This document shows positions 1 through 64,000 of a stretch of 64,000 nucleotides of DNA, piece by piece. This DNA comes from Minisyncoccota bacterium. GTDB taxonomy: Bacteria; Patescibacteriota; Minisyncoccia; Phycocordibacterales; UBA918. Below the pieces are notes generated by a model that saw only the letters and a program-made list of their open reading frames with translations, was not told where the DNA came from and ran no database searches. Position 1 is the stretch's first letter. The number at the start of each line of letters is the position of its first letter. The position numbers and the translations under genes were made by a program. The DNA is taken from contig JAIPIB010000002.1 in assembly GCA_021734905.1 (NCBI GenBank), positions 38,167-102,166 on the forward strand, read 5' to 3'.

Positions 1-13
1 TTATGACGATGCC

Positions 14-475
14 GTGACGTTCGCATACGATTCACTTCCATCGACTGAATACGGTGAATCTCTCGCCACAATAAAGGAACGAGCTCGATTGCAAGTGCCT
101 ATGTTTAAGGAATCAGAATTTTCATCATACATTGCGGAAAATACGATTCCCGACTACACTGGTGATCCTGTAACACTTGTCGATTTTAAGACTCTTTCTT
201 TCGCATATGCAGGAGCAACGACTTCAATAAGTGATATTGCTGATGACCTCTCGATTGACTTCACACTCAAGGGAAGCGCTCGAGTAGTCTGGACGTTTGA
301 TGAAGAAATCTTAAAAAATGAACTAGTTTCATTAAAAAAATCTGATTCCACATCAGTCTTTAGCAAATACAGATCAATTCAAGAAGCACATGCAGACATT
401 AGGCCATTTTGGGAGACATCTTTTCCAAGCAAACCTAACAACATTATGATCAAAACAGTTATAGGAAAAGAATAA
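14..475 (+). CDS. hypothetical protein (153 aa; may be N-terminally truncated by window edge)
   Basis: ORF-track ORF. No recognisable motif. Sits directly upstream of the infA promoter region. Confidence 0.35.
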   Translation: MTFAYDSLPSTEYGESLATIKERARLQVPMFKESEFSSYIAENTIPDYTGDPVTLVDFKTLSFAYAGATTSISDIADDLSIDFTLKGSARVVWTFDEEILKNELVSLKKSDSTSVFSKYRSIQEAHADIRPFWETSFPSKPNNIMIKTVIGKE

Positions 476-568
476 TCCTCTGGCTGGAGTCTTTAGATCA
501 TATTTATTAGACACAAAATCAGATAAACGCTTGACGTTTTCTGTATAATTTGGTAAACTCACCGACGT

Positions 569-793
569 TTGATGCAAGAAAAATCAGACAAAGATAATCT
601 CGTCTACGGAACAGTAGAGGAGGCGCTCCCAAACGCGCTTTTTCGTGTTTTGATAGACGGAGAAGATAAGCCAGTAATTACATATCTCGCAGGAAAAATG
701 CGAAGATATAAAATCAGAGTTTTAGTTGGTGACCGCGTAGCAGTGGTCCCAGAACCTTATGGTGGTAAGGGGAGAATTTCAAAACGACTTTAA
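569..793 (+). CDS. infA: translation initiation factor IF-1
   Basis: 74 aa with an S1-like OB fold sequence ([44 protein letters not shown]) typical of IF-1. First gene of the infA-rpmJ-rpsM-rpsK cluster. Confidence 0.9.
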
Positions 794-798
794 ATTTT

Positions 799-915
799 AT
801 GAAAGTACGATCATCAGTTAAAAAAATCAGTCCCGATGACAAAATTGTTCGTCGACGCGGATACGTGTACGTTATTAACAAAAAGAAACCACGTAATAAA
901 CAGCGACAAGGCTAA
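799..915 (+). CDS. rpmJ: 50S ribosomal protein L36
   Basis: Hand translation gives [38 protein letters not shown] (38 aa), absent from the ORF track because it is under 60 aa. The classic L36 pattern MKVR.SVKK and KHKQRQG-type C-terminus is present. Canonical position between infA and rpsM. Confidence 0.85.
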
Positions 916-917
916 GT

Positions 918-1295
918 ATGAGAATTTCAGGTATTACAATTGCAGACAATAAGCAACTTGAGTATAGCCTCACGGCTGTATTTGGTATTGGGCAATCACG
1001 AGCTATTTCTATACTAGGAGAGCTTAAGATTGATCCATCAAGAAAAGTTGTTGATTTAACTACCGAAGAAGAGAATGCAATCCGCGAAAAAGTTGAATCA
1101 TTTACGATTGAGGGGGAGTTGAAACGTTCTGTGAGTGGAAATATCAAACGACTAAAGGATATACAATCATATCGTGGATCACGTCATGCTAAACGACTTC
1201 CTGCACGTGGTCAGCGAACTAAGACAAATGCACGTACTCTAAAAGGAGTTAAAAAGACTATGGGATCTGGTAGACGTAAGCTTGAAAAGACTTAA
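918..1295 (+). CDS. rpsM: 30S ribosomal protein S13
   Basis: MRISGI..IADNKQLEYSLTAVFGIGQSRA and a basic C-terminal tail. Conserved operon position. Confidence 0.95.
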   Translation: MRISGITIADNKQLEYSLTAVFGIGQSRAISILGELKIDPSRKVVDLTTEEENAIREKVESFTIEGELKRSVSGNIKRLKDIQSYRGSRHAKRLPARGQRTKTNARTLKGVKKTMGSGRRKLEKT

Positions 1296-1335
1296 AATTG
1301 CTTTTTAGGCACTATAAAATTATATCGAATGATCT

Positions 1336-1767
1336 ATGGGTAAGAAACGAATCATAAAAAAGAGGGGAGGAAGTGACGCAAGCGCAACATCGCGTGCTCT
1401 TGCTCGTATTCCAAAACAAAAAGTTGCTGTTGGGACATTGAATATTCTCGCAACATTTAATAATACTATTCTCACACTTTGTGATAATAAGGGAAATACT
1501 TTGATTTCTGCATCAAGCGGGACACTTGGTTTTAAAGGTTCTCGAAAAAGCACTCCTTTCGCTGCTGCAAAAGTTGGAGAAATAATAGGGGATAAGGCAG
1601 TTCAAATGAATATGAAGGATGCTAATGTGGTAATCCGTGGAATTGGAGCAGGGAGAGAATCTGCACTTCGTGGTTTTTCAAGCAAGGGCGTAACCATTAC
1701 AAAAATTGCAGACCAGACCCCAGTGCCACACAACGGTCCACGTCCACCTAAGCCGCGTAGAATCTAA
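1336..1767 (+). CDS. rpsK: 30S ribosomal protein S11
   Basis: GTLNILATFNNTILTLCDNKGNTL...GFKGSRKSTPFAA signature of S11. Confidence 0.95.
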   Translation: MGKKRIIKKRGGSDASATSRALARIPKQKVAVGTLNILATFNNTILTLCDNKGNTLISASSGTLGFKGSRKSTPFAAAKVGEIIGDKAVQMNMKDANVVIRGIGAGRESALRGFSSKGVTITKIADQTPVPHNGPRPPKPRRI

Positions 1768-1777
1768 TTTAAATATC

Positions 1778-2392
1778 ATGATAATAGGTCCTAAATATAA
1801 AATTGCAAAAAGACTGGGAGCTCAAGTGTTTGAAAAAACTCAAACTGAGAAATTTGCGCTGTCTGAAGCACGAAGTGCAAGAACAAAAACACGTCGAGGC
1901 CGCGGCGGAATGATGTCCGATTACAAGAAACAACTTATCGAGAAACAGCGAATGCGTTTTTCATACGGAATATCTGAGAAGCAACTATCAAAGTATGTGG
2001 AGGAAGCATTCGAAAAGGGTCACCAACCAATAGCGGACCTTATAGCACGTCTTGAGTCTCGTCTTGATAATGTTGTCTACAGACTCGGCTTTGCTAAGAC
2101 ACGTCGCCTTGCACGACAGATAGTTTCTCACGGACACATCTTTGTTAACGGCAAGAGACTCAATATCGCCTCACATGCAGTTAAAGTTGGCGACAAGATC
2201 TCAATACGAGAAAATAGTAAGCCATCAGCATTGTTTGTTACGCTTTCAGAGACGCTCAGTGACCATACTTCAGTAAACTGGCTTGAACTTAACCAGAAGG
2301 ACCTTATTGGAGAGAAGAAGTCAGAACCAACATACGAGCCTTCAGAAACGTTTTTCGACCCTCAGCAAGTCCTCGAATATTACAGTCGGTAA
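1778..2392 (+). CDS. rpsD: 30S ribosomal protein S4
   Basis: The track ORF begins at 1706 inside rpsK. The in-frame ATG at 1778 (MIIGPKYKIAKRLG...) gives the typical S4 N-terminus. S4 RNA-binding domain (RLDNVVYRLGFAKTRRLARQIVSHGHIFVNG). Confidence 0.88.
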   Translation: MIIGPKYKIAKRLGAQVFEKTQTEKFALSEARSARTKTRRGRGGMMSDYKKQLIEKQRMRFSYGISEKQLSKYVEEAFEKGHQPIADLIARLESRLDNVVYRLGFAKTRRLARQIVSHGHIFVNGKRLNIASHAVKVGDKISIRENSKPSALFVTLSETLSDHTSVNWLELNQKDLIGEKKSEPTYEPSETFFDPQQVLEYYSR

Positions 2393-2414
2393 TATTAATA
2401 AATAATTTAGTATC

Positions 2415-3383
2415 ATGCTTGAAACAAACGTAGCACTACCATCAAAGCCACGAGTTATCAAAGAGGAAGAATTCTCTGGAGTTTTTGAGATTGACGGTCT
2501 TTACCCTGGTTACGGCCACACACTCGGAAATTCACTTCGACGTATTATTCTTTCTTCACTACCAGGTGCCGCAATAACACAGGTGAAAATAGATGGTGCT
2601 CAGCATGAATTCTCGACTATAGCTGGGGTAAAGGAAGATGTAATTACAATTCTTCTAAATCTTAAGCGTGTACGACTCCTTATGCACAGCGACACGCCAA
2701 TGACTCTTTCGCTTAAAGTAACCGGTGGAAAAGTTGTCACTGCTGCTGATATTTCTGCACCAAGTCAGATTGAAATACTTAATCCCGAACAAGTAATTGC
2801 TGAAATTACTGACAAATCAACAACTCTCTCAATTGACCTTACTGTTGAACACGGCCTTGGATATGTTCCTCGAGAAGTTCATCAAAAAGATAAAGTTGAC
2901 ATCGGAACTATTGCACTTGACGCAGTATTCACACCAATTCGTCGTGTTAACTATGAGGTTGAAAATATGCGTGTCGGCGACAGGACTGATTACAATAGAC
3001 TTAGAGTTTTTATTGAAACAGATGGGACCCTTACTCCGAGACAAGCGCTAGAAAACTCAATTGAGATTATGGTGCATCAACTTAAGGCGATTATTGGTTT
3101 TCAAGAAACAGTAGCATCTAAATCAGAACCTGATACATCTACTGAGGATACAGCTAGCACTGATGACTCATCACTTGATACTGATGTCCTTAAAACACGT
3201 ATTGAAACACTTGATCTTTCTACGCGTACACAAAATGCACTTGAAACAGCTAATATCCGAACTGTTGGAGGACTTGTGCGTAAGAAAAAAGATGATATTC
3301 TAGCCCTCGACGGAATTGGGCCAAAAGGTGTAGACGAGCTTGAAGTTATCCTTGGCAACTTGAACATCAGCTTTAAAGAATAA
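2415..3383 (+). CDS. rpoA: DNA-directed RNA polymerase subunit alpha
   Basis: 322 aa. N-terminal dimerisation domain (GHTLGNSLRRIILSSLPGAAIT) and C-terminal CTD (DLSTRTQNALETANIRTVGGLV). Confidence 0.95.
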   Translation: MLETNVALPSKPRVIKEEEFSGVFEIDGLYPGYGHTLGNSLRRIILSSLPGAAITQVKIDGAQHEFSTIAGVKEDVITILLNLKRVRLLMHSDTPMTLSLKVTGGKVVTAADISAPSQIEILNPEQVIAEITDKSTTLSIDLTVEHGLGYVPREVHQKDKVDIGTIALDAVFTPIRRVNYEVENMRVGDRTDYNRLRVFIETDGTLTPRQALENSIEIMVHQLKAIIGFQETVASKSEPDTSTEDTASTDDSSLDTDVLKTRIETLDLSTRTQNALETANIRTVGGLVRKKKDDILALDGIGPKGVDELEVILGNLNISFKE

Positions 3384-3385
3384 GT

Positions 3386-3739
3386 ATGCGACATCATAAC
3401 CAAAACAGAACACTCGGGAGGTCACGAAGTCAACGAACTGCGCTTCTTCGTGGTCTTGCGTTGTCTCTTATTGAGCATGAAAAAATCCAGACAACTGAAG
3501 CTAAGGCAAAGGAACTTCGTCCTTATGTGGAAAAACTTATTACAAAAGGAAAAGAGGGGACACTGACTGCTCGTCGACTTGTTCAAAGTTCGCTCGGTGA
3601 ACCACACACAAACATAGTCAAGAAATTATTTGATGATGTTTCAAAGCGGTATGTTGACCGCAACGGTGGTTATACACGAATTATTAAACTAGGCGATACT
3701 GGAGCAGGTCGCACAGAGGCATACATTGAGCTCGTATAA
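3386..3739 (+). CDS. rplQ: 50S ribosomal protein L17
   Basis: MRHHNQNRTLGRSRSQRTALLRGLA...GGYTRIIKLG pattern. Follows rpoA. Confidence 0.95.
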   Translation: MRHHNQNRTLGRSRSQRTALLRGLALSLIEHEKIQTTEAKAKELRPYVEKLITKGKEGTLTARRLVQSSLGEPHTNIVKKLFDDVSKRYVDRNGGYTRIIKLGDTGAGRTEAYIELV

Positions 3740-3744
3740 TATTT

Positions 3745-4095
3745 ATGGAAAAGAAAGAATATACAATTGACGCAACAAGTAAACGATTAGGTCGCGTGGC
3801 TACTGAGGCCGCTACTATTCTTCTTGGAAAAAATTCAACAAGTTTTGCAAAAAATATTGTTCAGCCAGTTACTGTTACTATTACAAATGTATCAAAGCTT
3901 GATATTAGTGATAAAAAACGAGATACTGAATTCCAAAGTTACTCAGGATATCCTGGAGGACGACGGGTTGAAAATCTTGACCATCTAGCGAACCGCCTTG
4001 GATATGATGAGGTTGTGCGACGTGTCATTAGTGGAATGATTCCAAAGAACAAGCTCCACACACCGCGAATGCTTAACCTTATTGTAACGGAATAA
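3745..4095 (+). CDS. rplM: 50S ribosomal protein L13
   Basis: YTIDATSKRLGRVATEAATILLGK...GMIPKNKL pattern of L13. Confidence 0.9.
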   Translation: MEKKEYTIDATSKRLGRVATEAATILLGKNSTSFAKNIVQPVTVTITNVSKLDISDKKRDTEFQSYSGYPGGRRVENLDHLANRLGYDEVVRRVISGMIPKNKLHTPRMLNLIVTE

Positions 4096-4111
4096 CTCAA
4101 TCATTTTATTT

Positions 4112-4516
4112 ATGGCAACACCACAGAAATACATAGAAGGAATTGGACGACGAAAGACAGCTTCGGCGCGTGTGCGAATTGTGAAATCTGCTGAATCTCG
4201 AGTCATTGTAAACGATCGCCCAATCGCAGAATATTTTTATGCTACTGCTCTTCAAAAGAACATTCTCGATGTTCTTGAGACTGAGAATGCTGGAATTGAT
4301 ACCTACGAAATCTCAGCAAAAGTTTTTGGGGGAGGACTCAGCTCACAGTCAGATGCCATCAAGCTTGGTATTGCTCGTGCACTTGTAAAGGAGAAGGCTG
4401 ATCGACGTATCACACTAAAACGTGCAGGACTTCTCAAGAGAGATCCTCGAGCTGTTGAGCGAAAGAAATTTGGACTCAAGAAAGCACGAAGACGTCCACA
4501 GTGGTCGAAACGTTAG
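4112..4516 (+). CDS. rpsI: 30S ribosomal protein S9
   Basis: C-terminal GGGLSSQSDAIKLGIARAL...KKARRRPQWSKR signature. Confidence 0.95.
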   Translation: MATPQKYIEGIGRRKTASARVRIVKSAESRVIVNDRPIAEYFYATALQKNILDVLETENAGIDTYEISAKVFGGGLSSQSDAIKLGIARALVKEKADRRITLKRAGLLKRDPRAVERKKFGLKKARRRPQWSKR

Positions 4517-4556
4517 TCACAAAAAATGCCACCATCAAGGTGGCATTTTTTGTGAC
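4517..4556 (+). terminator. rho-independent terminator after rpsI
   Basis: Perfect inverted repeat tcacaaaaaatgccacc / ggtggcattttttgtga immediately after the rpsI stop, with a T-run. Confidence 0.65.
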
Positions 4557-4837
4557 TAACGTTTCGAAGTCGGAGCGTTGTGAGTATCTTTCATAATGAG
4601 GCGAACAGCGAGGTGAGAAATGGGATGGAACCCATTTCGCAAGACCTTGAGCAATTTCTGTGAAAGGTGTACGGCGTCTGTAGGACGGTGTCAAAAGTGC
4701 TTAGAAAATCAGAACGCAGTGAATGATTTTACTTAGCAACTCGAGAGTAAGCGTTAACAAGAGCCAGTATGGACTTTTTGACAAAGTCTCATGCGAGGCG
4801 TAGAGTGCGTTCAGACAAATCTTGATATGGAGGAGTT

Positions 4838-5422
4838 ATGGTTACTCGAATTGTTTCTGTTGATTCTGATGAGCGGGGTCTTCTTCACGAACTGGTACTC
4901 AAGCAATTTCTCGACGGCGACTGCTATGCGTTCGCCCTAGCAGTAAGTGAGGGTACTAAATGGCCAATGGTTGGCCTTTTTGAAGGTTCAGTTGCACGTC
5001 ATGCCTGTATCAAGACTCCCGACGGAATGTTCTTCGATGCACGCGGCTTCGTTACTAATGAAGACATTGGTGCGCCGTTCGGTCTTTCCACGCCACACAA
5101 TATGAAATTGGTTTTTCCGAACGATCTTATTCGTGAAGGTGAGACAAAAGAGCGTGTCACGTGGGCAATTGCACGCGCAAGAACTTTTGCTGAGACACTA
5201 TGGCCAAATCTCCCGTGGGACACAAGTCACGTTGACAAGGTTCGTGGTTTTATTGACGAGCTTGAGATACTTTGCTTGAGGCATGGATTTTACATTAGTG
5301 CACAAATCCCTGGCATGCCACCAATGGTAGTGCCAATCGACGGAAATGAGGATGGGTACACAGCAACACAACTTATTGACGGTAGACAGTACTCGCTCAT
5401 GCGCAGATTCGTTGGTGAATAA
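4838..5422 (+). CDS. hypothetical protein (194 aa), GC-richer than neighbours
   Basis: Good SD (ggagg) 8 nt before the ATG. No recognisable motifs. The 280-bp spacer upstream is also GC-richer and contains hairpins. Confidence 0.5.
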   Translation: MVTRIVSVDSDERGLLHELVLKQFLDGDCYAFALAVSEGTKWPMVGLFEGSVARHACIKTPDGMFFDARGFVTNEDIGAPFGLSTPHNMKLVFPNDLIREGETKERVTWAIARARTFAETLWPNLPWDTSHVDKVRGFIDELEILCLRHGFYISAQIPGMPPMVVPIDGNEDGYTATQLIDGRQYSLMRRFVGE

Positions 5423-5451
5423 TTAGGGCTAGCATCGCTAGTCCTGCTTTT

Positions 5452-5480
5452 TTGACACAGACAAATTTCAACTGTATAAT
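5452..5480 (+). promoter_or_regulatory. sigma70-type promoter of grpE-dnaK-dnaJ
   Basis: TTGACA (5452-5457), 17-nt spacer, TATAAT (5475-5480), ending 9 nt before the grpE ATG region. Confidence 0.5.
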
Positions 5481-5488
5481 GCCACTCT

Positions 5489-6073
5489 ATGGTTCATAAA
5501 AAAGAAAAAGATGAAGAAATAGATATGATTTCTGAAGATGAGACTCTAACAGAAATCGAGGACATAGACGTTGAAACTGAAGACGAATCTTTAAAAGACA
5601 AGCTGAGAATCCTTCGCGAAAAGCTCGCTAAAACTGAGGAACAAAAGAAGCAATGTCAGGATGACCTTCAGCGCACGAGAGCAGATTTTCTCAATAGCAA
5701 ACGTAGATTAGAAGAGCAATTAGCCAGAGACAAAGAGAGGGCCACGGACAAAATTCTCTTTGACCTTCTTGCACTTATAGACAGTTTCGATACAGCAATG
5801 ATTGACACAAAACTATGGGAATCAATAGATGAGAAGTGGCGAACAGGAGTAGAAGCAATTCACACAAAACTTCTTTCGATTCTTAAAAGTAATAGTGTTG
5901 AGCAGTTTGACCCGACAGGGTTCACCTTTAATCCAGAGGAACATGAAGCCGTTGGAAGCACACCGATCACCAACAATGCAGATGAAGAAAAAATTATCAC
6001 CGTGCTTCAAAAAGGCTTCAAGAGAAATGACACTGTCATCAGACCTGCAAAAGTTATCGTCGGACACAAATAG
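5489..6073 (+). CDS. grpE: nucleotide exchange factor GrpE
   Basis: Acidic coiled-coil N-terminus, RTRADFLNSKRRLEEQ, and C-terminal beta domain (FDPTGFTFNPEEHEAVGS...VLQKGFKRNDTVIRPAKV). Upstream of dnaK. Confidence 0.85.
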   Translation: MVHKKEKDEEIDMISEDETLTEIEDIDVETEDESLKDKLRILREKLAKTEEQKKQCQDDLQRTRADFLNSKRRLEEQLARDKERATDKILFDLLALIDSFDTAMIDTKLWESIDEKWRTGVEAIHTKLLSILKSNSVEQFDPTGFTFNPEEHEAVGSTPITNNADEEKIITVLQKGFKRNDTVIRPAKVIVGHK

Positions 6074-6112
6074 CATTTATTATTTTCAATTTTAAATTTT
6101 AAAATACAACAT

Positions 6113-8011
6113 ATGGCAAAAATTCTTGGAATTGATTTAGGAACAACAAACTCAGCGGTAGCAATTATTGAAGGAGGTGAGCCGGTCATCATCGAGAACG
6201 CAGAGGGAAATCGAACAACACCTTCTATCGTGGCAATCTCTAAAACAGGAGAACGGCTAGTTGGTCAGATTGCAAAACGACAATCAGTGACAAATCCAAA
6301 AAATACCATCTACGGTATCAAAAGATTTATGGGTCATAACTTTGATGAGGATGTTGTCCAGAGTGACAAAAAGATTGTTCCTTACGAAATTCGTAAAGGA
6401 ACTGATGAAGGTGTCATCATCCATATGGGTGAAAAAGACTATAGACCGGAGGAAGTTTCTGCAATGATTCTTTCAAAAATTAAGGCGGACGCAGAAGCCA
6501 AACTTGGTGAAAAAATAACTGAAGCAGTGATTACTGTTCCTGCATACTTTAATGATGCACAGCGGAAAGCAACACAGGATGCAGGGAAAATTGCAGGGCT
6601 CGATGTAAAGCGAATCATCAATGAGCCAACGGCAGCAGCACTTGCTTACGGATTTAATAAGAAAAAGGAAGAGAAAATTGTTGTCTACGACTTTGGAGGT
6701 GGAACATTTGATGTTACCGTCCTTGAAGTCGGTGATGATGTTATAGAAGTCCAGGCAACAGATGGTGACTCACATATGGGCGGGCGAGATATAGATCAGA
6801 AGATTGTTCGTCACCTCATAGGAGAATATAAAAAATTGGAAGGAATTGACCTCGGTAGTGACCCTCTTGCGCTTCAACGACTTGATGAAGCTGCTGAAAA
6901 GGCAAAACATGAACTCTCAACAGCCGGTGATGCTGAAATTAATATTCCTTTCATCACCTCAGATGCAAACGGTCCGAAACACCTTCTTCTGACACTGACA
7001 CGTGCAAAACTTGAGGAATTAGCTTCAGAGTTTGTTGATCGCTCAATCGAAATTACAAAGCGAGCACTTGAAGCTTCATCAATTAAAAAGGAAGATATCG
7101 ATGAAATTATTCTTGTTGGTGGACAAACTCGAATGCCTCTCATTATTGAGCAGGTCAAAAAACTCTTTGGAAAAGAACCAAACAAATCAGTTAACCCCGA
7201 TGAGGTAGTTGCACTTGGTGCTGCTATTCAAGCTGGAATATTCCAAGGTGACATTCATGACATTACACTTGTTGATGTTATTCCACTTTCACTTGGTATT
7301 GAAACCATGGGCGGAGTTTCTACAACATTAATTGAAAAAAATACCCACATTCCAACAAAGCGTGACCAAGTATTCTCAACTGCTGCTGACAACCAAACAT
7401 CAGTTGAAATTCACATCACACAAGGTGAACGTCCAATGGCTGCTGACAATAAGTCACTTGGACGATTTATTCTTGATGGTATTCCACCAGCACCACGTGG
7501 CATGCCTCAAGTAGAGGTTATCTTTGACGTCGATAGTAACGGAGTACTCAATGTTATTGCAAAAGACAAATCTACGGGAAAGGAGCAGAAGATTCGTATC
7601 GAAGCCAATTCAGGTCTTACAAAAGAAGATATCGAAGGTATGAAGCAAGAAGCTGAGGCACATGCTGATGAAGATCTTAAGAAAAAGGAAGTCATTGAAG
7701 TTCGTAACCTTGCTGACCAGATTATCTATACTGCTGAGAAATCTCTTACGGACCACAAAGATGCAATTACAGAGGAAATAAAGACTGCAGTAGAAGAAAA
7801 GGTTAAGGCACTTAAGGAGGTGAAAGATGCGTCTGACGTTGAAGTAATTAAAACAAAAACGCAAGAACTTAGTACTGAAATGCAAAAGATTGGTGAAGCT
7901 GTCCAAAAACAAGCACCAAAGGACGGAGAGACAAAAACTGAATCTGAGGCACCTGAGGAAGAGACTATCCGTGATGCTGAGGTTAATGACGAGGAGAAGA
8001 AGTCTGAGTAG
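6113..8011 (+). CDS. dnaK: chaperone DnaK (Hsp70)
   Basis: [37 protein letters not shown] and other Hsp70 signatures. 632 aa. Confidence 0.97.
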
Positions 8012-8056
8012 TAGAGCTAGAGAGAAATATCAACCAGGCGTATAACTAACTGATCT

Positions 8057-9124
8057 ATGAAAAACTACTACGAAATACTTGGAATACAAAAGACAGCATC
8101 GAAAGATGAGGTAAAAAAAGCATTTCGTAAATTAGCTTCAAAATACCACCCCGATAAAAAAACAGGCGACGAGGCTAAGTTCAAAGAAATCAGTGAGGCG
8201 TACTCAACGCTCAGTGACGATAAGAAACGCGCTGAGTACGACACGTACGGACGTTCTTATGCAGGCGGAGGAGCTCAAAATGCCCAATGGGGAGGTTTTC
8301 AAGGTGGTTTTCAGGGCGGTGGAGCTGAATTCGACCTAAACGATATATTTGAGAATTTTGGCGATATCTTTGGAGGTGGTGGACATGGGGGTGGCGGACG
8401 CAGTATGCGCGGTAATGACATCTCAGTTGATATTGAGCTTGGATTCAAGGATGCAATCTTCGGAACGAAGCGATCATTGAAGCTTACGAAGAATAATACC
8501 TGCTCAACATGCACCGGAACTGGAGCAAAACCAAATACAGAAACGACTACCTGCAGTACCTGTAACGGGAATGGAAAAGTCCGTGAAACAAGGCAAAGTA
8601 TTCTTGGTCAATTTGCAACAGTTCGAGAATGTTCTGTCTGTATGGGTACAGGAAAGATTCCAAAAGAAAAATGTACTGACTGTGGAGGGGTTGGTATTAA
8701 GCGATCTGAAGATACTGTCGACATTGCAATTCCTGCTGGCATCGAGCCAGGGGAGATGATTCGCATGACTGGACGTGGGGAAGGGATACGCGGTGGAACT
8801 CCTGGAGATCTCTACATCAAGATACATGTGCAGCGCCACCCTACCATTCATCGAAGTGGCGACAATCTTGAGAGCACTCTTCGTGTAAAACTTTCAGATG
8901 CTTTACTTGGCGGCACCTACGGGGTTGAAACACTTGACGGGGTAATAGATATTAAAATTCCGGAAGGAGTAAAACATGGAGAAGTGTTAAGAATCAAAGG
9001 AAAGGGCGTTCCATCGCGATCATCTCGAGGCGATTTCCATGTCAAAATTTCTATAGACATCCCTCAGAAACTTTCCCGAACAGCAAAAAAACTTATCGAA
9101 GAGCTTAGAAAAGAGGGTATTTAA
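8057..9124 (+). CDS. dnaJ: chaperone DnaJ
   Basis: J-domain ([31 protein letters not shown]), G/F-rich linker, and four CxxCxGxG zinc-finger repeats. Confidence 0.95.
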
Positions 9125-9139
9125 TTTTAAAATTAAGCA

Positions 9140-9176
9140 AAACCCCCGATGACTCCGTCACCGGGGGTTTTGCTTT
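9140..9176 (+). terminator. rho-independent terminator after dnaJ
   Basis: aaacccccg ... cgggggttt stem followed by ttttgctttg. Confidence 0.6.
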
Positions 9177-9238
9177 GTCTAGACAAACTTGAGTTACCAC
9201 CAAGTACTACTCCAAACTATAAAAAATAGGCATATAAT

Positions 9239-9724
9239 GTGTACATGGATACAGCTGGAATTGTGACACTTCTCCAAGAGTCAATTTTTATGATTGTTGT
9301 CTTTTCAACTTTTCTTATATATGGCATGGCGAAGGGAAGATACGCACTCATCAATGTACTTTTTGCACTTTACCTCGCACTCCTCATATCAATCAAGTTT
9401 CCATACTATAATCAAATTGTGCAGGGGACAGGGGACAGTAGTGCCGTTGCAAAGATTCTTTTATTTATTAGTTTTTTCCTCGTAGGAATTATTCTATTTA
9501 GACGACACATACCTGGCGACGACTATGAAGCAGCCTTTCATAAAATCGGCAAGAAAGTTCTTCTTGCAGTAATGGCTACTGTGCTTGTTATGATTTTTAG
9601 TTTCCATGCTCTACCGGTAACAGAAATAATCACCCCCGGCACACCAATTCAGGCACTATTTGCCTCACAAGAAAACTTCTTCTGGTGGCTCATCCTCCCA
9701 CTTGCTGTTCTTTTCTTCGTGTAA
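9239..9724 (+). CDS. CvpA-like small integral membrane protein
   Basis: 161 aa with 4 predicted TM helices. Size and topology resemble the CvpA (colicin V production) family. Assignment by resemblance only. Confidence 0.4.
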   Translation: MYMDTAGIVTLLQESIFMIVVFSTFLIYGMAKGRYALINVLFALYLALLISIKFPYYNQIVQGTGDSSAVAKILLFISFFLVGIILFRRHIPGDDYEAAFHKIGKKVLLAVMATVLVMIFSFHALPVTEIITPGTPIQALFASQENFFWWLILPLAVLFFV

Positions 9725-9731
9725 AACCTAT

Positions 9732-10457
9732 ATGCAGATCAAGCCAATTAAAACATCAATTCACTGTATCAGTGATGATTTATTTTCCTTCATAGTTTCA
9801 CATGTTAAAAGACTTGATGATGGGGAAATACTCGTCGTAACATCAAAAATAGTAGCTCTCTCACAAGGAAATATTATTTCGCACGACATGTATACCGAAT
9901 ATCTTAAAAATGTTTCAATGCAGTCTATTCAAACTCCGTGGGCAACGTTCACTCACACAAATGAGGGTTGGTGCATCAATGCGGGCATTGATGAATCGAA
10001 TGCACAAGATAGCCTCATCACACTTCCAAAAAAACCATTTGAATGCGCGCATGCTCTCCTTAAAAAACTCAAGAGACATTATGGTCTAAAAAACCTTGGT
10101 CTTATTATTACAGACACACGAAGTGTACCACTTCGTGTTGGTACTATTGGACGAACCATTGGCTGTGCAGGATTTCATCCCTTCAAAAGTTATATTGGCA
10201 AGAAAGACCTTTTCGGAAGAAAAAGCCGAGTAACGATAAGTAATGTTGCTGATGCCCTTGCGGCAGGTGCCGTTCTTGTCATGGGCGAAGGTAATGAACA
10301 AACACCTCTCGCTGTCATACAAAATGCTCCAATAACCTTCACTCAATCAAAATTAAAAAATGAGGAAACACGTCTTTTCCTTCTCCCCAAAGATGACATC
10401 TTTACATATCTATACAAAAACGCTTCGGTAGAGCCTCACAAACATCCCAAGAAGTAA
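9732..10457 (+). CDS. CofE-like protein (F420-0:gamma-glutamyl ligase family, pfam01996-like)
   Basis: The ATG at 9732 is in frame with track ORF 9660. Motifs ILVVTSKIVALSQGN, GWCINAGIDESN and LIITDTRSVPLRVGTIGRTIGCAG match the CofE/FbiB N-domain signatures (ilvVtSKivSkaeGr, GfvcANAGvDeSN, viisDtfGRpwR.GqvdvAIG). Confidence 0.72.
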   Translation: MQIKPIKTSIHCISDDLFSFIVSHVKRLDDGEILVVTSKIVALSQGNIISHDMYTEYLKNVSMQSIQTPWATFTHTNEGWCINAGIDESNAQDSLITLPKKPFECAHALLKKLKRHYGLKNLGLIITDTRSVPLRVGTIGRTIGCAGFHPFKSYIGKKDLFGRKSRVTISNVADALAAGAVLVMGEGNEQTPLAVIQNAPITFTQSKLKNEETRLFLLPKDDIFTYLYKNASVEPHKHPKK

Positions 10458-10863
10458 GTTTGGGTTTGTAGATGAAGATATAATCAACTTGCTCATCCCA
10501 AGGCTGTCTTTTAAGCACTTCACCAGATTTAAATGACATTGGTGTAGCAACACCAATGCGAAGCCAACCCTTTGGTATACGAGAAAGGAATCTGTCATAC
10601 CACCCACCACCACGCCCATGTCGCGTGCCTGATGAATCAAATGCAGTACCGGGCACAAGCACACACATTCGTCTTCCTTTGGCAAATTTTATACAGGTAT
10701 CCGCCCACTCAATTGGATCAATATGAGAATCGTTGGGTGTAACAATACTGTCCTCACTACGGTATAGCATAGAAAGAGGCAATAAATCTGGCTCATTGAA
10801 AAACGGCACATAGAGTACTACACCGTGACAAAGGGAAATCTCTGGTATTGATTCAAGTATCAT
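10402..10863 (-). CDS. 5-formyltetrahydrofolate cyclo-ligase (MTHFS) family
   Basis: VLYVPFFNEPDLLPL and VPGTAFDSSGTRHGRGGGWYDRFL match the MTHFS signature (G.G.GYYDR). The start is set at ATG 10863 because a minus-strand terminator (10878-10906) lies inside the longer TTG-initiated track ORF. The N-terminus is shorter than in typical MTHFS. Confidence 0.65.
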   Translation of the reverse strand: MILESIPEISLCHGVVLYVPFFNEPDLLPLSMLYRSEDSIVTPNDSHIDPIEWADTCIKFAKGRRMCVLVPGTAFDSSGTRHGRGGGWYDRFLSRIPKGWLRIGVATPMSFKSGEVLKRQPWDEQVDYIFIYKPKLTSWDVCEALPKRFCIDM

Positions 10864-10877
10864 ATTAATAACTATAT

Positions 10878-10906
10878 AAAAAAATGCCGAGGTTGAGAAC
10901 CTCGGC
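10878..10906 (-). terminator. rho-independent terminator after the ATP-grasp gene
   Basis: On the minus strand: gccgaggttctcaacctcggc followed by ttttttt. Confidence 0.6.
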
Positions 10907-10925
10907 AAACTCAAACACTGACTCC

Positions 10926-11936
10926 TTAGACGTCGAGACTCTTAAGTACTTTCGAGTAAAGCTGTTCGACTATCTTCTGCTGGTCAATTCCATTGCGTGA
11001 GTAGTGGTCGAGTCCTGGTGCGGCGTTTATTTCGAGTACCCAATACTGCTTTGACTCTTCAGTGATATCACCACAGATCATGAGGTCAACTCCACAAAGA
11101 CGGAGGCCCATGTCCCGAGTCAGTGACACCGCGAGTGCTCGATACGTAGGATGCACGACACTTGTGACATCGACAGCCTCACCACCGGAAGAGAGATTTG
11201 CATTGTCGAGGAGGAACACCTTCCTGCCCTTCGCGACAACACTCTCGAACGTACAACCATCTCGCGCGAGCTTTTCCTTAATGCGTGGATCATCGAGCAC
11301 AATTTGCGTATCACGCCCCATTCGCGAAAATGAACGTTGCTTCCTGAGGAGAAGCTCGCGTACAGTCCTCTTTCCATCACCTACAACAGAAAGCGGGATA
11401 CGCTCGTACGCTGAAATGACGTCTCCGTCGAGCACCACGATGCGGTAGTCTTTGCCAAAGACAGGGTTCTGCACAAGCACGATGCGATCGTTCTTGAAGA
11501 CTGCGCGTACCGCACGGTAAAACGCACGTTTTGTGTGCACGAGTGCCACATCAGTCCCTTGGCTTCCACTGTTTGGCTTCACAATGACCGGAAGACCAAG
11601 CTTCTGGGCATGAGCATACGCCTCATCAATGCCACGCCGCCTCGCATGAATTGCCTTACACCAGTCATCACGGAAGAACGTCTTGCTTCCCGGAACAACT
11701 GGATAGCCCAGTTTGACCATAAAAAAGTTCGCATAATCCTTGTCTTTCGCAACATCCGATGCGCCTACTGGATTGAGGTCAAGCGTGTTGTACCTGAAAT
11801 ACGTCCGCCTTCCACTCTTAAAGGTGATCTGCCCTACGATACGCCACTCTGGTTCGAGGAGTACCTTCGCCCCAATCTTTGGGGCAATTTTTTGGAGCAT
11901 TTCCCCAAGTACAAGTGATTCGCTTTTCTTTTTCAT
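10926..11936 (-). CDS. stand-alone ATP-grasp ligase homologous to the cyanophycin-synthetase (CphA) ATP-grasp domain / RimK-like
   Basis: LGLPVIVKPNSGSQGTDVALV, YRIVVLDGDVISAYERIPLSVVGDGKRTVRELL, DNANLSSGGEAVDVTSVVHP and VLEINAAPGL align block-for-block with the CphA G-domain (PVVIKPLDGNHGRGITINV, HRVLVVNGKLVAVAERIPAHVTGDG, ATANLSTGGIAIDRTDDIHP, IVEVNAAPG). No Mur-ligase M-domain is present. Confidence 0.75.
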   Translation of the reverse strand: MKKKSESLVLGEMLQKIAPKIGAKVLLEPEWRIVGQITFKSGRRTYFRYNTLDLNPVGASDVAKDKDYANFFMVKLGYPVVPGSKTFFRDDWCKAIHARRRGIDEAYAHAQKLGLPVIVKPNSGSQGTDVALVHTKRAFYRAVRAVFKNDRIVLVQNPVFGKDYRIVVLDGDVISAYERIPLSVVGDGKRTVRELLLRKQRSFSRMGRDTQIVLDDPRIKEKLARDGCTFESVVAKGRKVFLLDNANLSSGGEAVDVTSVVHPTYRALAVSLTRDMGLRLCGVDLMICGDITEESKQYWVLEINAAPGLDHYSRNGIDQQKIVEQLYSKVLKSLDV

Positions 11937-12082
11937 GATTTCTCCTGAGATTGTTGATTGTTGGGTGAGTTAGATTTGTGAACAGACTCTTTCTGCATGT
12001 AAAATGCCATAAAATATAAATTTAGTCAACTGCACCGTAATGTTTCAATACCTTTGCAACACTAAGTTGTATATTGAAACAT

Positions 12083-12801
12083 ATGGCAAAAAACAACTTC
12101 AAAAGACTTAGTTATCTACCAGACAAAATCTGGTGCTCTTGAACTGCGTGGGGATTTTGAGAAGGAAACAATTTGGGCCAGCCTCGATCAAATCGCAGGA
12201 GTTTTTGGTCGGAATAAGTCAGTAATTTCAAGACACCTTAAAAACATTTTTTTGGAGGGCAAATTAGATCGCAACTCAGTTGTTGCAAAAAATGCAACAA
12301 CTGCCAGTGATGGGAAAACTTATCAAGGAGTTTGCTTCAACGTGGGTTTCCCTTGATGTATATGATAAGGAAGAGTTTGAACTGAAAGGAATCACAAAGA
12401 AGAAAGTATCACTCGTAAGCAGTGACCTTTTGTCTGCAATCGGTGATTTGAGAAAGGAATTAGTGAAGAAGAAGGAAGCAACTGAGATGTTTGCATCTGA
12501 ACGTAGGGAAGGGAATATTGAAGGTATTGTCGGAAATGTCATGCAGTCATTCGGAGGTAAGGCAATGTATCCCACAGTTGAAGAGAAGGCCGCTCACCTG
12601 CTCTACTTCATGGTAAAGAACCACCCATTCACCGATGGCAACAAGCGTTCAGGAGCATTTGCATTCATCTGGTTTCTCAGGAAGACCGGTGCGAAGTGAA
12701 GTAGACAAATCAATCCTCCTGCTCTCACACTCCTCATTGCAGAAAGCGACCCATCAAAGAAAGATCAAATGGTCGCCCTCGTAACCCAAATGCTACGGTA
12801 G
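12083..12801 (+). pseudogene. RhuM-family (Fic/Doc-like) gene, disrupted by two frameshifts and an in-frame TGA
   Basis: The C-terminal frame (ASERREGNIEGIVGNVMQSFGGKAMYPTVEEKAAHLLYFMVKNHPFTDGNKRSGAFAFIWFL) matches the RhuM/Doc motif HPFxDGNKR. The N-terminal RhuM block (LVIYQTKSGALELRGDFEKETIWASLDQIAGVFGRNKSVISRHLKNIF) is in another frame. The ATG at 12083 is out of frame across an A6 run (12088-12093). TGA at 12697-12699 interrupts the frame, and homology continues (ALTLLIAESDPSKKDQMVALVTQMLR) to a stop at 12801. Confidence 0.6.
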
Positions 12802-12810
12802 TATCGCTCT

Positions 12811-12850
12811 GAGGCGTGTTGTCTTCGGCAAGACGCCTCTCTTCTTTTAT
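12811..12850 (+). terminator. terminator after the RhuM pseudogene
   Basis: gaggcgt...acgcctc stem followed by tcttcttttat. Confidence 0.5.
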
Positions 12851-12865
12851 ACTTTAGAGAGAATT

Positions 12866-13483
12866 ATGAAAACTGAATTTAATAAGAAAATACTACTTAA
12901 GTACGTTCCCATATACGATGCAAATTTGTCTCTTGCATCAGGTGTCACGCTATCAGACGCTGAAATTTCTGAAGGATATGAATACTGCACACTCTTTGAA
13001 AAAGAGTGGAATTCTGTTGCTCAAGTTCTTGAATATTACACCTCATTAGGATTCAATCTCCCTAATCAGACTCCTGCGTATCTAACTCATCCGAGGGGAA
13101 CCTTTACTCCATTTTCTGACCCCCTTACTCTTCATATAAAGGAGGACAAGGATGATGTTTTGGCGACACTGATTCATGAGTATTGCCATGTACTTTTTCT
13201 ATATCACAAGAACGATATTTTGTCAGACAAAATCTGGAACGCGGTACAAAAAGCATTCCCAACCGAAGATTTTGGTACTCAAGATCACATCACGATAAAC
13301 AAGCTCGCCGAAGGCGGTTTGTATTATTTATGGGGAAGGGAGAAGACAGATGCGATTCTCTCGAAGGAGAGAGCCATGCCTGGTCTCGAGCGAGCGTGGA
13401 AAATACTAGATTCAGCTGAATTAAGGAATACCAACCCTGTTGAAGCAATACTTGAGCTTTGCGCCCAACAGTCTGGAAAATAA
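12866..13483 (+). CDS. hypothetical HExxH-motif protein (putative SprT-like metallohydrolase)
   Basis: 205 aa, no TM. Single HEYCH motif (LIHEYCHVLF). Family not firmly recognised. Confidence 0.45.
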   Translation: MKTEFNKKILLKYVPIYDANLSLASGVTLSDAEISEGYEYCTLFEKEWNSVAQVLEYYTSLGFNLPNQTPAYLTHPRGTFTPFSDPLTLHIKEDKDDVLATLIHEYCHVLFLYHKNDILSDKIWNAVQKAFPTEDFGTQDHITINKLAEGGLYYLWGREKTDAILSKERAMPGLERAWKILDSAELRNTNPVEAILELCAQQSGK

Positions 13484-13503
13484 TTCAGCAACAATCTGAA
13501 TAC

Positions 13504-14079
13504 ATGAAAACTTTATACATTACATACACGCATGGTGATGAGCATCCACCATATGAGATACCAAACGCGCTTGTTGCAAATCCTTTAGCAAGGGAACGAA
13601 ATTTGCGATACATTGAAACTGACCTGAACAGAAGTTTTGGTGTAAAGACACCGGTCTCATATGAAGAAAAAAGAGCTGTTGAATTGGAGGAGATGCTCAA
13701 CGACTATGATCTTGTTGTCGATATTCACAGAACAACAGCACAAACAAAATTTTGTGGCATTGTCACAAAATCTGATGATGCAGTGTATGTACTACCATAT
13801 GGTGTAAGTGCTGTAGTTCTCGTTGAGAATATTCAAAATTCACTTATTTCAAGAGCAAAGCATGGTATAGCATTAGAGTACCCATATGCATATTCGTTGC
13901 ATACTGGTAGCGTTCCACTGTATCGAGTTAAAAAGTTTGTTACTGCAGAACCACACTGGATCGATTTTGAAGAAACCGAACAGGGAATACCATACTTAGT
14001 AAACGAAAAGGCATACCATGGAAAATGTTTTTTACTTGAAAAAATCCATCCAAACATCAACTCAAATTTAAGGGAATAA
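13504..14079 (+). CDS. AstE/AspA (succinylglutamate desuccinylase/aspartoacylase) family zinc hydrolase-like protein
   Basis: The in-frame ATG at 13504 (MKTLYITYTHGDEH) gives the N-terminal metal-binding HG(D/N)E motif. DLNRSFG matches the DLNR motif of the AstE/AspA-M14 fold. Confidence 0.5.
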   Translation: MKTLYITYTHGDEHPPYEIPNALVANPLARERNLRYIETDLNRSFGVKTPVSYEEKRAVELEEMLNDYDLVVDIHRTTAQTKFCGIVTKSDDAVYVLPYGVSAVVLVENIQNSLISRAKHGIALEYPYAYSLHTGSVPLYRVKKFVTAEPHWIDFEETEQGIPYLVNEKAYHGKCFLLEKIHPNINSNLRE

Positions 14080-14172
14080 ATTTATTTAAGGGAATATAAT
14101 CTTAATCTCAAAAGACTAAATTTTGACATGATACAATGTCGAGCATGCTTCGACATAAAGTGCATGTATGCA

Positions 14173-14229
14173 TATGACTTGGTTTTTCTTCACGCTCATT
14201 GCTCCGTTTTGTTTAAAATTGTATTTGTA
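14173..14229 (+). pseudogene. remnant of a DMT/EamA transporter N-terminus
   Basis: Translation MTWFFFTLIAPFCLKLYL* is nearly identical to the N-terminus of the DMT paralog at 16352 (MSWFFFTLIGPFLYAL), then reaches a stop. Confidence 0.45.
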
Positions 14230-14356
14230 AAGAGAAAATGGAACATTCACGATGTTACCAAACAGCACTTTAAGTAGGGCTTTTCTTCATATTGCAATGA
14301 ACTAAAATATATGGTATAATATATTTAGTCAACTTGATCCTTGAAAGGAGTCTGAA

Positions 14357-15280
14357 ATGAACCAAAGTTGGTTTCTGATGGCACTGGTGCCACCGTTACT
14401 GTACGCAGTAACGAATCATATCGACAGAAACCTACTTGGAATTTATTTCAAGGAAGGTGGCGTCGGTACCCTCGTAATAGTCTCATCACTTCTGTCGGTC
14501 ATCCCAATTCCAATTTTCTTATGGGTAGATTCGTCAGTACTGAGTGTTGGCATAGAAAATATGCCAGCATTAGCATTTGCCGGCCTGCTTAATGTAGGTC
14601 TCATCTGGTTTTACCTGAAAGCAATGCAGGATGAGGAGCCAACAGTCGTGATCATCTTCTATTCACTTGTACCAGTACTGGGGCTTGTGTTTGGATATTT
14701 TATTCTCGATGAAACGATTAGCCATATGCAACTCATAGCAATGGCAATAATCATCGTCGGAACAGCACTTGTCTCCTTCGAAATCGGTGAAGCAAATAAC
14801 TTGACGCTGAGAGTCAGTACCCTTGTGAATATGGTTATTGCTTGCACCTGTTGGGCGCTTGAGATGGTGGTGCTCAAAAAAGTTGCACTTGAAGAAAATA
14901 TGTGGAGATCATTATTCTGGGAACATTCCATGATGGTGGTTGTGGGAATCCTCATCTTCATTTTTGTGCCAAAGTACCGTTATCATTTCATGATTGCACT
15001 ACGAAGTAATTCAAAGGCGATCCTATCCCTCAACGCTACCAATGAGGTTCTCTACATCATCGGAAACGTTGTCGGAGCATTTGCATCAATGATGGCGCCA
15101 GTTGCCCTTGTACTCTTGGCACAGCCATTCCAATCGATTTTTGTGTTTGGGATTGCTGTATTTCTAACCAGCTATTTTCCCCGCTTTTCCGCAGAAAAGA
15201 CGGAATTCAAGCACATGCTACAAAAGTTGCTTGCAATCTGTGTGACTGGTATGGGGACATACTTACTCCTAACGTCATAG
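14357..15280 (+). CDS. DMT-superfamily (EamA-like) permease, paralog A
   Basis: 307 aa, 10 TM helices, duplicated EamA architecture. About 50% identical to the ORF at 16352. SD aaaggag before the ATG. Promoter-like TATAAT at about 14312. Confidence 0.8.
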   Translation: MNQSWFLMALVPPLLYAVTNHIDRNLLGIYFKEGGVGTLVIVSSLLSVIPIPIFLWVDSSVLSVGIENMPALAFAGLLNVGLIWFYLKAMQDEEPTVVIIFYSLVPVLGLVFGYFILDETISHMQLIAMAIIIVGTALVSFEIGEANNLTLRVSTLVNMVIACTCWALEMVVLKKVALEENMWRSLFWEHSMMVVVGILIFIFVPKYRYHFMIALRSNSKAILSLNATNEVLYIIGNVVGAFASMMAPVALVLLAQPFQSIFVFGIAVFLTSYFPRFSAEKTEFKHMLQKLLAICVTGMGTYLLLTS

Positions 15281-15310
15281 TGCGGAGTCGGATAGCTCAT
15301 CTTAAACTCA

Positions 15311-15348
15311 AATCGCGTAGCCATAAGCTACGCGATTTTCTTTTTTTT
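15311..15348 (+). terminator. rho-independent terminator after DMT paralog A
   Basis: aatcgcgtagc cataa gctacgcgatt stem followed by ttcttttttttt. Confidence 0.7.
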
Positions 15349-15436
15349 AGTCCTTTGAGTTATCCACTGTCTCTTTAAATGCTATTGTCAAACAGCATTT
15401 TGTATTGTACAATAATTAAATTCTAATAATATTTCT

Positions 15437-16345
15437 GTGATTCCTAAATTTCCAAAATTTAAAAGCATATCTGTTGAGGACAGTAATGAAATACGTCGCT
15501 TTTCAAACCGCTTTCAACCGTATTCTTTTTTTAACTTCTCTAGTCTATGGGCATGGAACACTGAGAAAAAGTGTAAAATATCAAAGCTTAATGGTAATTT
15601 GGTGATGTTTTACACTGATTTTATAACATCGAAACCTTTCGTTACTTTTTTAGGTACGAATAAGGCTAAAGAGACGGCGGCGGAGCTCATCGAGTTTATA
15701 AAGAAGAGCAAAACTGGAGCAGCACTTCGATTCATAACAGAGGAAACAAAAACTTGTTTATTACATTCAGATTTTCATATTAAAGAAGACAGAGATAATT
15801 TTGACTATATTTTTTCAACATCAAAACTCGCTCTTTCAGAAGGTCCTGATTTTAAACAAAAACGTCAACACGCAAACAGATTTTTACGTGAAAATCCAGA
15901 CGCTCGTCTAGTACACGAAGATATGCATGATTTAGCTGTACGAAAGAAGCTTACGGGTGTAATTCGTCAATGGGAGAAAAACAAAATAGATACTAAAAAA
16001 CAATGCAATCTCAAACATGAGCAAGCGGCAATAAATCGTCTACTAAAGAATGATACCAATCGTAAACTCATTCTTTCATGTGTATATGTAGATGAAACGA
16101 TGGTTGGTTTTAGTATCGATGAGATACTTTTAAGTGGTTATGCTATGGCACACTTCATCAAAGCAGATTACTCATACAGGGGTGTTAGCGAGTATATTAA
16201 TGAAAAAGTCGCTGCTCATTTAATTACCCACGGTATTGAACTATGGAATTGGCAGCAAGATTTAAATTTTGACGGTCTTCGTAAACTTAAAATGAGTTAC
16301 CGTCCTGTGCACTTCTTAAAGACATACACCATCTCAAAAAAATAA
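15437..16345 (+). CDS. DUF2156 / MprF C-terminal-domain-like protein (putative aminoacyl-tRNA-dependent aminoacyltransferase, GNAT-pair fold)
   Basis: 302 aa, soluble. Motifs FFNFSSLWAWN, RDNFDYIF...G.DFKQKRQHANRF and C-terminal NFDGLRKLKMSYRPVHF correspond to conserved blocks of the lysyl-PG synthase domain and stand-alone DUF2156 proteins (NLYaWR, FDYIY...KKR...NRF, GLRRFKEKFKP). Recalled from memory, not searched. Confidence 0.62.
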   Translation: MIPKFPKFKSISVEDSNEIRRFSNRFQPYSFFNFSSLWAWNTEKKCKISKLNGNLVMFYTDFITSKPFVTFLGTNKAKETAAELIEFIKKSKTGAALRFITEETKTCLLHSDFHIKEDRDNFDYIFSTSKLALSEGPDFKQKRQHANRFLRENPDARLVHEDMHDLAVRKKLTGVIRQWEKNKIDTKKQCNLKHEQAAINRLLKNDTNRKLILSCVYVDETMVGFSIDEILLSGYAMAHFIKADYSYRGVSEYINEKVAAHLITHGIELWNWQQDLNFDGLRKLKMSYRPVHFLKTYTISKK

Positions 16346-16351
16346 TATTCT

Positions 16352-17272
16352 ATGAGTTGGTTCTTTTTCACACTTATCGGCCCATTTCTGTATGCGCTCA
16401 CTAACCATATAGATAAATTATTACTTGAAAAATATTTCAAGAAGAGTGGAGTAGGTACGCTTATGCTATTTTCGACACTTGTGTCGATATGCGTATTGCC
16501 ATTAATCTATTATTTCGATCAAACTGTATTTGGCGTTGGTATTAAAAATATTGCAGTATTGGCAACTGTTGCGGCTTTGAATGTTCTTGTTCTATATTTT
16601 TACCTTCTTGCACTTAAGGATGAGGAAGCTTCTATTGTGATTGTATTTTACCAACTTGTACCTGTTTTTGCATACATACTAGGATATTTCATTCTCAGTG
16701 AAACGCTAACGCAAATACAACTTATCGCAATGGCAATTGTTATTTTTGGTACAACAATTATTTCTTTTGAGATAGACGTCGAAAACAACTTCAAGCTAAG
16801 AAAAAATACTATTTTTCTTATGACCGCAGCATCTTTTTGTTGGGCATTGGGATCAGTAATTTTTAAGGCCGTTGCGCTTGAGGAAAATGTTATGCGGTCT
16901 CTTTTCTGGGAACATTTTGTTTTGGCAATAATCGGAGTTGGTATCTTTTTCTTTGCCAAGTCTTCAAGGAAACATTTCATTAAAGAAATTGAAATTAATT
17001 CCTCTTCAATACTTTCATTAAACTTCCTTAATGAATCGCTATATATACTTGGTAATTCTGTTTTTGCATACGCATTTCTTCTCGCTCCGATATCACTTAT
17101 TCTTCTAACAAATTCATTTCAGCCGATCTTCGTTTTCATTATTGGTATAATCCTAACAATTTTCTTTCCAAAAATTTCAGCTGAAAAGATTCAAGCAAAG
17201 CACCTTTGGCAAAAAGTTCTTGCCATTGCAATAACTGGAGCGGGAACATACCTCCTGTTGATTTCGTCGTAG
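16352..17272 (+). CDS. DMT-superfamily (EamA-like) permease, paralog B
   Basis: 306 aa, 10 TM helices. Co-linear with and clearly homologous to the ORF at 14357. Confidence 0.8.
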   Translation: MSWFFFTLIGPFLYALTNHIDKLLLEKYFKKSGVGTLMLFSTLVSICVLPLIYYFDQTVFGVGIKNIAVLATVAALNVLVLYFYLLALKDEEASIVIVFYQLVPVFAYILGYFILSETLTQIQLIAMAIVIFGTTIISFEIDVENNFKLRKNTIFLMTAASFCWALGSVIFKAVALEENVMRSLFWEHFVLAIIGVGIFFFAKSSRKHFIKEIEINSSSILSLNFLNESLYILGNSVFAYAFLLAPISLILLTNSFQPIFVFIIGIILTIFFPKISAEKIQAKHLWQKVLAIAITGAGTYLLLISS

Positions 17273-17364
17273 CTTAAAAACGGAATTTAACCTATTAATT
17301 AAAGAGTATGGCCCATCTGTGTATATATAAAAAATAATCAATGTCGGAATGATATAATAAGCTG

Positions 17365-17523
17365 ATGGATATGAAGTCAAGGACATTGTTTCTTTTTATG
17401 TTTGTTCTGTGTATTTTCTCTATTGCTGCTTTATATTACAAAGCTATCATTCAACAAGATTTTGACATTGTGGAGGTGTACGAAGATTCTGAGGAAAATG
17501 ACACTGAAATTGTCTCAGAATAA
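17365..17523 (+). CDS. small secreted/membrane peptide (52 aa): hydrophobic N-terminus, acidic C-terminus
   Basis: Hand translation gives MDMKSRTLFLFMFVLCIFSIAALYYKAIIQQDFDIVEVYEDSEENDTEIVSE. Not in the track. TATAAT about 10 nt upstream. Speculative. Confidence 0.3.
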   Translation: MDMKSRTLFLFMFVLCIFSIAALYYKAIIQQDFDIVEVYEDSEENDTEIVSE

Positions 17524-17534
17524 ATTTCTAATCA

Positions 17535-18077
17535 ATGAAAAAAATATCACCAAAAGCAATTAATGAGGTCCGAATCGAAATGAAACCCTCTAAAATGTTA
17601 AAGGGTGAAGTTGGCGTCTTTGCGACACGCAATCTTAAAAAGAATTCTATCGTGGCGGAAGCAAGTCAATTCTTATGTGAAAGGTTTATTCCGTGGGAAA
17701 AATATAAAGAGCTTGATCCAATTACTCAAAGGAAGGTTATGGATTATTGTTCTGGAGATGTTAAAGGTTTTTACGCTCCTCCAGATTTAAACTACTTATC
17801 TATAGCATGGCATTTAAACCACAGTTGTGAACCGAATGTTGGATTTGATGCGGGCTATAATTTTGTAGCAATGAGGAATATTAAGAAGGGAGAAGAATTG
17901 TTTTGGGATTATTGCTATGACGAATCAAATCCTGATTTCAAGATGAAATGTTCATGTGGTTCAAAAAAATGCAGAGAAGTAATTACTGGTGAAGACTGGA
18001 GAAAACTCATAAAAAATAAAAAGGCTTGGCAGTATCTATCAACTGATATTAAAAAGTTAGCAAAAAATGTTAAATAA
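17535..18077 (+). CDS. SET-domain protein (putative protein lysine methyltransferase)
   Basis: NHSCEPN and ELFWDY SET motifs, followed by post-SET cysteines (CSCGSKKCR). Confidence 0.75.
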   Translation: MKKISPKAINEVRIEMKPSKMLKGEVGVFATRNLKKNSIVAEASQFLCERFIPWEKYKELDPITQRKVMDYCSGDVKGFYAPPDLNYLSIAWHLNHSCEPNVGFDAGYNFVAMRNIKKGEELFWDYCYDESNPDFKMKCSCGSKKCREVITGEDWRKLIKNKKAWQYLSTDIKKLAKNVK

Positions 18078-18087
18078 TTCTTAGCTT

Positions 18088-19800
18088 ATGGATACCTCAA
18101 ATTTAATCATATGCACTGACGCAAGTCCTGATTTTGTGGGTATTTTTGACTTAAGCATTGCTCCTGCCATGCTTTACTATTCCTATATTCCAATTGTTTT
18201 TATATCACTACTGCTAGGTGTGTTTGTTTTGATACAAAATCGATTTTCATTAATAAGCAAAATCCTTTTTCTAATTACACTCCTTTTCTCAATATTTATT
18301 GCGAATGAACTTCTGCAATGGGTAGCGGTTCCTGCTGGAATTATGTACTTTGCATGGTCTCTTTCTCTATTACTACATTTCTTTATTGTTTTACTGACAT
18401 TTTACTTTGTTTATTTGTTCATAAATAAAAATGACTTTTCCTTTTCTCAAAAAGTTTTATTTATGCTAGTTAGTCTTCCAGCAATACTATTACTCCCAAC
18501 AAATTTGAATGTTCCAGCCTTTGACGTTGACTGGTGTGGTGCAATAACTGGACCACTTTGGTATTACCTCTACGCATTTGAAATTGCCACAGCAACGTTC
18601 TTATTGTCATGGGGCATAAAGTTGATCAGAAAATACTACCGCCTTAAAGACAGAGCCTTACTGCCATCAATCTATCTTCTTTTTGGTGCATCGTTCTTCT
18701 TGTTTGTTTTCTTTGGTTCATACTTTGTTAGTGAAATAGCAGACCTTTATGAAATTAATCTATATGAATTTAATTTCATCGGCCCATCTGGAATGCTTAT
18801 CTTTATTGGAGTGTTCTCTTTCATGATTGTAAAATTTAAAACATTTAATATTAAGCTCCTCGGGGCACAAGCGCTTGTGGTTGCACTGTGGTTCCTTGTG
18901 GATTCACTGCTCTTTGTGGCGCAGTCTACAACAACGCGCACTGTTGCTGGCGTTACTCTTCTTATCACAACAATCGCTGGTTACTTCCTTGTGCGAAGCG
19001 TTAAGAAAGAAGTGCAACAAAGGGAAGAACTTGAGATCCTTACCGACCAACTCGCAAAGGCGAACGCACGCCTGAAGCTCTTAGATAAGATGAAATCAGA
19101 ATTTGTCTCTATTGCATCGCACCAACTTCGAAGTCCACTTACATCTATTCGTGGATACGCTTCTATGCTTGCGGAAGGTTCTTACGGCAGACTTCCGGTA
19201 AAAGCGCAGGAGGCTGCTGCAAATATTGCTGACTCGAGTAAATACATGGCAATGTCTATTGAGGATTATCTTAATGTGTCTCGTATTGAAGCCGGGAACA
19301 TGAAGTATGAAATGAGCGACTTTAATCTCAAGGATGCTGCTGAAAAGATTGTCGACGAGATGCGACCGGTTGCTATGAAGAAGGGCCTCGTGATGGTTTT
19401 TCGTTCTGACTGTAACGGAAGTAATCAGATTAATGCAGATATTGGTAAAACACGCCAAGTCATTATGAATCTCCTCGACAACTCAATGAAATATACTCCA
19501 AAGGGAACCATTACAGTTGTTGCTCATGATGATATTAAGAAAAAAAAGATGTACGTTACTATTAAGGATACCGGCGTCGGTATGAGTAAAGAAACACAAG
19601 AAGAAGTCTTTGATAAGTTTGTCCGCGCAAAGAACGCCAACAACATCAATGTCACAGGAACAGGTCTCGGCCTCTTTGTTGCAAAGAAAATGGTTACTGA
19701 GATGAAGGGAAGAGTATGGGCCGAGTCAGAAGGAGAGGGGACTGGGTCTACATTCCACATAGAATTTTCACTACTGCCTGGGAAACCCTCAGTGAGATAA
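18088..19800 (+). CDS. sensor histidine kinase with multi-TM (about 7 TM) N-terminal domain
   Basis: N-terminal 250 aa with multiple TM helices, a coiled coil, then H-box SHQLRSPLTSIRGYASML, N-box DNSMKYT and G-boxes DTGVGM / GTGLGL. No response regulator nearby. Confidence 0.85.
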   Translation: MDTSNLIICTDASPDFVGIFDLSIAPAMLYYSYIPIVFISLLLGVFVLIQNRFSLISKILFLITLLFSIFIANELLQWVAVPAGIMYFAWSLSLLLHFFIVLLTFYFVYLFINKNDFSFSQKVLFMLVSLPAILLLPTNLNVPAFDVDWCGAITGPLWYYLYAFEIATATFLLSWGIKLIRKYYRLKDRALLPSIYLLFGASFFLFVFFGSYFVSEIADLYEINLYEFNFIGPSGMLIFIGVFSFMIVKFKTFNIKLLGAQALVVALWFLVDSLLFVAQSTTTRTVAGVTLLITTIAGYFLVRSVKKEVQQREELEILTDQLAKANARLKLLDKMKSEFVSIASHQLRSPLTSIRGYASMLAEGSYGRLPVKAQEAAANIADSSKYMAMSIEDYLNVSRIEAGNMKYEMSDFNLKDAAEKIVDEMRPVAMKKGLVMVFRSDCNGSNQINADIGKTRQVIMNLLDNSMKYTPKGTITVVAHDDIKKKKMYVTIKDTGVGMSKETQEEVFDKFVRAKNANNINVTGTGLGLFVAKKMVTEMKGRVWAESEGEGTGSTFHIEFSLLPGKPSVR

Positions 19801-19941
19801 AAGAGAAGGGTAATCACTCTTGAAAAAAGATACTTAGTAGTTTTTTAAAGAAAAATGGACACCATAGCTAATATGTGCTATAATTTATTTAGTTAAATTT
19901 CATGTTTTTTCATTCCCAAAATTGGGAGGAAGGAGTCTTAG

Positions 19942-20676
19942 GTGAAAACCCTAATAGTTCTATTTGTAACGACAATGTCTCAAATGGCGTTTGCATACGA
20001 TTCGCCATGGGAGAAGACTCTTGCCTATCCACCAACACTGACCGGTGAAGAACTTGCCCTGGCAGAAACCGAACTCTTGCCAGAAAATGTCGAGAAAACT
20101 AAAATTGCTCTTGCGAGTGACTATGGTCAAAAATTCGATGACACATTGAACGAGGCTTCGCCTTATGTCGAGATCGTCATGAAGACACGCCGTGGCAAGG
20201 ATCCGGCAAATAGCTTGAATGACGTCAGTGCCTACGTAGAATTCCCATTGACGGCAACTCTATCGCTCTGGGTAACTGGAACAGATGACGAGACCTTCAA
20301 GGGAACCTACGTCGGCCTAGCCAGAAAATTTGGCAATTGGCAGGTTGCACTTGGTGGAGGAAGCGTCGTATATGGCGATACTCGTCACAATGTCATCAAT
20401 CCGTGGATCTTGTATTCTACAGATAGTTACGAGGCGTATTTACACGCTGAGTACTACGGAAAGGAGTCGGACAATCGGTGGTGGTATAAAGCCTTTGCTG
20501 ACAAGAAGTTTGGCAACACTAGCTTTGGCCTCTACGGCGAAGCCGGCGTTGGGATAGGTCCTCGGCTCTCATGGCAGGTTACCAAAAACTTGAAATTTTG
20601 GGTTATGGTGCCAGTCGCACTTCAGCCGAATGAAGGGAAAATCAAATTCATGGCGGCAGCTGTCGTCATGTTCTAG
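19942..20676 (+). CDS. secreted protein with OMP-like C-terminal beta-signal (GTG start)
   Basis: Strong SD gggaggaaggag before GTG. Signal peptide MKTLIVLFVTTMSQMAFA. Aromatic-rich. C-terminus ...KFMAAAVVMF ends in Phe with alternating hydrophobics. GC higher than surroundings. Confidence 0.5.
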   Translation: MKTLIVLFVTTMSQMAFAYDSPWEKTLAYPPTLTGEELALAETELLPENVEKTKIALASDYGQKFDDTLNEASPYVEIVMKTRRGKDPANSLNDVSAYVEFPLTATLSLWVTGTDDETFKGTYVGLARKFGNWQVALGGGSVVYGDTRHNVINPWILYSTDSYEAYLHAEYYGKESDNRWWYKAFADKKFGNTSFGLYGEAGVGIGPRLSWQVTKNLKFWVMVPVALQPNEGKIKFMAAAVVMF

Positions 20677-20691
20677 GAAGGTACAGATCAA

Positions 20692-20738
20692 AGGGGCGCA
20701 CGTGCGAAAGCTTGTGTGCCCCTATTTTTTGTTTTTTT
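20692..20738 (+). terminator. rho-independent terminator
   Basis: ggggcgcacgtgcgaaagcttgtgtgcccc hairpin followed by tattttttgttttttt. Confidence 0.6.
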
Positions 20739-20779
20739 ATCCTTTCTTAATATCCTTCAATTTGGTAGTATTTTGATAT

Positions 20780-21718
20780 ATGAAAAAACGACTTTTTACA
20801 GGACTACAACCATCAGGAGCGCTCCATATTGGAAACTACTTTGGGGCACTGAAGCCTTTTAAAGATATAGCGGGGGACTACGATAGTTTTCTCATGATTG
20901 CAGACTACCATTCACTTACCACAATGCGAGACGCAACGACACTGAGAAGCAACATCATTGATGTAGTCAAAGACTATATAGCTATTGGAGTTGAACCAGA
21001 TGAAGTCACTATATTTAAACAATCAGACGTACCAGAACATACAGAACTTGCATGGATATTTGAATGCTTAGTGACCGTACCTTTTCTTTCTCAGGCTCAT
21101 GCGTACAAAGACAAGGTTGCAAAAGGATTGGAAGCAAACGCAGGACTCTTCAATTATCCAATGCTTATGGCTGCAGATATCCTTCTCTATGATGCAGATG
21201 TTGTGCCAGTTGGAGAGGACCAAAGACAGCACGTTGAATACGCAAGGGAAGCTGCAACAAAATTCAATAATGCATATGGGGAGACATTTGTCCCACCTCA
21301 AGAAATGGTCTTGAAAGGAGTCGGCATCGTAGCAGGAACTGATGGTCAGAAGATGAGTAAGAGCTACAAAAACACCATTCCACTTTTTGGAACGAAAGAC
21401 GAAATTTCTAGAGCAGTCATGAGTGTCGTAACTGATTCAAGTGGAGATCGTCCAGAAAACGTCTATTCGATTCATCGTCTGTTTAGAACAGAATCTGAAC
21501 TTGAAGGACTTTATGCAGAGCATGCTGGGAAATATAAAGATCTTAAAGAAGCACTTATAGAAGATATTGAAACTCTCGTTGCACCAATGCGTGAGAAACG
21601 ATCAGAAATTACCGATGATGATGTTCGTACAATTCTAAAAAACGGAAGTGAGAAAGCTCAAGCTCAAGCTCAAAAAAAGATTACAGAAATTCGAGACAGG
21701 ATAGGAGTTTCTATATAA
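20780..21718 (+). CDS. trpS: tryptophanyl-tRNA synthetase
   Basis: Class I HIGH region (GLQPSGALHIGNYFGAL) and KMSKS (GQKMSKSYKN). 312 aa. Confidence 0.9.
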   Translation: MKKRLFTGLQPSGALHIGNYFGALKPFKDIAGDYDSFLMIADYHSLTTMRDATTLRSNIIDVVKDYIAIGVEPDEVTIFKQSDVPEHTELAWIFECLVTVPFLSQAHAYKDKVAKGLEANAGLFNYPMLMAADILLYDADVVPVGEDQRQHVEYAREAATKFNNAYGETFVPPQEMVLKGVGIVAGTDGQKMSKSYKNTIPLFGTKDEISRAVMSVVTDSSGDRPENVYSIHRLFRTESELEGLYAEHAGKYKDLKEALIEDIETLVAPMREKRSEITDDDVRTILKNGSEKAQAQAQKKITEIRDRIGVSI

Positions 21719-21760
21719 TAAATATATCTAGTAATTATTTTTGGTCAGTAAATATACATC

Positions 21761-22297
21761 ATGTCAAGAAAATATCAAATTGGAGTCATGGGCTCTGCTC
21801 AAGATCTTAACTATTCTAAGGAGATTGAACAATTAGCAGAAGATATCGGACTCGAAATTGCTAAAAAAGGTCACATCGTTGTATATGGAGCTGAAAAAGA
21901 TTACGATTCTCTTTCGACAGCTGCAGCACGCGGAGCAAAGAAGGTAAATGGTCTTACTGTGGGAGTTACTTATGGAAAAGGTAAAGATATATGGGACAAA
22001 GAAGGGAACACCGACATTATTATCAGTACTGGCATTGAACGTGGTGGAGGACGTGAATTTGTCCTTGTAAATTCCTGTGATGCAATTATTGCAATATCAG
22101 GAGGGTCTGGCACTTTAACTGAGCTAGCTATTGCATATCAAGCAGATATTCCAATGGTTGTTATGAGGGGAACTGGTGGTTGGTCTGACAAACTAGCTGA
22201 TACTTTTTTTGATGCGCGTGAAAGACGTAAAGTGATTGGCGCAGCAAATGCACAGCAAGCGGTTCAAAATGCTTTGGATCAGATTTCCGGACAGTAA
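21761..22297 (+). CDS. LOG/TIGR00725-like Rossmann-fold protein
   Basis: GVMGSAQ...IAISGGSGTLTELAIAY pattern (GGxGTxxE) of the LOG/DprA-like SLOG families. Confidence 0.55.
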   Translation: MSRKYQIGVMGSAQDLNYSKEIEQLAEDIGLEIAKKGHIVVYGAEKDYDSLSTAAARGAKKVNGLTVGVTYGKGKDIWDKEGNTDIIISTGIERGGGREFVLVNSCDAIIAISGGSGTLTELAIAYQADIPMVVMRGTGGWSDKLADTFFDARERRKVIGAANAQQAVQNALDQISGQ

Positions 22298-22298
22298 A

Positions 22299-22322
22299 AA
22301 CAGCCCACCGGAGTAGGCTGTT
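22299..22322. terminator. bidirectional hairpin between convergent genes
   Basis: aacagcc caccggagta ggctgtt inverted repeat between the 21761 gene (+) and the GNAT gene (-). Confidence 0.45.
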
Positions 22323-22329
22323 AAAAGGG

Positions 22330-22923
22330 TTATACCATGAGAAATCCCTCATGTTCTTTTCTGAAGGTTTCCCAAAGTAGTTCCCAATCATTTCTATAAA
22401 CAGACAACCATATTTGATCCCAGTACTTACCCTGAGCATAATGGTGGTCTTTTAGTCTACCTTCTTCCTTATAGCCACACTTGAGGCTATACGCATGGCT
22501 TCGCTCGTTAAAAGCAATGACATTCGAGTAGACTTTTCGGAGATTCAAGACATTGAAAGCGAATTCAAGCAACAACATCTTTGCTTCGCTTCCATATCCT
22601 TTATCCCAACAGTCTTTTTCTCCAATGAGAGCACCTGTTGTAGCGTGACCTTGCCGATGATCAATGCCATGCAGACCCATAGTACCAATTGGTTTATCAT
22701 CAACAACAATTGCGACCACCATATCGCGTGGCTTGCGTTTGTGCATTGATGTAAACCATTCATTTTCATCAGCCTCCATCATTGGAAGATGGACTTTGAG
22801 ATATTTACTAACTTCTGGATCATTTATCCATTTCAAGAGCAGAGGAACATCCTGTTCAAGTACAGGACGTAATGTTACTCTCTTGCTCCTCCGGAAAATA
22901 ACTTCCTGTTTTACTTCAGACAT
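22330..22923 (-). CDS. GNAT family N-acetyltransferase (RimJ/RimL-like)
   Basis: 197 aa. Acetyl-CoA-binding core pattern (VVAIVVDDKPIGTMGLHGI...GALIGEKDCWDKGYGSEA). Typical RimL-type size. Confidence 0.7.
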   Translation of the reverse strand: MSEVKQEVIFRRSKRVTLRPVLEQDVPLLLKWINDPEVSKYLKVHLPMMEADENEWFTSMHKRKPRDMVVAIVVDDKPIGTMGLHGIDHRQGHATTGALIGEKDCWDKGYGSEAKMLLLEFAFNVLNLRKVYSNVIAFNERSHAYSLKCGYKEEGRLKDHHYAQGKYWDQIWLSVYRNDWELLWETFRKEHEGFLMV

Positions 22924-23226
22924 AATAGTCTCCTTAATTAGGGGATATGGATATCAAAGAACAAATACTAAACAAAAGACCCCAGCTTTTGTTTAGCTGA
23001 GGTCTTTCTATCTGAAAGAAATATTATTAGGAGGGATTTGGTATAGAAATACCGAAGCTAAACACAAGATTATTATCTTTTGCGTAATCACGCATAAAAA
23101 ATCCACAAAGTGGAGAATTAATCTTTGTTGTAACTTGATACATTCTGTAATGCATATATTCAAAATAACACATCATTTGAATGTGTCAATAAATATTCCT
23201 GTAGGTGATTATGCTCGTCTTCCTAT

Positions 23227-23469
23227 CTAGCTATTACGCTTTTGCAAGTAAAGAATCCACCATGCGGTTGTCGCGATTGCGCCCGTAACGGTTGCATAGG
23301 TTAGTGATAGTGAGTAATAGGTTATGACATATAGGCTCATAACTAAAGCAGTTGAGAGACTCGTCCATTTTGAAGGCTTGTTCTCACTTATGATAGAAGG
23401 GATAAGGGCCACAAAAAAGACGATATTACCTAACATAAACACAAGATCTTGCCATGAGAGTTCAAACAT
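23227..23469 (-). CDS. small 2-TM membrane protein (81 aa; start uncertain)
   Basis: The track ORF extends to 23673 but overlaps the small gene plus terminator at 23528-23723. The in-frame ATG at 23469 (MFELSWQDLVFMLGNIVFFVALIPS...) gives a plausible 2-TM protein. Confidence 0.3.
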   Translation of the reverse strand: MFELSWQDLVFMLGNIVFFVALIPSIISENKPSKWTSLSTALVMSLYVITYYSLSLTYATVTGAIATTAWWILYLQKRNS

Positions 23470-23585
23470 AAGTAATAGTATCTTAGCATAACTAACTTCG
23501 GGACTCTGAAAGAAATGCGATAATCTCCACTGTGCATAAAAAAAGGCCGCGTATGAGCATGGCCTTTTGCTTCGGTTGGTCTGCA

Positions 23586-23723
23586 TCAGCCTGGCAAAAT
23601 ATGAGTAGCTATGCCAGATCCAATTCCCAAAAGCTCGATGGTGCCCATGACTACGTACGTAAGTACGGCGCATACCAACACCACGCTTAATGCATATGCT
23701 GCAACGGTCTTTAACTTTTCCAT
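23586..23723 (-). CDS. 45-aa hydrophobic peptide
   Basis: Hand translation gives MEKLKTVAAYALSVVLVCAVLTYVVMGTIELLGIGSGIATHILPG. SD aaaggggggg upstream. Minus-strand terminator (ggcc...ggcc + T7) at 23528-23565 immediately downstream. Confidence 0.35.
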   Translation of the reverse strand: MEKLKTVAAYALSVVLVCAVLTYVVMGTIELLGIGSGIATHILPG

Positions 23724-23849
23724 CTTAGCCCCCCCCTTTAGTTTTGATCAATTCACTTCATATATTATGTCACATATTTACGAATATACAATAGCTTTCA
23801 TTTGACCATACTTTAAAATGCTTATACAATCATAATTACTGATGACGCA

Positions 23850-24040
23850 GCTGACACTGCTGAGGTGAGAGAAGAAAGCTACAATGACTTTGTAGTAAGT
23901 AGAACTCTCCGTTTGGCACGACACGCCAACGATGAGCGCTCATGTCGCATACGACAGGGAAGTAGGGTGGCACCGCGGCAAAGACCGCCCCTACAAATAT
24001 ATTAGTAGGATATTAATATGTTTGTAGGGGCATTTTTTGT
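23850..24040 (+). promoter_or_regulatory. T-box riboswitch leader (tRNA-sensing) upstream of the class IIb aaRS gene
   Basis: Conserved T-box sequence AGGGTGGCACCGCGG at 23964-23978 (consensus AATTAGGGTGGNACCGCGG). F-box-like CCGTTT at 23909-23914. Stem-I-like helices (gagag...ctctc with AGTA-containing distal region). Palindromic stem III (atgagcgctcat). Intrinsic terminator gcccctacaaa...tttgtaggggc + T6 at 23987-24038, 25 nt before the ATG. Confidence 0.55.
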
Positions 24041-24062
24041 TTCTATAAATAGATAAAACAAT

Positions 24063-25421
24063 ATGGAAAGAATACTTATCGCAGAGCTTAAAAATAAACT
24101 TGAACAAGAAGTTACCATTCAAGGATCAGTCAACGTTGTCCGCAATCAAGGCAAGGTCGCTTTTTTTGACTTTAGAGACCGAACCGGAATCGTGCAGGGG
24201 GTTATCTTTGGAAAACCAGAACTACTCGAATCAGTAAAAGTACTTTCACCTGAATCAACAGTTACCGTAGTAGGTACAGTCCATGCACGACAAGAAAAAA
24301 TGATTAATCCGAATGTGCAAAATGGTGATATTGAGCTTGAAATAACAGCAGTTACTATTCTCTCACTTGCTGAAGCATTGCCGTTTGATCTCGATGCAGA
24401 TCTTAATATTGATACACTCCTTGATTACCGGCCACTCACTTTACGACGGAAGCATGAAAAGGCCATCTTTAAGATACAAAGTGAAATAGTTGCAGCCTAT
24501 GGAGCATTTATGCGCAGAGAAGGATTCACAGAGTTCCAGGCACCAAAACTTGTGGGTGGTGATGCAGAAGGGGGTGCTGAAGTATTTAAAGTAGACTACT
24601 TTAATGACCATAAAGCGTACCTCGCAACAAGTCCACAACTCTATAAACAAATCATGGTTGGTGTGTATGAACGTGTATTTACCTTCGCAACAGCATTCCG
24701 TGCTGAAAAGAGTGCGACCACACGACACCTCAGTGAATATACGTCTCTCGACGCCGAAATAGGCTTTATCGAAGACCATACTGACATTATGCGTATCGAG
24801 ACTGCACTCATGCGATACCTAGCAGAGCATCTTCACAACACCACACCAACAGAGCTTGCGGTACTTGGAATGGAAATTCCAAAACTTGGCGATAAGGACA
24901 CGCCACTATTTCCTCACATGAAACTCAGAGAAGCACAGCAACTTATCAAAGAAAAAACAGGAAAGGACAAAACGAATGAACCAGACCTTGAGCCTGAAGA
25001 TGAGCGATGGCTCTGTGAATACGCGCACAATGAACTTAGTAGTGACTTTATCTTTATCACACACTATCCAGTCTCAAAGCGTCCATTCTATACGTATGAA
25101 GATGAAGATGATCTCGGCTTTACAAAAAGCTTTGACTTACTCTTTAGGGGTGTTGAAATTACGACTGGTGGTCAACGTGTTCATGACGTGCAAACACTTC
25201 AAGAAAAAATGCGCGCAAAGAAACTCAATCCAGAAAACTTTGAATTCTACTTACAAATATTCAAAAATGGTATGCCTCCACACGGCGGATGGGGCATGGG
25301 ACTTGAGCGTCTTACTGCAAAATTCTGTGGTGTTCAGAATGTAAAGGAAGCAACCCTCTTCCCGCGTGATATTAACCGCATTGACACATTACTCACTAAG
25401 AATACCGAGCATGCAGATTAA
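24063..25421 (+). CDS. aspS: class IIb aminoacyl-tRNA synthetase, archaeal-type aspartyl-tRNA synthetase (AsnRS not excluded)
   Basis: N-terminal OB anticodon domain. Motif 2 FRAEKSATTRHLSEYTSLDAEIGF. Motif 3/C-terminus GMPPHGGWGMGLERLTAKFCGVQNVKEATLFPRDINRI resembles archaeal-type AspRS (FPRD.NRL) more than AsnRS (FPRTPR). The T-box bulge UGGC predicts a G73-discriminator tRNA (Asp/Asn, not Lys). Confidence 0.75.
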   Translation: MERILIAELKNKLEQEVTIQGSVNVVRNQGKVAFFDFRDRTGIVQGVIFGKPELLESVKVLSPESTVTVVGTVHARQEKMINPNVQNGDIELEITAVTILSLAEALPFDLDADLNIDTLLDYRPLTLRRKHEKAIFKIQSEIVAAYGAFMRREGFTEFQAPKLVGGDAEGGAEVFKVDYFNDHKAYLATSPQLYKQIMVGVYERVFTFATAFRAEKSATTRHLSEYTSLDAEIGFIEDHTDIMRIETALMRYLAEHLHNTTPTELAVLGMEIPKLGDKDTPLFPHMKLREAQQLIKEKTGKDKTNEPDLEPEDERWLCEYAHNELSSDFIFITHYPVSKRPFYTYEDEDDLGFTKSFDLLFRGVEITTGGQRVHDVQTLQEKMRAKKLNPENFEFYLQIFKNGMPPHGGWGMGLERLTAKFCGVQNVKEATLFPRDINRIDTLLTKNTEHAD

Positions 25422-26796
25422 ATTAGCTAAAGTGACAGCGCCAACACAAAGATCGCACACCGAGATAATCTTCGTCGAGAAGGGCGTTGAACGATTTGTA
25501 AAAAATGAAAATTCAACGACACTTGAAATTCCTGCAGGAAAGGTTGAGAAACTAACACCACGCACACTCAGAACGCTTATACGAAATGTCGTTCTAACCG
25601 CAAAAAAACATAAGCTATTAAAGGTAACGATCTCATTTGACTATAAGGTTTTTCCAAAGTGTCACGCCTACAATGAGACGTGGTTTTGGAGTACGATTGC
25701 AGAAAACTTACTCCTTGCCGACTATGAGTATCTTACCTATAAGAGTAAGAAATCATCTCCGACGCTTACTGAGGTTGTACTAAAGGGTGCTGATGGAAAA
25801 TTTGCCAAAGAAGGAATTTCACATGGACAGATCGTTGGAACATATACGAATATCTCACGTGATCTTGCAAATACTCCAGGAGGTGACATGACACCAGCAA
25901 TCCTTGCAGAAAAAACAAAAGGTATTTTTAAGGGAACAAAAGCAGTAGTGACTATTTTGGATGAGAAAAAAATGTCCAAGCTTAATATGGGAGGAGTTCT
26001 TGGTGTTGGAAAAGGTTCAAAGCATAAACCAAAGTTCATCATTATTGAATATCGAGGAGGAAAGAAGTCTGAAAAGCCAGTTGTTTTTGTAGGAAAGGGA
26101 GTCACGTTTGATACAGGAGGGCTTCAAATCAAGCCGGGTATGTCGATGTATGAGATGCATATGGATATGTCAGGCGGAGCCTCGGTTATTTGTTCCATTG
26201 GTGCCATAGCGAAACTTGCACTCAAAAAAAATGTCATTGGATTAATTCCTGCAGTTGAAAACGGTGTTGGAGAGGATGCACTTCATCCCGGAGACGTCCT
26301 CACCATGATGTCAGGAGCAACGGTAGATGTTTTACACACTGACGCAGAGGGGAGACTTATCCTTGCTGATGCACTTCACTATGCACAAAAATATGAACCA
26401 AAATTAATTGTTGATATCGCAACACTAACCGGTGCCTCACTCGTTGCGATTGGTCAGCATGCAAATGTCATCATGACAAAAGACCGCAATCTTGAAGATA
26501 GGTTCCGAGAGCTCGGTGAAGAATCAGGTGATTACACTTTTCCTCTTCCTCTCTGGGATGAATACAAGCAATATTTGAAGGGTGTCCATGCTGATATCTC
26601 AAATATTCCCTCAAGTGATTCTAAATATGGTGGAACTATTACTGCAGGAATGTTTCTTGCACATTTCACCAAGAAAATGAAGTGGGTTCATATAGATATG
26701 GCTCCACGCATGACTTCTGTTGGTAGTGACAAACTCGCAAAGGGCGCAACCGGCGAGCCAACTCGACTCCTCGTACAAATTGCTGAAATGTACTAA
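25411..26796 (+). CDS. pepA: leucyl aminopeptidase (M17 family)
   Basis: NTPGGDMTP, GKGVTFDTGG, and NTDAEGRL-type signature (HTDAEGRLILADAL). The start is set at ATG 25411 (MQIKLAKV), overlapping the aaRS stop by 11 nt. The track ORF starts at 25366. Confidence 0.85.
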   Translation: MQIKLAKVTAPTQRSHTEIIFVEKGVERFVKNENSTTLEIPAGKVEKLTPRTLRTLIRNVVLTAKKHKLLKVTISFDYKVFPKCHAYNETWFWSTIAENLLLADYEYLTYKSKKSSPTLTEVVLKGADGKFAKEGISHGQIVGTYTNISRDLANTPGGDMTPAILAEKTKGIFKGTKAVVTILDEKKMSKLNMGGVLGVGKGSKHKPKFIIIEYRGGKKSEKPVVFVGKGVTFDTGGLQIKPGMSMYEMHMDMSGGASVICSIGAIAKLALKKNVIGLIPAVENGVGEDALHPGDVLTMMSGATVDVLHTDAEGRLILADALHYAQKYEPKLIVDIATLTGASLVAIGQHANVIMTKDRNLEDRFRELGEESGDYTFPLPLWDEYKQYLKGVHADISNIPSSDSKYGGTITAGMFLAHFTKKMKWVHIDMAPRMTSVGSDKLAKGATGEPTRLLVQIAEMY

Positions 26797-26929
26797 AAAA
26801 CGTAGCTATATCCTATTTGTGCACTGGAATTACACAGAAACCCTGTGATTAATTAAATGTCCCCACTTATTACACACCAATCCATAAAAACACCGCTCAA
26901 AATAGCGATATCTTGATACAATTGAGTCA

Positions 26930-29900
26930 ATGTATCTACGGCGACAGCATTTTTTAGTATGTGCGCTTCTGAGTTGCATTCTTGTCTTTGCTCCGGTCTC
27001 TCACACACAGGCATTCTCACTCGATGACTCATCTCTCTGGAGAGGTACTGCGACACTCTTTGCCGGTGTGAGTTCTTTCACCTGTGGCAGTTTCTTCTCG
27101 TACATACTCAATCCACTTGGTCTCTGTGCAACGCCCAACTTTGACGGGGAACCACTCGCACAGAACGATACCCTCCATGACGCAATGGAGGGAATTGTCC
27201 CCGATGAAACACCAACGACCATACCCATTGCACCAACGTACATCACCAATACATACAACACCAATCCAACCACTATCGTACGAGACACAGTGAGAGAGGT
27301 GGTCTACCATACCGAGAGTAATACACCACCTGATCTCTCTCAGTTTGTGACCCGTGACTTCGTGAATAAACAGTCCAATAGAATTTATGATGTTCAGGGA
27401 GATGCACAGAGTACCAATGCTGCATCATTCACCACCAATCTCCTCACGGTATCAGGGGACAGCACCGTATCAGGACTCCTTACTGTTGACGGTGCACTCT
27501 CATCACTCGCATACACCTCTGCACCATACCTCACTGCCACAGATGCTGCTGCCACCTCTACCTTTGCGGGTAGTGTGACGGTTGATGGGCGTGTGGGGAT
27601 TGGGACGACGAGTCCAAAACAAAAATTACATATTGTTGGTAACGCATATACAGAAACACTCATTGAATCTTTGACAGCTGATTCTGCACTGGCACTAAAA
27701 TATGCATCTGGAAACACTGGTGGCATGTTCTTTTACTCAGGTGCCACTGCTGCTGGGTCACTATATGGAGGCAATGATAACAGTCTCAACTTACAAACAT
27801 ACACAGCAAGCCCATTAAAGTTTCTTACAAGCGGAACTGAACGCATGCGTATTTCTGATACTGGAAATGTTGGGATAGGGATAGCTTCACCAAATACTAG
27901 ATTCCAAATTGTAAATGGGTCAGTTTCCGGAAATGACGCTTTTGCCCAGTTCGGAAGTACAGTTGGAGGAACAGGTGAACTAGGCTTGCAGTTTGGACGA
28001 AGTGGAGCTACGTCTGGTTCATTAATAATTCAAGGAGTAAAAGAAGGTACTGGAGCAAATAATTTGTCCCTTCAACCAAGTGGAGGAAACATCGGTATCG
28101 GCACCACCTCTCCAACCTCTAAACTTACCGTCAATGGTGACATACGCATAGAGACAGGCTCAGGAGGACAACTCATCTTTGCAGACGGAAGCACTATGTC
28201 CTCAGCAGCACTTGGTTCAGCAGCAGCACTCTCAAACATCACAGACGCCATCATCACCGGAGACTCAGACACCAACAGTTCAGGTAATATACTATTCAAA
28301 ACCGGCTCCAATGACCGTATGACCATACTAAACAATGGAAATGTGGGAATTGGGACAGTGGGTCCGGGAACACCTCTCCAAGTAAATCACGGAGGAGGAG
28401 CTGATGGTACGAGGCAAAATGTCCTGACAGTTTCTACTGCCGGTTCTGTTACCTATGGTGGGTATATCGGCAATCGTGCTGTATCTGCAAATACGCATCA
28501 AGGCATGTTTATTGAGGGAGGGGGATCTTTAACCCTTGGAGCAAAGAGCTATAACATTGATTTTATAACGGGTGCAGGCATTACTGCTAGTGGCGATACA
28601 AATTTGAGAATGCGAATAGATTCTTCAGGCAACGTCGGCATCGGCACGACAGAGCCGGGCCTGCGTCTGGAAACAAAAGCTGCGGCCGCTGGACTACCAG
28701 CCACTTCTGGCACATCGCAAACTGGAATTATGCGCTTGAGTCAGGGGATTGGCACTGGTGTGGTTGATTTTGGTTTTGGCGGAACGGCTGGATATGGTTG
28801 GATACAGGCTGTTGATAGTGGTAATTTAGCAACCAACTATGGATTATTGTTGAATCCAAACGGCGGCAACGTCGGTATCGGGACGACGAATCCAACACAG
28901 GAACTGACAGTATATGGTGCAGGAAACAATTCTACTGAAATTAATATAATAGAGCCGGATGCAGTCTCCGAATCAATAATTAATTTTGGCGATTCCATGT
29001 CAGGGACGGCACGATATGAAGGTAGAATCTCTTATAACCATACGACTAATGCTTTAAATCTCAGCACAAATCATTTGGTCAGCACGCCCGAACTGACATT
29101 AAAGAATGGAAACGTCGGTATTGGCGTCGCGTCACCGCAGGCAATGCTTGATATTGTTGGTAACGATACCATTCTTAAAGTACGCGACACAAGAACAACA
29201 GGAGGTAACGCGACTTTACAGCTACAGGCAGAAGGTCAGCTTGCCCAGCTTAAATTCTATTACGGAGACAGATTCGCTATCGATAATGGTGGAGGAACGG
29301 AATGGCTTACAATAAAGCAGAACGGAAACATTGGCATCGGCACCACTTCACCACAGGCAAAACTAAGCGTAAAGGGAAGTGGCACCGGTTCAGGCTTCCT
29401 CGCACAGTTCACCGACAGCGCAGATAGTCCCAAGTTCACGATTTTGGATAATGGAAATGTTGGGATTGGTACGGCGATCCCAGGGTCAAAATTAACTGTG
29501 CAAGGAGGAAGTTCGGGAGCTGTTGATTTTGCTGTTATGCATTCTACTGGGAATGCGGGATTGTATTTCTCAACTCTTGCAAGCGGTTCTGGTAGATTAG
29601 TTTTTGCTAATTCCGCAAGTACAATAGTTAACCAAATCGGTATTTCAGATAATGAATACACATACTTCAATAATGGTAACGTAGGTATAGGAACATCGAC
29701 GCCAAGCGCAAAGTTGGATGTGGTCGAAGGAATTATTAGAATTTCGGGCACAAGTGATGCATTCGACCAAACTTTATCTATTCAGAATAATGTGAACAAG
29801 GTTCTTAAGCTTACTGTGGGTTCTAACGGTGGAGGGACGGCATGGTACACACAGCCAAACACAGGAACTCTCGGCGTGGATACTGGGATGGATTTACGTT

Positions 29901-32389
29901 TCTCGGCTGGCGCAGCGGAACGAATGAGAGTTACAAGCGCTGGCAACGTCGGCATCAGCACCACCTCGCCATCAGCAAAACTCGACGTCTGGGGTAATTT
30001 GAAAGTAGGCACCAGTTCAACCCCTACGTTGTTTGTTGATGCCGCGAGCGGAAACGTCGGTATTGGTACAAATAATCCTACTGGTAAGATTCAAATCTAC
30101 GACAATACTGATGCCCTAATACAAAGCACGATAGTAAACGATAGCGCAGGTACTTCGGCATGGTCGAGAGTGGGGGCCGGTGCTAGTTTCTCATCCACAT
30201 TCGTAGAACATTTCAGTAATAGTTATTCAGGTACTGGAGCAAGGCAAACGGGATCAGGAAATCTAACGACAAGTGGTTCTGGGGGATTGAGTATTTCTAC
30301 AGAAACCGCATCAACACCAATTCGCTTTTATACAAGTGGACTCGCCGCATCGAATGAGCGTATGCGTATCGATTCAGCTGGCAACGTCGGTATCGGGACG
30401 ACGAGTCCACAAGGTTCTCTCACTATCAACAGTGGTCAATTTACTGTCCCTGTTGGATCTGCTGGAGCGCCATCAATTACATTTAATGACGATTTGAATA
30501 CTGGTATATATCATAATGCGGCAGATATCATGTCATTCTCTGCTGGTGGAAACACTATTTTTGAATTCTTTAATGATACAAATGGGGCTATTTCTAGAGT
30601 CGGTCTTCAACTTAAAGGTGTTACAGCAACAGGCATACCGTCACTCTCTTTTGCTTCGGATGTCGATACTGGATTCAGTTCTCCTGGTGTTAATATCGTT
30701 AGTCTGATTACTGGAGGAAATGAAAGACTACGCATCGATTCAGCTGGCAACGTCGGGATTGGGACAACAAATCCGCAGCGTATTCTTGATTTATCAAATA
30801 CTAGCGGGGTATTTCTAAGAGGAGACCGAACAAGTGGTGCGGGCGATGCACTGACTATTGTAGGCACAGGACAAGCTGCGGTTGAGGGAGCTCGAATGGT
30901 CATTAATATGGAAAACACTACTGATGCGTCTTCTAATATACAGTTTTATACGCACAATGGAGCTGCACTAGGCGAGAGAATGAGGATAACACAAGCCGGA
31001 AACGTCGGGATTGGCACCACTTCACCATCAGGCTTACTTCATGTACAAAAAGATCAAAATAGCCCAACAAGAATTCAAATTACAAATGAAAACACTGGGG
31101 CAAGTTCCCAAACTGGACTTATGGTTACAAACTCTGCACTTCCAAATTATTATTATACCGCAGGTTTAATGGGGACAAATTTTTCAACAAACGGTTTATT
31201 TGAACCAAATAAAGGTGTAATTTCAGTTGGAGGTGAAATTGATGGGTTAAATATTTTCACACAAAAATCTACAGCTCCATTAATCTTTGGAACTAACGGT
31301 GCGGAGAAAATGCGCATCTCAAACACTGGCAACGTCGGGATTGGAACAACATCACCAACATCAAGGCTCGATATAAAACAATCTGTTGATGCTTTCGGAG
31401 GCGGTATAAGATTAAATCAAGTCGCTGACTCCGATTACGCAGAAATTGTTTCTGCGGGCGATAGGTTGGTATTTGGTTTGAATGGGTATGAAAGAATATC
31501 GATATTAGAGAATGGTAACGTCGGAATTGGAACAACATCACCAACATACAAGTTAGAGGTGGCTGGCACCATAGCTTCAGAATCAAGCGGTGCATACAAC
31601 CTAGGAGCAGCAGGAAGAGACTGGGGATGTCTCTATTACAACTCAGGCACTCTCGGTACCTGCGCATCCGACGAAAGGCTCAAAGAGAACATCAAAACAC
31701 TCACCTTTACAAATGGCACAAGTACTGCACTCAATAAAGTCGCAAACCTTGAACTCCACACCTTTAACTTCAAGAATGCTCCAGGAAGTACCTACAAGGG
31801 ACTTATTGCACAGGAAGCACTCACTGTCGCACCAGAACTTGTTGAACTCGGTAGTGACGGATACTACCGAGTGAAGTACGGTGACATTCAATGGCTCGTC
31901 CTTGAAGCACTGAAGGAACTGTATGGAAAAGTGCAGGCACTACAAGATAAGTTTGTTGATGGTGTGCTAACACTTACGAGTGCCAATGTTGATTATGTTC
32001 AATCACGTGAAATTTGCCTTAGCGACGACACGGGAACAAGTTGTATTGATCGACAGAAACTTCAAAGATTGTTAGAAGGGGATGATGCTTTAAACAATTC
32101 AGATCAAGACAATGTGTCTACATCACAAGATCCTGAACCGACAACTGACACTGTGGATGATGATACGACCAATACAGCCTCATCTAGCGCCCAAGCAAAC
32201 ACCACCACAGAAGTCACTACCCAAGATGATGAGAATTCTGACATTTCACAAGAACAAACACCTACTGAATCTGATGTTATAACTACTCCCACTGAAGAGG
32301 AGGTGCCTTTAAGTGAGTCGACGGTTGAAAATCCTACTACCACTGAACCTGAAGTGACAACTCCAACAGAGACATCTCCTACTCAGTAG
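26930..32389 (+). CDS. giant secreted repeat-rich fibre protein with C-terminal Peptidase-S74 intramolecular chaperone (autocleavage) domain and acidic T/P/E-rich tail
   Basis: 1819 aa. Signal peptide MYLRRQHFLVCALLSCILVFAPVSHTQA. About 20 tandem 45-55 aa repeats carrying [ER]MRI.S.GNVGIGTTSP..KL.V. C-terminal block GAAGRDWGCLYYNSGTLGTCASDERLKENI...YKGLIAQEALTVAPELVE...YRVKYGDIQWLVLEALKEL matches the endosialidase/tail-fibre chaperone domain (S74) with catalytic Ser at 31667-31669. Confidence 0.85.
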   Translation: MYLRRQHFLVCALLSCILVFAPVSHTQAFSLDDSSLWRGTATLFAGVSSFTCGSFFSYILNPLGLCATPNFDGEPLAQNDTLHDAMEGIVPDETPTTIPIAPTYITNTYNTNPTTIVRDTVREVVYHTESNTPPDLSQFVTRDFVNKQSNRIYDVQGDAQSTNAASFTTNLLTVSGDSTVSGLLTVDGALSSLAYTSAPYLTATDAAATSTFAGSVTVDGRVGIGTTSPKQKLHIVGNAYTETLIESLTADSALALKYASGNTGGMFFYSGATAAGSLYGGNDNSLNLQTYTASPLKFLTSGTERMRISDTGNVGIGIASPNTRFQIVNGSVSGNDAFAQFGSTVGGTGELGLQFGRSGATSGSLIIQGVKEGTGANNLSLQPSGGNIGIGTTSPTSKLTVNGDIRIETGSGGQLIFADGSTMSSAALGSAAALSNITDAIITGDSDTNSSGNILFKTGSNDRMTILNNGNVGIGTVGPGTPLQVNHGGGADGTRQNVLTVSTAGSVTYGGYIGNRAVSANTHQGMFIEGGGSLTLGAKSYNIDFITGAGITASGDTNLRMRIDSSGNVGIGTTEPGLRLETKAAAAGLPATSGTSQTGIMRLSQGIGTGVVDFGFGGTAGYGWIQAVDSGNLATNYGLLLNPNGGNVGIGTTNPTQELTVYGAGNNSTEINIIEPDAVSESIINFGDSMSGTARYEGRISYNHTTNALNLSTNHLVSTPELTLKNGNVGIGVASPQAMLDIVGNDTILKVRDTRTTGGNATLQLQAEGQLAQLKFYYGDRFAIDNGGGTEWLTIKQNGNIGIGTTSPQAKLSVKGSGTGSGFLAQFTDSADSPKFTILDNGNVGIGTAIPGSKLTVQGGSSGAVDFAVMHSTGNAGLYFSTLASGSGRLVFANSASTIVNQIGISDNEYTYFNNGNVGIGTSTPSAKLDVVEGIIRISGTSDAFDQTLSIQNNVNKVLKLTVGSNGGGTAWYTQPNTGTLGVDTGMDLRFSAGAAERMRVTSAGNVGISTTSPSAKLDVWGNLKVGTSSTPTLFVDAASGNVGIGTNNPTGKIQIYDNTDALIQSTIVNDSAGTSAWSRVGAGASFSSTFVEHFSNSYSGTGARQTGSGNLTTSGSGGLSISTETASTPIRFYTSGLAASNERMRIDSAGNVGIGTTSPQGSLTINSGQFTVPVGSAGAPSITFNDDLNTGIYHNAADIMSFSAGGNTIFEFFNDTNGAISRVGLQLKGVTATGIPSLSFASDVDTGFSSPGVNIVSLITGGNERLRIDSAGNVGIGTTNPQRILDLSNTSGVFLRGDRTSGAGDALTIVGTGQAAVEGARMVINMENTTDASSNIQFYTHNGAALGERMRITQAGNVGIGTTSPSGLLHVQKDQNSPTRIQITNENTGASSQTGLMVTNSALPNYYYTAGLMGTNFSTNGLFEPNKGVISVGGEIDGLNIFTQKSTAPLIFGTNGAEKMRISNTGNVGIGTTSPTSRLDIKQSVDAFGGGIRLNQVADSDYAEIVSAGDRLVFGLNGYERISILENGNVGIGTTSPTYKLEVAGTIASESSGAYNLGAAGRDWGCLYYNSGTLGTCASDERLKENIKTLTFTNGTSTALNKVANLELHTFNFKNAPGSTYKGLIAQEALTVAPELVELGSDGYYRVKYGDIQWLVLEALKELYGKVQALQDKFVDGVLTLTSANVDYVQSREICLSDDTGTSCIDRQKLQRLLEGDDALNNSDQDNVSTSQDPEPTTDTVDDDTTNTASSSAQANTTTEVTTQDDENSDISQEQTPTESDVITTPTEEEVPLSESTVENPTTTEPEVTTPTETSPTQ
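27590..31560 (+). repeat. in-frame coding tandem repeats (GNVGIGT units) inside the fibre gene
   Basis: Recurrent nucleotide units aacgtcgg(c/t)at(c/t)gg(c/g)ac(c/g)ac and peptide GNVGIGTTSP occur about 20 times. Confidence 0.7.
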
Positions 32390-32429
32390 AGCATCTATTC
32401 TTTCTCACTCAACGTGGGGCGGGGATAGA

Positions 32430-32452
32430 TGTGCGCGCCGAAGGTGCGCACA
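32430..32452 (+). terminator. hairpin after the fibre gene (weak terminator)
   Basis: atgtgcgc gccgaaggt gcgcacat 8-bp stem. No clear T-run. Confidence 0.3.
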
Positions 32453-32467
32453 TGATAAAATGTTTGT

Positions 32468-33220
32468 GTGGAAGAAAGTTTACAGCGAGCTTCTGATGCG
32501 GCCTTTAGTATTCAGACTGAATCATATTCAGGTCCTTTAGATTTGCTCATTGATCTTATTGAAAAGAGAAAATTTCTTATTAATGACATCTCTTTAGCTT
32601 CTGTTACTGACGATTACATGCGGTATATTGCTCAATTTGAGCAAAGTCCACTGCGTGAAATGGCAGACTTTATTGTACTTGCATCAACACTACTTCTCCT
32701 CAAATCAAAGTCATTGCTACCAATTCTTGAGCTTTCAGAAGCTGAAGAAGAGACTGTTGAATCATTGGAGCGACGGCTGAGGTATTATCAAATTTTTCGC
32801 ACTGAAGGGAAATTACTTGCTTCACTATTTGATGTCCGTCGTGCATTTGAAAGACCGTTTGCTGTCGATCAAATACCTCTCTTTCTGCCCGATTCTAGCG
32901 TAACCGCTGACACACTTGGTATTGCTATAACCAATGTTATTGCAAACCTACCAAAGAAGATTGAAAAACCAAAAGTTAAAGTACGAACAGTGGTTTCACT
33001 TGAGACGATGATAGAACGTCTCCTTGCTCGTATAGAAAAACAATTTTTATTTAAATTTAGGGACTTTACAGGAGATGCTACTGAAAGATCAACCGTTATT
33101 GTTAGTTTCCTTGCTGTTCTTGAGATGGTCAAGCAGGGAAGTGTTATGGCTCACCAAAGCGCTCGATTTAATGATATAGAAATAAAACGAGAGGGCTCGT
33201 CAGCTCCAAGATACCAGTAA
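32468..33220 (+). CDS. scpA: segregation and condensation protein A
   Basis: GPLDLLIDLIEKRKFLINDISLASVTDDYMRYI kleisin N-terminal motif. GTG start per track. Followed by scpB. Confidence 0.78.
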   Translation: MEESLQRASDAAFSIQTESYSGPLDLLIDLIEKRKFLINDISLASVTDDYMRYIAQFEQSPLREMADFIVLASTLLLLKSKSLLPILELSEAEEETVESLERRLRYYQIFRTEGKLLASLFDVRRAFERPFAVDQIPLFLPDSSVTADTLGIAITNVIANLPKKIEKPKVKVRTVVSLETMIERLLARIEKQFLFKFRDFTGDATERSTVIVSFLAVLEMVKQGSVMAHQSARFNDIEIKREGSSAPRYQ

Positions 33221-33276
33221 CAGACTAATCGACAGGTCACCCACAAAATTACACATTTTATTGCTATACTACCTTT

Positions 33277-33840
33277 ATGGATCTCGAAATGAAGATCGAG
33301 GCTGTTTTGTTTTATAAAACAGAGCCTATGAAAAAATCAGCACTTGCTGAACTTTTTTCAGTGCCCATAGAAGAAATTGAAATTGCGCTTATAAGACTCA
33401 CTGAAAGGTTACAGGGTCACGGACTTCAGATTACTACCACCGATACCTCAGCTCAACTTGTTACTTCATCAAGTATGTCTGATCTTATTGATATGGTTCG
33501 TAAAGATGAAGTTCGAGGAGAGATAGGAAAGGCAGGAGCTGAAACACTTTCCATAATCCTCTATCGTGGACCACTATCCCGTATTGAACTCGATAGAATT
33601 CGTGGAGTCAACTCATCTTTTATTTTAAGAAATCTTCTTATTCGAGGACTTATTGAAAGACGTCCGCATCCATCTGATTCACGTTCATATGTATACGCGT
33701 CCACACCTGAATTACTAAATCATATTGGCATTTCAAAAAGAGAGGAATTACCAGATTTTGAAAGAATATTGAATGAGCTCGATACTTTTGAAAAAGAGGT
33801 GTCTTCCTCGGCGATTGCAGAGTCAGAAATATCATCATGA
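33277..33840 (+). CDS. scpB: segregation and condensation protein B
   Basis: Tandem winged-helix pattern (EAVLFYKTEPMKKSALAELF...TLSIILYRGPLSRIELDRIRGVNSSFILRNLLIRGLIER). Confidence 0.8.
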   Translation: MDLEMKIEAVLFYKTEPMKKSALAELFSVPIEEIEIALIRLTERLQGHGLQITTTDTSAQLVTSSSMSDLIDMVRKDEVRGEIGKAGAETLSIILYRGPLSRIELDRIRGVNSSFILRNLLIRGLIERRPHPSDSRSYVYASTPELLNHIGISKREELPDFERILNELDTFEKEVSSSAIAESEISS

Positions 33841-34913
33841 GTAATATCCCTGAAAACATAAAGGACGAGAGCCTACTAATTCCTAATGAGTCCCAGGAGT
33901 CAGTAGATGGTACGAACCCTGAACTTCCCACAACTGAAGAACCAGCTCATGCAACATCACCTATTCCTGTTCTTCCACAACTATCGGTTGCTTTGGGTGT
34001 CCTTGTGTTTGTTTTTGGAGTTACATATATCGGTGCTGCGAAAACACTTTCAAAAAATCCGAATACAAATGAGATGCGGATTGAGACAACCCTTTCTGAT
34101 ACCTCAAAGAATTTAGCCATAGCAACAAACTTTTTTGATGCTGTAACGCTTGAGGCAAAAAGTGCTTTTGTTTGGGATGTACAGACACAAAGAGTTCTCT
34201 TTAATAAAAATGCTGATGACATTCATCCTTTGGCATCTGTCACAAAGCTAATGACTGCGCTCGTTGCTTACGAACTCCTCGACCCAACTGATAAAGTTAA
34301 GATCTCTCAACGATCACTCAGAACTGAAGGGGATAGTGGTTTTGTAGATGGAGAAGAGTTTTCTATGCGAAATCTCGTTGATCTTACTCTTATTTCATCG
34401 TCAAATGACGGTGCTGTTGCCCTGAGTGAGAAAATCGGCGCGACAGTTGTCCGATCACAAGACCCAGAAAAAGTTTTTGTAGAAGCAATGAACCTGCGGG
34501 CTACGGAGTTGGGACTCACAAATACACGCTTTTTAAATAGTTCAGGTCTGGATATTTCAAAATCAGAGGCTGGAGCTTATGGAACAGCGCGTGATATTGC
34601 TCTACTTATGGAGTATATAATTACCAAAAGTGCTGATGTTACAGAACTTACAACAACTGACATCACGACCATTTCAAATAATTCTGGTGAATACCATATC
34701 GTCAAGAATACTAATGATGTAGTAAACGGTATTGATGGACTTATTGCTTCGAAAACTGGCTATACAGTACTCGCTGGAGGAAATCTTGTTGTAGCTTTTG
34801 ATGCTGGTTTTAATAGACCGATTGTAATTGCAATACTTGGCTCTTCTCAAAACGGTCGCTTCAACGACATACTGAAGCTTGTAAATAGCGCTCGACAGAC
34901 TATCAATAACTAA
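33837..34913 (+). CDS. D-alanyl-D-alanine carboxypeptidase (S11, PBP5-like)
   Basis: SxxK (ASVTK), SxN (SSSND) and KTG (KTGYT) motifs. N-terminal TM anchor. 4-nt overlap with scpB. Confidence 0.8.
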   Translation: MSNIPENIKDESLLIPNESQESVDGTNPELPTTEEPAHATSPIPVLPQLSVALGVLVFVFGVTYIGAAKTLSKNPNTNEMRIETTLSDTSKNLAIATNFFDAVTLEAKSAFVWDVQTQRVLFNKNADDIHPLASVTKLMTALVAYELLDPTDKVKISQRSLRTEGDSGFVDGEEFSMRNLVDLTLISSSNDGAVALSEKIGATVVRSQDPEKVFVEAMNLRATELGLTNTRFLNSSGLDISKSEAGAYGTARDIALLMEYIITKSADVTELTTTDITTISNNSGEYHIVKNTNDVVNGIDGLIASKTGYTVLAGGNLVVAFDAGFNRPIVIAILGSSQNGRFNDILKLVNSARQTINN

Positions 34914-34922
34914 CCTTTACCT

Positions 34923-36002
34923 ATGCCTATGGATGTAACAATCATAAAAGTACTTGCACCTACAGCAATTGCTTTTACTGTAGGTATCCTTATTACTCCA
35001 ATAATTTCACACCATCTCTACAAATTCGAGATGTGGAAAAAGAAATCTGGAAAAGGCATTGGTTATGGTGGAGGTGCGACTCCAATTTTTGACAGACTTC
35101 ACAAGAACCGTGACACAAATACCCCGAGAATGGGCGGAATTGTTATCTGGGCAAGCGTACTTATTACTGCCGTTCTTATATGGGCTCTTCAATTTCTATT
35201 TAATGACCATCCCGTAGGAACACTGAATTTCCTCAGTAGATCTCAAACATGGCTTCCTCTTTTCGCTCTCATAATTGGAGCAGGAGTTGGTTTTATTGAT
35301 GATTTTCTTGTTGTTCGAGGAACTGGCAAGCATTTTGCTGGAGGGCTACCACTACTGCAGCGGCTCCTTGTTGTAGGAATTACAGCAATCTTCAGCGCAT
35401 GGTGGTTTTATGAAAAACTTGATGTAAGTACCGTGACTTTGATAGGTTATGGGCAAATCAAGCTTGGTATATTTTTCATTCCTTTCTTTGTCATCATTGC
35501 GCTTGCTATTTATGCAAGCAGTGTCATCGATGGAATTGATGGTCTATCCGGAGGTACTTTTATGTTCATCTTTTCAGCATATGCTGGAATCGCTGTCTAT
35601 CAGAACCAGATTGATATCGCTGCATTTTGCGCAACAATCGTCGGAGGGATACTTGCATTTCTCTGGTTTAATGTTCCCCCGGCGAGATTTTACATGACAG
35701 AGACAGGAATTATGGCGCTCACAATGTCTCTTACAATCGTTGCTTTTATGACCGACTCGCTCGGTGGAGGTGAAGGTGTTTCCGTCCTTCCCATTATTGG
35801 TATTCTACTTGTTGTGACAGTACTTTCAGATATTTTGCAACTTATCTCAAAGAGAATACTTGGAAAAAAACTTTTCCTTATTGCTCCACTTCATCACCAC
35901 TTCGAAGCAATAGGCTGGCCTGCTGAAAAGGTGACTATGCGTTACTGGATTCTAGGTTTTGTCGCTGCCGTAATTGGAATCATACTGACAATAATGTTTT
36001 AG
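34923..36002 (+). CDS. mraY: phospho-N-acetylmuramoyl-pentapeptide transferase
   Basis: DDFLVV, VIDGIDGLSGG and APLHHHFE motifs. Multi-TM. Confidence 0.9.
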   Translation: MPMDVTIIKVLAPTAIAFTVGILITPIISHHLYKFEMWKKKSGKGIGYGGGATPIFDRLHKNRDTNTPRMGGIVIWASVLITAVLIWALQFLFNDHPVGTLNFLSRSQTWLPLFALIIGAGVGFIDDFLVVRGTGKHFAGGLPLLQRLLVVGITAIFSAWWFYEKLDVSTVTLIGYGQIKLGIFFIPFFVIIALAIYASSVIDGIDGLSGGTFMFIFSAYAGIAVYQNQIDIAAFCATIVGGILAFLWFNVPPARFYMTETGIMALTMSLTIVAFMTDSLGGGEGVSVLPIIGILLVVTVLSDILQLISKRILGKKLFLIAPLHHHFEAIGWPAEKVTMRYWILGFVAAVIGIILTIMF

Positions 36003-36003
36003 C

Positions 36004-37104
36004 ATGCAACATACCTTTGATCGAACACTTCTCATTTTTACTGTGACACTTGTTGTTATAGGCTTCTTAATATTTTCATCAGCGTCACTTGGTTTACTGG
36101 CGCGCGAAGGTGCTCGTTTTTCTTCAGTAGCACTCAATCAAATACTGTTTGGTATCGTTGGTGGGGGAGCAGCACTTTTCCTAATGAGCACAGTGCATTA
36201 TCGCTGGTGGCGGCAATACGCATTTTATATTTTTTTATTCAGCCTTATTCTCACACTGTGCGTTTTTGTACCAGGTATAGGATTTTCTCATGGCGGAGCA
36301 AAACGGTGGATTGCTATTGGTTCAATTTCTCTGCAACCTGCAGAGCTCCTTAAAATTTCTTTTACTATCTATATGGCAACATGGCTTTCCGGCATGAAAC
36401 ATCATATAGGATCATTTAAAAAGGGGACCTTACCATTTGCTCTTTTTGTTGGATTAGTTGGAATACCTTTCCTCTTACAACCAGATACTGATAGTTATTT
36501 AATTATGGCAACAGCCTCTGTTGCCATGTTTATTACGGCCGGAGGAAGGATTCGTGACGTGATCATTATGGGCTTCTCAGGGATACTTCTTCTCGCTGTA
36601 CTTGCTTTCTCTAGACCATACATTATGGAACGTTTACAGACTTTTATTAACCCGGCAAATGACCCACAGGGTTCCGGTTACCAAATCAAGCAATCCCTCA
36701 TCGCAGTTGGTTCAGGAGGTTTTATAGGTCGTGGATTTGGGCAAAGTATCCAAAAGTTTGAATACTTACCAGAGCCTATAGGTGACTCGATTTTTGCTGT
36801 TTATGCTGAAGAATTTGGATTCTTTGGTTCAGTTGCTCTCCTCCTTCTTTTTGCAGGATTTGCCCTGCGAGGATACAAAATTGCGACACGTGCACCAGAT
36901 CTTTTTGGAATGCTTCTTGTTGTTGGTATCGTTACAATCATTATTACTCAGACAATCTTAAATATTGCTGCAATGCTCGGAATTGCGCCACTTTCCGGAC
37001 TGCCCCTACCATTCATTAGCCACGGTGGAACAGCATTACTTATAACACTCGCTTCAGTAGGCATTATTCTCAACGTATCAAAGTATCAGAAAAATTTTTC
37101 CTGA
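36004..37104 (+). CDS. ftsW: SEDS peptidoglycan glycosyltransferase FtsW/RodA
   Basis: GAKRWI.IG.ISLQPAELLKI and SHGGTALL motifs. 10 TM. Confidence 0.85.
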   Translation: MQHTFDRTLLIFTVTLVVIGFLIFSSASLGLLAREGARFSSVALNQILFGIVGGGAALFLMSTVHYRWWRQYAFYIFLFSLILTLCVFVPGIGFSHGGAKRWIAIGSISLQPAELLKISFTIYMATWLSGMKHHIGSFKKGTLPFALFVGLVGIPFLLQPDTDSYLIMATASVAMFITAGGRIRDVIIMGFSGILLLAVLAFSRPYIMERLQTFINPANDPQGSGYQIKQSLIAVGSGGFIGRGFGQSIQKFEYLPEPIGDSIFAVYAEEFGFFGSVALLLLFAGFALRGYKIATRAPDLFGMLLVVGIVTIIITQTILNIAAMLGIAPLSGLPLPFISHGGTALLITLASVGIILNVSKYQKNFS

Positions 37105-37144
37105 GAGCAGTATTTTGAGCGTGCTATGATAGAACATACAAACT

Positions 37145-38275
37145 ATGAATGACAAAGGACCAAACATTCGCATACTTTTTGTTGGAGGTGGCACTGGTGG
37201 CCATTTTTACCCACTCATAGCAATTGCCGAGTCTCTAAGGACTCATGCTTATCAAACGACATTATATTACGCTGGCCCTGATGAATATGACAAAGATGCA
37301 CTCATCACGAACGGAATAAAATTTGTTCAAATTCCGTCGGGAAAGCGCCGTCGATATTTTTCAATATTAAATTTTTTTGATACTTTTAAAACTGTTTTTG
37401 GTATCTGCATAGCATTAATTAAACTTTTGATTATTTATCCTGACGTTGTCATGAGTAAAGGTGGTTTTACAAGTGTCCCTGTTGTTGTTGCTGCTTGGCT
37501 TCTTAGAATACCCATTGTTATCCATGAATCTGATTCAGTACCAGGAAAAGCAAATGTTCTTGCCTCACGTTTTGCACAGACTATTGTTGTAGCATATCCT
37601 GAAATAGTAAATCTTTTTTCACATCCAAAAATTCTCCTTTTGGGAATACCTATTCGCCAATCACTGCTTTCGAAACCGCGCGAAGATGCTTACGCTAGCC
37701 TTGGAATTGATTCTGAAAGACCTGTTATTTTAATTCTGGGAGGCTCGCAAGGAGCTGAAAAAATTAATAGACTTATACTGGATTCGCTTGACGAGCTGTT
37801 GGTTTCGTTTACAGTCATTCATCAAACTGGAAAGTCGAATTACGAGCTTTGTAAGCTCTCTGCTGAGAGTTTGGTTCCTAATCAGAGCCTTATAACACAC
37901 TACCATCCAACACCTTTTTTGGACGGGCCGTTACTTAATGATGCGTACCACTCTGCCAATGTAGTGATTTCCCGTGCAGGAAGTACTTCAATTTATGAAA
38001 TTGCAATACATGGAAAACCTGCTATTTTAATACCGATTCCAGAAAGTATCAGCCACGATCAGCGAACAAATGCATATGCATACAGCAGAACAGGTGCAGC
38101 CATAGTACTAGAGGAATCCAATTTCTCAGATACCTTGCTTAGTGCAGAAATTGGCCGTATTATGAGCGACAAGCAGCTATATGCAGAGATGTCATCGTCA
38201 GCTCTACTCTTCGGGAAGAGAGATGCTGCCGAACAGATTAAAACAATCCTTCTCGAGATTGCAGAACAACACTAA
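37145..38275 (+). CDS. murG: undecaprenyldiphospho-muramoylpentapeptide beta-N-acetylglucosaminyltransferase
   Basis: GGGTGGHFYPLIAIAESL and GGSQGA motifs. mraY-ftsW-murG order. Confidence 0.85.
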   Translation: MNDKGPNIRILFVGGGTGGHFYPLIAIAESLRTHAYQTTLYYAGPDEYDKDALITNGIKFVQIPSGKRRRYFSILNFFDTFKTVFGICIALIKLLIIYPDVVMSKGGFTSVPVVVAAWLLRIPIVIHESDSVPGKANVLASRFAQTIVVAYPEIVNLFSHPKILLLGIPIRQSLLSKPREDAYASLGIDSERPVILILGGSQGAEKINRLILDSLDELLVSFTVIHQTGKSNYELCKLSAESLVPNQSLITHYHPTPFLDGPLLNDAYHSANVVISRAGSTSIYEIAIHGKPAILIPIPESISHDQRTNAYAYSRTGAAIVLEESNFSDTLLSAEIGRIMSDKQLYAEMSSSALLFGKRDAAEQIKTILLEIAEQH

Positions 38276-38283
38276 GTATAGAT

Positions 38284-39654
38284 ATGTCAATTTTCCAGGA
38301 AAAAAAAGTTATAACTCGTATGGCTCCGAGTCCCACCGGACACCTTCACATAGGAACGGCAAGAACGGCCATATTCAACTATTTATTTGCACGTAAGCAT
38401 AACGGGACATTTATTTTACGGACAGAGGATACGGACAAGGAGCGTAGTAAAAAAGAGTTCGAAGATGAGATCACTGATGGACTAGCTTGGTTAGGTATCA
38501 AATGGGATTCATTTTATCGCCAATCTGAAAGGACGCTCATCTATACAGGGTACCTTAATACCACTATAGAAAAGGGGAGTGCATATGTTAGTAAAGAAGA
38601 AAGTAAGATGCGACCTGGTGAAATGGTTGAGGTTGTTCGCCTTAAGAATCCTAACAAAGTAATTTCATTTACTGATGAAATTCGGGGTGAAATTTCTTTC
38701 GACACGACTGAACTTGGTGATTTTGTTATAGCTCGATCTATCACTGACCCTCTCTACCATTTTACAGTTGTTGTCGACGATCACGAGATGGAAGTAACGC
38801 ACGTTATTCGTGGCGAAGATCACATCTCAAATACACCACGTCAGATTCTAATCCAAGAAGCAATCGGTGCTCTGCGTCCACAGTATGCCCACCTACCACT
38901 CATTCTTGCCCCCGACAGATCTAAACTTTCAAAGAGACATGGTGCTGTAATGCTTAGTGATTATAAACATCAGGGCTTTATTCAACCAGCACTTATAAAT
39001 TATCTAACACTACTTGGGTGGAATCCTGGTACTGATCAAGAATTTTTTACACTTGATGAACTTATCAATGCATTCGATCTCTCAGGAGTACAAAAGGGTG
39101 GGGCGATCTTTGATGTAGAAAAACTGAAGTGGTTTAACAAAGAACACGTGAGTGGATTTTCAGATACTGACTACTACGATTATGTAACAAAATATATTAC
39201 TCCAGCACTTCTTGCACTACCACAATTTTCTACCGACAGGCTTTTAAGGTTATTGCCCACAATCAAGGAGAGGACTGCTGCTGGTGCGGAAATTACATTA
39301 GAATGTGAGAAAGGGGAGTATGATTTCGCTTTTCAAACTCCAAAAATCGAACCACAGATGGTTAAATGGAAAAATGACGCTTCCCCAAAAGTTACCTTAC
39401 AGAGACTTCAAAAACTTGCGGAAATAATTTCTCTCATGGATGAGTCTTTCTCAATTGACGAGATAAAAAATAGAATATGGGGATACGCTACTGATGCAGG
39501 AAAAGGAGAGGTGCTTTGGCCACTTCGCGTCTCACTAACGGGGAAGGAGCGTTCCCCAGACCCTTTTACAGTCATTCACATTATAGGGCCAAGTGAAGCC
39601 TATACAAGAATTAAGAGGGCCTGTGATACAATTTTAAGTGACAGTCTTGCTTAG
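38284..39654 (+). CDS. gltX: glutamyl-tRNA synthetase
   Basis: RMAPSPTGHLHIGTARTAIFNYLFARKHNGTFILRTEDTD and KLSKR motifs. Confidence 0.9.
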   Translation: MSIFQEKKVITRMAPSPTGHLHIGTARTAIFNYLFARKHNGTFILRTEDTDKERSKKEFEDEITDGLAWLGIKWDSFYRQSERTLIYTGYLNTTIEKGSAYVSKEESKMRPGEMVEVVRLKNPNKVISFTDEIRGEISFDTTELGDFVIARSITDPLYHFTVVVDDHEMEVTHVIRGEDHISNTPRQILIQEAIGALRPQYAHLPLILAPDRSKLSKRHGAVMLSDYKHQGFIQPALINYLTLLGWNPGTDQEFFTLDELINAFDLSGVQKGGAIFDVEKLKWFNKEHVSGFSDTDYYDYVTKYITPALLALPQFSTDRLLRLLPTIKERTAAGAEITLECEKGEYDFAFQTPKIEPQMVKWKNDASPKVTLQRLQKLAEIISLMDESFSIDEIKNRIWGYATDAGKGEVLWPLRVSLTGKERSPDPFTVIHIIGPSEAYTRIKRACDTILSDSLA

Positions 39655-39676
39655 GACTAAAACGTCAAATCCTTGA

Positions 39677-40999
39677 ATGACAAAATTTGCAATAAACATT
39701 TCATTCCAGTATTTTTTGCTAATTTTAACTGTAGTTGGCTGCTTTGTTTTTTTTGGTCATGACAATATAGTAAATGCGCAATCTGAAATCAATACTCTCA
39801 AAAATGAAATCGGTGAACGAAACAATCGTCTAAAAGAGATTGAGGCGGAAATCGCTAGTTACCAAATTGAACTTAAGAAAGTCGGCGGACAAAAATCATC
39901 TCTGCAGAAGGCAGTTACTCAACTCGAGCTTGAACGTAAGAAAGTGGAAGCTGACATAAGCTATACGCAAAACAAAATCGGAATGACCGATCTTGAAATT
40001 GAAAAACTTGCTCTTGAAATTAGTGAAACGGAAAAAAGCATAACCCTCAACAAGGAGGCCATCAGTGAAACTATCCAGTCTCTTTCGGAGATTGATAATA
40101 ATTCTCTTGTTGAAGTTCTTCTTCAGTATGACAACCTATCTGAGTTCTGGAATAAAATTGATGAATTATCCCAAATACGTAGAGTAATTTCTGATGAGGT
40201 TAAGCTCCTTACTTCACGCGAAATACTACTTGAAGAAAAATATTCATCAACAAACAAAAAACGGGGGACTCTCGTTAACTTGAAGGATCAATACTCTGAC
40301 CAGAATTCAGTCCTTATTGAAAATCGAACAGAGAAGAGTAAATTATTGAGTGCCACAAAAAATGAGGAGGCTTCATACCAAAAACTTCTTAAAGATAAAG
40401 AGGCTGCTCGGGAAAAAATACTCAAGGAACTTAGAGATTTTGAGGCTAAACTGCAATTTATTCTTGACCCAAATACAATACCTACACGAGGGACAGTAGT
40501 ATTCAATTGGCCAGTAGAGAATTATGTCATTACGCAACTCTTCGGAGGTACCGAATTTGCAAAACAAAATGCTTCAGTCTATGGTGGGAGGGCATATCAT
40601 CCTGGTGTTGACTTTGGAGTTCCTAGGGGAACAAAAATCTTTGCACCCTTATCAGGTACTGTGCGTGCGACGGGAGACACAGACCTCGTCCAGGGATGCT
40701 ACTCGTGGGGGAAATGGACACTTATTGATCATGCAAACGGCCTTTCAACTCTTTACGCGCACCAAAGCCTTCAGAGTGTCGTCCCAGGACAGCAGGTTAA
40801 AACTGGTGAAGTAATTGGATATTCTGGTAATACAGGCTATTCAACTGGACCGCATTTACATTTTACTGTATATGCAAAAGCAGGTGTCACCGTCAGAAAG
40901 TTTAACGAAATTAAAGCAGTAACAAGTTGTGGCGCAGCAACAACCCCTGTGGCAGCCTCAGATGCATATATTGACCCAATGGTATATTTACCCCAGTAG
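39677..40999 (+). CDS. M23 family peptidoglycan endopeptidase with N-terminal coiled coil (EnvC-like)
   Basis: TM anchor, about 250 aa coiled coil, and LytM motifs HPGVDFG...HLHFTV. Confidence 0.85.
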   Translation: MTKFAINISFQYFLLILTVVGCFVFFGHDNIVNAQSEINTLKNEIGERNNRLKEIEAEIASYQIELKKVGGQKSSLQKAVTQLELERKKVEADISYTQNKIGMTDLEIEKLALEISETEKSITLNKEAISETIQSLSEIDNNSLVEVLLQYDNLSEFWNKIDELSQIRRVISDEVKLLTSREILLEEKYSSTNKKRGTLVNLKDQYSDQNSVLIENRTEKSKLLSATKNEEASYQKLLKDKEAAREKILKELRDFEAKLQFILDPNTIPTRGTVVFNWPVENYVITQLFGGTEFAKQNASVYGGRAYHPGVDFGVPRGTKIFAPLSGTVRATGDTDLVQGCYSWGKWTLIDHANGLSTLYAHQSLQSVVPGQQVKTGEVIGYSGNTGYSTGPHLHFTVYAKAGVTVRKFNEIKAVTSCGAATTPVAASDAYIDPMVYLPQ

Positions 41000-41057
41000 G
41001 GCAGAGAACTGATTGACGAAATATTGTGCGACACAACAATAATTCAATTTAATACGT

Positions 41058-41537
41058 ATGAAGCGACTGCTTTTAACAACAATACTTATCGGAGTGATCT
41101 ACATACTCGGAACACTTGTGTTTACAGAAATTCGAACATTTGTTGATGATGCCTCACTCACAATGAGTGGCGTCAACTTAACATCCGCTCGGACAGCAAT
41201 ACTTAAAAATTATAATGAAAGTATCCTTCCTGAAAACGAACTCTTAAGTGATGATGCGGCATTTAAAATTAATCCAGTCTACATAAATACAGACAAAAGA
41301 ATTGATCTCGTTGCTTCAGTTAATTCTGAAGCAACATGCGGGACTGGAGGATGTATAGTGACACTGTACATCCAAAATGACGAGAGAGAGTACATTCCGC
41401 TCAATTTTGCTTACACGGTGAAGGAATTATCTGTAAAAAACAGCATTACAAACGAAATGCATGATTTGGAGATCAATAATGACGATTCAATGATACTTAA
41501 ATGGAACGGTGAGGAATACTCTCTGAATGTTCAGTAA
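41058..41537 (+). CDS. hypothetical exported protein
   Basis: N-terminal TM/signal (LLLTTILIGVIYILGTLVF). CTGGC motif. No family recognised. Confidence 0.45.
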   Translation: MKRLLLTTILIGVIYILGTLVFTEIRTFVDDASLTMSGVNLTSARTAILKNYNESILPENELLSDDAAFKINPVYINTDKRIDLVASVNSEATCGTGGCIVTLYIQNDEREYIPLNFAYTVKELSVKNSITNEMHDLEINNDDSMILKWNGEEYSLNVQ

Positions 41538-41709
41538 AAGAATTTAATGAAGAAAGTTAATAGGAACTATATGCCAATATGATTACGCACACACATACGC
41601 ACTTTTGCTCCATCAACTACTTTTTCAATTTTTGTATATGGGGAAGGGGTTAAATTTATATAGGTCGCAAAAGATATATTGTGCGACACTCATATAATTA
41701 GCAAATGGC

Positions 41710-42480
41710 TTATTCCCTATCTACAAATCCAAACTCTTTTTTAATTTGCGCATACTGTTCATCTTCTCTACTCAGCACAACTGAGACAGTTCCCTCACAA
41801 CTAAGTTGTTCTTTAATCTCTGTGTGCTTTTCAATATATTTTTGTAGTTTTGCTGGAATTATTTCATCCTGCGAAAGCACTCTGATTTTGTAGATTTCAC
41901 GAAGTGTCTCTTTAAGAACAGTGTAATGTGTACACCCCAGTACAAGAGTATCTATCTTCCCTACCAATGCTTGAATATCCTCATGCAGTGCTGCGCATGC
42001 TTCCATAAATTTTCCCTGTTCAATGAGTGGAACGAGTAGTGGTGTAGGGTAACTTGTTAGACTTACTCCTGACGAAATCTTATCGAGCTCTTTACTATAT
42101 TTATTTGAGTGTATAGTTCTTACTGTACCGATCAGAAGTGCTCGTTTTGCGCCACAGCCAACAAGCTCTTCAACAGTCGGGATAATCACTCCGAGCACCT
42201 TTCTGTCTGCATACACACCAGTAAGGATGTTATCCTGAAGTCTCCGAACAGATTCAGCTGAAGCGGTGTTACATGCAACAATAACTAACAAAGCGTCTGA
42301 ATCAAAAAGTTTTTTAACAGCGTTCTCCGTCAATAGATAAATCTCCTCTTCAGTTTTGTCACCGTATGGTAAATTCGCTGTGTCTCCGTAATAGATATAG
42401 TCATACTCTGGCAAAAGCTGTCGAGTTGCTTTTAATATAGTAAGTCCGCCAAGTCCTGAGTCAAAGAAACCAATTTTCAT
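41710..42480 (-). CDS. murI: glutamate racemase
   Basis: IGFFDSGLGGLT, VIVACNTAS and LVLGCTHY motifs. Confidence 0.9.
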   Translation of the reverse strand: MKIGFFDSGLGGLTILKATRQLLPEYDYIYYGDTANLPYGDKTEEEIYLLTENAVKKLFDSDALLVIVACNTASAESVRRLQDNILTGVYADRKVLGVIIPTVEELVGCGAKRALLIGTVRTIHSNKYSKELDKISSGVSLTSYPTPLLVPLIEQGKFMEACAALHEDIQALVGKIDTLVLGCTHYTVLKETLREIYKIRVLSQDEIIPAKLQKYIEKHTEIKEQLSCEGTVSVVLSREDEQYAQIKKEFGFVDRE

Positions 42481-42492
42481 AGGTAAAATAAT

Positions 42493-42729
42493 TTACACCT
42501 CAACCCGTGTAAATCGTTGCATAGTTTTTCCATTATGCTCAACACTTTCCTCAAACACACCTCTTAAGCGAATCCATGTAGCATTATTTCCATAATCTAA
42601 GGAGTCGTATTCTGCTCGATAAACGACATATTCTTCCTTTGGATTTGCCTCAAACCTACCAATCGCAACAACTGTGTACAAATTTCCATTCTTATAATGT
42701 ACATAGCACTTCCCTATTTCAGCTTTCAT
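42493..42729 (-). CDS. DUF1653-family small protein
   Basis: 78 aa. YVHYKNGNLY...VVYRAEYD...W.RLRGVF pattern of DUF1653. Confidence 0.55.
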   Translation of the reverse strand: MKAEIGKCYVHYKNGNLYTVVAIGRFEANPKEEYVVYRAEYDSLDYGNNATWIRLRGVFEESVEHNGKTMQRFTRVEV

Positions 42730-42740
42730 AGTAATTGATT

Positions 42741-43202
42741 TTATCTATTATTCGACAAGTTCACAATTCTTATAAAATGTTTTTTCGCTACAGGTTGGAC
42801 GGATAATCGCATGCCCTTTTGAGTAACCAGCATATCATCAAAAAATGGGTCTCTCTTTAATTCAGTTAGTGTAACGGGTTCTGAAAATCTAGCAATAAAT
42901 TTTACATCAATTGCGAACCACCGTGGAGAGCTTTTTGTAGATTTATCATCGAATTTGTATGATGAAGAATCAAATTGTGTTGGATCTGAATATGCACTGC
43001 CCGATATTTCAGCCACACCAGCAATACCAATGGGTTTCGTGTTTGAATGATAAAAAAGAACTCTATCGCCATTTTCCATTTCGTCACGGATAAAATTACG
43101 TGCCTGATAATTACGCACATCATCCCACATACTCACTCCATCTCGCATAAGATCGTCGACTGAGTAGCATGACGGCTCAGTTTTCATTAACCAGTACTTC
43201 AT
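42741..43202 (-). CDS. EVE (PUA-like) domain protein
   Basis: MKYWLMKTEPSCYSVDDL...MWDDVRNYQARNFIRDEM..GDRVLFYHSNTKPIGIAGVAEI is typical of the EVE domain. Confidence 0.7.
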   Translation of the reverse strand: MKYWLMKTEPSCYSVDDLMRDGVSMWDDVRNYQARNFIRDEMENGDRVLFYHSNTKPIGIAGVAEISGSAYSDPTQFDSSSYKFDDKSTKSSPRWFAIDVKFIARFSEPVTLTELKRDPFFDDMLVTQKGMRLSVQPVAKKHFIRIVNLSNNR

Positions 43203-43284
43203 AGTATCTATTGTAGACTTTTTGCTATACTTAGTATAGAAGCAATTTGTACAATATTACTATCATTAAACTCAATTAAATCTC

Positions 43285-43689
43285 ATGATGTCAGAATCAC
43301 ATCGCACGTTCTTGCGAACAAAAGGCACCCTACTCGGGAGATCATTAATAGGATTACTTTTCTTGGTCTCAGGAGTAAGTATGCTTCTTTCAATGGGAGT
43401 GTCAGGACTTTCGGGAGTGCTCTCGGGAATGGGAATTCCACTTTCAGGACTCGCTGCAGTACTTGTCCTTGCAACAAAGATTCTTGGTGGTGCCTCACTC
43501 ATACTTGGTTACAAAGTTGATTGTGCGGCTCAAGCACTTTTTATCTTTACACTACTTACCGTTGTCTTTGTTCACAACAATATGGAGGAACTTACCGCAG
43601 CTCTAAAGAACCTTTCAATTATGGGTGGACTTCTCTACATTCTTGCATATGGTCCTGGAGACGGTTGGAGAATAGCACGATCTGCCTAG
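43285..43689 (+). CDS. DoxX-family membrane protein
   Basis: 134 aa, 4 TM, glycine-rich helices typical of DoxX. Confidence 0.55.
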   Translation: MMSESHRTFLRTKGTLLGRSLIGLLFLVSGVSMLLSMGVSGLSGVLSGMGIPLSGLAAVLVLATKILGGASLILGYKVDCAAQALFIFTLLTVVFVHNNMEELTAALKNLSIMGGLLYILAYGPGDGWRIARSA

Positions 43690-43713
43690 CACCAATCTTC
43701 CCCGCTAAGCAAC

Positions 43714-43746
43714 AAAAAACCTCCCAAAATTGGGAGGTTTTTTGTT
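43714..43746. terminator. bidirectional rho-independent terminator
   Basis: aaaaaacctccca aaat tgggaggtttttt, with the A-run and T-run serving convergent genes. Confidence 0.65.
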
Positions 43747-43749
43747 ATA

Positions 43750-44130
43750 TTAACGCATTGCAATCGTACGTGACCAACAGGGTGCCGAGGCATTCCATGG
43801 TTTTGTACCTTGCCGTAAGTAGAGATCACGAGCAAATTCCATGTTGTCGTACATATTCGTTAGATCGAGGCCAAGTTCCATAGCCTTTGTACCGTGGTAA
43901 CGCGTATTAATTTGCATTACACCAGTATCAGCAGGGTCAACTCTTCCTCTCAGAATTGTACCGTCATCAATGGTATGTCGAAATGTCGATTCACAACGCG
44001 CGATTTGAATCATGACGGGTATGTCGCTAAAGTAGGAACGTACCGCTTCCTCAGTATTCATTCCAACCAGCCGTTCTTTAGCAACCTGATCTTCAATTGT
44101 TGCAATGTGCCCATATGCAGTATCCGTCAC
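43750..44130 (-). CDS. small SLT-domain (lytic transglycosylase-like) protein
   Basis: ES motif (IARCESTF) and GVMQIN resemble the SLT catalytic signature. The track ORF starts with GTG. The in-frame upstream extension encodes a signal-anchor (see findings). Confidence 0.5.
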   Translation of the reverse strand: MTDTAYGHIATIEDQVAKERLVGMNTEEAVRSYFSDIPVMIQIARCESTFRHTIDDGTILRGRVDPADTGVMQINTRYHGTKAMELGLDLTNMYDNMEFARDLYLRQGTKPWNASAPCWSRTIAMR

Positions 44131-44443
44131 CGGAACTGCTACTACGTTCGTTACAGCAATGACTGCCGTAATTAAACTAGATAAAATAAGCCTAGGGTCT
44201 TATCCAACAAAATAGCGATCAAGAGTTGTGCTTTTGTGCATAGTTGATATCCACGTCTGCATAACCGATGAGCGCTACTGCATGACCACGTGTCATACAA
44301 AAAACGACCTGAAGTCGCTCTATTAATAGTATACCACGTGCTACAGTATTGTCAAATTATGCAACGTATCTAATTGGTAGTCAATGGTCAATTGTTTCTA
44401 TATTTTAAGCCATTTTCAAAGCAAAAATACTTGAATATTGTGT

Positions 44444-45292
44444 CTATATAATGTCTAATTTATCCTTCAGGAGAGCCATTGCTCCGTAGAGACCGCCCTC
44501 ATCTTTTAAGGTCGCATCAAGGATTATTGGACACGGAAGAAGACCGTCAAGGACTTCTTCCGTGTGATTCTTGATCATTTCCAGTGGAATGCGCGGATCT
44601 CCAATTACCATAGACCCGCCAAGAACAATGGCGTCCGGTGACCAGTACACAATAGTGTTTTTAAGGCCGTAAGCGAGCTGTAGTGCCAGTTCATCCCAAA
44701 CTGAGTCATCCTGTGCAATTTCGTATGGCTTCACTCCCCTTCGCTTCTCAAGTGCCGTTCCTGAAACAAGGTTTTCAAGTGTTGGAGGAATTGTAGGTCC
44801 AAGAAGTGTACGATCAATATCAAGAATCTGATGTCCTGGTTCGAACCCAACACTTGAAACATCAATGTGTCCCCCAACAAAACGTGCCCCACCCACACCA
44901 GTACTTACAGTATGATACGCAACAATGTTGTGGTCTTTTCCAGCTCCAAAGACAACCTCTCCAAGTCCAACCATTGCGGTGTCATTCTCCAAAAAAATAT
45001 CTGTATCAAATTCCATCCTCAGGTCTTCTACAATATTCCTCCCTACCCAGTCACATAGCTTTGTCTCACTAACGATACCCGTCTTTTCATGATTTAATGG
45101 TCCACGAATACCTCCAGCTATTGAGCTAACTTTGTTGCCATCGAGAACTTCTTTAACTCCAGCTATAACAGCTTTGATTCCGTCTATATAAAGTGGTGGT
45201 GTGTCGAACTTTACAACCTTAACAAACGTCCTCAAATCTTCACTTGATGCTATCCTTGTTTTTGTACCTCCTATATCAAAAAGTATATACAT
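44444..45292 (-). CDS. ROK-family sugar kinase (glucokinase-like)
   Basis: ILFDIGGTKTRIA N-terminal ATPase motif, with G-rich ROK motifs. The start is set at ATG 45292 (MYILFDIGGTK), just after the pgi stop. Confidence 0.72.
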   Translation of the reverse strand: MYILFDIGGTKTRIASSEDLRTFVKVVKFDTPPLYIDGIKAVIAGVKEVLDGNKVSSIAGGIRGPLNHEKTGIVSETKLCDWVGRNIVEDLRMEFDTDIFLENDTAMVGLGEVVFGAGKDHNIVAYHTVSTGVGGARFVGGHIDVSSVGFEPGHQILDIDRTLLGPTIPPTLENLVSGTALEKRRGVKPYEIAQDDSVWDELALQLAYGLKNTIVYWSPDAIVLGGSMVIGDPRIPLEMIKNHTEEVLDGLLPCPIILDATLKDEGGLYGAMALLKDKLDII

Positions 45293-45296
45293 AATA

Positions 45297-46559
45297 TCAA
45301 GAGCCAAGCACCTTACGAGTATGCTTTTTATACAACTCGACGCTCGGCTGATTAAATGGATCAACGTCTAAAACCTTTCCGAGACACATAACTTCATACA
45401 TCAGAGAACTGAACATAAAGCCAATTTCATATTCGTTGCATTTCTTTATTTCAGAATAACGATATGAAAGTTTCTGATCAGCATATGCCTTAATGACTCC
45501 CTCTTTGATAGCATATAGAGCATCGTGGAATTTTTTTCCCCTAAGAAACGGGACGTGTTGAAAAAGCCAGCTTGATTTTAGTAGTCTTAAGGAATTGTTT
45601 TCATCACACCACACAAAGTGTGTGTAGATATTCTTATACCCTCCTAAATATAACTGGGCCATTGAATGCAAATCAACTGCAGATGAGACAATAGGGAGAA
45701 GTTGGTGTGTAAACACCTTCCCTGATAGAGTCACATTTTTACCAATACTCTCTGCGAGCAACTGTCTGTACCAATTACCACAAAGAATGAGTTTTTTGTT
45801 GAAGGTGAAAAAATTTACGGTATGTACCCCCTCTTCTGCATGTGCCGCAAGGGTCGTTGCATAGGAGTTCGTCTGCTTCATTGTCTGGGAGTTCATGAAT
45901 GAATTTGCGCCACGACAGAGTTGCGTAACGTCAATTCCAAGTAGTGTAAGTGGGACGATTCCTACAGCTGAAAAAACCGAGTACCTACCCTTTACCATTT
46001 CAGGAAATGAAAAAGTAAGGATCCCACGTTCTTTACCAACATTGTAAAACGTTGAATCTTTACTACCGACGAAGATTACTCTTTTCTCGAATTTATCACC
46101 GAAATATTTCACACCCACCTCAATTGCTTTAATTGCATTCATCATTGTCTCGGTGGTTGTTCCTGATTTTGTAATTACAACGACAGCAATATCTTGTACA
46201 TTCTTAGTGCTCTTTAATATCGTCTCAAATCGCTGAAGTGCATCAGTATCGAGACAGTCTAAAGTTAATAAGGATGGACTTCCCTTTTTTGAAAGGGCAC
46301 TGTATACAGCCTCAGTTCCAAGACTCGACCCACCAATACCAATAAGTACTACGTGTTGGGGTTTTTTAAAGTTACGAAGAGCTTTCTTTATGTTGCTTTG
46401 ATACGCAATGTCGCCAGCAATAAAGAGTGCTGACTCTGGTCTACTATAATGGGCACTTTCCTTAAATACTAAAATTTCTTTAGCATACGCATCTAAAAGT
46501 TTCTTTGAAGAAGTCAGCTTATCTTTTGGAAATTTACTAAAATGAAGTGATGATTCCAT
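45297..46559 (-). CDS. pgi: glucose-6-phosphate isomerase
   Basis: VVLIGIGGSSLG and other PGI signatures. 420 aa. Confidence 0.85.
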   Translation of the reverse strand: MESSLHFSKFPKDKLTSSKKLLDAYAKEILVFKESAHYSRPESALFIAGDIAYQSNIKKALRNFKKPQHVVLIGIGGSSLGTEAVYSALSKKGSPSLLTLDCLDTDALQRFETILKSTKNVQDIAVVVITKSGTTTETMMNAIKAIEVGVKYFGDKFEKRVIFVGSKDSTFYNVGKERGILTFSFPEMVKGRYSVFSAVGIVPLTLLGIDVTQLCRGANSFMNSQTMKQTNSYATTLAAHAEEGVHTVNFFTFNKKLILCGNWYRQLLAESIGKNVTLSGKVFTHQLLPIVSSAVDLHSMAQLYLGGYKNIYTHFVWCDENNSLRLLKSSWLFQHVPFLRGKKFHDALYAIKEGVIKAYADQKLSYRYSEIKKCNEYEIGFMFSSLMYEVMCLGKVLDVDPFNQPSVELYKKHTRKVLGS

Positions 46560-46567
46560 ACGAGGAT

Positions 46568-47314
46568 TTACATTTGCCTTTGGCTCTTCATATCTACGTT
46601 CTTGAGAATATATTCGTATGCCTCATCGACAGAATCAACGAGATGGAAGAGATCTAGATCCTCTTTATCTATTGCGCTATATTTTTGCAAAAGAGACTTC
46701 TTAAAAAACTCTATAAGCGGTGACCAGTATTCCTTACCGTATAAAACTATAGGGATACGTGATATCTTTCTAGTCTGAATAAGCGTAATTATCTCAAGAA
46801 ATTCATCAAGCGTTCCGAATCCTCCTGGAAAATAGATGTAAACCTCAGAAGCAAAAGAAAGCATTACTTTTCGTGAAAAAAAGTAGTGAAAACTCTCAGA
46901 TTCAGTCACGTATGGATTTAGTTTTTGCTCCATCGGGAGTTGAATATTTAGTCCAACTGATTTTCCTCCAACTTTAAAAGATCCGACATTAGCCGCCTCC
47001 ATGATACCCGGTCCACCGCCTGTAATAATCGCAAAACCCTTTTTTGCTAATTTTGATGCAAGTAATTCAGCGGTTTTATAATATGGATCACGCGGTGAAA
47101 ACCGAGCACTCCCAAAGAATGTCGCAGCGGTTCCATATTTTCTTAAAATCTCAAAACCATCGACGAACTCAGACATAATTCTAAAAATACGCCATGATTG
47201 AATTGCGTCATCAGTTTCAAAAAGATCACTCAAAACCCTGCAGTGATCATTCTCACGATCCTTAACAAAACTATCTTTTTTCTTTGACTCACTTTTTTTT
47301 CTAAACGTTGTCAT
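46568..47314 (-). CDS. LOG family protein (TIGR00730; cytokinin riboside 5'-monophosphate phosphoribohydrolase-like)
   Basis: ITGGGPGIMEA...PGGFGTLDEF signature. Confidence 0.75.
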   Translation of the reverse strand: MTTFRKKSESKKKDSFVKDRENDHCRVLSDLFETDDAIQSWRIFRIMSEFVDGFEILRKYGTAATFFGSARFSPRDPYYKTAELLASKLAKKGFAIITGGGPGIMEAANVGSFKVGGKSVGLNIQLPMEQKLNPYVTESESFHYFFSRKVMLSFASEVYIYFPGGFGTLDEFLEIITLIQTRKISRIPIVLYGKEYWSPLIEFFKKSLLQKYSAIDKEDLDLFHLVDSVDEAYEYILKNVDMKSQRQM

Positions 47315-47337
47315 TTAGAAATTCTAACACGTGACAC

Positions 47338-47946
47338 TCACCAAGGAATAGCAAATTTTTCAAATTCTGGTAACAACTTTTTATTGTAAAGGAGACGTGA
47401 AATTACTTCAGCGTGACAAAGTGCCCCCGTGAGTGCGTTGTGTGGTTCTGGCTCCTCCGGAATACCACAATAATTAAGTACCCCATTAAGGTTAAGTGCT
47501 GACCGTCGATGTTGTGGATCAATTGGTGGTTGTATTCCATGCGTTATCATATGCATATAGCAAAGTGTATGTGTATCTATTGTCCTATGAGCAAGATCCC
47601 ATGACAATCCTTCACGGAGTGCAGCAGCTCTCAAAAAATCACGGTCAAAAGACACATTTTGTCCTGCGAGCGTTCTATCCCCCATATGTTCTGACCATTC
47701 AAGAAACCTGCGCACCACTTCACCTTCTGGATTCTTTTGCGGATCATTGATTTCCTCTTCTGAGAAACCAGTGATCGCAAGTGAATCAGGCATTATATGA
47801 GAGCCACTCCAAATACGACACTCTTCATAAAAACGGTTCTCAGGATTATCTAGATCAAGAGCACCTATCGATACAATTGAATGCTTCTCGTATTCTGTTC
47901 CTGACGCTTCAATATCTACTACTAACATGTCAAAAGCATACCACAC
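47338..47946 (-). CDS. DEDDh 3'-5' exonuclease (DnaQ-like)
   Basis: Exo I VVDIEASG, Exo II FDRDFL, Exo III H..L.DA. Confidence 0.7.
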   Translation of the reverse strand: MWYAFDMLVVDIEASGTEYEKHSIVSIGALDLDNPENRFYEECRIWSGSHIMPDSLAITGFSEEEINDPQKNPEGEVVRRFLEWSEHMGDRTLAGQNVSFDRDFLRAAALREGLSWDLAHRTIDTHTLCYMHMITHGIQPPIDPQHRRSALNLNGVLNYCGIPEEPEPHNALTGALCHAEVISRLLYNKKLLPEFEKFAIPW

Positions 47947-47958
47947 AAGAACATCTAT

Positions 47959-48660
47959 ATGGAATACCCTTTAAATTTGGACTACAATGTTTACATGCAG
48001 ATTATTTTAGAAAAATCTTGGAAGAAGGCTTTTAAAAACGAATTTAATAAGCCATATTTTGAGAAACTCGCCAGCTCTGTAAGCGAAGCGTACTGTGGTG
48101 ATGAGTTGGTCTTCCCTCCAAAAGAATTAATTTTCAACGCACTCAATCTATGCCCACTTGATGATCTTAAAGTCGTCATACTTGGACAAGATCCGTATCA
48201 TGGTGCACACCAGGCACATGGACTCTGTTTTTCAGTTCAAGAAGGTACAAAGGTACCACCTTCGCTCCAAAACATCTACAAGGAGCTTCAGAATGACTTG
48301 GGAATACCTATACGTACGATTGGCGACCTGAGCTCGTGGGCAAGACAAGGAGCACTCCTTCTCAACGCTACACTCACCGTTCTCAATGGAAAACCAGGGT
48401 CACATCAAGGACTTGGTTGGGAACAGTTTACTAATGCCGTTATTAAAAAAATTTCCGACGAGAAAAAACACATAGTTTTTCTTCTCTGGGGAAAATATGC
48501 ACAGGATAAGGAAAAATTTATCAATGCACAAAAGCATCTTATACTCACAGCACCTCACCCATCCCCTTTCTCAGCATACACCGGTTTTTTTGGATGCAAA
48601 CATTTTAGTAAAGCAAACGAGTATCTCAAGAAACACGGCCGGCAACCTATTGAGTGGTAG
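47959..48660 (+). CDS. ung: uracil-DNA glycosylase (family 1)
   Basis: GQDPYHGAHQAHGLCFSV and HPSPFS motifs. Confidence 0.9.
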   Translation: MEYPLNLDYNVYMQIILEKSWKKAFKNEFNKPYFEKLASSVSEAYCGDELVFPPKELIFNALNLCPLDDLKVVILGQDPYHGAHQAHGLCFSVQEGTKVPPSLQNIYKELQNDLGIPIRTIGDLSSWARQGALLLNATLTVLNGKPGSHQGLGWEQFTNAVIKKISDEKKHIVFLLWGKYAQDKEKFINAQKHLILTAPHPSPFSAYTGFFGCKHFSKANEYLKKHGRQPIEW

Positions 48661-48758
48661 CTCTTACTATAATAGACACGATTAGAAAATCATTGTACTA
48701 TTGCATCCAGAATTTTGTACCGCCAATTTTGGCAAAACTTAATACAGGAGGAAGGTAC

Positions 48759-48860
48759 ATGAACCAATCTGACCAGCACTCTGTAGCACAGAGAAATCTT
48801 CAGCAACTGAGCGAGAACCTCGTACAAAAAGCCCTTGCGGAAACGCTTGGGCTTTTTTAA
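48759..48860 (+). CDS. 33-aa small ORF with strong RBS
   Basis: caggaggaagg SD 6 nt before the ATG. MNQSDQHSVAQRNLQQLSENLVQKALAETLGLF. Speculative. Confidence 0.25.
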   Translation: MNQSDQHSVAQRNLQQLSENLVQKALAETLGLF

Positions 48861-48863
48861 AGC

Positions 48864-49271
48864 TTATATTCCCTTACAGTTACTTGCGGGAGTATAACCA
48901 GCTTTTTCAGCCTCTTCCTTTGTTGCAAACCAGACTTTATTTTCTTCTTTGATTTGCTTTGCGCTTCCACACCATGGAAGGTGATACTTAGTACCACTCT
49001 TCGAAGCCACATAGCCCCCCTCAGACAAATTTGAGGTGTCTGTTTTCTGACTATTCGTGGCGCTGCTTCTGGGAATTGACTCCACTGTTTCAAGCATATC
49101 TGTCTGAGGCAATACACGAGCTGCATTTTGAGTACTTATAACATTCTCTGAAACTGAAAATCTCCCTAAAATAAAGGAGATTAAAGCTACGACAATGATA
49201 AGAACTGATAATACAAAATCGGCATTATTAAGCAGCCCCTTGAATTTTAACCATATTTCTTGTATACTCAT
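48864..49271 (-). CDS. membrane-anchored protein with C-terminal Cys-containing motif
   Basis: N-terminal TM. C-terminal KYHLPWCGSAKQIKEENKVWFATKEEAEKAGYTPASNC resembles the Ada-type/small zinc-ribbon-like YH..C....I...N..F.S.EEA..AGY.PC motif. Confidence 0.45.
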   Translation of the reverse strand: MSIQEIWLKFKGLLNNADFVLSVLIIVVALISFILGRFSVSENVISTQNAARVLPQTDMLETVESIPRSSATNSQKTDTSNLSEGGYVASKSGTKYHLPWCGSAKQIKEENKVWFATKEEAEKAGYTPASNCKGI

Positions 49272-49333
49272 TCCCGTTAATTATACATGAACTCACGCGG
49301 GCTGACCTGCTGAGCAATTAGGAATTAAGTCAT

Positions 49334-49612
49334 ATGTCAACTAAAAAAGCCGGAGGTAATGCAAAGAACCTGTCAGACTCAGCAGCAAAATACCTTGGTG
49401 TTAAGCGTGGGAATGGCCAAACTGTAAAAGTTGGGGAAGTAATTGTCCGACAAAGAGGAACAAGGATAGAAGCTGGTAAAAATGTACTTGTTGGTAAAGA
49501 CCATACTCTCTTTGCCGCAAAGGCTGGCAAAGTATCTTTCGGAAATATGCGAAAGATCAACTTCACTGGAAAAACTGTCGTAAAGAAGAAAGTTGGTATT
49601 GTAACTGCATAA
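49334..49612 (+). CDS. rpmA: 50S ribosomal protein L27
   Basis: [40 protein letters not shown] signature. Confidence 0.9.
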
Positions 49613-49627
49613 GTAATTGTGCGTCAC

Positions 49628-49664
49628 TCAAAAAAAAAACGAGGACTTAGTCCTCGTTTTTTTT
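49628..49664. terminator. bidirectional rho-independent terminator
   Basis: aaaaaaaaaa cgaggac tta gtcctcg tttttttt. Confidence 0.7.
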
Positions 49665-49687
49665 ATTTCGTAAAATTGCTAGAAAGA

Positions 49688-50431
49688 TTAACTCTGCGGA
49701 GCTTCAACAATTGTAATATTTTCTATAATGACCGGCTCTGTTGGAAGATTTGCTTGTCCTGTTTCAACATTCGAAATAGCATCTACGACATCCATACCTT
49801 TAGTTATTCTTCCAAAAACTGGATGTTTTGAACTATAAGGCTCCTTGTTAAAATCGAGTCCAGTATTATCGACTGTGTTAATGAAAAACTGACTTCCTCC
49901 AGAGTTCGGCTGTCCAGTATTTGCCATAGCTATAGTTCCCCGTACATTTGTCAGTAATTCTCCTTCCACAAATTCATCTGCAATGGTGTATCCTGGACCT
50001 CCTGAGCCGTACTTTGAAGTATCATCTTCCTTTGTATTTGGGTCACCAGCCTGAATCATAAACCCATCAATGACACGGTGAAATTTAATCCCGTCATAGA
50101 ATTTCTCCTCAGCAAGCTTTATAAAATTGGCTGTCGTAATTGGCATTACATTTTCAAAGAGTTCAATTTCAATAGTTCCAAGATTGGTCTTCATAAGTGC
50201 GATTTTATTCATAGAATTTGATATTTCTGGGTTAGTGATTTTTAATTCCTCAGGCGAAAGTGGCCCTTCCAGTTTCTCATCGGCACCAAGGAGGAGTTCC
50301 GGGGGTTGATTGTTTCTATCGATCCACCAACCGATACAAGCCAGGAGTACTACTGAAGCGATGAGGACAAATGCTATTTGCTTAATACTTGCCATAAATA
50401 TTATTATTTCTTGACTATTACTAAATGACAC
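49688..50431 (-). CDS. peptidyl-prolyl cis-trans isomerase (cyclophilin type) with N-terminal TM anchor
   Basis: GGSQFFINTVDNTGLD and HPVFGRITKGMDVVD cyclophilin motifs. Confidence 0.85.
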   Translation of the reverse strand: MSFSNSQEIIIFMASIKQIAFVLIASVVLLACIGWWIDRNNQPPELLLGADEKLEGPLSPEELKITNPEISNSMNKIALMKTNLGTIEIELFENVMPITTANFIKLAEEKFYDGIKFHRVIDGFMIQAGDPNTKEDDTSKYGSGGPGYTIADEFVEGELLTNVRGTIAMANTGQPNSGGSQFFINTVDNTGLDFNKEPYSSKHPVFGRITKGMDVVDAISNVETGQANLPTEPVIIENITIVEAPQS

Positions 50432-50844
50432 ACTCCTTGGATCTTTCCAAACACTAAAGGAATATCGTGTTGTCCAATTTCCTTGATTGGGTGTTCAAGT
50501 TGAATCTGAGTCTTCGTAACTTGATGTCCTATTTCTTGTAGATACGTAGCGATATTTTCTGCACTAACTCCCTTAAAGAGATGTCCTTGATCATTTGCTT
50601 CAATCTTATACTCAACAAGTTTTTCTCTTAATGCAGAGACAGTCTCCTCGAATGCTTGTTCATTATTATGTTTGAGTTCATTTTGTTTAAGGACGACTTG
50701 TGAGAGTCGCTTCATGTTCTCTGGGGTTGCAATGACCGCAAGTTTTCGTGGAATAAGAAAGTTAAGTGCGTGACCGCTTGGCACTTCCTTTACTTCAGAT
50801 CTTTTCCCCAATCGCGCCACATCCTTTGTAAGAATTACTTTCAT
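50404..50844 (-). CDS. rplI: 50S ribosomal protein L9
   Basis: MKVILTKDVARLGKRSEVKEV.SGHALNFLIPRKLA signature. Confidence 0.85.
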   Translation of the reverse strand: MKVILTKDVARLGKRSEVKEVPSGHALNFLIPRKLAVIATPENMKRLSQVVLKQNELKHNNEQAFEETVSALREKLVEYKIEANDQGHLFKGVSAENIATYLQEIGHQVTKTQIQLEHPIKEIGQHDIPLVFGKIQGVCHLVIVKK

Positions 50845-50929
50845 TTTAAATTATATAGCTTCTTATATACTAGTTGAGACAACATCATAACAGATTCAAG
50901 AGATGATTCAAATCATTCAATATTGTGCA

Positions 50930-51140
50930 CTGTTCAGAAGAATTATAGTCCTTACAGGACCTGTCCACTCATTGGGCCTTTTTGTTTAAAAAGCCCTCAA
51001 TGAGTCTTGCGAGACTCAAGGTATTCGTCTCTCACGCTACGCTTCTGCTATTGTTTTTGAGAACGTTCGACCGTCTGCATCGGCTGTTTCCATTATGAAT
51101 AGGAAACATCGATGGAAGAAGAATTATAGTCGTACGCTTC
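50930..51140. repeat. about 20-bp direct repeats flanking a hairpin-rich spacer
   Basis: agaagaattatagtccttac (50935-50954) and gaagaagaattatagtcgtac (51118-51138), separated by about 165 bp containing two palindromes (ctcattgggc...gccctcaatgag, gagtcttgcgagactc). Confidence 0.4.
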
Positions 51141-52451
51141 TTAATTCTTCTTCATAAACTCGAGAGCAGCATCCATTTGTGGGTCAATATTTGCTGTTCT
51201 ATCATCAGCAGTTCTTTCAACAACAATATCAGGTGTCAAACCTCCTGCAGATATAGACAAACCATTTGGAGTAAGCCATCTTGCAATCGTTATCTTAAGA
51301 GATGAACCATCATCAAGCTTCACCAACTCCTGAACTGAACCCTTACCAAAGGTTTGTGCACCAATAATAGTTGCCACCCCGTGTTCCTTAAGGGCACCAG
51401 CAAGAATTTCTGATGCAGAGGCTGAACCACCATCAACAAGAACAATGAATTTTTTTGGTGTAAAAAATCCAAGGTTTTTTCCGGAACTTCGATAAACTTC
51501 TTCTTTGATATCATCCCCAAAACTCTCACGTACAACAGTCTTGCCGAGTGGTAAAAAATAACTCGCAATTCCAACAGCACTTTGGAGATATCCTCCCGGA
51601 TTACCGCGAAGATCAAAAATTAATTTTTTCTTTTTACTTTTTACAAATTCACGGAGAGCGTTTTGCATTTCAAGTTCCGATATAGCATTGAAACTATACA
51701 GAGAAATAATAAATACATCATCCTTTATTTCGGTCTTACTTGTCGGAATCGTAATCGTGTCCCGAATTACTGAAATAGTCAAAAATTCATCCTCCTCCGC
51801 TCGGAGTATTGTGAATGTTACTTCTGTCCCTCGCTCCCCTCGAATAAGTAGCACGGCTTCGTCGATATTCATTCCCTCTGCAGATTTATCATTAATTTTA
51901 AGGATACTATCCCCCGCCATAAGACCTGCATTTTCAGCTGGACTCTCTGGCAGTGGAGCTATAACAGTAACCAGATTATCTCGAATGCCAACCTCCATTC
52001 CTACTCCACTAAAATTACCACTGATATCTTCCTCAAACATTGAAGCTTGACTTGGAGGCATGTAAACGGTGTACGGATCGCCGTATGATTTTACAAGGCC
52101 GCTTATAGCACCCTCTAACTTTTTCCGTGTATCTATCTGTTCAGTTGTTGAAGACTGAACAAATTTTTGATCAAGTGTGTTCCAGACCCTCCAAAATTCA
52201 GTAAGGTCAATTGTATCATCAGCTTTTGCTTGTCTGTCAAAAAAAGAAAAAACGTTTGCTTCTAGGTTTGTGTTTCCGCCCAAATGCAAACCAGAAAAAA
52301 ATGTCGCCACCGCAAGGAGTACTGAAAGGCCAACACTAAGAAGTGGTAACGATTTCCTCTCGATTATCTCCTCCGTTGTCTCTGTCACAGTGAAAACATC
52401 ATCCTGAATTACAGATGGCTCAAGCGTAGTTACTTCCCTATTATCATTCAT
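51141..52451 (-). CDS. carboxyl-terminal processing protease (S41, CtpA-like)
   Basis: GNPGGYL and DGGSASASEILAGAL S41 motifs, with a PDZ region. The start is set at the internal ATG (MNDNREVTT..., TM anchor) because the first 98 aa of the track ORF look non-protein-like. Coordinate is +/-1. Confidence 0.78.
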   Translation of the reverse strand: MNDNREVTTLEPSVIQDDVFTVTETTEEIIERKSLPLLSVGLSVLLAVATFFSGLHLGGNTNLEANVFSFFDRQAKADDTIDLTEFWRVWNTLDQKFVQSSTTEQIDTRKKLEGAISGLVKSYGDPYTVYMPPSQASMFEEDISGNFSGVGMEVGIRDNLVTVIAPLPESPAENAGLMAGDSILKINDKSAEGMNIDEAVLLIRGERGTEVTFTILRAEEDEFLTISVIRDTITIPTSKTEIKDDVFIISLYSFNAISELEMQNALREFVKSKKKKLIFDLRGNPGGYLQSAVGIASYFLPLGKTVVRESFGDDIKEEVYRSSGKNLGFFTPKKFIVLVDGGSASASEILAGALKEHGVATIIGAQTFGKGSVQELVKLDDGSSLKITIARWLTPNGLSISAGGLTPDIVVERTADDRTANIDPQMDAALEFMKKN

Positions 52452-52533
52452 ATGTAATGAGATTATCTCATACTCTGCCCTACTTATACAAAAAATAACT
52501 TTTATATGGCACACCTTATGATAAAATATCCCT

Positions 52534-53445
52534 ATGATTGAACGTTTTACACAGAATAAAATTCGCTGGATAAATCTCAAAACACCAACTCCTGCTGAAA
52601 TAAAAAAGGCCATGACTGAGCTAGATATCCCGTTTATACTCATGAATGACCTCATGACGCCAGTTCCTAAAAATAGTGCTGTTGTCGTTGATTCAGTTAT
52701 TAAAATTACACTTGATTTCCCCGTTGTTAAACGTATTGATACCAATCATGCACATGAAGTTAAATACATCATTTCAAAACGGAGCCTTTTGACTGTCCAA
52801 TACGAAGAAATGGAAGCTATAGATAGATTTAAACGTCAATTTGAAGTTTCTGCGACACTCCGAAAATCGCAAAAGGGACTCACTGGGGCCCACCTCTTTA
52901 TTTCTTTAATAAATAATTTTTACGATAGTGCATCGGCAAAACTTGATTATATTGAAACAAAATTATCTGACATTGAAACAGACATCTTTAATAACAACGA
53001 AAAACAAATGGTGATAGAAATCTCAGAAGTAAGTAAAAGACTTATTCGTTTTCGACATGTTATGGGAAGTCATGCAGAAATCTTTGATGACGCAACACTT
53101 TTTTTAAACACTGTGTACAAAAATATTTTTGCGAAAGATTTGCAAGACATCCAGGGTCATAGCCTTCTTCTTACACATCGAACAAACACGCTTTTTGACA
53201 CACTTACCGCGTTACGAGAAACAAACATCGCAATGCTCAACACACGACAAAACGAAATCATAAAAAACCTCACACTGATGGCATTTATTACCTTCCCACT
53301 CAGTCTTCTCAGCTCAATGTTTGGAATGAATACCGAAACAACTCCAATAATCGGCACATATGGTGATTTTTGGGTTATTGTTGGAATTATGCTTCTCGGC
53401 GTTGTCGGTTTCTTTATCTTCTTTAAACGTAAAGGATGGCTATAG
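52534..53445 (+). CDS. CorA-family Mg2+/Co2+ transporter
   Basis: C-terminal two TM helices with GMN motif (SMFGMNTETT). Confidence 0.8.
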   Translation: MIERFTQNKIRWINLKTPTPAEIKKAMTELDIPFILMNDLMTPVPKNSAVVVDSVIKITLDFPVVKRIDTNHAHEVKYIISKRSLLTVQYEEMEAIDRFKRQFEVSATLRKSQKGLTGAHLFISLINNFYDSASAKLDYIETKLSDIETDIFNNNEKQMVIEISEVSKRLIRFRHVMGSHAEIFDDATLFLNTVYKNIFAKDLQDIQGHSLLLTHRTNTLFDTLTALRETNIAMLNTRQNEIIKNLTLMAFITFPLSLLSSMFGMNTETTPIIGTYGDFWVIVGIMLLGVVGFFIFFKRKGWL

Positions 53446-53523
53446 TAGTAACTTTTCAATGTAATTAGTGATCCTCTTTGAATTTGATACACTGTAGAGT
53501 ACCAATTAACGACGAAGTAATTC

Positions 53524-54987
53524 ATGAAATTTTTTAATTTTTTTACAAAGAGTGTAGCAACAAGTACCGTAGACTTACCTATATTTTTCTACAATTCTGC
53601 AACAAGTTCAAAAGAGGAATTTAAATCCTTGAAGCCAAAAACTGTCTTGCTCTATACCTGTGGTCCAACTGTCTACGATCATATCCATATCGGAAATCTT
53701 CGTTCATTTCTCCTTGCTGATTTAATTAAGCGCGTCTGTCTATACAACGGATACACTGTTAAGCATGTCATGAATTTTACTGATTTTGGACACCTCACCG
53801 ACGATGGCGATGGTGGCGAAGATAAGATGATGAATGCCCTGAAACGTGACGGAAAGACAATCTCGCTCTCCTCTATGCGTGAAGTGGCAGAAATTTACAT
53901 GCAATCTTTCAAAGATGACAATGAGGTATTCAGGAATATTGCTCCCACTCTCTATACACCAGCAAGTGACTATGTGAAGGAGCAGATTCGTCTCATTCAA
54001 ACTCTTGTTGAAAAAGGCTACGCATACGAAACATCTGATGGCGTTTATTATGATATTTCAAAGTTTCCAAAATATGGAGTACTTGGGAATATTAATGTCG
54101 CACAGATGCAAAGCGGAGTCCGTGTTGCAATAAACCCAAAAAAGAGAAACCCTGCTGATTTTGCTCTCTGGAAAAAGGCTCTCCTCGGATGGGAAAGTGC
54201 ATGGGGTAAAGGCTTTCCTGGCTGGCACATCGAATGTACAGCAATGGTTTTTGCCACGCTTGGCAAGCAAATTGACATCCATACCGGTGGCGAAGATTTG
54301 AAGTATACCCACCACAACGGTGAGATTGCTCAAGCAGAGGCAGTGACCGGAAAAAAGTACGTTTCCTATTGGCTTCATAATGCGCACATCAAAATTAATG
54401 ACACAAAAATTGCGAAGTCTCTGGGTAACGGTATACAGCTCTCAAATCTTGTTGACGAAGGTTACTCGCCTTTGGTTTACCGGTACTGGCTTCTCACTGG
54501 ACATTACCGAACAACGATGAACTTTACCTTTGAAGCACTCGATGGTTCAAAGCAGGCACTTTTTAAGTTGAAGCGATTTGTCTTTGAGGAATGTAAAAAT
54601 GTTGTAGGAACAATACATGAAGGATACCGAGTAAAATTTCATACAGCAATAAATGATGACCTCGACACTGCTCGTGGAATTGCACTCATGTGGGAAATTG
54701 TTAAAGATGACTCACTTTCAAAGCCCGATAAGGTGGCAACCTTAAAAGAAATAGACTCTGTTTTCGATCTTGGACTTAACGATGATACCAGTGATATAAT
54801 ACGAGAATTAGGAATTGTTGGTGAGAATGTAATTCCAGCTGATATTCAAGAATTACTTGAAAAAAGAATGCTGGCTCGAACCACATACAATTGGTCTGAG
54901 GCAGACCTCCTCCGTGACGAGATCAATCTAAAAGGATACGCTATTGAAGACACCCCGACTGGACAAAAGATTTCAAAATCAGTATAA
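53524..54987 (+). CDS. cysS: cysteinyl-tRNA synthetase
   Basis: CGPTVYDHIHIGNLRSF (HIGH) and KIAKSLGN (KMSKS) motifs. Zn-binding Cys/His. Confidence 0.9.
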   Translation: MKFFNFFTKSVATSTVDLPIFFYNSATSSKEEFKSLKPKTVLLYTCGPTVYDHIHIGNLRSFLLADLIKRVCLYNGYTVKHVMNFTDFGHLTDDGDGGEDKMMNALKRDGKTISLSSMREVAEIYMQSFKDDNEVFRNIAPTLYTPASDYVKEQIRLIQTLVEKGYAYETSDGVYYDISKFPKYGVLGNINVAQMQSGVRVAINPKKRNPADFALWKKALLGWESAWGKGFPGWHIECTAMVFATLGKQIDIHTGGEDLKYTHHNGEIAQAEAVTGKKYVSYWLHNAHIKINDTKIAKSLGNGIQLSNLVDEGYSPLVYRYWLLTGHYRTTMNFTFEALDGSKQALFKLKRFVFEECKNVVGTIHEGYRVKFHTAINDDLDTARGIALMWEIVKDDSLSKPDKVATLKEIDSVFDLGLNDDTSDIIRELGIVGENVIPADIQELLEKRMLARTTYNWSEADLLRDEINLKGYAIEDTPTGQKISKSV

Positions 54988-55012
54988 CCACTCTTCTTAC
55001 TGAGGAAGGTCA

Positions 55013-55056
55013 TAAACCCTTTCAGTAGAGCCGCAGGCTCTACTGAAAGGGTTTAT
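55013..55056. terminator. 21-bp perfect hairpin after cysS
   Basis: ataaaccctttcagtagagcc gca ggctctactgaaagggtttat. No T-run. Confidence 0.45.
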
Positions 55057-55150
55057 AGATAGCTTCTCTACTCGATAGTATTTGTCCCCTTGTAATCCAC
55101 AAAATCCATGAATTTAGAGCTTCCAATATTCATGATACAATGCTCGCACT

Positions 55151-56548
55151 ATGGAAGAATTTGTACAGGAATCAAAAGGGACAAAAAGTCGCCTTTTACG
55201 AAATCCTCCGCAAAATCTTGACGCTGAACGCGCACTCATCGGAGCAATTATCCTTAAGTCAGAGGCAATGCATGATGTCTCAGTGACTGTATACCCTGAA
55301 TCATTCTATGCTGATAAGCATCGTGAAATTTATCGAGCGATCCTTGATATCTTCATGCAAGGAGATCCTATCGACATTCTTACACTCACAACAAAATTAA
55401 AAAGTCGAAGTCTTTTAGATCGAGTTGGAGGAGCTGGTTACATTACTGAACTTGTTGAGTCTGTGCCTGCGGCAAGTAATGCAATTTACTATGCCGAGCT
55501 AGTACAGAACAAATCAATTCTTCGTGGCCTTATTAATGCTGCAGACGATATCGCCGAAATTGGATACTCGGATCCAGAAAATATCGATGAAGCAATGGAC
55601 ACTGCAGAAAAGAAAGTCTATCAAGTCACCAATGCACCGACAACACAAAAGTTTACACCTATTGGTAGTTCACTTACCGAAGCATGGGATCGATTTGAAA
55701 AACTAAATTCATCGACAGACATCCACCGAGGAATTCCAACAGGATTTGCATCACTTGATAATCTTCTTGCCGGACTACAAAAATCTGACCTTATTATTCT
55801 TGCAGCAAGGCCGAGTATGGGTAAAACGACCTTCGCACTCGATATTGCTCGCAACGCAGCATGTATTTCTGGGGCGTCAGTCGGTATTTTCTCTCTTGAA
55901 ATGAGTGATCAGCAACTTGTTGATCGCATGCTCGCAGCAGAAGCTGGAGTTGATTCATGGAAGCTTCGTACCGGAAAACTTACAACTGACCAGGAATTTG
56001 AAGCTGTCCAAGCCGCTATGGGTAGGCTCTCTGAAGCCCCTATCCATATTGATGACCAACCTGGAAACAATATTCTTAAGATGAGATCTTCAGCAAGGCG
56101 TCTCAAGAATGAACACGGGCTTGATCTCCTTATCGTTGATTACCTCCAACTCATGAGTCCAACGTCTGCTCGTAATAGTGATTCAATGGTACAGCAAGTG
56201 ACTGAAATTTCTCGATCTCTCAAAATTCTTGCGCGCGAGCTTGATGTGCCCGTCGTTGCACTTTCTCAACTTTCTCGAGCTGTTGAGCAACGTGGTGGAA
56301 AACCACGACTCTCAGACCTCCGCGACTCTGGATCCATCGAGCAAGATGCTGACGTCGTTATGTTTATTCACCGTGAGGATAAAATCAACAAGGAATCTGA
56401 CAGGCCAAACGTTGCTGAAATTCTCGTTGAAAAACACCGTAATGGTCCTGTGGGAAGTGCTGAACTCTTCTTTGACTCAAAACATGTTCGTTTTATAAGC
56501 CTTGATACCCACCACACCGTTGGTGCTGGTGGTGGTGATGATTTCTAA
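55151..56548 (+). CDS. dnaB: replicative DNA helicase
   Basis: Walker A ARPSMGKTTFALDIA, DnaB N-domain, and H1-H4 motifs. Confidence 0.9.
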   Translation: MEEFVQESKGTKSRLLRNPPQNLDAERALIGAIILKSEAMHDVSVTVYPESFYADKHREIYRAILDIFMQGDPIDILTLTTKLKSRSLLDRVGGAGYITELVESVPAASNAIYYAELVQNKSILRGLINAADDIAEIGYSDPENIDEAMDTAEKKVYQVTNAPTTQKFTPIGSSLTEAWDRFEKLNSSTDIHRGIPTGFASLDNLLAGLQKSDLIILAARPSMGKTTFALDIARNAACISGASVGIFSLEMSDQQLVDRMLAAEAGVDSWKLRTGKLTTDQEFEAVQAAMGRLSEAPIHIDDQPGNNILKMRSSARRLKNEHGLDLLIVDYLQLMSPTSARNSDSMVQQVTEISRSLKILARELDVPVVALSQLSRAVEQRGGKPRLSDLRDSGSIEQDADVVMFIHREDKINKESDRPNVAEILVEKHRNGPVGSAELFFDSKHVRFISLDTHHTVGAGGGDDF

Positions 56549-56553
56549 ACTCT

Positions 56554-57168
56554 ATGACCTCGTTTGACAAACTAATCAAATATTTTGAGCGCTTTCCTGG
56601 AATTGGTGCCCGACAAGCAAAACGCTTTGCATTTCATATCCTGACTCTTGAAGAACCTGATGTCGTTGAGCTTGCAGAACTAATACGCACAATCAATACA
56701 AGTGTAGCGACGTGCCCTTCCTGCTACAGGTTTCATTCTATCTACAACGACGTGCTTCATTGTCAAATTTGTAGAAATGAATCACGAGATCGCTCTAAAC
56801 TTACCATTGTGGAACGCGACACCGATATCGACGCCATAGAGCGAAGCGGTACTTATAATGGGTTGTATTTTGTCCTTGGAGGGATGGTGCCGCTTCTCGA
56901 CTCACACGATATAAAGAAACTACGTGGTGGCACACTTAAACATCTCGTGGCTGAACGAGCAGAGCAGGATCTTGCAGAAATAATTCTCGGATTCTCAATA
57001 AATCCTGATGGTGAGAATACCGGCAGATACATAGAGATGCTCCTCAAAGACACGACAACAAAGCACGCAATAACTATTACTCACCTTGGCCGTGGTCTCT
57101 CGACGGGATCTGAACTTGAATATGCTGACTCTGAAACAATTAAAAATGCTTTTATTAATAGAAGCTGA
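56554..57168 (+). CDS. recR: recombination protein RecR
   Basis: HhH (FPGIGARQAKRFAFHIL), C4 zinc finger (CPSCYRF...CQICRN) and Toprim domain. TGA stop. Confidence 0.9.
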   Translation: MTSFDKLIKYFERFPGIGARQAKRFAFHILTLEEPDVVELAELIRTINTSVATCPSCYRFHSIYNDVLHCQICRNESRDRSKLTIVERDTDIDAIERSGTYNGLYFVLGGMVPLLDSHDIKKLRGGTLKHLVAERAEQDLAEIILGFSINPDGENTGRYIEMLLKDTTTKHAITITHLGRGLSTGSELEYADSETIKNAFINRS

Positions 57169-57370
57169 TAAACAAAAAAACCCGCACGCCGTAGCTGCAG
57201 GCCCCACAAAAACATGAGTTGGTGTATGTGCAATAAATGCCTAGCATGAGTTAGTCGGCCAAGACCCAGACAACACCCTAAACCGCGAATTGACCCCCAT
57301 GACAAATGACACTTGTGCCACAGACATTCTCAGTAAAATATACTCAGAAACTTTAAAAGTCAATCAATCA

Positions 57371-57408
57371 AAGCATAGAAAAAAACACCATGCTTGCTGC
57401 ATGATGTT
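57371..57408. terminator. bidirectional terminator downstream of rplU
   Basis: aaaaaaacaccatgcttgc tgcatgatgttttttt, with A-run and T-run flanks. Confidence 0.5.
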
Positions 57409-57419
57409 TTTTTGTGAAG

Positions 57420-57767
57420 CTATTTAAGTGCCTCGATCCTTACTTGGGAATATCTCTGTCGATGACCAATTCTTCGATCACGATTGCTCTTTGCTTTGTA
57501 TCTTACAATGTGGAGTTTTGTTCCCTTCTTCTCTCCTAGAAATGTTGCTTTTACCTTAGCTCCAACAATGTATGGCTCACCAATTGTAGTATCTTGTCCG
57601 TTATCTACCATCAAGACTTTATCAAATTCAAAAACATCTCCTTCGTTGAGTTGCGCATCAAGAAGTTCAACCTCAATAACTTCTCCCACAGAAACCATAT
57701 ACTGCTTACCACCTGTCTCAATGACAGCAAATTCTAACACTTCTGTTGTCGCTTTCTCATTTTTCAT
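57420..57767 (-). CDS. rplU: 50S ribosomal protein L21
   Basis: AVIETGGKQYMVSVGEVIEVE...KKGTKLHIVRYKAKSNRDRRIGHRQ pattern. The start is set at ATG 57767. The track ORF extends to 57812. Confidence 0.85.
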   Translation of the reverse strand: MKNEKATTEVLEFAVIETGGKQYMVSVGEVIEVELLDAQLNEGDVFEFDKVLMVDNGQDTTIGEPYIVGAKVKATFLGEKKGTKLHIVRYKAKSNRDRRIGHRQRYSQVRIEALK

Positions 57768-57897
57768 AACGTCGGTGATTGTACAAGAAAACAACAAAAT
57801 ATGCAACTTCAAAGCGCTCTATGTCAGTTCTTGTATGTTTTTTTGACTATGTGTAGGAATATGCTCTATACGGATCAATAAGGATCACAAAATAAGC

Positions 57898-58986
57898 TTA
57901 TTCGCTCGTTTCCTGAGGTTTTTCTAGTGTCACTGGCTCAATATCCATAGTATCACCGGTTATCTTTACAACATCCTTATCAACCTTTCCAAGTTCCTTC
58001 TGTGCAGCATTGTAGTGATTAACTGTCGTACTGAGTGAATTCCCCACCTTCTTGAAATAATCATCATACGCCTTAAGGTGACGAGAAAGACTTTCCACAT
58101 GCTTCCCTATCTGCTTGGCAGATTCTTCTATTTTGAAAGCACGAAAGCCATACAAAACGGACTGCAGGTACGCAGCAAACGTTGTTGGGGACACGATAAT
58201 GACATTCTTATCTTTGTAAGCATAATCAATAAGAGACCGCGTGTTTACCTTAACTGAACCAACCTCATTTACGAGCAAATCATAATAAATTGCTTCCGCC
58301 GGAATATACATAAATGCAAACGGTAACGTACCGTCCTTAGGACGAATATATTTTGCGGTCTCATCAATTCGTTTCTTAAGATCTTTCTTAAATTCATCTT
58401 CGAGCACCTCTCTTTTTGCTTCATCAGTCTCGTCAACTAGTCTACGATAGTTGTCGAGAGAAAACTTTGCATCAACAGGTATCATTCCATCTTTTGTAAT
58501 AATGACCGCATCAACAGTTTCACCTCCTGGAAATTGATATTGAGGTTTGTATGCTGTTGCTGGAAGCATATTTTCAAGAGCAAGTTGCAATGATGCTTCA
58601 CCGAGATTCCCCCGCTGCTTTTGGTGTTTCAAAACCTTTTCAAGATTTTGTAATTGCTCTGCAACTGAAAAAACCTGTTTTGAAGATTCAGACACTTCAC
58701 TCACCCCCTTGACTACATTACGAAGTTGTTCGTTCACCTCTTTATTAATTTCCTGAATTAACTCACGACTTTCACGAGACTGTGAACGTGCACCTTCCTG
58801 CATCGCGCGATTACTCTCAGTCATTCGTTCATCAACCGTTTTTGTGAGATCTTGTAATTGCTGCTGGAGCATGAGAAGCCCATCTGAAGATTCCTTAATA
58901 TCCTCTTTTCTAACTAAGAAGACATACACTAAAATTGTTACAATTGCGAGTAGCGCTACAAAGATGCCTATTTCTACGGTATTCAT
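57898..58986 (-). CDS. rmuC: DNA recombination protein RmuC
   Basis: N-terminal TM, long coiled coil, and C-terminal RmuC nuclease-like block (GETVDAVIITKDGMIPVDAKFSLDNY...FMYIPAEAIYY). Confidence 0.8.
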   Translation of the reverse strand: MNTVEIGIFVALLAIVTILVYVFLVRKEDIKESSDGLLMLQQQLQDLTKTVDERMTESNRAMQEGARSQSRESRELIQEINKEVNEQLRNVVKGVSEVSESSKQVFSVAEQLQNLEKVLKHQKQRGNLGEASLQLALENMLPATAYKPQYQFPGGETVDAVIITKDGMIPVDAKFSLDNYRRLVDETDEAKREVLEDEFKKDLKKRIDETAKYIRPKDGTLPFAFMYIPAEAIYYDLLVNEVGSVKVNTRSLIDYAYKDKNVIIVSPTTFAAYLQSVLYGFRAFKIEESAKQIGKHVESLSRHLKAYDDYFKKVGNSLSTTVNHYNAAQKELGKVDKDVVKITGDTMDIEPVTLEKPQETSE

Positions 58987-59035
58987 TGAAGTATTCTAGC
59001 ATGGGTTATGTGATAGTATAGGGATATAATTTTTA

Positions 59036-59500
59036 ATGACTATGGAATTACATACACAAATTAAAGAGGAGCTAAAAACGGCAATGAAAGCACATGATGC
59101 AGTCAAACTTCGTACAGTACGTGGAATGCTTACCGCTTTTACTAATGAACTCGTCGCTACAGGAAGCACTCCCCAGGGAATGCTTCCTGATGAAAATGTG
59201 CTTGGAGTTATCAAACGACTTGCGAAGCAGCGAAAGGAATCCATTGTGCAATACGAAGCAGCGGGACGTACTGATCTCTCTGAACCAGAGAAAGAGGAAT
59301 TGGTAGTTCTCAATTCGTACCTTCCACAAATGATGTCTCGTGATGAAATTCGTCCGGTAGTAGCAAAAAAGATTTCTGAACTCGGGGATGTCGACAAAAC
59401 TAAAATTGGAATACTTATCGGCTCACTTATGAAAGAATTTAATGGGAAAGCAGAAGGTGGTGACATTAAAGCTGTAGTTGAAGAGCTGTTGGCGAAATAA
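59036..59500 (+). CDS. GatB/YqeY domain protein
   Basis: MTMELHTQIKEELKTAMKAHDAVKLRTVRGMLTAFTNELV matches the YqeY family. Confidence 0.8.
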   Translation: MTMELHTQIKEELKTAMKAHDAVKLRTVRGMLTAFTNELVATGSTPQGMLPDENVLGVIKRLAKQRKESIVQYEAAGRTDLSEPEKEELVVLNSYLPQMMSRDEIRPVVAKKISELGDVDKTKIGILIGSLMKEFNGKAEGGDIKAVVEELLAK

Positions 59501-59566
59501 ACTTTTTAGCTTGTAATTTTTCCTAGGCAAACATATAGTGTGTGTTGTTCTTCTTGGAGAAACGCA

Positions 59567-59755
59567 ATGAACAAAAAATTTGTTTCAGTAACTCGAATAA
59601 GAGATGGTCGAGGAGACGCTGATCTCAGTACACACCTTCGCTCACTCCGTAAGTCAGGAGTTTCCTTTCCACCCATCAATCCAGAAATCGACAAGGATAG
59701 ATCCAAGAGGACGAAACGATCGTGTATGCTAAAGATACCCAAATTAGCTATATAA
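59567..59755 (+). CDS. small basic hypothetical protein (62 aa)
   Basis: The in-frame ATG with SD ggag (MNKKFVSVTRIRDGRGDADLSTHLRSLRKS...) is followed by a 13-bp perfect hairpin (59764-59792). Confidence 0.35.
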   Translation: MNKKFVSVTRIRDGRGDADLSTHLRSLRKSGVSFPPINPEIDKDRSKRTKRSCMLKIPKLAI

Positions 59756-59805
59756 CACGAACAATGCCCGAAGCGCTAAGCGCTTCGGGCATTTCTAGTA
59801 TACTA

Positions 59806-59834
59806 TTGACATTGCTACTGATTCATTAGATAAT
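59806..59834 (+). promoter_or_regulatory. sigma70-like promoter
   Basis: TTGACA (59806-59811), 17-nt spacer, GATAAT (59829-59834). Upstream of the 59881 gene. Confidence 0.45.
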
Positions 59835-59880
59835 ATCTATAGAGAAGTTCCCCTATCCAATAATTCATAAGGAGTCAAAG

Positions 59881-60186
59881 ATGGGTTCTACAATAGTCTG
59901 TCATGCCTTAGGTGAAAATATGGTGATGGTAAATTTAAGCATATTTGTTGTAACCTTTGAAAAAAAAGCGGACGGATCTGCAAAGTTTGTCACCAAAGTA
60001 AAAACAGTCGGGGACGGTCGGGTTTCGATTCCTGAAGGAATGTACATACAGATGAAGGAGGCTGCCAACTCATTTTTCAGGGGAGAAACAAAACCCAAAG
60101 AAATTCCAGATGAAACTGAACTTAACCACATGCGAACTCGGTGTGCAAAAGTTCGAGCGAGTCTCGGAAAATGTACAAAAGTGTGA
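59881..60186 (+). CDS. hypothetical protein with possible AbrB/MazE-like swapped-hairpin motif
   Basis: SD aaggag. VKTVGDGRVSIPEGMY resembles the AbrB/SpoVT/MazE signature (d..GRv.IPke). Terminator 60189-60222 (ggccagaaacgc ttt gcgtttctggcc + T-run). Confidence 0.4.
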   Translation: MGSTIVCHALGENMVMVNLSIFVVTFEKKADGSAKFVTKVKTVGDGRVSIPEGMYIQMKEAANSFFRGETKPKEIPDETELNHMRTRCAKVRASLGKCTKV

Positions 60187-60238
60187 TGGGCCAGAAACGC
60201 TTTGCGTTTCTGGCCATTTTTATATCAAACTCATGCCA

Positions 60239-60266
60239 TTGACAAACACAATATTTAACATATAAT
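60239..60266 (+). promoter_or_regulatory. consensus sigma70 promoter
   Basis: TTGACA (60239-60244), 16-nt spacer, TATAAT (60261-60266). SD aaaggag and ATG at 60296 follow. Confidence 0.5.
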
Positions 60267-60295
60267 CTTCCAGTGCAATTTCAAAGGAGCTCGTA

Positions 60296-60625
60296 ATGCA
60301 ACAGGTTCTAGAACGAACGAAACGTAAGGTTGTTCTTTCGCGAGATCAAGAAGGATTCATCTCTGCAACACTAATTTGTCCACTTATGACATTTTCCAGC
60401 ATGCGTCATTTTGCACACCGAATGCATAATTTTCTTGCTTCCTCAGAAGCCGTGGCGCTTGCATGTACAGCTGCACATGTACCTGACGGAAGAAGTTTTA
60501 CCGTCATCTTAAATCCACAAAAGAAACCGGACGAAATGCAAAAACGATTGGAAAATTTTAAATCAGCCCTCATAATGATTGTGGGTAGCGATGAAATTGT
60601 TGCTGATTTCAAAAGTTTGAATTAA
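60296..60625 (+). CDS. hypothetical protein (109 aa)
   Basis: Own promoter and SD. Followed by terminator 60648-60675 (gacatcgc ttat gcggtgtc + T7). Confidence 0.4.
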   Translation: MQQVLERTKRKVVLSRDQEGFISATLICPLMTFSSMRHFAHRMHNFLASSEAVALACTAAHVPDGRSFTVILNPQKKPDEMQKRLENFKSALIMIVGSDEIVADFKSLN

Positions 60626-60763
60626 CCCATACCCTACCAACCTACAGGACATCGCTTATGCGGTGTCTTTTTTTGTCTACAAAGTATAACCAAGATATCT
60701 ACCCTTGACAAGGTGAATAATTAAATGTACTGTATTTGTTGATTTGTTCACAAGGAGAATCAC

Positions 60764-61087
60764 ATGCGCCAACTACGTGTTGCACTGACACAAATTGACC
60801 ACCGTCCCGTTGCTGAGGTGCGAATTCCACCACCCGATGGGCTGCGTGTGCTTGAAGTAATCCAACGTATAGAAAACGAACTCGGTGGAGGAATTTATCG
60901 AGACCTCGACATTGCCGTAATCGACGAAGGAACGTGGGCAATCACATTGCGTGTTTACCCTCACGCTGAAATCGATACACTCAACAGAATGTTGCTCTTG
61001 CAATGGGCGACAAAACGTCTTGTTGAATTTTCGCCGGCGATCGATATAACGAACCTCCGTGAGATACAAAAAAGGGTCCTGCACTAA
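60764..61087 (+). CDS. hypothetical protein (107 aa), GC-richer
   Basis: TTGACA at 60705-60710 upstream, SD aaggag. Followed by tandem hairpin terminators at 61102-61168. Confidence 0.4.
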   Translation: MRQLRVALTQIDHRPVAEVRIPPPDGLRVLEVIQRIENELGGGIYRDLDIAVIDEGTWAITLRVYPHAEIDTLNRMLLLQWATKRLVEFSPAIDITNLREIQKRVLH

Positions 61088-61101
61088 TTTGTGCATGGTT
61101 T

Positions 61102-61131
61102 CCAAAAAAGGCGTTGTTTGCAACGCCTTTT
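61102..61131. terminator. bidirectional terminator between the 60764 gene and truB
   Basis: aaaaaa ggcgttg tttg caacgcc tttt. Confidence 0.5.
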
Positions 61132-61172
61132 GTTTTGTCCGACGAAGGCTTTGCCTTCGTCGGTTTTATGTT

Positions 61173-61838
61173 TCATTTAGCCAATTCCCTCGCCTCTTTA
61201 ACGTCAAACTCGCCAATTTTTGTTCGCCTTAAATTCTGAAGTGTTGCAGGATACCCAAGCCTCCTCCCAATCTCTTCTGCAAGCGAACGAATGTACGTAC
61301 CACTCCCGACATGAAAACGCACAGTTACCACACATCGATTTTTGCCACACTTAATTCCCATTAGTTCTGCCTCATACACTTTCATTTCGCGCATTGGTAT
61401 ATCTACAACAACATTGCCTGTTTTCTCAGCCTTTCGCGCTCGTTTGTACATTGGTACCCCATCTTTCTTAATGGCTGAGTATGCAGAAACTGGAAGTACT
61501 ATAGTACCAATCATTTCACCTAAAAATTTTTTTACTTCCTTTTCATCAAGGTAGCTGACATCTTTTTCTTCGAGAATTACTCCCTCCAAATCTCCTGTCG
61601 AACGTTTCTCGCCAATGCGAATTTCTGCAACGTATTCTTTATCTAGTTTAAGAAAACTTTCAAGTTTTTTAGTCCCCTTTTCAATTCCAACAATCATGAG
61701 CCCTGTAGCAAGTGGGTCAAGCGTTCCAGCATGACCCATTTTGCGAATACCTAACTCTTTCCGCAATCGACGAATGACATCAAAGGAAGTTATTCCCTTT
61801 GGCTTATCGATTAGGATAATATCCTGTAAATCTTCCAT
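61173..61838 (-). CDS. truB: tRNA pseudouridine(55) synthase
   Basis: LIDKPKGITSFDVIRRLRKELGIRKMGHAGTLDPLATGLMIVGIEKGTK catalytic Asp motif. Short form lacking PUA domain. Confidence 0.85.
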   Translation of the reverse strand: MEDLQDIILIDKPKGITSFDVIRRLRKELGIRKMGHAGTLDPLATGLMIVGIEKGTKKLESFLKLDKEYVAEIRIGEKRSTGDLEGVILEEKDVSYLDEKEVKKFLGEMIGTIVLPVSAYSAIKKDGVPMYKRARKAEKTGNVVVDIPMREMKVYEAELMGIKCGKNRCVVTVRFHVGSGTYIRSLAEEIGRRLGYPATLQNLRRTKIGEFDVKEARELAK

Positions 61839-61867
61839 TCCTCGTATAGTATCTAATAAGGCTGATC

Positions 61868-63112
61868 TTACAAGACGAGAAGCGATGGATTTAAAGCGAG
61901 AATAAATCCAAGTGCGAGCATCAAGAGACCACCTATGAGTAAGGACAGTTGCGAGTATTTGTGTCCATTTGACTCTAAGCTAGAAAATCCCCAGATAGCT
62001 AGACCGAACACAACAACATCATCAACCATATATCCAAGCGTGTATACCAAAATATAGAATTGTTGCATTACAAAATCCAAATTGTTAATTTCAAGAATCT
62101 TCGTATATGCCTGCGGAATGCCGATAGAACACGCGAACTCAATAACATTGACCGAGAAAGCGAGAGCAATAATTGCAAGCAGGGTAAAAATAGTCGTTGG
62201 TCGTGTAACAAGGTCTTTAATACGCTCAGTTGTCGCGTGTTGAGAATCCATATCACTCACATCACACACAAGAGGTTTGTTTCTATTCTTTCTATATCGA
62301 TATAAAAAGAATGTACCGCCACCAATGGCAAGGAGTCCAATAAGTGGTGTCACAATTGCATCAAGCCCTACAAAGTCCCATGTCTTAAACCAAATATTCA
62401 AAATTAGGTTATACATTATCGCTTCTGCAACAATGAATATTCCCGCAGTCAAAATCATTTTTCGTCTATCCCCTATCTGGGAAAGAAGAACTAAAAATGT
62501 AATAAGCACCCACATCGCGCACGGATTAAAACCATCGATAGTGCCGAGAACTGCTGAGAGTGAAAAAAGCGAAAAAGTCTTGAGGTCTACAATACCCAAA
62601 AAGGGTAGCTTGAAAACAAATTCGTTAGGATTTTTAATTGAATTACACTCTTTTCCCTCCTTATCACATCCTTCTCCGTCCAAAACATCTGATTGTTTTA
62701 CTGCTCTCTCTATATGGTCTTCAATTGTTCTAAAATCACTGTCATGCGCTCTTAGAACAGCATCCTTAATCATTACTCCTGTTGTCTCTGGAGCATTAAA
62801 GCCCTGAATGACTTCCCCTCCGACCACAGTGAGTGGCGTTACCTGTGAGAGTTCATGTTTTTCAATTAGTCTGTTGAAGTAATCAGCAGCTTCTTTATCA
62901 TCAATAATATTATGGTACTCATAAATGACATTCTCAGTCTCTGAAACATACATATCCAAAAAAGCCTTTTCGGCAACACAATGTGCGCAATCATCACGTC
63001 CAAAAAGAAAAACCGAAATGATTTCATTATGTGCCTGAACTTTCGTTTGAAATGCTGTGAATAAAACTACAAAAACTGCCAATGTAATACCAAAATTTTT
63101 CATGTTTATCAT
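61868..63112 (-). CDS. thiol:disulfide oxidoreductase-like membrane protein (thioredoxin-like CxxC domain fused to CcdA/DsbD-like TM domain)
   Basis: Signal peptide, then periplasmic CAHC (FLFGRDDCAHCVAEKAFL), then 6-8 TM helices with intramembrane cysteines (GFNPCAMW, EFACSIG). The start is set at ATG 63112 (MINMKNF). The track ORF extends to 63202. Confidence 0.5.
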   Translation of the reverse strand: MINMKNFGITLAVFVVLFTAFQTKVQAHNEIISVFLFGRDDCAHCVAEKAFLDMYVSETENVIYEYHNIIDDKEAADYFNRLIEKHELSQVTPLTVVGGEVIQGFNAPETTGVMIKDAVLRAHDSDFRTIEDHIERAVKQSDVLDGEGCDKEGKECNSIKNPNEFVFKLPFLGIVDLKTFSLFSLSAVLGTIDGFNPCAMWVLITFLVLLSQIGDRRKMILTAGIFIVAEAIMYNLILNIWFKTWDFVGLDAIVTPLIGLLAIGGGTFFLYRYRKNRNKPLVCDVSDMDSQHATTERIKDLVTRPTTIFTLLAIIALAFSVNVIEFACSIGIPQAYTKILEINNLDFVMQQFYILVYTLGYMVDDVVVFGLAIWGFSSLESNGHKYSQLSLLIGGLLMLALGFILALNPSLLVL

Positions 63113-63140
63113 AATAGCATCAACCTCTAAATACCCTAAA

Positions 63141-63557
63141 CTATATCTCCACAGCGATCGCATCAAGTGATACTGCGCGTAACTGTGCCCTGCGCACGAC
63201 ATAATCTGGTAAGGCCAGCTCTACATGTTCCCAGAATCGCGCCGAGTGATTAAGCTCAGCAAGGTGACAAAGCTCATGAACAATAATGTAGTCAATGAGT
63301 AACTCAGGAAGAAAAATAATCCTATAATTAAAATTAAGATTTCTTTTTGAAGAGCAACTTCCCCACCGAGATTTTTGATTTCGAATAGCTACACGCTTAT
63401 AGAGATGTTTATAAAATTCGTTCCAATATGCCAAGCGCACCTCCACAACAGCTCGAGCTTTTTCTTTGTGCGCTTCATAGTGCGCTTGTGAGGATTTTGA
63501 TACAGAACGTCTTTTACGCCGATATATTTTTCTTTTAAAAATCCACTGAATACCCAT
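63141..63557 (-). CDS. YgjP-like (DUF45/WLM-type) zinc metallohydrolase
   Basis: HELCHLAELNHSARFW motif typical of DUF45. Confidence 0.7.
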   Translation of the reverse strand: MGIQWIFKRKIYRRKRRSVSKSSQAHYEAHKEKARAVVEVRLAYWNEFYKHLYKRVAIRNQKSRWGSCSSKRNLNFNYRIIFLPELLIDYIIVHELCHLAELNHSARFWEHVELALPDYVVRRAQLRAVSLDAIAVEI

Positions 63558-63578
63558 GACTGATTCGATTATGTTGAA

Positions 63579-63986
63579 CTATTTTTGTGCTGAATAGATA
63601 ATCCTACCTAACCGTATTATGTCGTAATCATATTCCTCACCTAACTCTTCGTAAATTGGCTTCAATTTTTCAATGCCACATTTCTTAATTGCGTCTGAAA
63701 TGCGAGGAAAAACCTGTTCCCATGAAATATATGGAGGAATAAGACTATGCAGATGTTCACCTTGAATTTCTCCTTGGTCAGCAAGTTTTTCGATATGACT
63801 CCATATTGTTGAAAGTGCCATCTGACGTTCTTTTGCAATATCAGACGCGTTTAATTTTTTAAGCAAGAGGACTTTTGTCTGCTCATAAGTATTATCCTGT
63901 TTTCCTTTCGCGGCATAAGGAGCTCTTTTCATTGTACTTCCTCCATCAATCTTCCCTCCACAAAGTGAAACGAAGTTTCTTTGCAT
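63579..63986 (-). CDS. hypothetical HTH-domain protein
   Basis: Helix-turn-helix-like LNASDIAKERQMALSTIWSHIEKL. Start possibly at internal ATG 63932. Confidence 0.4.
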   Translation of the reverse strand: MQRNFVSLCGGKIDGGSTMKRAPYAAKGKQDNTYEQTKVLLLKKLNASDIAKERQMALSTIWSHIEKLADQGEIQGEHLHSLIPPYISWEQVFPRISDAIKKCGIEKLKPIYEELGEEYDYDIIRLGRIIYSAQK

Positions 63987-64000
63987 AGCAAGAGCCTCTT

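Follow-up and report, generated by a model that had tools for sequence, protein, structure and literature searches.

Positions 23838-24038 of the window (the whole 64-kb stretch of DNA analysed here) are a T-box leader upstream of aspS, the gene of an AspRS that its NCBIfam call predicts to be non-discriminating. The leader is a variant of the known T-box class with an atypical anatomy, and we consider it likely that it responds to tRNA-Asp and controls aspS by transcription attenuation, using an atypical decoding module. Directly observed are the anatomy of the leader, its conservation, the covariation in the pseudoknot and in Stems I and II, the match between codon and enzyme, and the geometry of the terminator. 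The coordinates of all features are summarized in Table 1.

The host is a Patescibacteria/CPR bacterium, the AspRS protein being 100% identical to one from a 'Candidatus Pacebacteria bacterium' MAG. The preliminary description of this DNA, which was made from the sequence alone, took T-box control to be characteristic of Firmicutes and a few other phyla; this remark has to be revised, as Patescibacteria/CPR are to our knowledge not among the phyla classically credited with T-boxes, and no T-box report was found in the literature on Patescibacteria, CPR, Parcubacteria and Saccharibacteria. On the other hand, its suggestion of an archaeal-type, possibly non-discriminating AspRS agreed with the family search (486 bits against NF003483, cutoff 353). 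Among the window ORFs of 420-540 aa, there was no candidate for gatCAB or asnS. A promoter of the form TTGAY-N15-19-TAnnnT, ending 4-10 nt upstream of Stem I, was also present in 21 of 55 related leaders.

Table 1. Features of the leader and of the regulated gene, in positions of the window
Feature	Positions	Strand	Elements	Basis
Sigma-70-type promoter	23802-23830	+	TTGACC-17-TACAAT; predicted transcription start ~23837, at first base of Stem I	10/12 matches
Ultrashort Stem I: K-turn, 4-bp stem, apical loop	23838-23866	+	K-turn C-stem ACU 23838-40 / GGU 23864-66; K-turn bulge GAU 23841-43; tandem G.A of GA 23844-45 and GA 23862-63; 4-bp stem GCAG 23847-50 / CUGC 23857-60; apical loop CUGACA 23851-56	Rfam alignment; covariation
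Specifier	23853-23856	+	GAC (Asp codon) 23853-55; 3' purine A 23856	Conserved apical loop
Stem II	23867-23909	+	Basal helix GAGAG 23867-71 / CUCUC 23905-09; S-turn GAA 23874-76 / AGUA 23898-23901; upper helix 23879-84 / 23890-95; loop UGACU	Rfam alignment; basal-helix covariation
Stem IIA/B pseudoknot with F-box	23910-23929	+	S1 CGU 23910-12 / ACG 23918-20; S2 UUGGC 23913-17 / GCCAA 23925-29	Conservation; positional permutation test
Predicted Stem III with purine flanks	23934-23963	+	Stem 23939-23959; 5' flank GAGCG 23934-38; 3' flank AAGU 23960-63	MFE fold; Rfam alignment
T-box sequence and antiterminator	23964-23992	+	A1 AGGG 23964-67 / CCCU 23989-92; bulge UGGCACC 23968-74; A2 GCGG 23975-78 / CCGC 23985-88	Sequence; Rfam alignment
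Intrinsic terminator	23987-24038	+	Hairpin 23987-24031; U-tract 24033-24038	Fold; energy; U-tract
D element	24039-24051	+	GUUUCUAUAAAUA	Complementarity to terminator 3' arm
Archaeal-type aspartate--tRNA(Asn) ligase, predicted non-discriminating, 452 aa	24063-25421	+	ATG at 24063	NF003483

Antiterminator, terminator and downstream element

The T-box sequence AGGGUGGCACCGCGG was found at 23964-23978, where it had been reported, and its 7-nt bulge has the form UGGNACC between helices A1 and A2. The relatives share this bulge, apart from four that have UGGU, and A1 shows compensatory variants (GAGG/CCUC, AGGA/UCCU and AAGG/CCUU). At the first pair of A2, a conserved G.U wobble has been described as a steric sensor of aminoacylation; the window leader has the Watson-Crick pair G23975-C23988 there, and the relatives have mostly G-C, with G.U in L015, L064 and L006 and A-U in L009 and L010. 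G-C at this position is also found in canonical T-boxes. The UGGC of the bulge implies a tRNA with G73, as had been predicted, and the tRNA-Asp(GUC) of the related locus L019 indeed has a discriminator G that matches UGGC; no T-box was found in the L019 relative. No tRNA-Asp gene was found in the window or on any of the T-box-bearing contigs searched.

The terminator hairpin consists of 20-21 bp and is followed by AUUUUUUGUUU; the ATG stands 32 nt beyond the hairpin, and the terminator lies, as described earlier, 25 nt before the start codon. The 5' arm of the terminator (23987-92) is at the same time the 3' strand of A2 and A1, indicating that terminator and antiterminator are mutually exclusive alternative structures, and this overlap recurs in all leaders. 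The predicted energies were -29.8 kcal/mol for the terminator and -8.4 kcal/mol for the canonical antiterminator. At least five U within 10 nt after the terminator stem were observed in 48 of the 50 related leaders, and intrinsic terminators stand at gene ends in the host genome. We infer the charging sense and a co-transcriptional decision as follows: the 3' end GCCA of uncharged tRNA-Asp would pair with the UGGC of the bulge and stabilise the weak antiterminator, leading RNA polymerase to read into aspS, whereas with charged tRNA the stronger terminator and its U-tract would halt transcription 25 nt ahead of the start codon.

Downstream of the terminator lies the D element, whose sequence in the window is that of the terminator 5' arm (T5') degenerated by C-to-U changes. 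D can pair with the 3' arm of the terminator (T3', 24019-24031), turning the U-tract into a loop. The T3':D complementarity was judged by an energy-based test against shuffles; it reached -13.0 kcal/mol in the window versus -4.1 in controls (z=-5.0, 0/300 shuffles), and it was conserved and covarying, with p<=0.05 in 32 of 50 leaders. In addition, segment 24040-46 of D could pair with AUGGAAA of the start region (24063-69), to which it is complementary. This D:start pairing was weaker: p<=0.05 was reached in 9 of 43 leaders, the window included (p=0.017; -7.8 kcal/mol as a duplex, -4.4 as a hairpin), the mean z was -0.96, and the pairing was absent from a whole clade, with none in L119, L141, L176, L192 and L198. 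The Arg codon of the window is AGA instead of CGA, and correspondingly D has U in place of G. By its pairing with T3', D may add translational control: in read-through transcripts the freed 3' arm would pair with D and so relieve a weak masking of the start codon by D, giving an extra level of control in an SD-poor genome.

The same pairings could be taken further, as a dual-level switch in which attenuation is combined with an obligatory relay from T5' through T3' and D to the start codon, so that translation of the read-through mRNA would last only as long as the antiterminator is held by uncharged tRNA. The conserved T3':D pairing, the resemblance of D to T5', the D:start pairing where it is significant, and the matched change at the Arg codon all point in this direction, but we regard an obligatory relay as unlikely, given that D:start is weak and lineage-restricted, that the terminator (-29.8 kcal/mol) beats T3':D (-12.9 kcal/mol) at equilibrium, and that T3':D may have another role, for instance in mRNA stability or protein binding.

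Attenuation was also weighed against a purely translational T-box resembling that of actinobacterial ileS, in which the hairpin 23987-24031 would be a sequestrator and ribosome access would be controlled. Such a decoding module (ultrashort Stem I, Stem II and IIA/B) typifies translational T-boxes, as do A2 insertions, which are frequent in the relatives, and D can pair with the start region; nevertheless this reading is improbable, since the hairpin contains neither an SD nor the start codon, with no SD near it, a U-tract follows the hairpin in nearly all leaders, and D:start is weak and missing in a clade. Moreover, Shine-Dalgarno use is rare in the host genome, and hence there would be nothing to sequester.

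Stem I and the Asp specifier

The decoding module of the proposed attenuator is an ultrashort Stem I. In an alignment of 25 leaders, 97.1% of the Stem I cells were paired and two-sided changes occurred in 5 of 7 pairs, values that were matched by 0/500 shuffles. The UGACA loop was invariant in this alignment, and the K-turn frame ACY-NNN-GA...GA-GGU was present in 25/25 leaders with 98.6% pairing in the C-stem. The leader lacks the long Stem I that comprises an internal specifier loop, an AG bulge and a distal loop (the elbow-binding double T-loop platform). Its apical loop instead carries GAC with a purine on the 3' side, a codon that agrees with the AspRS gene under its control, and because this GAC lies in the Stem I apical loop, the specificity is assigned to Asp, not Asn; judged from the sequence, the triplet would be expected to pair with GUC, the anticodon of tRNA-Asp. 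GACA was retained in 55/55 distinct short-Stem-I leaders of Patescibacteria genomes and metagenomes, a set gathered with a filter requiring GACA, and when the detector did not require GAC, every loop that it returned in the Stem I frame adjoining AspRS genes was still GACA.

Transcription would start at ~23837, and the K-turn would bend the RNA at the base of the 4-bp Stem I, whose apical loop would offer the Asp codon and its purine to the anticodon, while the tRNA elbow would have no distal Stem I platform to bind. In addition to tRNA binding, we infer a docking of Stem II, in which Stem II with its S-turn, positioned by the IIA/B pseudoknot, could clamp the codon-anticodon duplex by analogy with actinobacterial ileS T-boxes. 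In published structures, a short Stem I acts jointly with Stem II and IIA/B (PMC7583486).

The basal helix of Stem II was paired in 98.4% of the cells among relatives, with two-sided changes in 5/5 pairs and a covariation score matched by 0/500 shuffles. In the pseudoknot, the CG/CG pairs of S1 were essentially invariant, and S2 covaried as well: in the positional test 99 of 104 positions paired, with full pairing in 21 of 26 leaders where permutation gave a mean of 5.7, and the observed total was matched by 0/5000 permutations. Both Stem II and the IIA/B pseudoknot are present in most non-glycine T-boxes. The F-box-like CCGUUU of the preliminary description was located at 23909-23914. As for Stem III, which was predicted by sequence, MFE fold and Rfam alignment, its flanks follow the purine pattern RRRxG/AA, and the 12-nt palindrome AUGAGCGCUCAU (23932-23943), in keeping with the palindromic stem III proposed earlier, overlaps the stem.

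The placement of Stem II bears on a further alternative, namely a canonical T-box with the hairpin 23867-23909 as Stem I and either GAC 23886-88 or AAC 23903-05 as the specifier, the two triplets between which the preliminary description had left the choice. The AGUA to which it had called attention is present with GAA as its partner, their internal loop resembles a specifier-loop S-turn, and the hairpin holds both triplets; the pairing described as Stem-I-like is, however, placed by Rfam at Stem II. Neither triplet was retained as specifier: GAC 23886-88 belongs to the terminal loop, which differs in sequence and length in every relative, and AAC 23903-05 straddles the basal helix, where its final C is paired, and is replaced by ACC, AAU or ACU in relatives. 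Furthermore, in about 23 of the 55 leaders this hairpin is missing, yet the first hairpin still has GACA in its apical loop, and we therefore hold the canonical reading to be very improbable.

Rfam evidence and related leaders

A search of 401 nt with the Rfam model RF00230 gave a match at 23833-23995 with E=1.4e-07; over the whole 64 kb, E was 2.2e-05 and this was the sole T-box match in the window. The Rfam check proposed in the preliminary description was thus positive with regard to the match, but its score of 39.9 bits remained below the gathering score of 93, and a scan of the window at the gathering threshold gave no match. The score is low because 74 Stem I positions are absent: these 74 of the 219 model positions were deleted in the alignment, all of them in Stem I, and every module was aligned except the distal Stem I. 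In a gathering-threshold search of 19 loci, 17 of which were related short-Stem-I leaders, T-box matches were returned for 0/17, showing that such leaders escape the gathering score. Canonical control T-boxes scored 78-125 bits on RF00230 versus <=40 bits for the short-Stem-I class, and a sub-threshold score was accordingly dropped as a refutation. The fold of the leader was also more stable than that of shuffles (MFE z=-5.4).

Of 80 related genomes, 26 have the same element before an AspRS gene, as do dozens of metagenome contigs. The AspRS proteins of the 55 distinct leaders are as little as 31% identical. The gene downstream of the GAC-loop leader was always AspRS, either archaeal-type non-discriminating or short bacterial-type, and in one case (L073) the leader preceded a Peptidase_S51-aspS operon. 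Covariation and compensatory changes were observed in four helices of the relatives, whereas the codon loop was constant. Some relatives are devoid of Stem II and some also of Stem III; in L013, L018 and L034, Stem I leads directly to Stem III and the discriminator. Examples of natural minimal leaders are L031 (2831-2932) and L013 (2829-2938). That the leader is a decaying, non-functional relic, or that its T-box-like 15-mer is a chance resemblance, is hardly credible: the low Rfam score, the missing distal Stem I and G-C instead of G.U in A2 might be read in this way, but conservation across such distant AspRS proteins, compensatory changes around a constant codon loop and an almost constant bulge, the E-values and the z of the fold argue against both.

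One metagenome scan for other specifiers in the short-Stem-I architecture, performed with the discriminator-pairing base left free, returned only GAC/AspRS leaders of this kind; as no second specifier was found, covariation of codon and gene from one amino acid to another is lacking, a point against the proposed reading. The scan also returned canonical long-Stem-I T-boxes before trpE, pheS, tyrS, leuA, argG and others. Ten divergent 'AspRS-like' genes were considered as asnS, and all proved to be AspRS. An AAC-like loop at L088 was considered as another specificity and set aside; its stem is weak, its gene is aspS, and it is a single outlier.

Relation to known T-boxes

The recognition of one structured RNA by another RNA has its model case in the T-boxes. 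The actinobacterial translational ileS T-boxes (Mycobacterium tuberculosis, Nocardia farcinica) have, like the window leader, a K-turn with a very short Stem I, an apical-loop specifier followed by a purine, no elbow-binding distal platform, Stem II with an S-turn, the IIA/B pseudoknot, Stem III and the discriminator. In both lineages the element is usually the sole or one of very few T-boxes per genome, and helix A2 insertions are frequent among relatives. The ileS elements correspond to the 'ultrashort' Stem I class of Sherwood et al. 2015 with structures 6UFG/6UFM, as relayed by PMC7583486. [quoted passage not shown] Some of its relatives have moreover lost Stem II, or even Stem III, both reportedly indispensable in the ileS class.

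With canonical class I (Bacillus subtilis tyrS type, RF00230), the window leader shares the T-box UGGN bulge, the exclusive antiterminator and terminator, the U-tract, the K-turn, Stem II, the F-box pseudoknot and Stem III. Specifier and regulated synthetase agree in both, as do UGGN and the discriminator base. The differences from class I are a Stem I without internal specifier loop, AG bulge and distal loop, G-C in place of G.U at the first A2 pair, and the low Rfam score. The glyQS T-boxes (Bacillus, Geobacillus) are the natural 'minimal' transcriptional T-box, which is without Stem II. They are of the terminator type as well, and L013, L018 and L034 likewise have no Stem II, although the window leader itself has one; glyQS has a long Stem I with elbow platform and a strong GGC:GCC duplex, whereas the Patescibacteria leaders have neither.

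The present leader extends T-box regulation to the ultrasmall, host-dependent CPR bacteria, and the charging of tRNA-Asp with aspartate would be the one amino acid signal left under RNA control in their reduced genomes. Transcriptional T-boxes are described as generally depending on the elbow platform of a long Stem I to capture tRNA fast, and a truncated Stem I as a feature of translational T-boxes (PMC7583486); because reviews tie the short Stem I to translational T-boxes, a short Stem I joined with a terminator runs counter to the current generalisation. According to current reviews, only the slower translational switches tolerate a short Stem I, a T-box with a short Stem I cannot do without Stem II, and the discriminator requires Stem III. 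The relatives form a deletion series of I+II+III, I+III and I alone, and with this natural series and the combination of short Stem I and terminator, the rules for Stems I, II and III become testable with short natural sequences. It is conceivable, with the chances slightly against it, that the CPR Asp T-boxes form an undescribed lineage that unites elbow-free termination, ~100-nt members, a post-terminator relay to the start codon and dual control. If this is true, the ~100-nt members without Stem II, some of them also without Stem III, would be the smallest natural T-boxes.

Most relatives (for instance L001, L013 and L031) carry a lineage-specific hairpin insertion in the apical part of A2, as in the insertion 'stem Sa' of Staphylococcal glyS (PMC9177973). 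The glyS element has a canonical long Stem I, whereas the A2 loop of the window leader is plain, with 6 nt.

A divergent T-box leader upstream of aspS

The T-box 15-mer, CCGUUU, GAA/AGUA elements, palindrome and terminator hairpin reported in the preliminary description were all present at the positions claimed. At Rfam gathering thresholds the whole window gave zero matches, whereas a permissive scan of a 401-nt region matched RF00230 (T-box) at 23833-23995 (39.9 bits, E = 1.4e-07; E = 2.2e-05 when searched across the whole window, where it was the sole T-box match in 64 kb). The Rfam release used sets the gathering score at 93. Since canonical T-boxes scored 78-125 bits with this model, the 39.9-bit score reflects true divergence and not a weak test; it is low because 74 of the 219 model positions, comprising the entire middle and distal Stem I, were deleted in the alignment. 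Folding energy of the leader was far better than that of shuffled sequences (z = −5.4).

Ultrashort Stem I with the specifier in its apical loop is known from actinobacterial ileS T-boxes, which are translational regulators (PMC7583486), and the class II model of TBDB was built from Actinobacteria alone. The window leader has its decoding module in common with this translational (ileS-type) class and its expression platform in common with the transcriptional class; it is a translational-class decoding module fused to a transcriptional-class platform, a new T-box variant outside both described classes. The leader lacks the long platform of Stem I as well as the G·U wobble at the base of antiterminator helix A2 (G-C here) and scores below the Rfam threshold, while the other sequence and structure features of the family are present. 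The overall reading of a T-box that controls an AspRS gene and recognizes a G73 tRNA was borne out, and with its actual architecture the element is of greater interest than an ordinary T-box annotation would be. T-boxes have been reported in Firmicutes, Actinobacteria, Chloroflexi and Deinococcus-Thermus; our literature search on Patescibacteria, CPR, Parcubacteria and Saccharibacteria found no report, so that the host phylum is one without any T-box report that we could find.

Features of the window leader and of related loci (L-numbers, from genomes and metagenomes, in their own coordinates)
Feature	Position	Strand	Basis
Ultrashort Stem I	23838-23866	+	25-sequence alignment
Stem I apical loop CUGACA	23851-56	+	25-sequence alignment
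Stem II (second hairpin, with GAA/AGUA S-turn)	23867-23909	+	Rfam alignment
CCGUUU	23909-23914	+	sequence inspection
GAA/AGUA elements and palindrome overlapping Stem III	window leader		sequence inspection
T-box 15-mer AGGGUGGCACCGCGG	23964-23978	+	sequence inspection
Long hairpin, then AUUUUUUGUUU	23987-24031	+	sequence inspection
aspS start codon ATG	24063	+	sequence inspection
Stem I + III leaders (examples)	L013:2829-2938, L018:2829-2931, L034:2509-2612, L157, L006, L007		
Stem I-only leaders	L026, L028, L029, L031 (2831-2932), L032, L115, L121, L128, L142, L184		
Metagenome loci with short bacterial-type AspRS	L097, L099, L114, L125, L141, L175, L184		
Small ORFs between T-box and aspS	L009:2610-2978, L016:2698-2997, L017:2726-3004, L034:2655-2990		

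Stem I and the specifier

In the 25-sequence alignment, the K-turn C-stem and 4-bp stem of Stem I were 97.1% paired with both-sided changes at 5/7 pairs, values reached by none of 500 shuffles; the 4-bp stem varied as GCAG/CUGC, GCGG/CCGC, GUGG/CCAC, CCGG/CCGG, ACGA/UCGU and ACAG/CUGU, and UGACA of the loop was invariant. Stem I is thus an ultrashort hairpin whose apical loop presents GAC and a purine. The loop CUGACAC mirrors CUGUCAC, the anticodon loop of tRNA-Asp of the related locus L019; this tRNA-Asp(GUC) ends in ...CAGCCGC-G, i.e. G73, in agreement with the earlier prediction that the UGGC bulge pairs with a G73 tRNA. Conservation of the GACA loop, AspRS downstream and the UGGC/G73 match point to GAC (Asp) at 23853-55 as the specifier and to tRNA-Asp, not tRNA-Asn, as the effector.

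Among the matches listed, wherever the gene behind a short-Stem-I leader could be read it encoded an AspRS, either archaeal-type non-discriminating or short bacterial-type (NF001750, 566-631 bits), and no such leader with a codon other than GAC was found, the outlier loop of L088 aside; non-Asp matches belonged to canonical T-boxes with a long Stem I, preceding trpE, pheS, tyrS, leuA, argG and others. The assignment thus rests on conservation and gene association, not on covariation across amino acids. Both specifiers proposed previously were discarded: GAC at 23886-88 lies in the terminal loop of Stem II, a loop that varies in every relative, and AAC at 23903-05 has its final C paired in the Stem II basal helix and reads ACC, AAU or ACU elsewhere. 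The AGUA hairpin formerly taken as Stem I is Stem II, which is missing altogether from about 23 of 55 leaders that keep the GACA apical loop.

At the metagenome locus L088 (1040-1117), 5′ of a bacterial-type aspS, a weakened Stem I (CCA/CGG) carries the loop CUAACAA (AAC, an Asn-like triplet) instead of CUGACAA; a copy in decay, a misassembly or a true variant responding to tRNA-Asn could each account for it. In four short-Stem-I GAC leaders (L090, L114, L154, L156) the bulge reads UGGU, not UGGC, which would give a U·G wobble with G73.

From Stem II to the start codon

The Stem II basal helix was 98.4% paired with compensatory changes in 5/5 pairs. Just 3′ of Stem II lies a IIA/B pseudoknot, in which helix S1 forms a nearly invariant CG...CG frame and helix S2 always ends one base before the 3′ strand of S1 (window: S1 CGU/ACG, S2 UUGGC/GCCAA; relatives: CGG/CCG and UACGC/GCGUG). 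For S2, 99/104 positions were paired and 21/26 leaders were fully paired versus a mean of 5.7 when permuted; the pairing total was reached by 0/5000 permutations, in which loops and tails were swapped between leaders. Stem III (23939-59) has GAGCG on its 5′ side and AAGU on its 3′ side, in keeping with the RRRxG...AA motif from the literature. The discriminator is highly conserved, and rare variants of its helix A1 are compensatory (GAGG/CCUC, AGGA/UCCU, AAGG/CCUU). For the first A2 pair (23975/23988), the literature gives a conserved G·U wobble that senses the aminoacyl group. The window and most relatives have G-C here, a few relatives (including L015 and L064) have G·U, and L009 and L010 have A-U. 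Canonical T-boxes with G-C here were also among the scan matches listed.

The terminator 5′ arm (23987-92) doubles as the 3′ strand of A2 and A1, an overlap common to all relatives, and computed energies were −8.4 kcal/mol for the canonical antiterminator versus −29.8 kcal/mol for the terminator. The intrinsic terminator noted previously was called by a pattern scan, as was a promoter (TTGACC-17-TACAAT) ending 7 nt before Stem I. At least 5 U were found in the 10 nt after the terminator stem in 48/50 related leaders, the hairpin contains neither SD nor start codon, with the AUG 32 nt further on, and neighbouring genes end in clear hairpin and U-tract terminators, all of which indicates the geometry of a terminator, not a sequestrator. 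The genome is SD-poor: of 26 long window ORFs, only about 2 are preceded within 25 nt of the start codon by a GGAG-like motif. Distant leaders share the sequence of the upper terminator hairpin (23993-24025; …UAUUAGUA–loop–UAAUAU…) and not its pairing alone.

After the U-tract, the conserved element GUUUCUAUAAAUA (24039-51, termed D) repeats the terminator 5′ arm GCCCCUACAAAUA with C-to-U changes and is predicted to pair with the 3′ arm (24019-24031), leaving the U-tract as the loop. In the window this duplex had −13.0 versus −4.1 kcal/mol in dinucleotide shuffles (z = −5.0, 0/300); the pairing reached p ≤ 0.05 in 32/50 leaders, with both strands covarying. Part of D (24040-24046, UUUCUAU) shows complementarity to AUGGAAA at the start codon (24063-24069) as well. 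This pairing is weaker (−4.4 kcal/mol as a hairpin) and lineage-restricted (p ≤ 0.05 in 9/43 leaders; window p = 0.017), being absent in an AT-rich clade. As a possible role for D, we infer a relay that would link the antitermination state to start-codon accessibility. Where relatives have the Arg codon CGA, the window has AGA, and D carries a corresponding U in place of G.

Regulated genes and related leaders

The ORF at 24063-25421 encodes a non-discriminating aspartate--tRNA(Asn) ligase (NF003483, 486 bits versus a cutoff of 353), as the archaeal-type reading had suggested. Its product shares 100% identity with a protein from a 'Candidatus Pacebacteria bacterium' MAG, its relatives are annotated as Kaiserbacteria, and all 80 related genomic loci fetched by protein family were Patescibacteria/CPR assemblies; the phylogenetic expectation of the preliminary description, T-box control as a mark of Firmicutes and a few other phyla, was wrong. 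Among the aminoacyl-tRNA synthetase genes of the window (trpS 20780, aspS 24063, gltX 38284, cysS 53524) aspS alone has a T-box, the window-wide scan giving none upstream of the TrpRS, GluRS and CysRS genes. The 64-kb window contains no gatA, gatB or asnS candidates and no tRNA genes.

The UGGC T-box core was found upstream of aspS in 22/80 loci by a strict pattern, and variant cores in 4 more. A metagenome scan for the discriminator, in which any base was allowed at position four of UGGN, matched at least 120 contigs, and merging genomic and metagenome matches with duplicates removed gave at least 55 different leaders that share the short first hairpin. Their invariant upstream element is the 29-30-nt module ACC-NNN-GA-N-[4 bp]-YUGACA(N)-[4 bp]-N-GA-GGU, which immediately follows the promoter. 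The AGUA hairpin was ruled out as this element on lining up the 55 leaders, in which the first-hairpin module was invariant instead.

The leaders form a deletion series: about 32/55 have Stems I, II (with IIA/B) and III, and about 13/55 only Stems I and III. The latter resemble glyQS in having no Stem II but differ in that the Patescibacteria leaders have no elbow platform. In about 10/55, the K-turn/short Stem I is followed by a 25-nt purine-rich linker (AAUGAG-NNN-AAAGU) and then the discriminator, without Stem II, the IIA/B pseudoknot or Stem III and with about 100 nt from K-turn to A1. In these minimal leaders the Stem I helices still covary and a hairpin is usually inserted in A2, and RF00230 did not reach E ≤ 0.01; they are perhaps the smallest T-boxes in nature. 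A 2020 review states that the discriminator cannot do without Stem III (PMC7583486).

Behind the same Asp leader, short (~465-480 aa) bacterial-type AspRS was found, matched by NF001750 in two stretches, apparently without the usual insertion domain and 31-35% identical to the archaeal-type enzyme of the window. A Peptidase_S51 gene (aspartyl dipeptidase/cyanophycinase family; L073:2297-2965), of a family that takes in aspartyl dipeptidase E, lies between leader and aspS in one locus, and small ORFs (92-122 aa, no Pfam match) intervene in four loci. At L069 (961-1060), 2 kb separate aspS from an upstream short-Stem-I GAC leader whose core is the variant AGGAUGGCACC. Behind this leader come two ORFs without Pfam matches, one of 237 aa, with an N-terminus that by eye is hydrophobic and resembles a signal peptide, and one of 296 aa; this is possibly a longer T-box-controlled operon.

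Elsewhere in the window, Rfam matched Rickettsia sRNA47 below threshold (51290-51590, +; 31.8 bits versus gathering 60, E = 0.0002); the match sits opposite an S41 peptidase ORF (51141-52745, minus strand) and is probably compositional. Two genes downstream of aspS, a 1819-aa ORF (26930-32389, +) contains many 'GNVGIGT...P..KL.V' repeats and a tail rich in Ser/Thr/Pro/Glu.

Follow-up and report, generated by a model that had tools for sequence, protein, structure and literature searches.

The 64-kb window analysed here belongs to a 182-kb contig of a CPR/Patescibacteria bacterium and contains a long open reading frame at 26930..32389 (+). It starts with ATG and encodes a putative fibre precursor of 1819 aa, with the coordinates given in the initial annotation. 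The exact protein is present at NCBI (MCF7815698.1 / MCF7857097.1) under the name 'tail fiber domain-containing protein'. All features described below are located on the + strand. AspRS and PepA (M17) are encoded upstream, ScpA and ScpB downstream. The chromosomal setting between pepA and scpAB, described initially as free of phage genes, was confirmed, with housekeeping genes throughout the window. A prophage around the gene would have spoken against a cellular role; nothing phage-like was detected in the 27 kb upstream or the 31 kb downstream. Integrase, terminase, portal, capsid, tail or eCIS genes were absent among the Pfam-annotated genes of the window. Neither tRNA genes nor Rfam elements, hallmarks of integration sites, were found in the 64 kb, and a promoter and terminator scan yielded matches at chance level only. 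The gene is GC-richer than its flanks, as noted before (0.453 versus 0.38-0.42 in the neighbours). The excess resides mostly in the first two codon positions (0.50, compared to about 0.45) of a gene for a Gly/Thr/Ala-rich protein. The GC3 of 0.357 lies within the range of the neighbours (0.25-0.37), so that the GC difference is no sign of foreign origin, and an acquisition deduced from GC content was rejected.

The N-terminus carries a probable signal peptide, aa 1-28 (26930..27013), as proposed earlier. It comprises a basic n-region (MYLRRQH), a hydrophobic core at aa 8-26 and the sequence TQA|FS. The call is heuristic, made from hydropathy and the -3/-1 rule only. Kyte-Doolittle values of the core reach 2.07 over 19 aa and 2.75 over 15 aa. 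The probable signal peptidase I site, judged from the sequence, is TQA|FS; a junction of the form ..T[QH]A|FSL is common to the fibre protein and the homologue P0029. Cys16 (LLSC) was rejected as a lipoprotein site, the hydrophobic core running past this residue and the Cys not being kept in relatives. A hydrophobic stretch at aa 41-67 was likewise rejected as a TM helix; its hydropathy is only ~1.3, and it represents a conserved Cys-bracketed loop. This hydrophobic loop, Cys52-x13-Cys66 (CGSFFSYILNPLGLC, 27083..27127), appears as (W)C-x10-14-C in the CPR subfamily and is a candidate base or anchor element of the fibre. A conserved N-terminal module follows at aa 103-182 (27236..27475) with the blocks TYITNTYNTNPTTIVRD, FVTRDFVNKQSNRIYD and SFTTNLLTVSGDSTVSG. 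In a search of 1.84 billion proteins, no more than 22 representative clusters matched it, and all clusters inspected (14/14) were of CPR type. An AF2 model of the N-terminal 202 aa, built from 12 sequences, reached a pLDDT of 44.

Outside the signal peptide, six Cys occur as local pairs (52/66, 1567/1578 and 1696/1705), each kept in the subfamily. Three conserved local pairs suggest that the protein is extracytoplasmic. Anchoring motifs were not found in the fibre protein, neither a sortase signal nor a conserved lipobox nor a C-terminal TM. The relatives P0134 and P0142 possess the same N-terminal module, with a cytoplasmic HTH and a TM helix replacing the signal peptide. This points to the N-terminus as the cell-proximal end.

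The fibre shaft, aa 220-1555 (27587..31594), is composed of 17 modules with the 'capping loop' core (ERMRI..)GNVGIGTTSPxxKLxV. The motif G[NRK][VI]G[IV][GS] occurs 17 times; in 2000 shuffles it appeared 0.0135 times on average and never more than once. The repeats are real and far above chance, while the earlier description as about 20 copies of 45-55 aa was not upheld: there are 17 core motifs, spaced by 36-122 aa (median about 82). A search for tandem repeats on the DNA level of the gene found none; at this level the repeats are degenerate. The shaft matches tail fibres in PHROGs (phrog_9942, E = 6e-82; phrog_18345, E = 3e-70). The suggested beta-helical fibre is supported by the crystallised fibre Bd2133 (8OND), which aa 1348-1554 match in sequence (E = 7.5e-19), and in predicted structure the shaft also resembles the crystal structures of Bdellovibrio MAT fibres. 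A reverse search with the reconstructed Bd2133 PDB fragment gave nine weak matches, none from Bdellovibrio.

S74 chaperones were first described in endosialidase tailspikes, and the relative P0144 contains a long insert resembling, on reading of its sequence, a right-handed beta-helix. The protein could accordingly be imagined as a secreted, tailspike-like polysaccharide depolymerase acting on the capsule or cell wall of a host, and not as an adhesin. This appears highly improbable. The shaft consists entirely of the capping-loop repeat, as in the non-enzymatic MAT fibres, and a catalytic domain was detected in the fibre protein neither by Pfam nor by NCBIfam or PHROGs; the NCBIfam search gave nothing meaningful at all.

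The predicted tip of the mature fibre, aa 1556-1579 (31595..31666), reads YNLGAAGRDWGC(1567)LYYNSGTLGTC(1578)A. Its Cys-bracketed loop, Cys1567-Cys1578, is a signature of the CPR subfamily, and the tip ends at the predicted scissile bond. A ligand-binding domain was not recognisable at the tip with Pfam. An intramolecular chaperone (Peptidase_S74) and a coiled-coil helix occupy aa 1580-1674 (31667..31951). The proposed PF13884 assignment was verified by profile search: aa 1580-1638 (31667-31843), the Pfam core of the domain, align with profile positions 1-57 of 58 (E = 5.7e-11, 43 bits versus a cut-off of 22). The catalytic motif S1580-D-E-R-L-K1585 is located at 31667..31684, with the Ser codon at 31667-31669, as initially placed, and the Lys codon at 31682-31684. 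It corresponds to the SDxxxK motif as defined for such domains (PMC10769870). S1580, D1581 and K1585 are invariant across 36 aligned homologues, together with G/A/Q of IAQE. Hence a failure to match S74 models or a loss of the Ser-Asp/Lys arrangement, either of which would have contradicted the assignment, was not observed. The chaperone part was modelled by AF2 as a monomer with a pLDDT >90. The model shows the chaperone fold, a small beta/alpha unit that leads into a long coiled-coil helix, and the C-terminus structurally matches the chaperones of MyRF (7DC3), endosialidase (3GW6), GA-1 (3GUD) and T5 (4UW8). In MyRF, a transcription factor tethered to the membrane, cleavage releases the N-terminal portion from an anchor that sits in the membrane at the C-terminus. 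In contrast to the MyRF ICA domain, the fibre protein has no C-terminal TM, and its predicted product is an extracellular fibre.

From the motif, self-cleavage is predicted between A1579 and S1580. The resulting C-terminal fragment would comprise 240 aa (26 kDa, pI 4.05). In other S74-bearing homologues, the predicted released piece is mostly 90-105 aa long. Two elements follow the chaperone. A post-chaperone extension, aa 1675-1717 (31952..32080), consists of a helix (FVDGVLTLTSANVDYVQSRE) and a Cys1696-Cys1705 module (ICLSDDTGTSCIDRQKLQRLLEG) and is kept in relatives. A polyanionic low-complexity tail, aa 1718-1819 (32081..32386), was delimited by composition and has similar counterparts in relatives. 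Its acidic, Thr/Pro/Glu-rich character, reported initially, holds: it contains 26 D+E, no K+R and 46% T+S+P. Weak BLAST matches of the post-chaperone module to the N-termini of other fibres were dismissed as spurious; the Cys module is confined to the position behind the chaperone. In relatives, the extension carries Ig-like surface domains. In two distant genomes, a split intein keeps it linked to the chaperone.

A domain that only trimerises and no longer cleaves would leave the acidic C-terminal region on the mature protein. A long and conserved extension, Ig-bearing in relatives, would be more sensible if retained. Such a loss of activity is nevertheless hardly to be expected, given that the SDxxxK motif keeps its Ser, Asp and Lys without exception and that this motif cleaves in Bd3182. 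That protein cuts itself at its Ser, and the exchange S782A abolishes the cleavage (PMC10769870). Retention of the extension through a split intein in some relatives indicates that it is probably not merely discarded.

More than 3,300 homologues of the fibre protein were found. The initial annotation had asked whether related copies reside in prophages. The sampled homologues without a signal peptide belong to phage genomes: P0010, L019 and L020 adjoin portal, tail and virion genes. Those sampled that have a signal peptide (P0004, P0007 and P0032) are set among cellular genes. An assignment of the many homologues on contigs of ~65 kb to one phage type was not upheld, the P0004 contig being cellular and the P0010 contig phage-like. 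Homologues with a signal peptide also occur in Flavobacteriales and Akkermansiaceae, which are not known as episymbionts or predators.

Related loci were searched with a profile from a 6-sequence alignment (A2). They define a CPR-specific subfamily sharing the N-terminal Cys-loop/YITNxYxTNPTT module, the Cys-bracketed tip and the long post-chaperone extension. Over tip and chaperone, its members in MAGs of Paceibacteria, Saccharibacteria and Nomurabacteria (GC 0.34-0.66) are 54-66% identical, whereas viral relatives reach at most 39%, the value of the best IMG/VR matches. Judged from these sequences, the subfamily is CPR-specific and old. The context was always cellular at the subfamily loci examined. 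Outside tip and chaperone, even the closest relatives are only 27-30% identical, and a transfer of function is loose for this reason. The same N-module is combined with varied ends: WGCLYY-type S74 tips in P0131-P0133, other S74 junctions in P0137 and P0143, and non-S74 ends in P0134 and P0142. Interchangeable C-terminal tips on a common base are thus a feature of the N-module family.

The strong shaft matches to tail-fibre PHROGs and the many homologues that are true phage genes may point to a phage-derived fibre, serving a prophage, tailocin or eCIS particle encoded elsewhere or left over from a decaying prophage. The eCIS, too, employ S74 fibres (PMC12923769). This origin is very unlikely for the present gene. 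A signal peptide is incompatible with the assembly of a particle in the cytoplasm, and the 27-31 kb on either side are free of phage and eCIS genes, of integrases and of tRNAs. The ORF is intact, the catalytic motif conserved and GC3 like that of the host genome. The CPR subfamily extends over genomes of 34-66% GC and is cellular wherever its context was examined. A phage virion tail fibre is expected in a phage module and without a secretion signal; this gene lies outside such a module and encodes a secretion signal.

Among known systems, the S74 subgroup of the Bdellovibrio MATs (e.g. Bd3182, PDB 8ONC/8OJN) is the closest in kind. These proteins are likewise chromosomal, cellular and equipped with a signal peptide. 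They share the V-G-I-G-T-x-x-P-x-x-K-L capping-loop repeat and a long beta-helical shaft, trimeric in the MATs and presumably so here, and both end in a C-terminal S74 chaperone/protease with SDxxxK. Both source bacteria live on other bacteria. With 1819 aa versus about 1000 aa, the present protein has nearly double their length, and it differs in its CPR/Patescibacteria source, the CPR-specific N-module, the Cys-bracketed tip and a predicted released piece of 240 aa with Cys module and polyanionic tail. The source bacterium is presumably monoderm, without an outer membrane to cross. Among the 21 Bdellovibrio MATs, 13 carry S74 with SDxxxK at the C-terminus, and all 21 MATs of B. bacteriovorus have a conserved beta-rich N-domain of ~130 aa right after the signal peptide (PMC10769870). 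MATs are displayed on the cell surface, and the characterised ones are prey adhesins (PMC10769870). Members from non-predators were included by Caulton et al. 2024, while CPR are absent from the MAT-bearing taxa listed there (PMC10769870).

Phage fibres and tailspikes (K1F endosialidase 3GW6, GA-1 gp12 3GUD, T5 pb1 4UW8) show the same S74 fold and Ser-Lys motif, and fibres of PHROGs 9942 and 18345 belong to the same shaft repeat family. In phage trimeric fibres, the chaperone is also found at the extreme C-terminal end. They lack a signal peptide, attach to the virion by the N-terminus and are encoded in structural modules, unlike the present protein with its signal peptide and housekeeping neighbours. 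R-type pyocin fibres depend on a separate chaperone and are not known to carry S74. TAAs (YadA/Hia type) are functional analogues, being long, repetitive and obligately trimeric surface fibres with a C-terminal domain that drives trimerisation. They have no homology to S74 and are anchored by a retained C-terminal outer-membrane beta-barrel; for the present protein, removal of the C-terminal domain by cleavage and a cell-proximal N-terminus are predicted. One weak homologue bears a JGI label of trimeric autotransporter adhesin.

The gene probably encodes a cellular, secreted, trimeric adhesive fibre of the kind of the S74-terminated Bdellovibrio MATs, in a CPR/Patescibacteria-specific subfamily (probability roughly 0.7). 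The precursor would be exported by Sec via its N-terminal signal peptide, and the N-terminal module (Cys52-Cys66 loop and YITNxYxTNPTT block) would form the fibre base on the cell surface. Outside the cell, three S74 chaperone domains would associate and nucleate the folding of an intertwined triple beta-helix with 17 capping-loop modules, proceeding from the C- towards the N-terminus without ATP. The Ser1580/Lys1585 dyad would then cut the A1579|S1580 bond, freeing the acidic 26-kDa fragment, in which the polyanionic tail follows chaperone, coiled coil and Cys module. What remains would be a mature fibre (about 3 x 158 kDa) that is kinetically stable and roughly 55-60 nm long, with the last beta-helix module and the Cys1567-Cys1578 loop at its distal end. 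This end may bind a surface glycan or protein of the episymbiont's host cell. For the export, chaperone-driven folding and cleavage steps, the computations show the corresponding domains, motifs and folds, as they do the non-phage context. From homology or analogy, we infer trimerisation, actual cleavage, surface display, the mode of anchoring, the fibre length and the ligand. A role in host or prey attachment is plausible by analogy.

A surface fibre may also have another task, as an envelope coat or spacer, in adhesion to abiotic surfaces or a biofilm matrix, or as a phage decoy or shield. This is unlikely, yet agrees with the lack of an identifiable ligand-binding domain at the tip, with the signal-peptide homologues in Flavobacteriales and Akkermansiaceae and with the non-predators in the MAT study (PMC10769870). 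The characterised cellular relatives, however, are prey adhesins (PMC10769870). Mosaic tips on a conserved base are expected of recognition proteins under diversifying pressure, and that a reduced genome maintains a gene of 5.5 kb speaks for an important function in interaction.

The adhesive fibre model gives the long, conserved post-chaperone extension no role. A broader, rather doubtful alternative is a Patescibacteria-wide, phage-related host-recognition system, with a CPR base, variable shafts and S74-matured, exchangeable tips that set the host, and with a functional C-terminal fragment. The cut-off fragment could then be a released factor, or a cap by which the tip is masked before contact. 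Its conservation, its Ig elaboration in relatives and the split-intein joining in two distant genomes point to an independent function.

The initial annotation of a housekeeping-embedded fibre with a predicted self-cleaving domain holds; the implied rarity was overstated in view of the Bdellovibrio study of 2024 (PMC10769870), the NCBI name and the >3,300 homologues. The kind of protein is already described and the gene already annotated, and the interest is moderate. Little is known of the ways in which ultrasmall episymbionts recognise and attach to their hosts (PMC12206443). Type IV pili and a few lectin-like proteins have so far been implicated in host binding by CPR (PMC10633639). The literature searches yielded no study that connects CPR bacteria with S74 or tail-fibre-like proteins, and full-text searches of CPR papers, including PMC10633639, showed no mention of such proteins. 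For host-range determinants, this gene and the CPR subfamily to which it belongs offer concrete candidates. Members of the subfamily also occur in MAGs of Saccharibacteria, a group with cultivated, genetically tractable species (PMC10633639). A C-terminal self-cleaving chaperone would be a neat, ATP-free way of folding a giant trimer extracellularly. If the interpretation is true, one receptor-binding architecture would be used by phages, predators and episymbionts.

The open reading frame at 26930-32389 (+) encodes a fibre protein of 1,819 amino acids. As the initial annotation had it, a predicted signal peptide is present; its n-region, MYLRRQH, is basic, its core (aa 8-26) is strongly hydrophobic, and small residues form the site TQA|FS. 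A ..THA|FSL junction also occurs in the close relative P0029. The core motif G[NRK][VI]G[IV][GS] was found 17 times (2000 shuffles of the protein: mean 0.0135, maximum 1), with the longer repeat consensus (E/D)RMRI..xGNVGIGTTSPxxKLxV. This supports the repeats, about 20 of which had been claimed, while the proposed unit of 45-55 aa has to be replaced by modules of about 80 aa, because the cores are spaced by 36-122 aa (median 82.5). No DNA-level repeat was found in the gene, and the modules are therefore old and diverged. Peptidase_S74 (PF13884) is the sole Pfam domain of the protein, located at aa 1580-1638 (E = 5.7e-11, 43 bits versus a gathering cut-off of 22), and the protein shows all defining features of the S74 family that could be tested. 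The conserved Ser had been placed correctly: codon 31667-31669 encodes Ser1580, the first residue of SDERLK. The long helix of the chaperone is followed by a short conserved helix, FVDGVLTLTSANVDYVQSRE, a Cys1696-x8-Cys1705 module and a tail of 102 aa. The tail, described earlier as acidic and rich in Thr, Pro and Glu, has 26 acidic and no basic residues and 46% Thr/Ser/Pro. Two of the eight cysteines lie inside the signal peptide. The others form three local pairs (52/66, 1567/1578 and 1696/1705), which fit putative disulfide loops, as expected for an exported protein.

The shaft, predicted earlier as a beta-helical fibre, matches at aa 1348-1554 the Bdellovibrio bacteriovorus fibre Bd2133 (8OND) among PDB sequences with E = 7.5e-19. 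Bd1334 and Bd3182 are weaker matches of the same shaft. A Foldseek search with the predicted structure agreed with the sequence result, retrieving Bd2133, Bd1334 (two entries), Bd3182 and Bd2439. The structures of Bd2133, Bd1334 and Bd3182 originate from the study by Caulton et al. (2024; PMC10769870), in which the mosaic adhesive trimers (MATs) were defined as a family. In B. bacteriovorus HD100 there are 21 MAT paralogues, which are displayed on the surface of the predator; 13 of the 21 carry a C-terminal S74 domain that contains SDxxxK. The MAT shaft is a trimeric beta-helix interrupted by 'capping loops', and Bd3182 cuts itself at its Ser, a cleavage stopped by the S782A exchange (PMC10769870). 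The capping-loop consensus (PMC10769870) is the motif repeated in the fibre protein described here. The likeness to the MAT superfamily rests on features other than the Bdellovibrio-type N-terminal domain. MATs and the fibres of CPR bacteria have in common a conserved base and a mosaic tip, the latter fibres with a base module of their own.

Very strong matches to the shaft were also found among phage tail-fibre PHROGs. A virion tail fibre would be expected in a phage context and without a secretion signal, and neither applies to the fibre protein. Comparison of all window ORFs of at least 150 aa with Pfam families confirmed the absence of phage genes nearby: each matching ORF is of housekeeping type, and no integrase, terminase, portal, capsid or tail gene was found in the 64-kb window. 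Thus, both the domain assignment and the chromosomal setting withstood the tests named to refute them. The genes comprise S4, RpoA, GrpE, DnaK, DnaJ, an F420-ligase-like protein, ATP-grasp, EamA transporters, an MprF-like protein, a SET domain, a histidine kinase, TrpRS/TyrRS-type, SLOG, GNAT, AspRS and PepA, then the fibre gene, followed by ScpA, ScpB, D-Ala-D-Ala carboxypeptidase, MraY, FtsW, MurG, GluRS, an M23 peptidase, a racemase, EVE, ROK, PGI, exonuclease, UDG, cyclophilin, a CtpA-like protease, CorA, CysRS, DnaB, RecR, RmuC and TruB. tRNA genes and Rfam elements were not found in the window. The fibre gene is indeed GC-richer than its neighbours (0.453 versus 0.38-0.42). The excess sits at codon positions 1 and 2 (0.50 versus about 0.45), while GC3 (0.357) lies inside the neighbours' range of 0.25-0.37; it is hence caused by amino-acid composition.

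Several other genes of the window deserve mention. A RimK-like ATP-grasp gene at 10926-11936 (-) is located in the most GC-rich kilobase (0.506 versus about 0.40), adjoins an F420-gamma-glutamyl-ligase-like gene (9660-10457) and may have been acquired by transfer. In this reduced CPR genome, a SET-domain gene of the lysine methyltransferase type (17535-18077, +) lies directly 5' of the histidine kinase gene (18088-19800, +). Two SLOG/LOG-like (LDcluster4 or 'lysine decarboxylase'-type) proteins (21761-22297, +; 46568-47314, -) and an EVE-domain protein (42741-43202, -) are encoded within the same 64 kb. Six ORFs of 156-444 aa had no Pfam family at E <= 0.001: 61868-63202 (-), 19942-20676 (+), 4838-5422 (+), 12866-13483 (+), 41058-41537 (+) and 58996-59466 (-).

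Among 8,000 candidates scored, 3,357 homologues were obtained at E <= 1e-5. Nearly all of the best 120 measure 1,500-3,200 aa, and overall identity is only 27-30% for the top non-self homologues. Sources include several Patescibacteria groups, Elusimicrobiota, Flavobacteriales, Akkermansiaceae and Margulisbacteria. An N-terminal hydrophobic signal was present in 28 of the 119 top homologues having a start codon, and it distinguished cellular from viral copies in each sampled case. The signal-bearing P0004, P0007 and P0032 have cellular neighbours, e.g. SecA, Obg, GatB, MreB and RRF. Sampled homologues without signal consist of fibre sequence from the first residues and lie in phage genomes. 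P0010 is surrounded by dozens of small unknown ORFs, portal, tail and virion proteins adjoin the IMG/VR locus L020, and virion structural proteins adjoin L019. The pepA-scpA synteny was absent in all cellular copies examined. The two P0032 loci (L003 and L004), from two assemblies, have in common the fibre gene, a DUF87/TrwB-like ATPase of 907 aa on its downstream side and a protein of 1060 aa, and differ in the upstream genes (MreB versus RRF), which suggests a rearrangement or a mobile boundary at the fibre-gene start. Locus L005 encodes in cellular context two S74-ended proteins of 918 and 2735 aa (5245-8001 and 10001-18208) less than 5 kb apart, which suggests sets of paralogous fibres like those of Bdellovibrio. 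One Paceibacterota MAG also has two copies (L009 and L013).

Six proteins have the pre-cleavage signature YNLGaaGxxWGCLYYNxGTxGTCA|SDxRLK in common. A search of species-representative genomes with these six yielded 12 loci, 11 of which belong to a CPR subfamily with 54-66% identity across tip plus chaperone. They originate from Paceibacteria/Paceibacterota, Saccharibacteria, Nomurabacteria, unlabelled 'bacterium' MAGs and one contig labelled Rhizobiaceae, at GC contents from 0.34 to 0.66. The twelfth, from a Verrucomicrobiales MAG, has 30% identity and lacks the signature. As the best viral relatives of tip plus chaperone reach only 39%, the subfamily is considered old in CPR rather than recently imported from phages. 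For tip plus chaperone, the nearest relative (66%) is L007 on the Rhizobiaceae-labelled 459-kb contig (JAWKWH010000004.1, GC 0.57). Its reading frame of 927 aa (P0133, 923 aa) has the full CPR-type N-terminal module; either mis-binning of a CPR contig or a transfer could account for its location. An exhaustive HMMER search of 1.84 billion proteins with aa 28-215 retrieved no more than 22 representative clusters. Inspected members comprise a signal peptide, a (W)C-x10-14-C hydrophobic loop, a Pro/Thr-rich linker, the blocks Y[IV]TNxY[IV]TNPTT[IV][IV]RE, [FV]V[ST]RxLFxxQxDxIxD and SFxTxLLTVSGN, a shaft of 2 to >20 modules and, at the C-terminus, an S74 tip plus acidic tail or an end of non-S74 type. 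P0134 and P0142 carry a cytoplasmic excisionase-like helix-turn-helix domain and one transmembrane helix instead of the signal peptide. In this layout the N-terminus lies at the membrane, with the C-terminal tip at the distal end. Such proteins are giant fibres anchored in the membrane, their DNA-binding-type domain facing the cytoplasm; P0014 and P0059, which match PF12728, are further cases. The shaft of P0144 (999 aa, CPR N-terminal module) has an insert of about 450 aa resembling a right-handed, pectate-lyase-like beta-helix, a sequence likeness which hints that some members may be enzymatic tailspikes.

The proposed mechanism starts with Sec export, as the signal peptide suggests. The N-terminal module would be kept at the cell surface, in view of its conservation and the membrane-anchored variants. 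By homology to endosialidase, T5 and Bd3182, three C-terminal chaperones would associate and nucleate the intertwined beta-helix. A Ser/Lys dyad, for which motif and fold were computed here, would then cut A1579|S1580, leaving a predicted mature chain (aa 29-1579) of 158.5 kDa and releasing a predicted fragment of 240 aa (26.2 kDa, pI 4.05). In the Bd structures, a length of 60 Å corresponds to 135 residues in Bd3182, and one of 142-150 Å to about 370 residues in Bd2133 (PMC10769870). On this scale the shaft of about 1,360 aa would be about 55-60 nm long. The last module and the Cys1567-Cys1578 loop would form the exposed distal end, at which a ligand would bind in analogy with Bd3182 and T5 pb1.

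The mechanism leaves the long conserved extension unexplained. The fragment after the predicted cut measures about 90-105 aa in most S74 homologues versus 200-360 aa in the CPR subfamily. The extra part is conserved in kind (helix, Cys module, low-complexity acidic or Pro/Thr tail), and some extensions carry an Ig-like domain of the bacterial surface type. The extension is encoded by a separate same-strand ORF about 3 kb downstream of the fibre ORF in two distant genomes, L011 (GC 0.59; the two ORFs at 3390-8783 and 11664-13028) and L017 (GC 0.365; 169-759 and 3225-4124). The fibre ORF continues after S74 into an N-terminal intein part (C[V]TGDT...TxNHPYL). The downstream ORF opens with a C-terminal intein part (...THNF[VI].N.I[YF]AHN|T), followed by the extension with Cys module, surface Ig-like domain and Pro/Thr tail. 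The halves cover positions 4-74 and 112-155 of the 155 of Pfam Intein_splicing. Between them, both loci contain PemK/MazF-like and PD-(D/E)XK/zinc-finger genes and a fourth gene without annotation; L011 also has NYN. The arrangement is of the 'fractured gene' type (Dassa et al., 2009; PMC2677866). Since the putative split intein would join the extension to the chaperone, the extension seems to matter.

The identical protein is deposited at NCBI (MCF7815698.1 and MCF7857097.1, 'tail fiber domain-containing protein') from a Candidatus Pacebacteria/Paceibacterota MAG, where it lies on a 181,883-bp contig, and is also present in a Logan assembly. In the NCBI taxonomy, this group is now placed under Minisyncoccota, that is CPR/Patescibacteria. 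Cellular S74 fibres have been published and the gene is annotated, though generically; it is not a new kind of system. New relative to the literature searched are the presence and special form of such fibres in CPR bacteria. CPR is absent from the table of other taxa in the MAT study, which names Omnitrophica, Micavibrio, Uabimicrobium and FCB-group bacteria (PMC10769870). Recent CPR reviews and a Saccharibacteria Tn-seq study name pili, a type IV secretion system, VCBS, dockerin and FN3 proteins, without mention of tail-fibre-like or S74 proteins. In analogy to Bdellovibrio, a role in host attachment may be proposed; the reduced genomes and the episymbiotic life of cultivated CPR bacteria lend support to it. 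For host recognition in CPR bacteria, the fibre gene is a good candidate determinant that lends itself to testing.

Follow-up and report, generated by a model that had tools for sequence, protein, structure and literature searches.

What are the short reading frames between yqeY and truB, and are they recent arrivals or part of the lineage? Patescibacteria (CPR) have tiny genomes and many unexplained lineage-specific small proteins, and the window analyzed here (the whole stretch of 64,000 nucleotides) contains a compact case, an island of 1.65 kb with four frames encoding 62, 101, 109 and 107 aa. A first-pass annotation of the letters alone had located all four frames correctly and read them as recently acquired cargo, each frame with its own signals. 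Based on the comparison described below, the region was considered likely (probability about 0.7) to represent, in this genome, a variable slot that occurs lineage-wide where the yqeY and truB units converge in Paceibacteria-type Patescibacteria.

The yqeY-truB slot in related genomes

The order YgjP-P444-TruB / YqeY-RmuC was kept in about 100 related Patescibacteria loci, in which the identity of YqeY was 59-85% and the yqeY-truB gap measured 26-3032 bp (median 1251 bp). Complete slots bounded by both genes numbered 75. In the window, the neighbors of the slot are RmuC, YqeY, TruB, RecR, DnaB and CysRS. The slot content was highly diverse: at least 40 small orphan families and 106 singletons were found among 285 slot ORFs, and a Pfam domain was missing in 76 of the 78 slot family representatives. 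The window has 3-4 co-oriented genes (62-109 codons) and its relatives have 1-6 genes per array. The slot was occupied by a MazF/Phd pair in L030 and L133, was empty in L156 (26 bp) and L154 (32 bp), and held unrelated families in most relatives, which supported the earlier view of the island genes as accessory rather than core.

The order of ORF2, ORF3 and ORF4 (F1-F3-F3) was common to the window, L085 and L087. The full array was kept in L085 and also in L087, there with a different subtype of the first gene, and the first two genes in L083; L083, L087 and L082 each had two or three of the window's three genes. The terminator, -35 and SD modules were orthologous between the window and its nearest relatives, and intergenic modules were conserved at the same position between genomes. 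Since the gene order recurs there with orthologous terminator-promoter-SD modules, ORF2-4 appear to be inherited in this group; the YqeY identity of the nearest available relative is just 85%, so that "inherited" rests on distant comparisons. Read at this distance, ORF2-4 are evidently orphan, accessory genes inherited in the nearest-relative order. The proposal of recent acquisition was therefore not supported, as the GC content and codon usage of ORF2 and ORF3 were also native and a match to phage or defense families was missing as well. Several genes had been described as GC-richer than the genome, which applied to ORF4 alone (0.49, compared with 0.40-0.42 for ORF1-3 and 0.41 for the whole window). 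Synteny of the kind expected for core genes was found within the nearest clade, but not lineage-wide.

Divergence is far more rapid in the slot proteins than in the core genes on either side. When the window was compared with L085, slot genes had a dN of 0.59-1.03 and the flanks one of 0.09-0.40, and the dN/dS of an ORF2-subfamily gene (L083/L085) was 0.15 versus 0.02-0.03 for flanking genes. The identity profiles were mosaic with sharp boundaries, and one cassette had a dS of 0.06 against 0.5-1.2 in its flanks. In three close genome pairs only (L083/L085, L123/L124 and L085/L087; flank identity 84-96%), the exchange of an ORF or array began precisely at the start codon, and the promoter and SD before it were conserved.

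Expression signals of the island

The promoters and terminators of the island were predicted as consensus matches and are listed with the genes in Table 1.

Table 1 Genes and predicted signals at the yqeY-truB junction (positions in the window)
Feature	Position	Strand	Description
yqeY	59036..59500	+	Left flank of slot, conserved; Pfam YqeY 9e-40
Weak promoter-like site before ORF1	59511..59539	+	TTGTAA-17-TATAGT, 9/12
ORF1	59567..59755	+	62 aa, pI 11; doubtful gene
Hairpin 5' of ORF2 promoter	59763..59793	+	Perfect 14-bp stem, weak U-tract
ORF2 promoter	59806..59834	+	TTGACA-17-GATAAT, 11/12
ORF2 SD	59869..59874	+	AAGGAG, 6 nt before ATG
ORF2	59881..60186	+	101 aa, pI 9.3; slot subfamily F1a
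ORF2 terminator	60189..60215	+	12-bp stem and T-run; orthologous hairpin in L085 and L083
ORF3 promoter	60239..60266	+	TTGACA-16-TATAAT, 12/12
ORF3 SD	60284..60289	+	AAGGAG, 6 nt before ATG
ORF3	60296..60625	+	109 aa, pI 9.1; family F3, first tandem copy
ORF3 terminator	60646..60669	+	10-bp stem and T7
ORF4 promoter	60705..60733	+	Consensus -35 TTGACA, spacer 17, poor -10 TACTGT, 9/12
ORF4 SD	60752..60757	+	AAGGAG, 6 nt before ATG; motif CACAAGGAGA kept in L085 and L083
ORF4	60764..61087	+	107 aa, pI 6.3, GC 0.49; family F3, second tandem copy
Hairpin after ORF4	61106..61131	.	A-run on one side, T-run on the other
Second terminator hairpin 3' of ORF4	61139..61163	+	11-bp stem and T-run
truB	61173..61838	-	Right flank of slot, conserved, convergent with the array; Pfam TruB_N 2.5e-37

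The two strands of the 64-kb window together contained five promoter sites of at least 11/12, two of them inside the island, and the only 12/12 promoter elsewhere in the window was that of grpE. The near-consensus sigma70 promoters reported earlier for the island were thus recovered before ORF2 and ORF3, but the sites of ORF1 and ORF4 reached only 9/12. That of ORF1 is at chance level (20 sites of this score found, 14.6 +/- 4.2 expected), and that of ORF4 has a poor -10 and is positionally orthologous to a better TTGACG-17-TATAGT in L085 and L083. The -35 region of the ORF3 promoter, CATTGACAAA, was kept in L085, L083 and L087. Similarly, the strong SD assigned to every frame was present at ORF2, ORF3 and ORF4, which account for three of the about seven real gene starts in the window with AAGGAG exactly 6 nt before ATG, but ORF1 has GGAG alone.

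All five hairpins reported as terminators exist. Terminator-like sites were enriched in a 6-kb scan (14 found, 4.6 +/- 2.1 expected), and five of the about 14 long-stem T-tailed hairpins of the window lie within the island. The first hairpin has no good U-run and probably ends the yqeY(-ORF1) transcript, and the hairpin after ORF4 probably terminates ORF4 and, on the opposite strand, truB (bidirectional). Because they share no sequence relationship, are perfect and short and precede a T-run, the hairpins were regarded as terminators, not attC; the idea of attC, REP or other repeats was dropped because a repeat family was absent. No repeated intergenic motif was found within the array, in which the generic -35 and SD consensus alone recur. 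Rfam and tRNA scans of the island gave no RNA gene, and their terminator-like matches were all sub-threshold.

Coding status of the four frames

The description as individually, strongly signalled genes fits the three larger frames, and ORF2, ORF3 and ORF4 are probably genuine protein-coding genes, each apparently an independent transcription unit. They were accepted as real because of the dN/dS of 0.15 in the ORF2-subfamily gene, positive coding scores and a pLDDT of 77 for the ORF4 model.

ORF1 is in all likelihood no autonomous gene. No homolog was obtained in any search, and it was absent from a collection of 15 billion proteins and had therefore never been called by a pipeline. Its coding score per codon, 0.20, lay between those of spurious ORFs (0.06-0.08) and core genes (0.40). 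ORF1 sits in about 265 nt of extra sequence from the yqeY stop to the first hairpin. In the relatives, no more than about 15 nt separate yqeY from a terminator; in the window, the terminator between yqeY and ORF1 is missing and the first hairpin has a poor U-run, which leaves ORF1 without insulation as a unit. The hairpin of the ORF1 region accounted for the fold z-score found there.

ORF2 and the AbrB/MazE question

Relatives of the island proteins were hard to find. Word-indexed protein searches returned the proteins themselves only, tblastn against species-representative genomes returned nothing for them, and no significant match to Pfam, PHROGs, PADLOC or NCBIfam was obtained for any of the four. 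Homologs surfaced only in metagenome loci and in an exhaustive HMMER search; only five non-self relatives were present among 1.84 billion representatives, none of them matching ORF2. Word-indexed searches that find nothing can still miss positional orthologs at 25-40% identity.

The secure relatives of ORF2 are in L138/L140 (phmmer 20.8 bits versus a shuffle maximum of 3.2), and the HMM of its subfamily F1a matched yqeY-truB slots only. Such confinement of the families to the slot counts in favor of the variable-slot explanation. The conserved motif of F1a is G..x[VI]P[DE]x[IVF][YF]..A...A, in which the helix motif G..VIP-[DE]-x-[IV]-Y defines the subfamily, and GDGRVSIPEGMY, with GRVSIP, is the form of this conserved core in ORF2 (motif alignment A3). 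A leave-one-out HMM of the wider F1 cluster missed ORF2, to which the link of F1 is weak; F1 was consequently dropped as a single family and regarded as a single-linkage chain of at least two types.

The motif of the frame at 59881 had been likened to the swapped-hairpin fold of AbrB/MazE. The motif is indeed present, but Pfam, PDB sequences and profiles gave no support for the relationship. No Pfam match was found for ORF2 at E <= 1 or for six subfamily members at E <= 10, and the F1a profile matched no AbrB, MazE or SpoVT chain among all PDB sequences at E <= 10; profiles of F1a or F3 gave marginal matches only, to de novo designed alpha/beta or LRR proteins. The hhalign comparison of A3 with an approximate AbrB/Abh/SpoVT/MazE alignment covered only 21 motif columns with a probability of 4.1%. 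In this comparison the local VKTVGD-GRVSIPEGMY of ORF2 aligned with VRKVDELGRVVIPIEL of AbrB. The likeness to the AbrB/MazE/SpoVT domain is thus local, a beta-strand-G-R-V-x-I-P-helix motif of 21 residues, whereas the whole domain has about 45-50 aa and its second half (beta3-beta4) is without counterpart in ORF2. The single-sequence AlphaFold2 model of ORF2 (E-E-E-E-H-H) had a pLDDT of 50.9, too poor to judge the fold. As far as sequence and profile tests reach, a relationship of ORF2 to AbrB/MazE was not detected.

A type II toxin-antitoxin module, in which two neighboring genes are co-transcribed and one is a recognizable toxin, was considered as well and did not fit, with a predicted terminator and a separate promoter between every gene pair and no toxin family for the island genes in Pfam, PADLOC or NCBIfam. 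ORF3 and ORF4, as likely paralogs, do not look like a toxin-antitoxin pair either.

ORF3 and ORF4 as a new protein family

ORF3 shares 35% identity with L087 (E = 2e-13) and 40-42% identity with P0006 and P0007. Its link to ORF4 came from jackhmmer cross-recruitment and from bridging members that beat all decoys; the direct hhalign comparison gave P = 3e-4 over 79 collinear columns, but a probability of 38% only. Judged from these alignments, ORF3 and ORF4 are likely distant tandem paralogs in one new family (F3) of about 105 aa. For 15 family members no Pfam match was found.

The structure of F3 was predicted from a 7-sequence alignment. The predicted fold of ORF3/ORF4, beta-beta-alpha-beta-beta-alpha, may resemble type III secretion chaperones and DCoH. 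It is a simple two-layer alpha/beta fold for which Foldseek gave no match at E <= 1e-3 and the BFVD fold search no significant match. The identity of ORF3/ORF4 to type III class I chaperones (SycN, SycH, CesT fold), the YbjN family and PCD/DCoH is only 7-19%, without a sequence or profile match. Furthermore, type III chaperones are acidic and linked to a T3SS or effector, whereas ORF3 and ORF4 are not acidic, and the window showed no secretion-system context, with no secretion genes in the slot neighborhood.

Comparison with known systems

Chromosomal hotspots of gene turnover without mobile elements have been reported (Oliveira et al. 2017, PMC5635113). The slot resembles them as a fixed interval between core genes with high family turnover and no integrase or mobile element, and double homologous recombination in conserved flanks could account for its diversification. 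It differs in being tiny (<= 3 kb), with nearly all genes co-oriented, monocistronic and of about 100 codons, and in that crossovers appear to use the internal terminator-promoter-SD modules too; single ORFs would therefore be swapped under a retained promoter. The Bacteroidales rAID arrays, whose products neutralize toxins, are likewise co-oriented short orphan genes with rapid divergence and expected strong expression. However, rAID arrays have an associated tyrosine recombinase and intergenic motifs repeated along the array, whereas no recombinase or integrase Pfam domain was found on called genes in the 15.7-kb neighborhood of the slot and its array has no such repetition; the slot genes also have their own terminators and lack similarity to known immunity families and a T6SS context. 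An integron cassette array differs in having the IntI integrase and an attC site after each cassette; no integrase was found in the neighborhood. [quoted passage not shown] The island shares with them predicted promoter-gene-terminator units for small accessory proteins (with a weaker -10 at ORF4), but it is chromosomal, lies between core genes, is inherited in order within the clade and deviates in GC in ORF4 only.

Proposed explanation and alternatives

In the proposed explanation, each of ORF2-4, with a sigma-70 promoter, an AAGGAG SD and an intrinsic terminator, would be its own unit. Across the lineage, the slot content turns over as genes are duplicated and as cassettes or arrays are replaced. 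In the three close pairs, the boundary of replacement lies at the start codon beneath the conserved terminator-promoter-SD module. We infer that replacement may proceed via homologous recombination, in which crossovers would fall in the core flanks and in the conserved modules between the genes. With less certainty, the strong signals might provide abundant, insulated expression of small non-enzymatic cytoplasmic protein-binding proteins, and the turnover pattern could fit a role in conflict (immunity, anti-defense) or host interaction. A bolder and rather speculative reading is that the slot is a recombinase-free "expression socket" array, in which position-specific terminator-promoter-SD modules under purifying selection supply strong constitutive signals that double as homologous-recombination joints; the corresponding suggestion about the payload, that single small ORFs are traded between genomes precisely at the start codon, is equally tentative.

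What the genes do was considered through several alternatives. One that could well be wrong but deserves attention is an orphan-immunity or anti-defense array, expressing small neutralizers of interbacterial or host toxins, phage or defense systems. Short co-oriented genes, strong signals, rapid divergence, family turnover and the MazF/Phd pair of two relatives agree with it, whereas PADLOC and known immunity families gave no match, cognate toxins are not known, and neither a recombinase in the 15-kb neighborhood nor a repeated intergenic motif within the array was found. This idea refines the variable-slot explanation functionally without contradicting it and would be analogous to the rAID arrays without a dedicated recombinase. 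An unlikely alternative is that the genes are fast-evolving lineage-specific housekeeping proteins, for example translation- or tRNA-associated and linked to yqeY/truB. Their place beside tRNA- and translation-related genes is kept across the lineage, the signals match those of grpE in strength and ORF1-3 are basic (pI 9-11); however, the slot is empty in two genomes and filled with unrelated families in most relatives, and genomes about 90% identical differ by the replacement of whole cassettes.

The variable slot also has to be weighed against an origin from outside. Foreign cargo with ORF2 as an AbrB/MazE-type antitoxin or regulator, suggested by the autonomous signals, the GC of ORF4, the orphan status and the local alignment with AbrB, was largely refuted and now seems quite improbable: the nearest relatives have positional orthologs, arranged alike and accompanied by orthologous regulatory modules, ORF1-3 are native in GC and codon usage, the similarity to AbrB stops at 21 columns, and ORF2, predicted to be monocistronic and to end at a terminator of its own, has neither a toxin partner nor an operon. 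A phage moron or prophage remnant, that is, promoter-gene-terminator units from a mobile element, is more improbable still. The autonomous signals and the deviant GC of ORF4 match the moron definition (PMC3594210), but no phage genes, integrase or att-like repeats were found nearby, PHROGs and BFVD gave no significant match, and the slot with its regulatory modules is chromosomal and common to the lineage. Least credible is the view that the ORFs are non-functional and the hairpins and promoters just insulate the convergent yqeY and truB units. The frames are orphans with coding scores below those of core genes, yet F3 and F1a proteins are conserved across genomes with unalignable DNA, dN/dS is 0.15, the SD spacing is perfect and the fold prediction is confident, which contradicts this view for ORF2-4.

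Implications

For annotation, three "hypothetical" genes appear to be real, and the SD spacing fixes their starts, giving 101 aa for ORF2 instead of 86 and 109 aa for ORF3 instead of 79. The yqeY-truB slot offers a concrete locus, comparable in about 100 genomes, where small proteins are born, duplicated and swapped under predicted strong signals. If the pattern of conserved promoters and swapped ORFs is general, it would show how accessory genes are renewed in organisms with few mobile elements, and F3 and F1a would merit testing in symbiont-host or phage conflict. Should the "expression socket" reading be true, the slot would serve as a cassette platform in the manner of an integron or rAID array, made of housekeeping recombination alone, through which minimal-genome symbionts would obtain rapidly renewable protein-binding factors for immunity or host interaction, including the new chaperone-like family of ORF3 and ORF4.

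Genes and signals between yqeY and truB

The window is part of a MAG of Candidatus Pacebacteria (Patescibacteria) and carries four small ORFs with a common orientation between yqeY and the convergent truB (see table). A first-pass annotation had proposed these four ORFs, all of which were located at the expected lengths, and had given each a near-consensus promoter, a strong Shine-Dalgarno (SD) sequence and its own hairpin terminator. The sigma-70 promoter matches of ORF2 (11/12 consensus positions) and ORF3 (12/12) were recovered; ORF4 combines a consensus -35 with a weak -10 (TACTGT), and the 9/12 match of ORF1 is at chance level. Only five sites reach at least 11/12 in the 64-kb window (both strands), two of them in the island and another driving grpE. 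AAGGAG lies exactly 6 nt 5' of the ATG of ORF2, ORF3 and ORF4, an arrangement that no more than about seven real gene starts of the whole window share; ORF1 has GGAG only. All five hairpins are present (terminator-like sites are three times commoner than in shuffled sequence), and 5 of the window's roughly 14 long-stem, T-tailed hairpins fall within the 1.65-kb island; ORF1, however, is not separated from yqeY by any terminator and its 3' hairpin lacks a proper U-tract. Higher GC, claimed for several ORFs, was found for ORF4 alone (0.49 versus 0.41). The description was thus largely correct for three ORFs out of the four.

Canonical SDs are scarce at core genes of the window (about seven AAGGAG-N6-7-start sites), unlike at the island genes. 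The yqeY gene itself has none, and because its TATAAT box ends only 5 nt before the ATG (window 59020-59042), its mRNA may be leaderless.

Features of the window
Feature	Position	Strand	Remark
Autonomous unit	4778-5446	+	10/12 promoter (4778), ORF 4838-5422, terminator 5424-5446
grpE promoter	5452		12/12
Hairpin	9135-9175	-	19-bp stem, GC-rich
Leader	23802-24040	+	promoter-like TTGACC-17-TACAAT, 21-bp-stem terminator
tRNA synthetase gene	24063-25421		class II, Asp/Asn/Lys-type
Giant ORF	26930-32389	+	1819 aa
TATAAT box	59025-59030		before yqeY
yqeY	59036-59500	+	left flank
ORF1	59567-59755		62 aa
ORF2	59881-60186		101 aa
ORF3	60296-60625		109 aa
ORF4	60764-61087		107 aa
truB	61173-61838	-	right flank
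Protein adjoining truB	61868-63202	-	444 aa

ORF2, ORF3 and ORF4 are annotated as hypothetical proteins by GenBank and Logan, whereas ORF1 was never called as a gene. The two annotations conflict over starts (86 or 101 aa, 79 or 109 aa), and the SD spacing supports the longer forms. All four ORFs score positively in the codon model (0.20-0.26 per codon), lower than for core genes (0.40-0.42) and higher than for spurious antisense ORFs (0.06-0.08). Proteins related to ORF3 and ORF4 occur in genomes no longer alignable at the DNA level, dN/dS is 0.15 for an ORF2-subfamily gene (one close pair), and a 7-sequence alignment gave a confident ORF4 model (pLDDT 76.8, pTM 0.68). ORF2, ORF3 and ORF4 are therefore real genes, and ORF1 is a doubtful one. 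The related loci L082-L087 have a strong terminator no more than about 15 nt beyond yqeY, with a first slot gene that begins near +116; the window, by contrast, has about 265 extra nt (ORF1) ahead of the first hairpin.

A conserved slot with variable content

Using TruB and YqeY as queries, 160 loci were fetched. The order YgjP-P444-TruB / YqeY-RmuC is kept in about 100 Patescibacteria loci, and the yqeY-truB gap (26-3032 bp, median 1251 bp) holds between one and six ORFs, each about 60-200 codons long and oriented like yqeY; the slots of L154 and L156 are empty. Iterative clustering sorted 285 slot ORFs into 40 families plus 106 singletons, with patchy distribution. A Pfam domain was found in only two of 78 slot representatives, a PemK/MazF toxin and its Phd/YefM antitoxin; these belong to families F34/F35 in the slots of L030 and L133 (antitoxin 8e-09, toxin 2e-18). 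Compared with long genes of the same loci, slot genes more often have a promoter of at least 10/12 (23% versus 5%), an SD motif (51% versus 4%) and a terminator (37% versus 13%). In the closest genome relatives the module of terminator, TTGACA promoter, SD, ~100-aa ORF and terminator is repeated three to four times.

No homologs of the island proteins were found in a word-indexed search or in species-level genomes. Metagenome loci gave matches for ORF3 (L087, 35% identity, 2e-13; L085, 25%), ORF4 (L085, 42%, 1e-20; L087, 31%) and ORF2 (L138 and L140, 26%, ~1e-3; phmmer 20.8 bits versus a shuffle maximum of 3.2). Searching 1.84 billion representatives exhaustively with HMMER brought in only five more relatives, all of them of ORF3/ORF4 and none of ORF2. 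ORF2 belongs to cluster F1 (subfamily F1a), and ORF3 and ORF4 to family F3. After ORF1, the window has the order F1, F3, F3, as do L085 and L087; L083 has F1, F3 and an unrelated gene, and L082 has two unclustered genes, the first resembling F1a by eye only, followed by F3.

The island had been regarded as recently acquired cargo. The ORF2 terminator and the ORF3 -35 CATTGACAAA align with counterparts in L085 and L083, and the ORF4 SD CACAAGGAGA is likewise conserved, so the intergenic modules are orthologous. The array is therefore ancestral to the clade rather than a recent import. It nevertheless evolves fast, with dN between the window and L085 of 0.59-1.03 for slot genes and 0.09-0.40 for five flanking genes.

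Probable exchange of cassettes

The metagenome contigs L083 and L085 are 84-95% identical in their flanks (dS 0.5-1.2), and the first slot gene of the pair is hyper-divergent in its central part (43-67% identity). The middle gene (L083 2068-2379) is 97-100% identical; its dS of 0.06, against 0.5-1.2 for flanking core genes, suggests recent exchange of this single cassette between lineages. The third gene is unalignable: terminator, -35, -10 and SD are conserved upstream, and similarity stops within a few bases of the start codon. Similarly, L123 and L124 (yqeY and truB 95-96% identical) share at least 90% identity until the last gene's SD/ATG, beyond which they are random. L085 and L087 (yqeY 86.5% identical) remain about 85% identical across the 118-nt terminator-promoter-SD module that follows yqeY and share nothing beyond the ATG; here the whole downstream array has diverged or been replaced. 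ORFs would thus be exchanged under a retained promoter, with internal regulatory modules as boundaries; three pairs showing a start-codon boundary are too few for a rule. Neither an integrase in the 15.7-kb neighbourhood nor attC-like sites or other repeats in the array were found. The slot fits MGE-free hotspots, whose diversification runs through homologous recombination in the conserved flanks (PMC5635113), but here conserved internal regulatory modules would also serve as boundaries.

Protein families of the slot

ORF2 had been likened to AbrB/MazE. No Pfam match was obtained for ORF2 or six subfamily members, and the subfamily profile found no AbrB, MazE or SpoVT chain among all PDB sequences at E <= 10. 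Comparison with an AbrB/Abh/SpoVT/MazE alignment by hhalign recovered only the local match already noted, over 21 columns (4% probability), and the single-sequence model (pLDDT 51) was too poor to use. ORF2 also appears monocistronic, with no toxin partner. The reading as recent cargo with an AbrB antitoxin is mostly wrong. The ORF2 subgroup (alignment A3) shares a beta-rich N-terminal part and the motif G..x[VI]P[DE]x[IVF][YF]..A...A; the larger F1 cluster is a single-linkage chain, and ORF2 goes undetected by a leave-one-out profile built from it.

Iterative searches started from ORF3 retrieve ORF4, and vice versa. Separate ORF3- and ORF4-subfamily profiles both match the middle-slot genes of L085 and L083 (E ~5e-5 and 7e-3), exceeding all shuffled decoys (best E 0.46 or worse), and the two profiles align by hhalign over 79 collinear columns (P = 3e-4, 38% probability). 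These results give moderate support for distant tandem paralogs. F3 has no sequence relatives in Pfam or PDB and, among sequences searched, occurs in the yqeY-truB slot only. In the F3 alignment (A1), most proteins end in histidine (...LH, ...KH, ...TH), and an aspartate (D94 of ORF4) and an NP motif ahead of helix 2 are nearly invariant.

Other features of the window

The leader upstream of the tRNA synthetase gene (~190 nt, with AGGGTGGCACCGCGG) scores 39.9 bits against the Rfam T-box (E = 1e-7; gathering score 93), with only 4 nt of stem I in place of 74 model positions. The element is a divergent T-box with a short stem I that the gathering threshold misses. Another autonomous unit directly precedes the grpE promoter; its orphan 194-aa ORF has no Pfam match and was rejected as a grpE paralog (BLASTP E = 0.65). 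The giant ORF, whose sole Pfam match is Peptidase_S74 (endosialidase chaperone) near residue 1600, looks like a large surface or fibre-like protein. The protein adjoining truB (52-78% identity across the lineage) has a weak glutaredoxin-like N-terminus and no clear Pfam assignment. The minus-strand hairpin (AAGCAAAACCCCCGGTGAC..., A/T runs on its flanks) is probably a strong bidirectional terminator.

Possible role of the slot

The locus is a slot for small genes, conserved across the lineage and probably subject to recombination, that holds a new family of probable tandem paralogs. Its nearest functional analogy is the rAID orphan-immunity arrays, defined by a recombinase and repeated intergenic motifs (PMC12247911), both of which the slot lacks; phage morons (PMC3594210) share the unit architecture of the island genes but not the context. 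The cassette-swap pattern lends itself to testing. Several features are suggestive of function: strong independent signals, small soluble proteins without catalytic signature, the chaperone- or adaptor-like predicted fold of F3, dispensability in the loci with empty slots, rapid divergence with family turnover, and the toxin-antitoxin pair that the slot occasionally holds. Taken as a whole, they point to abundant factors that bind other proteins and may act in conflict or host interaction.
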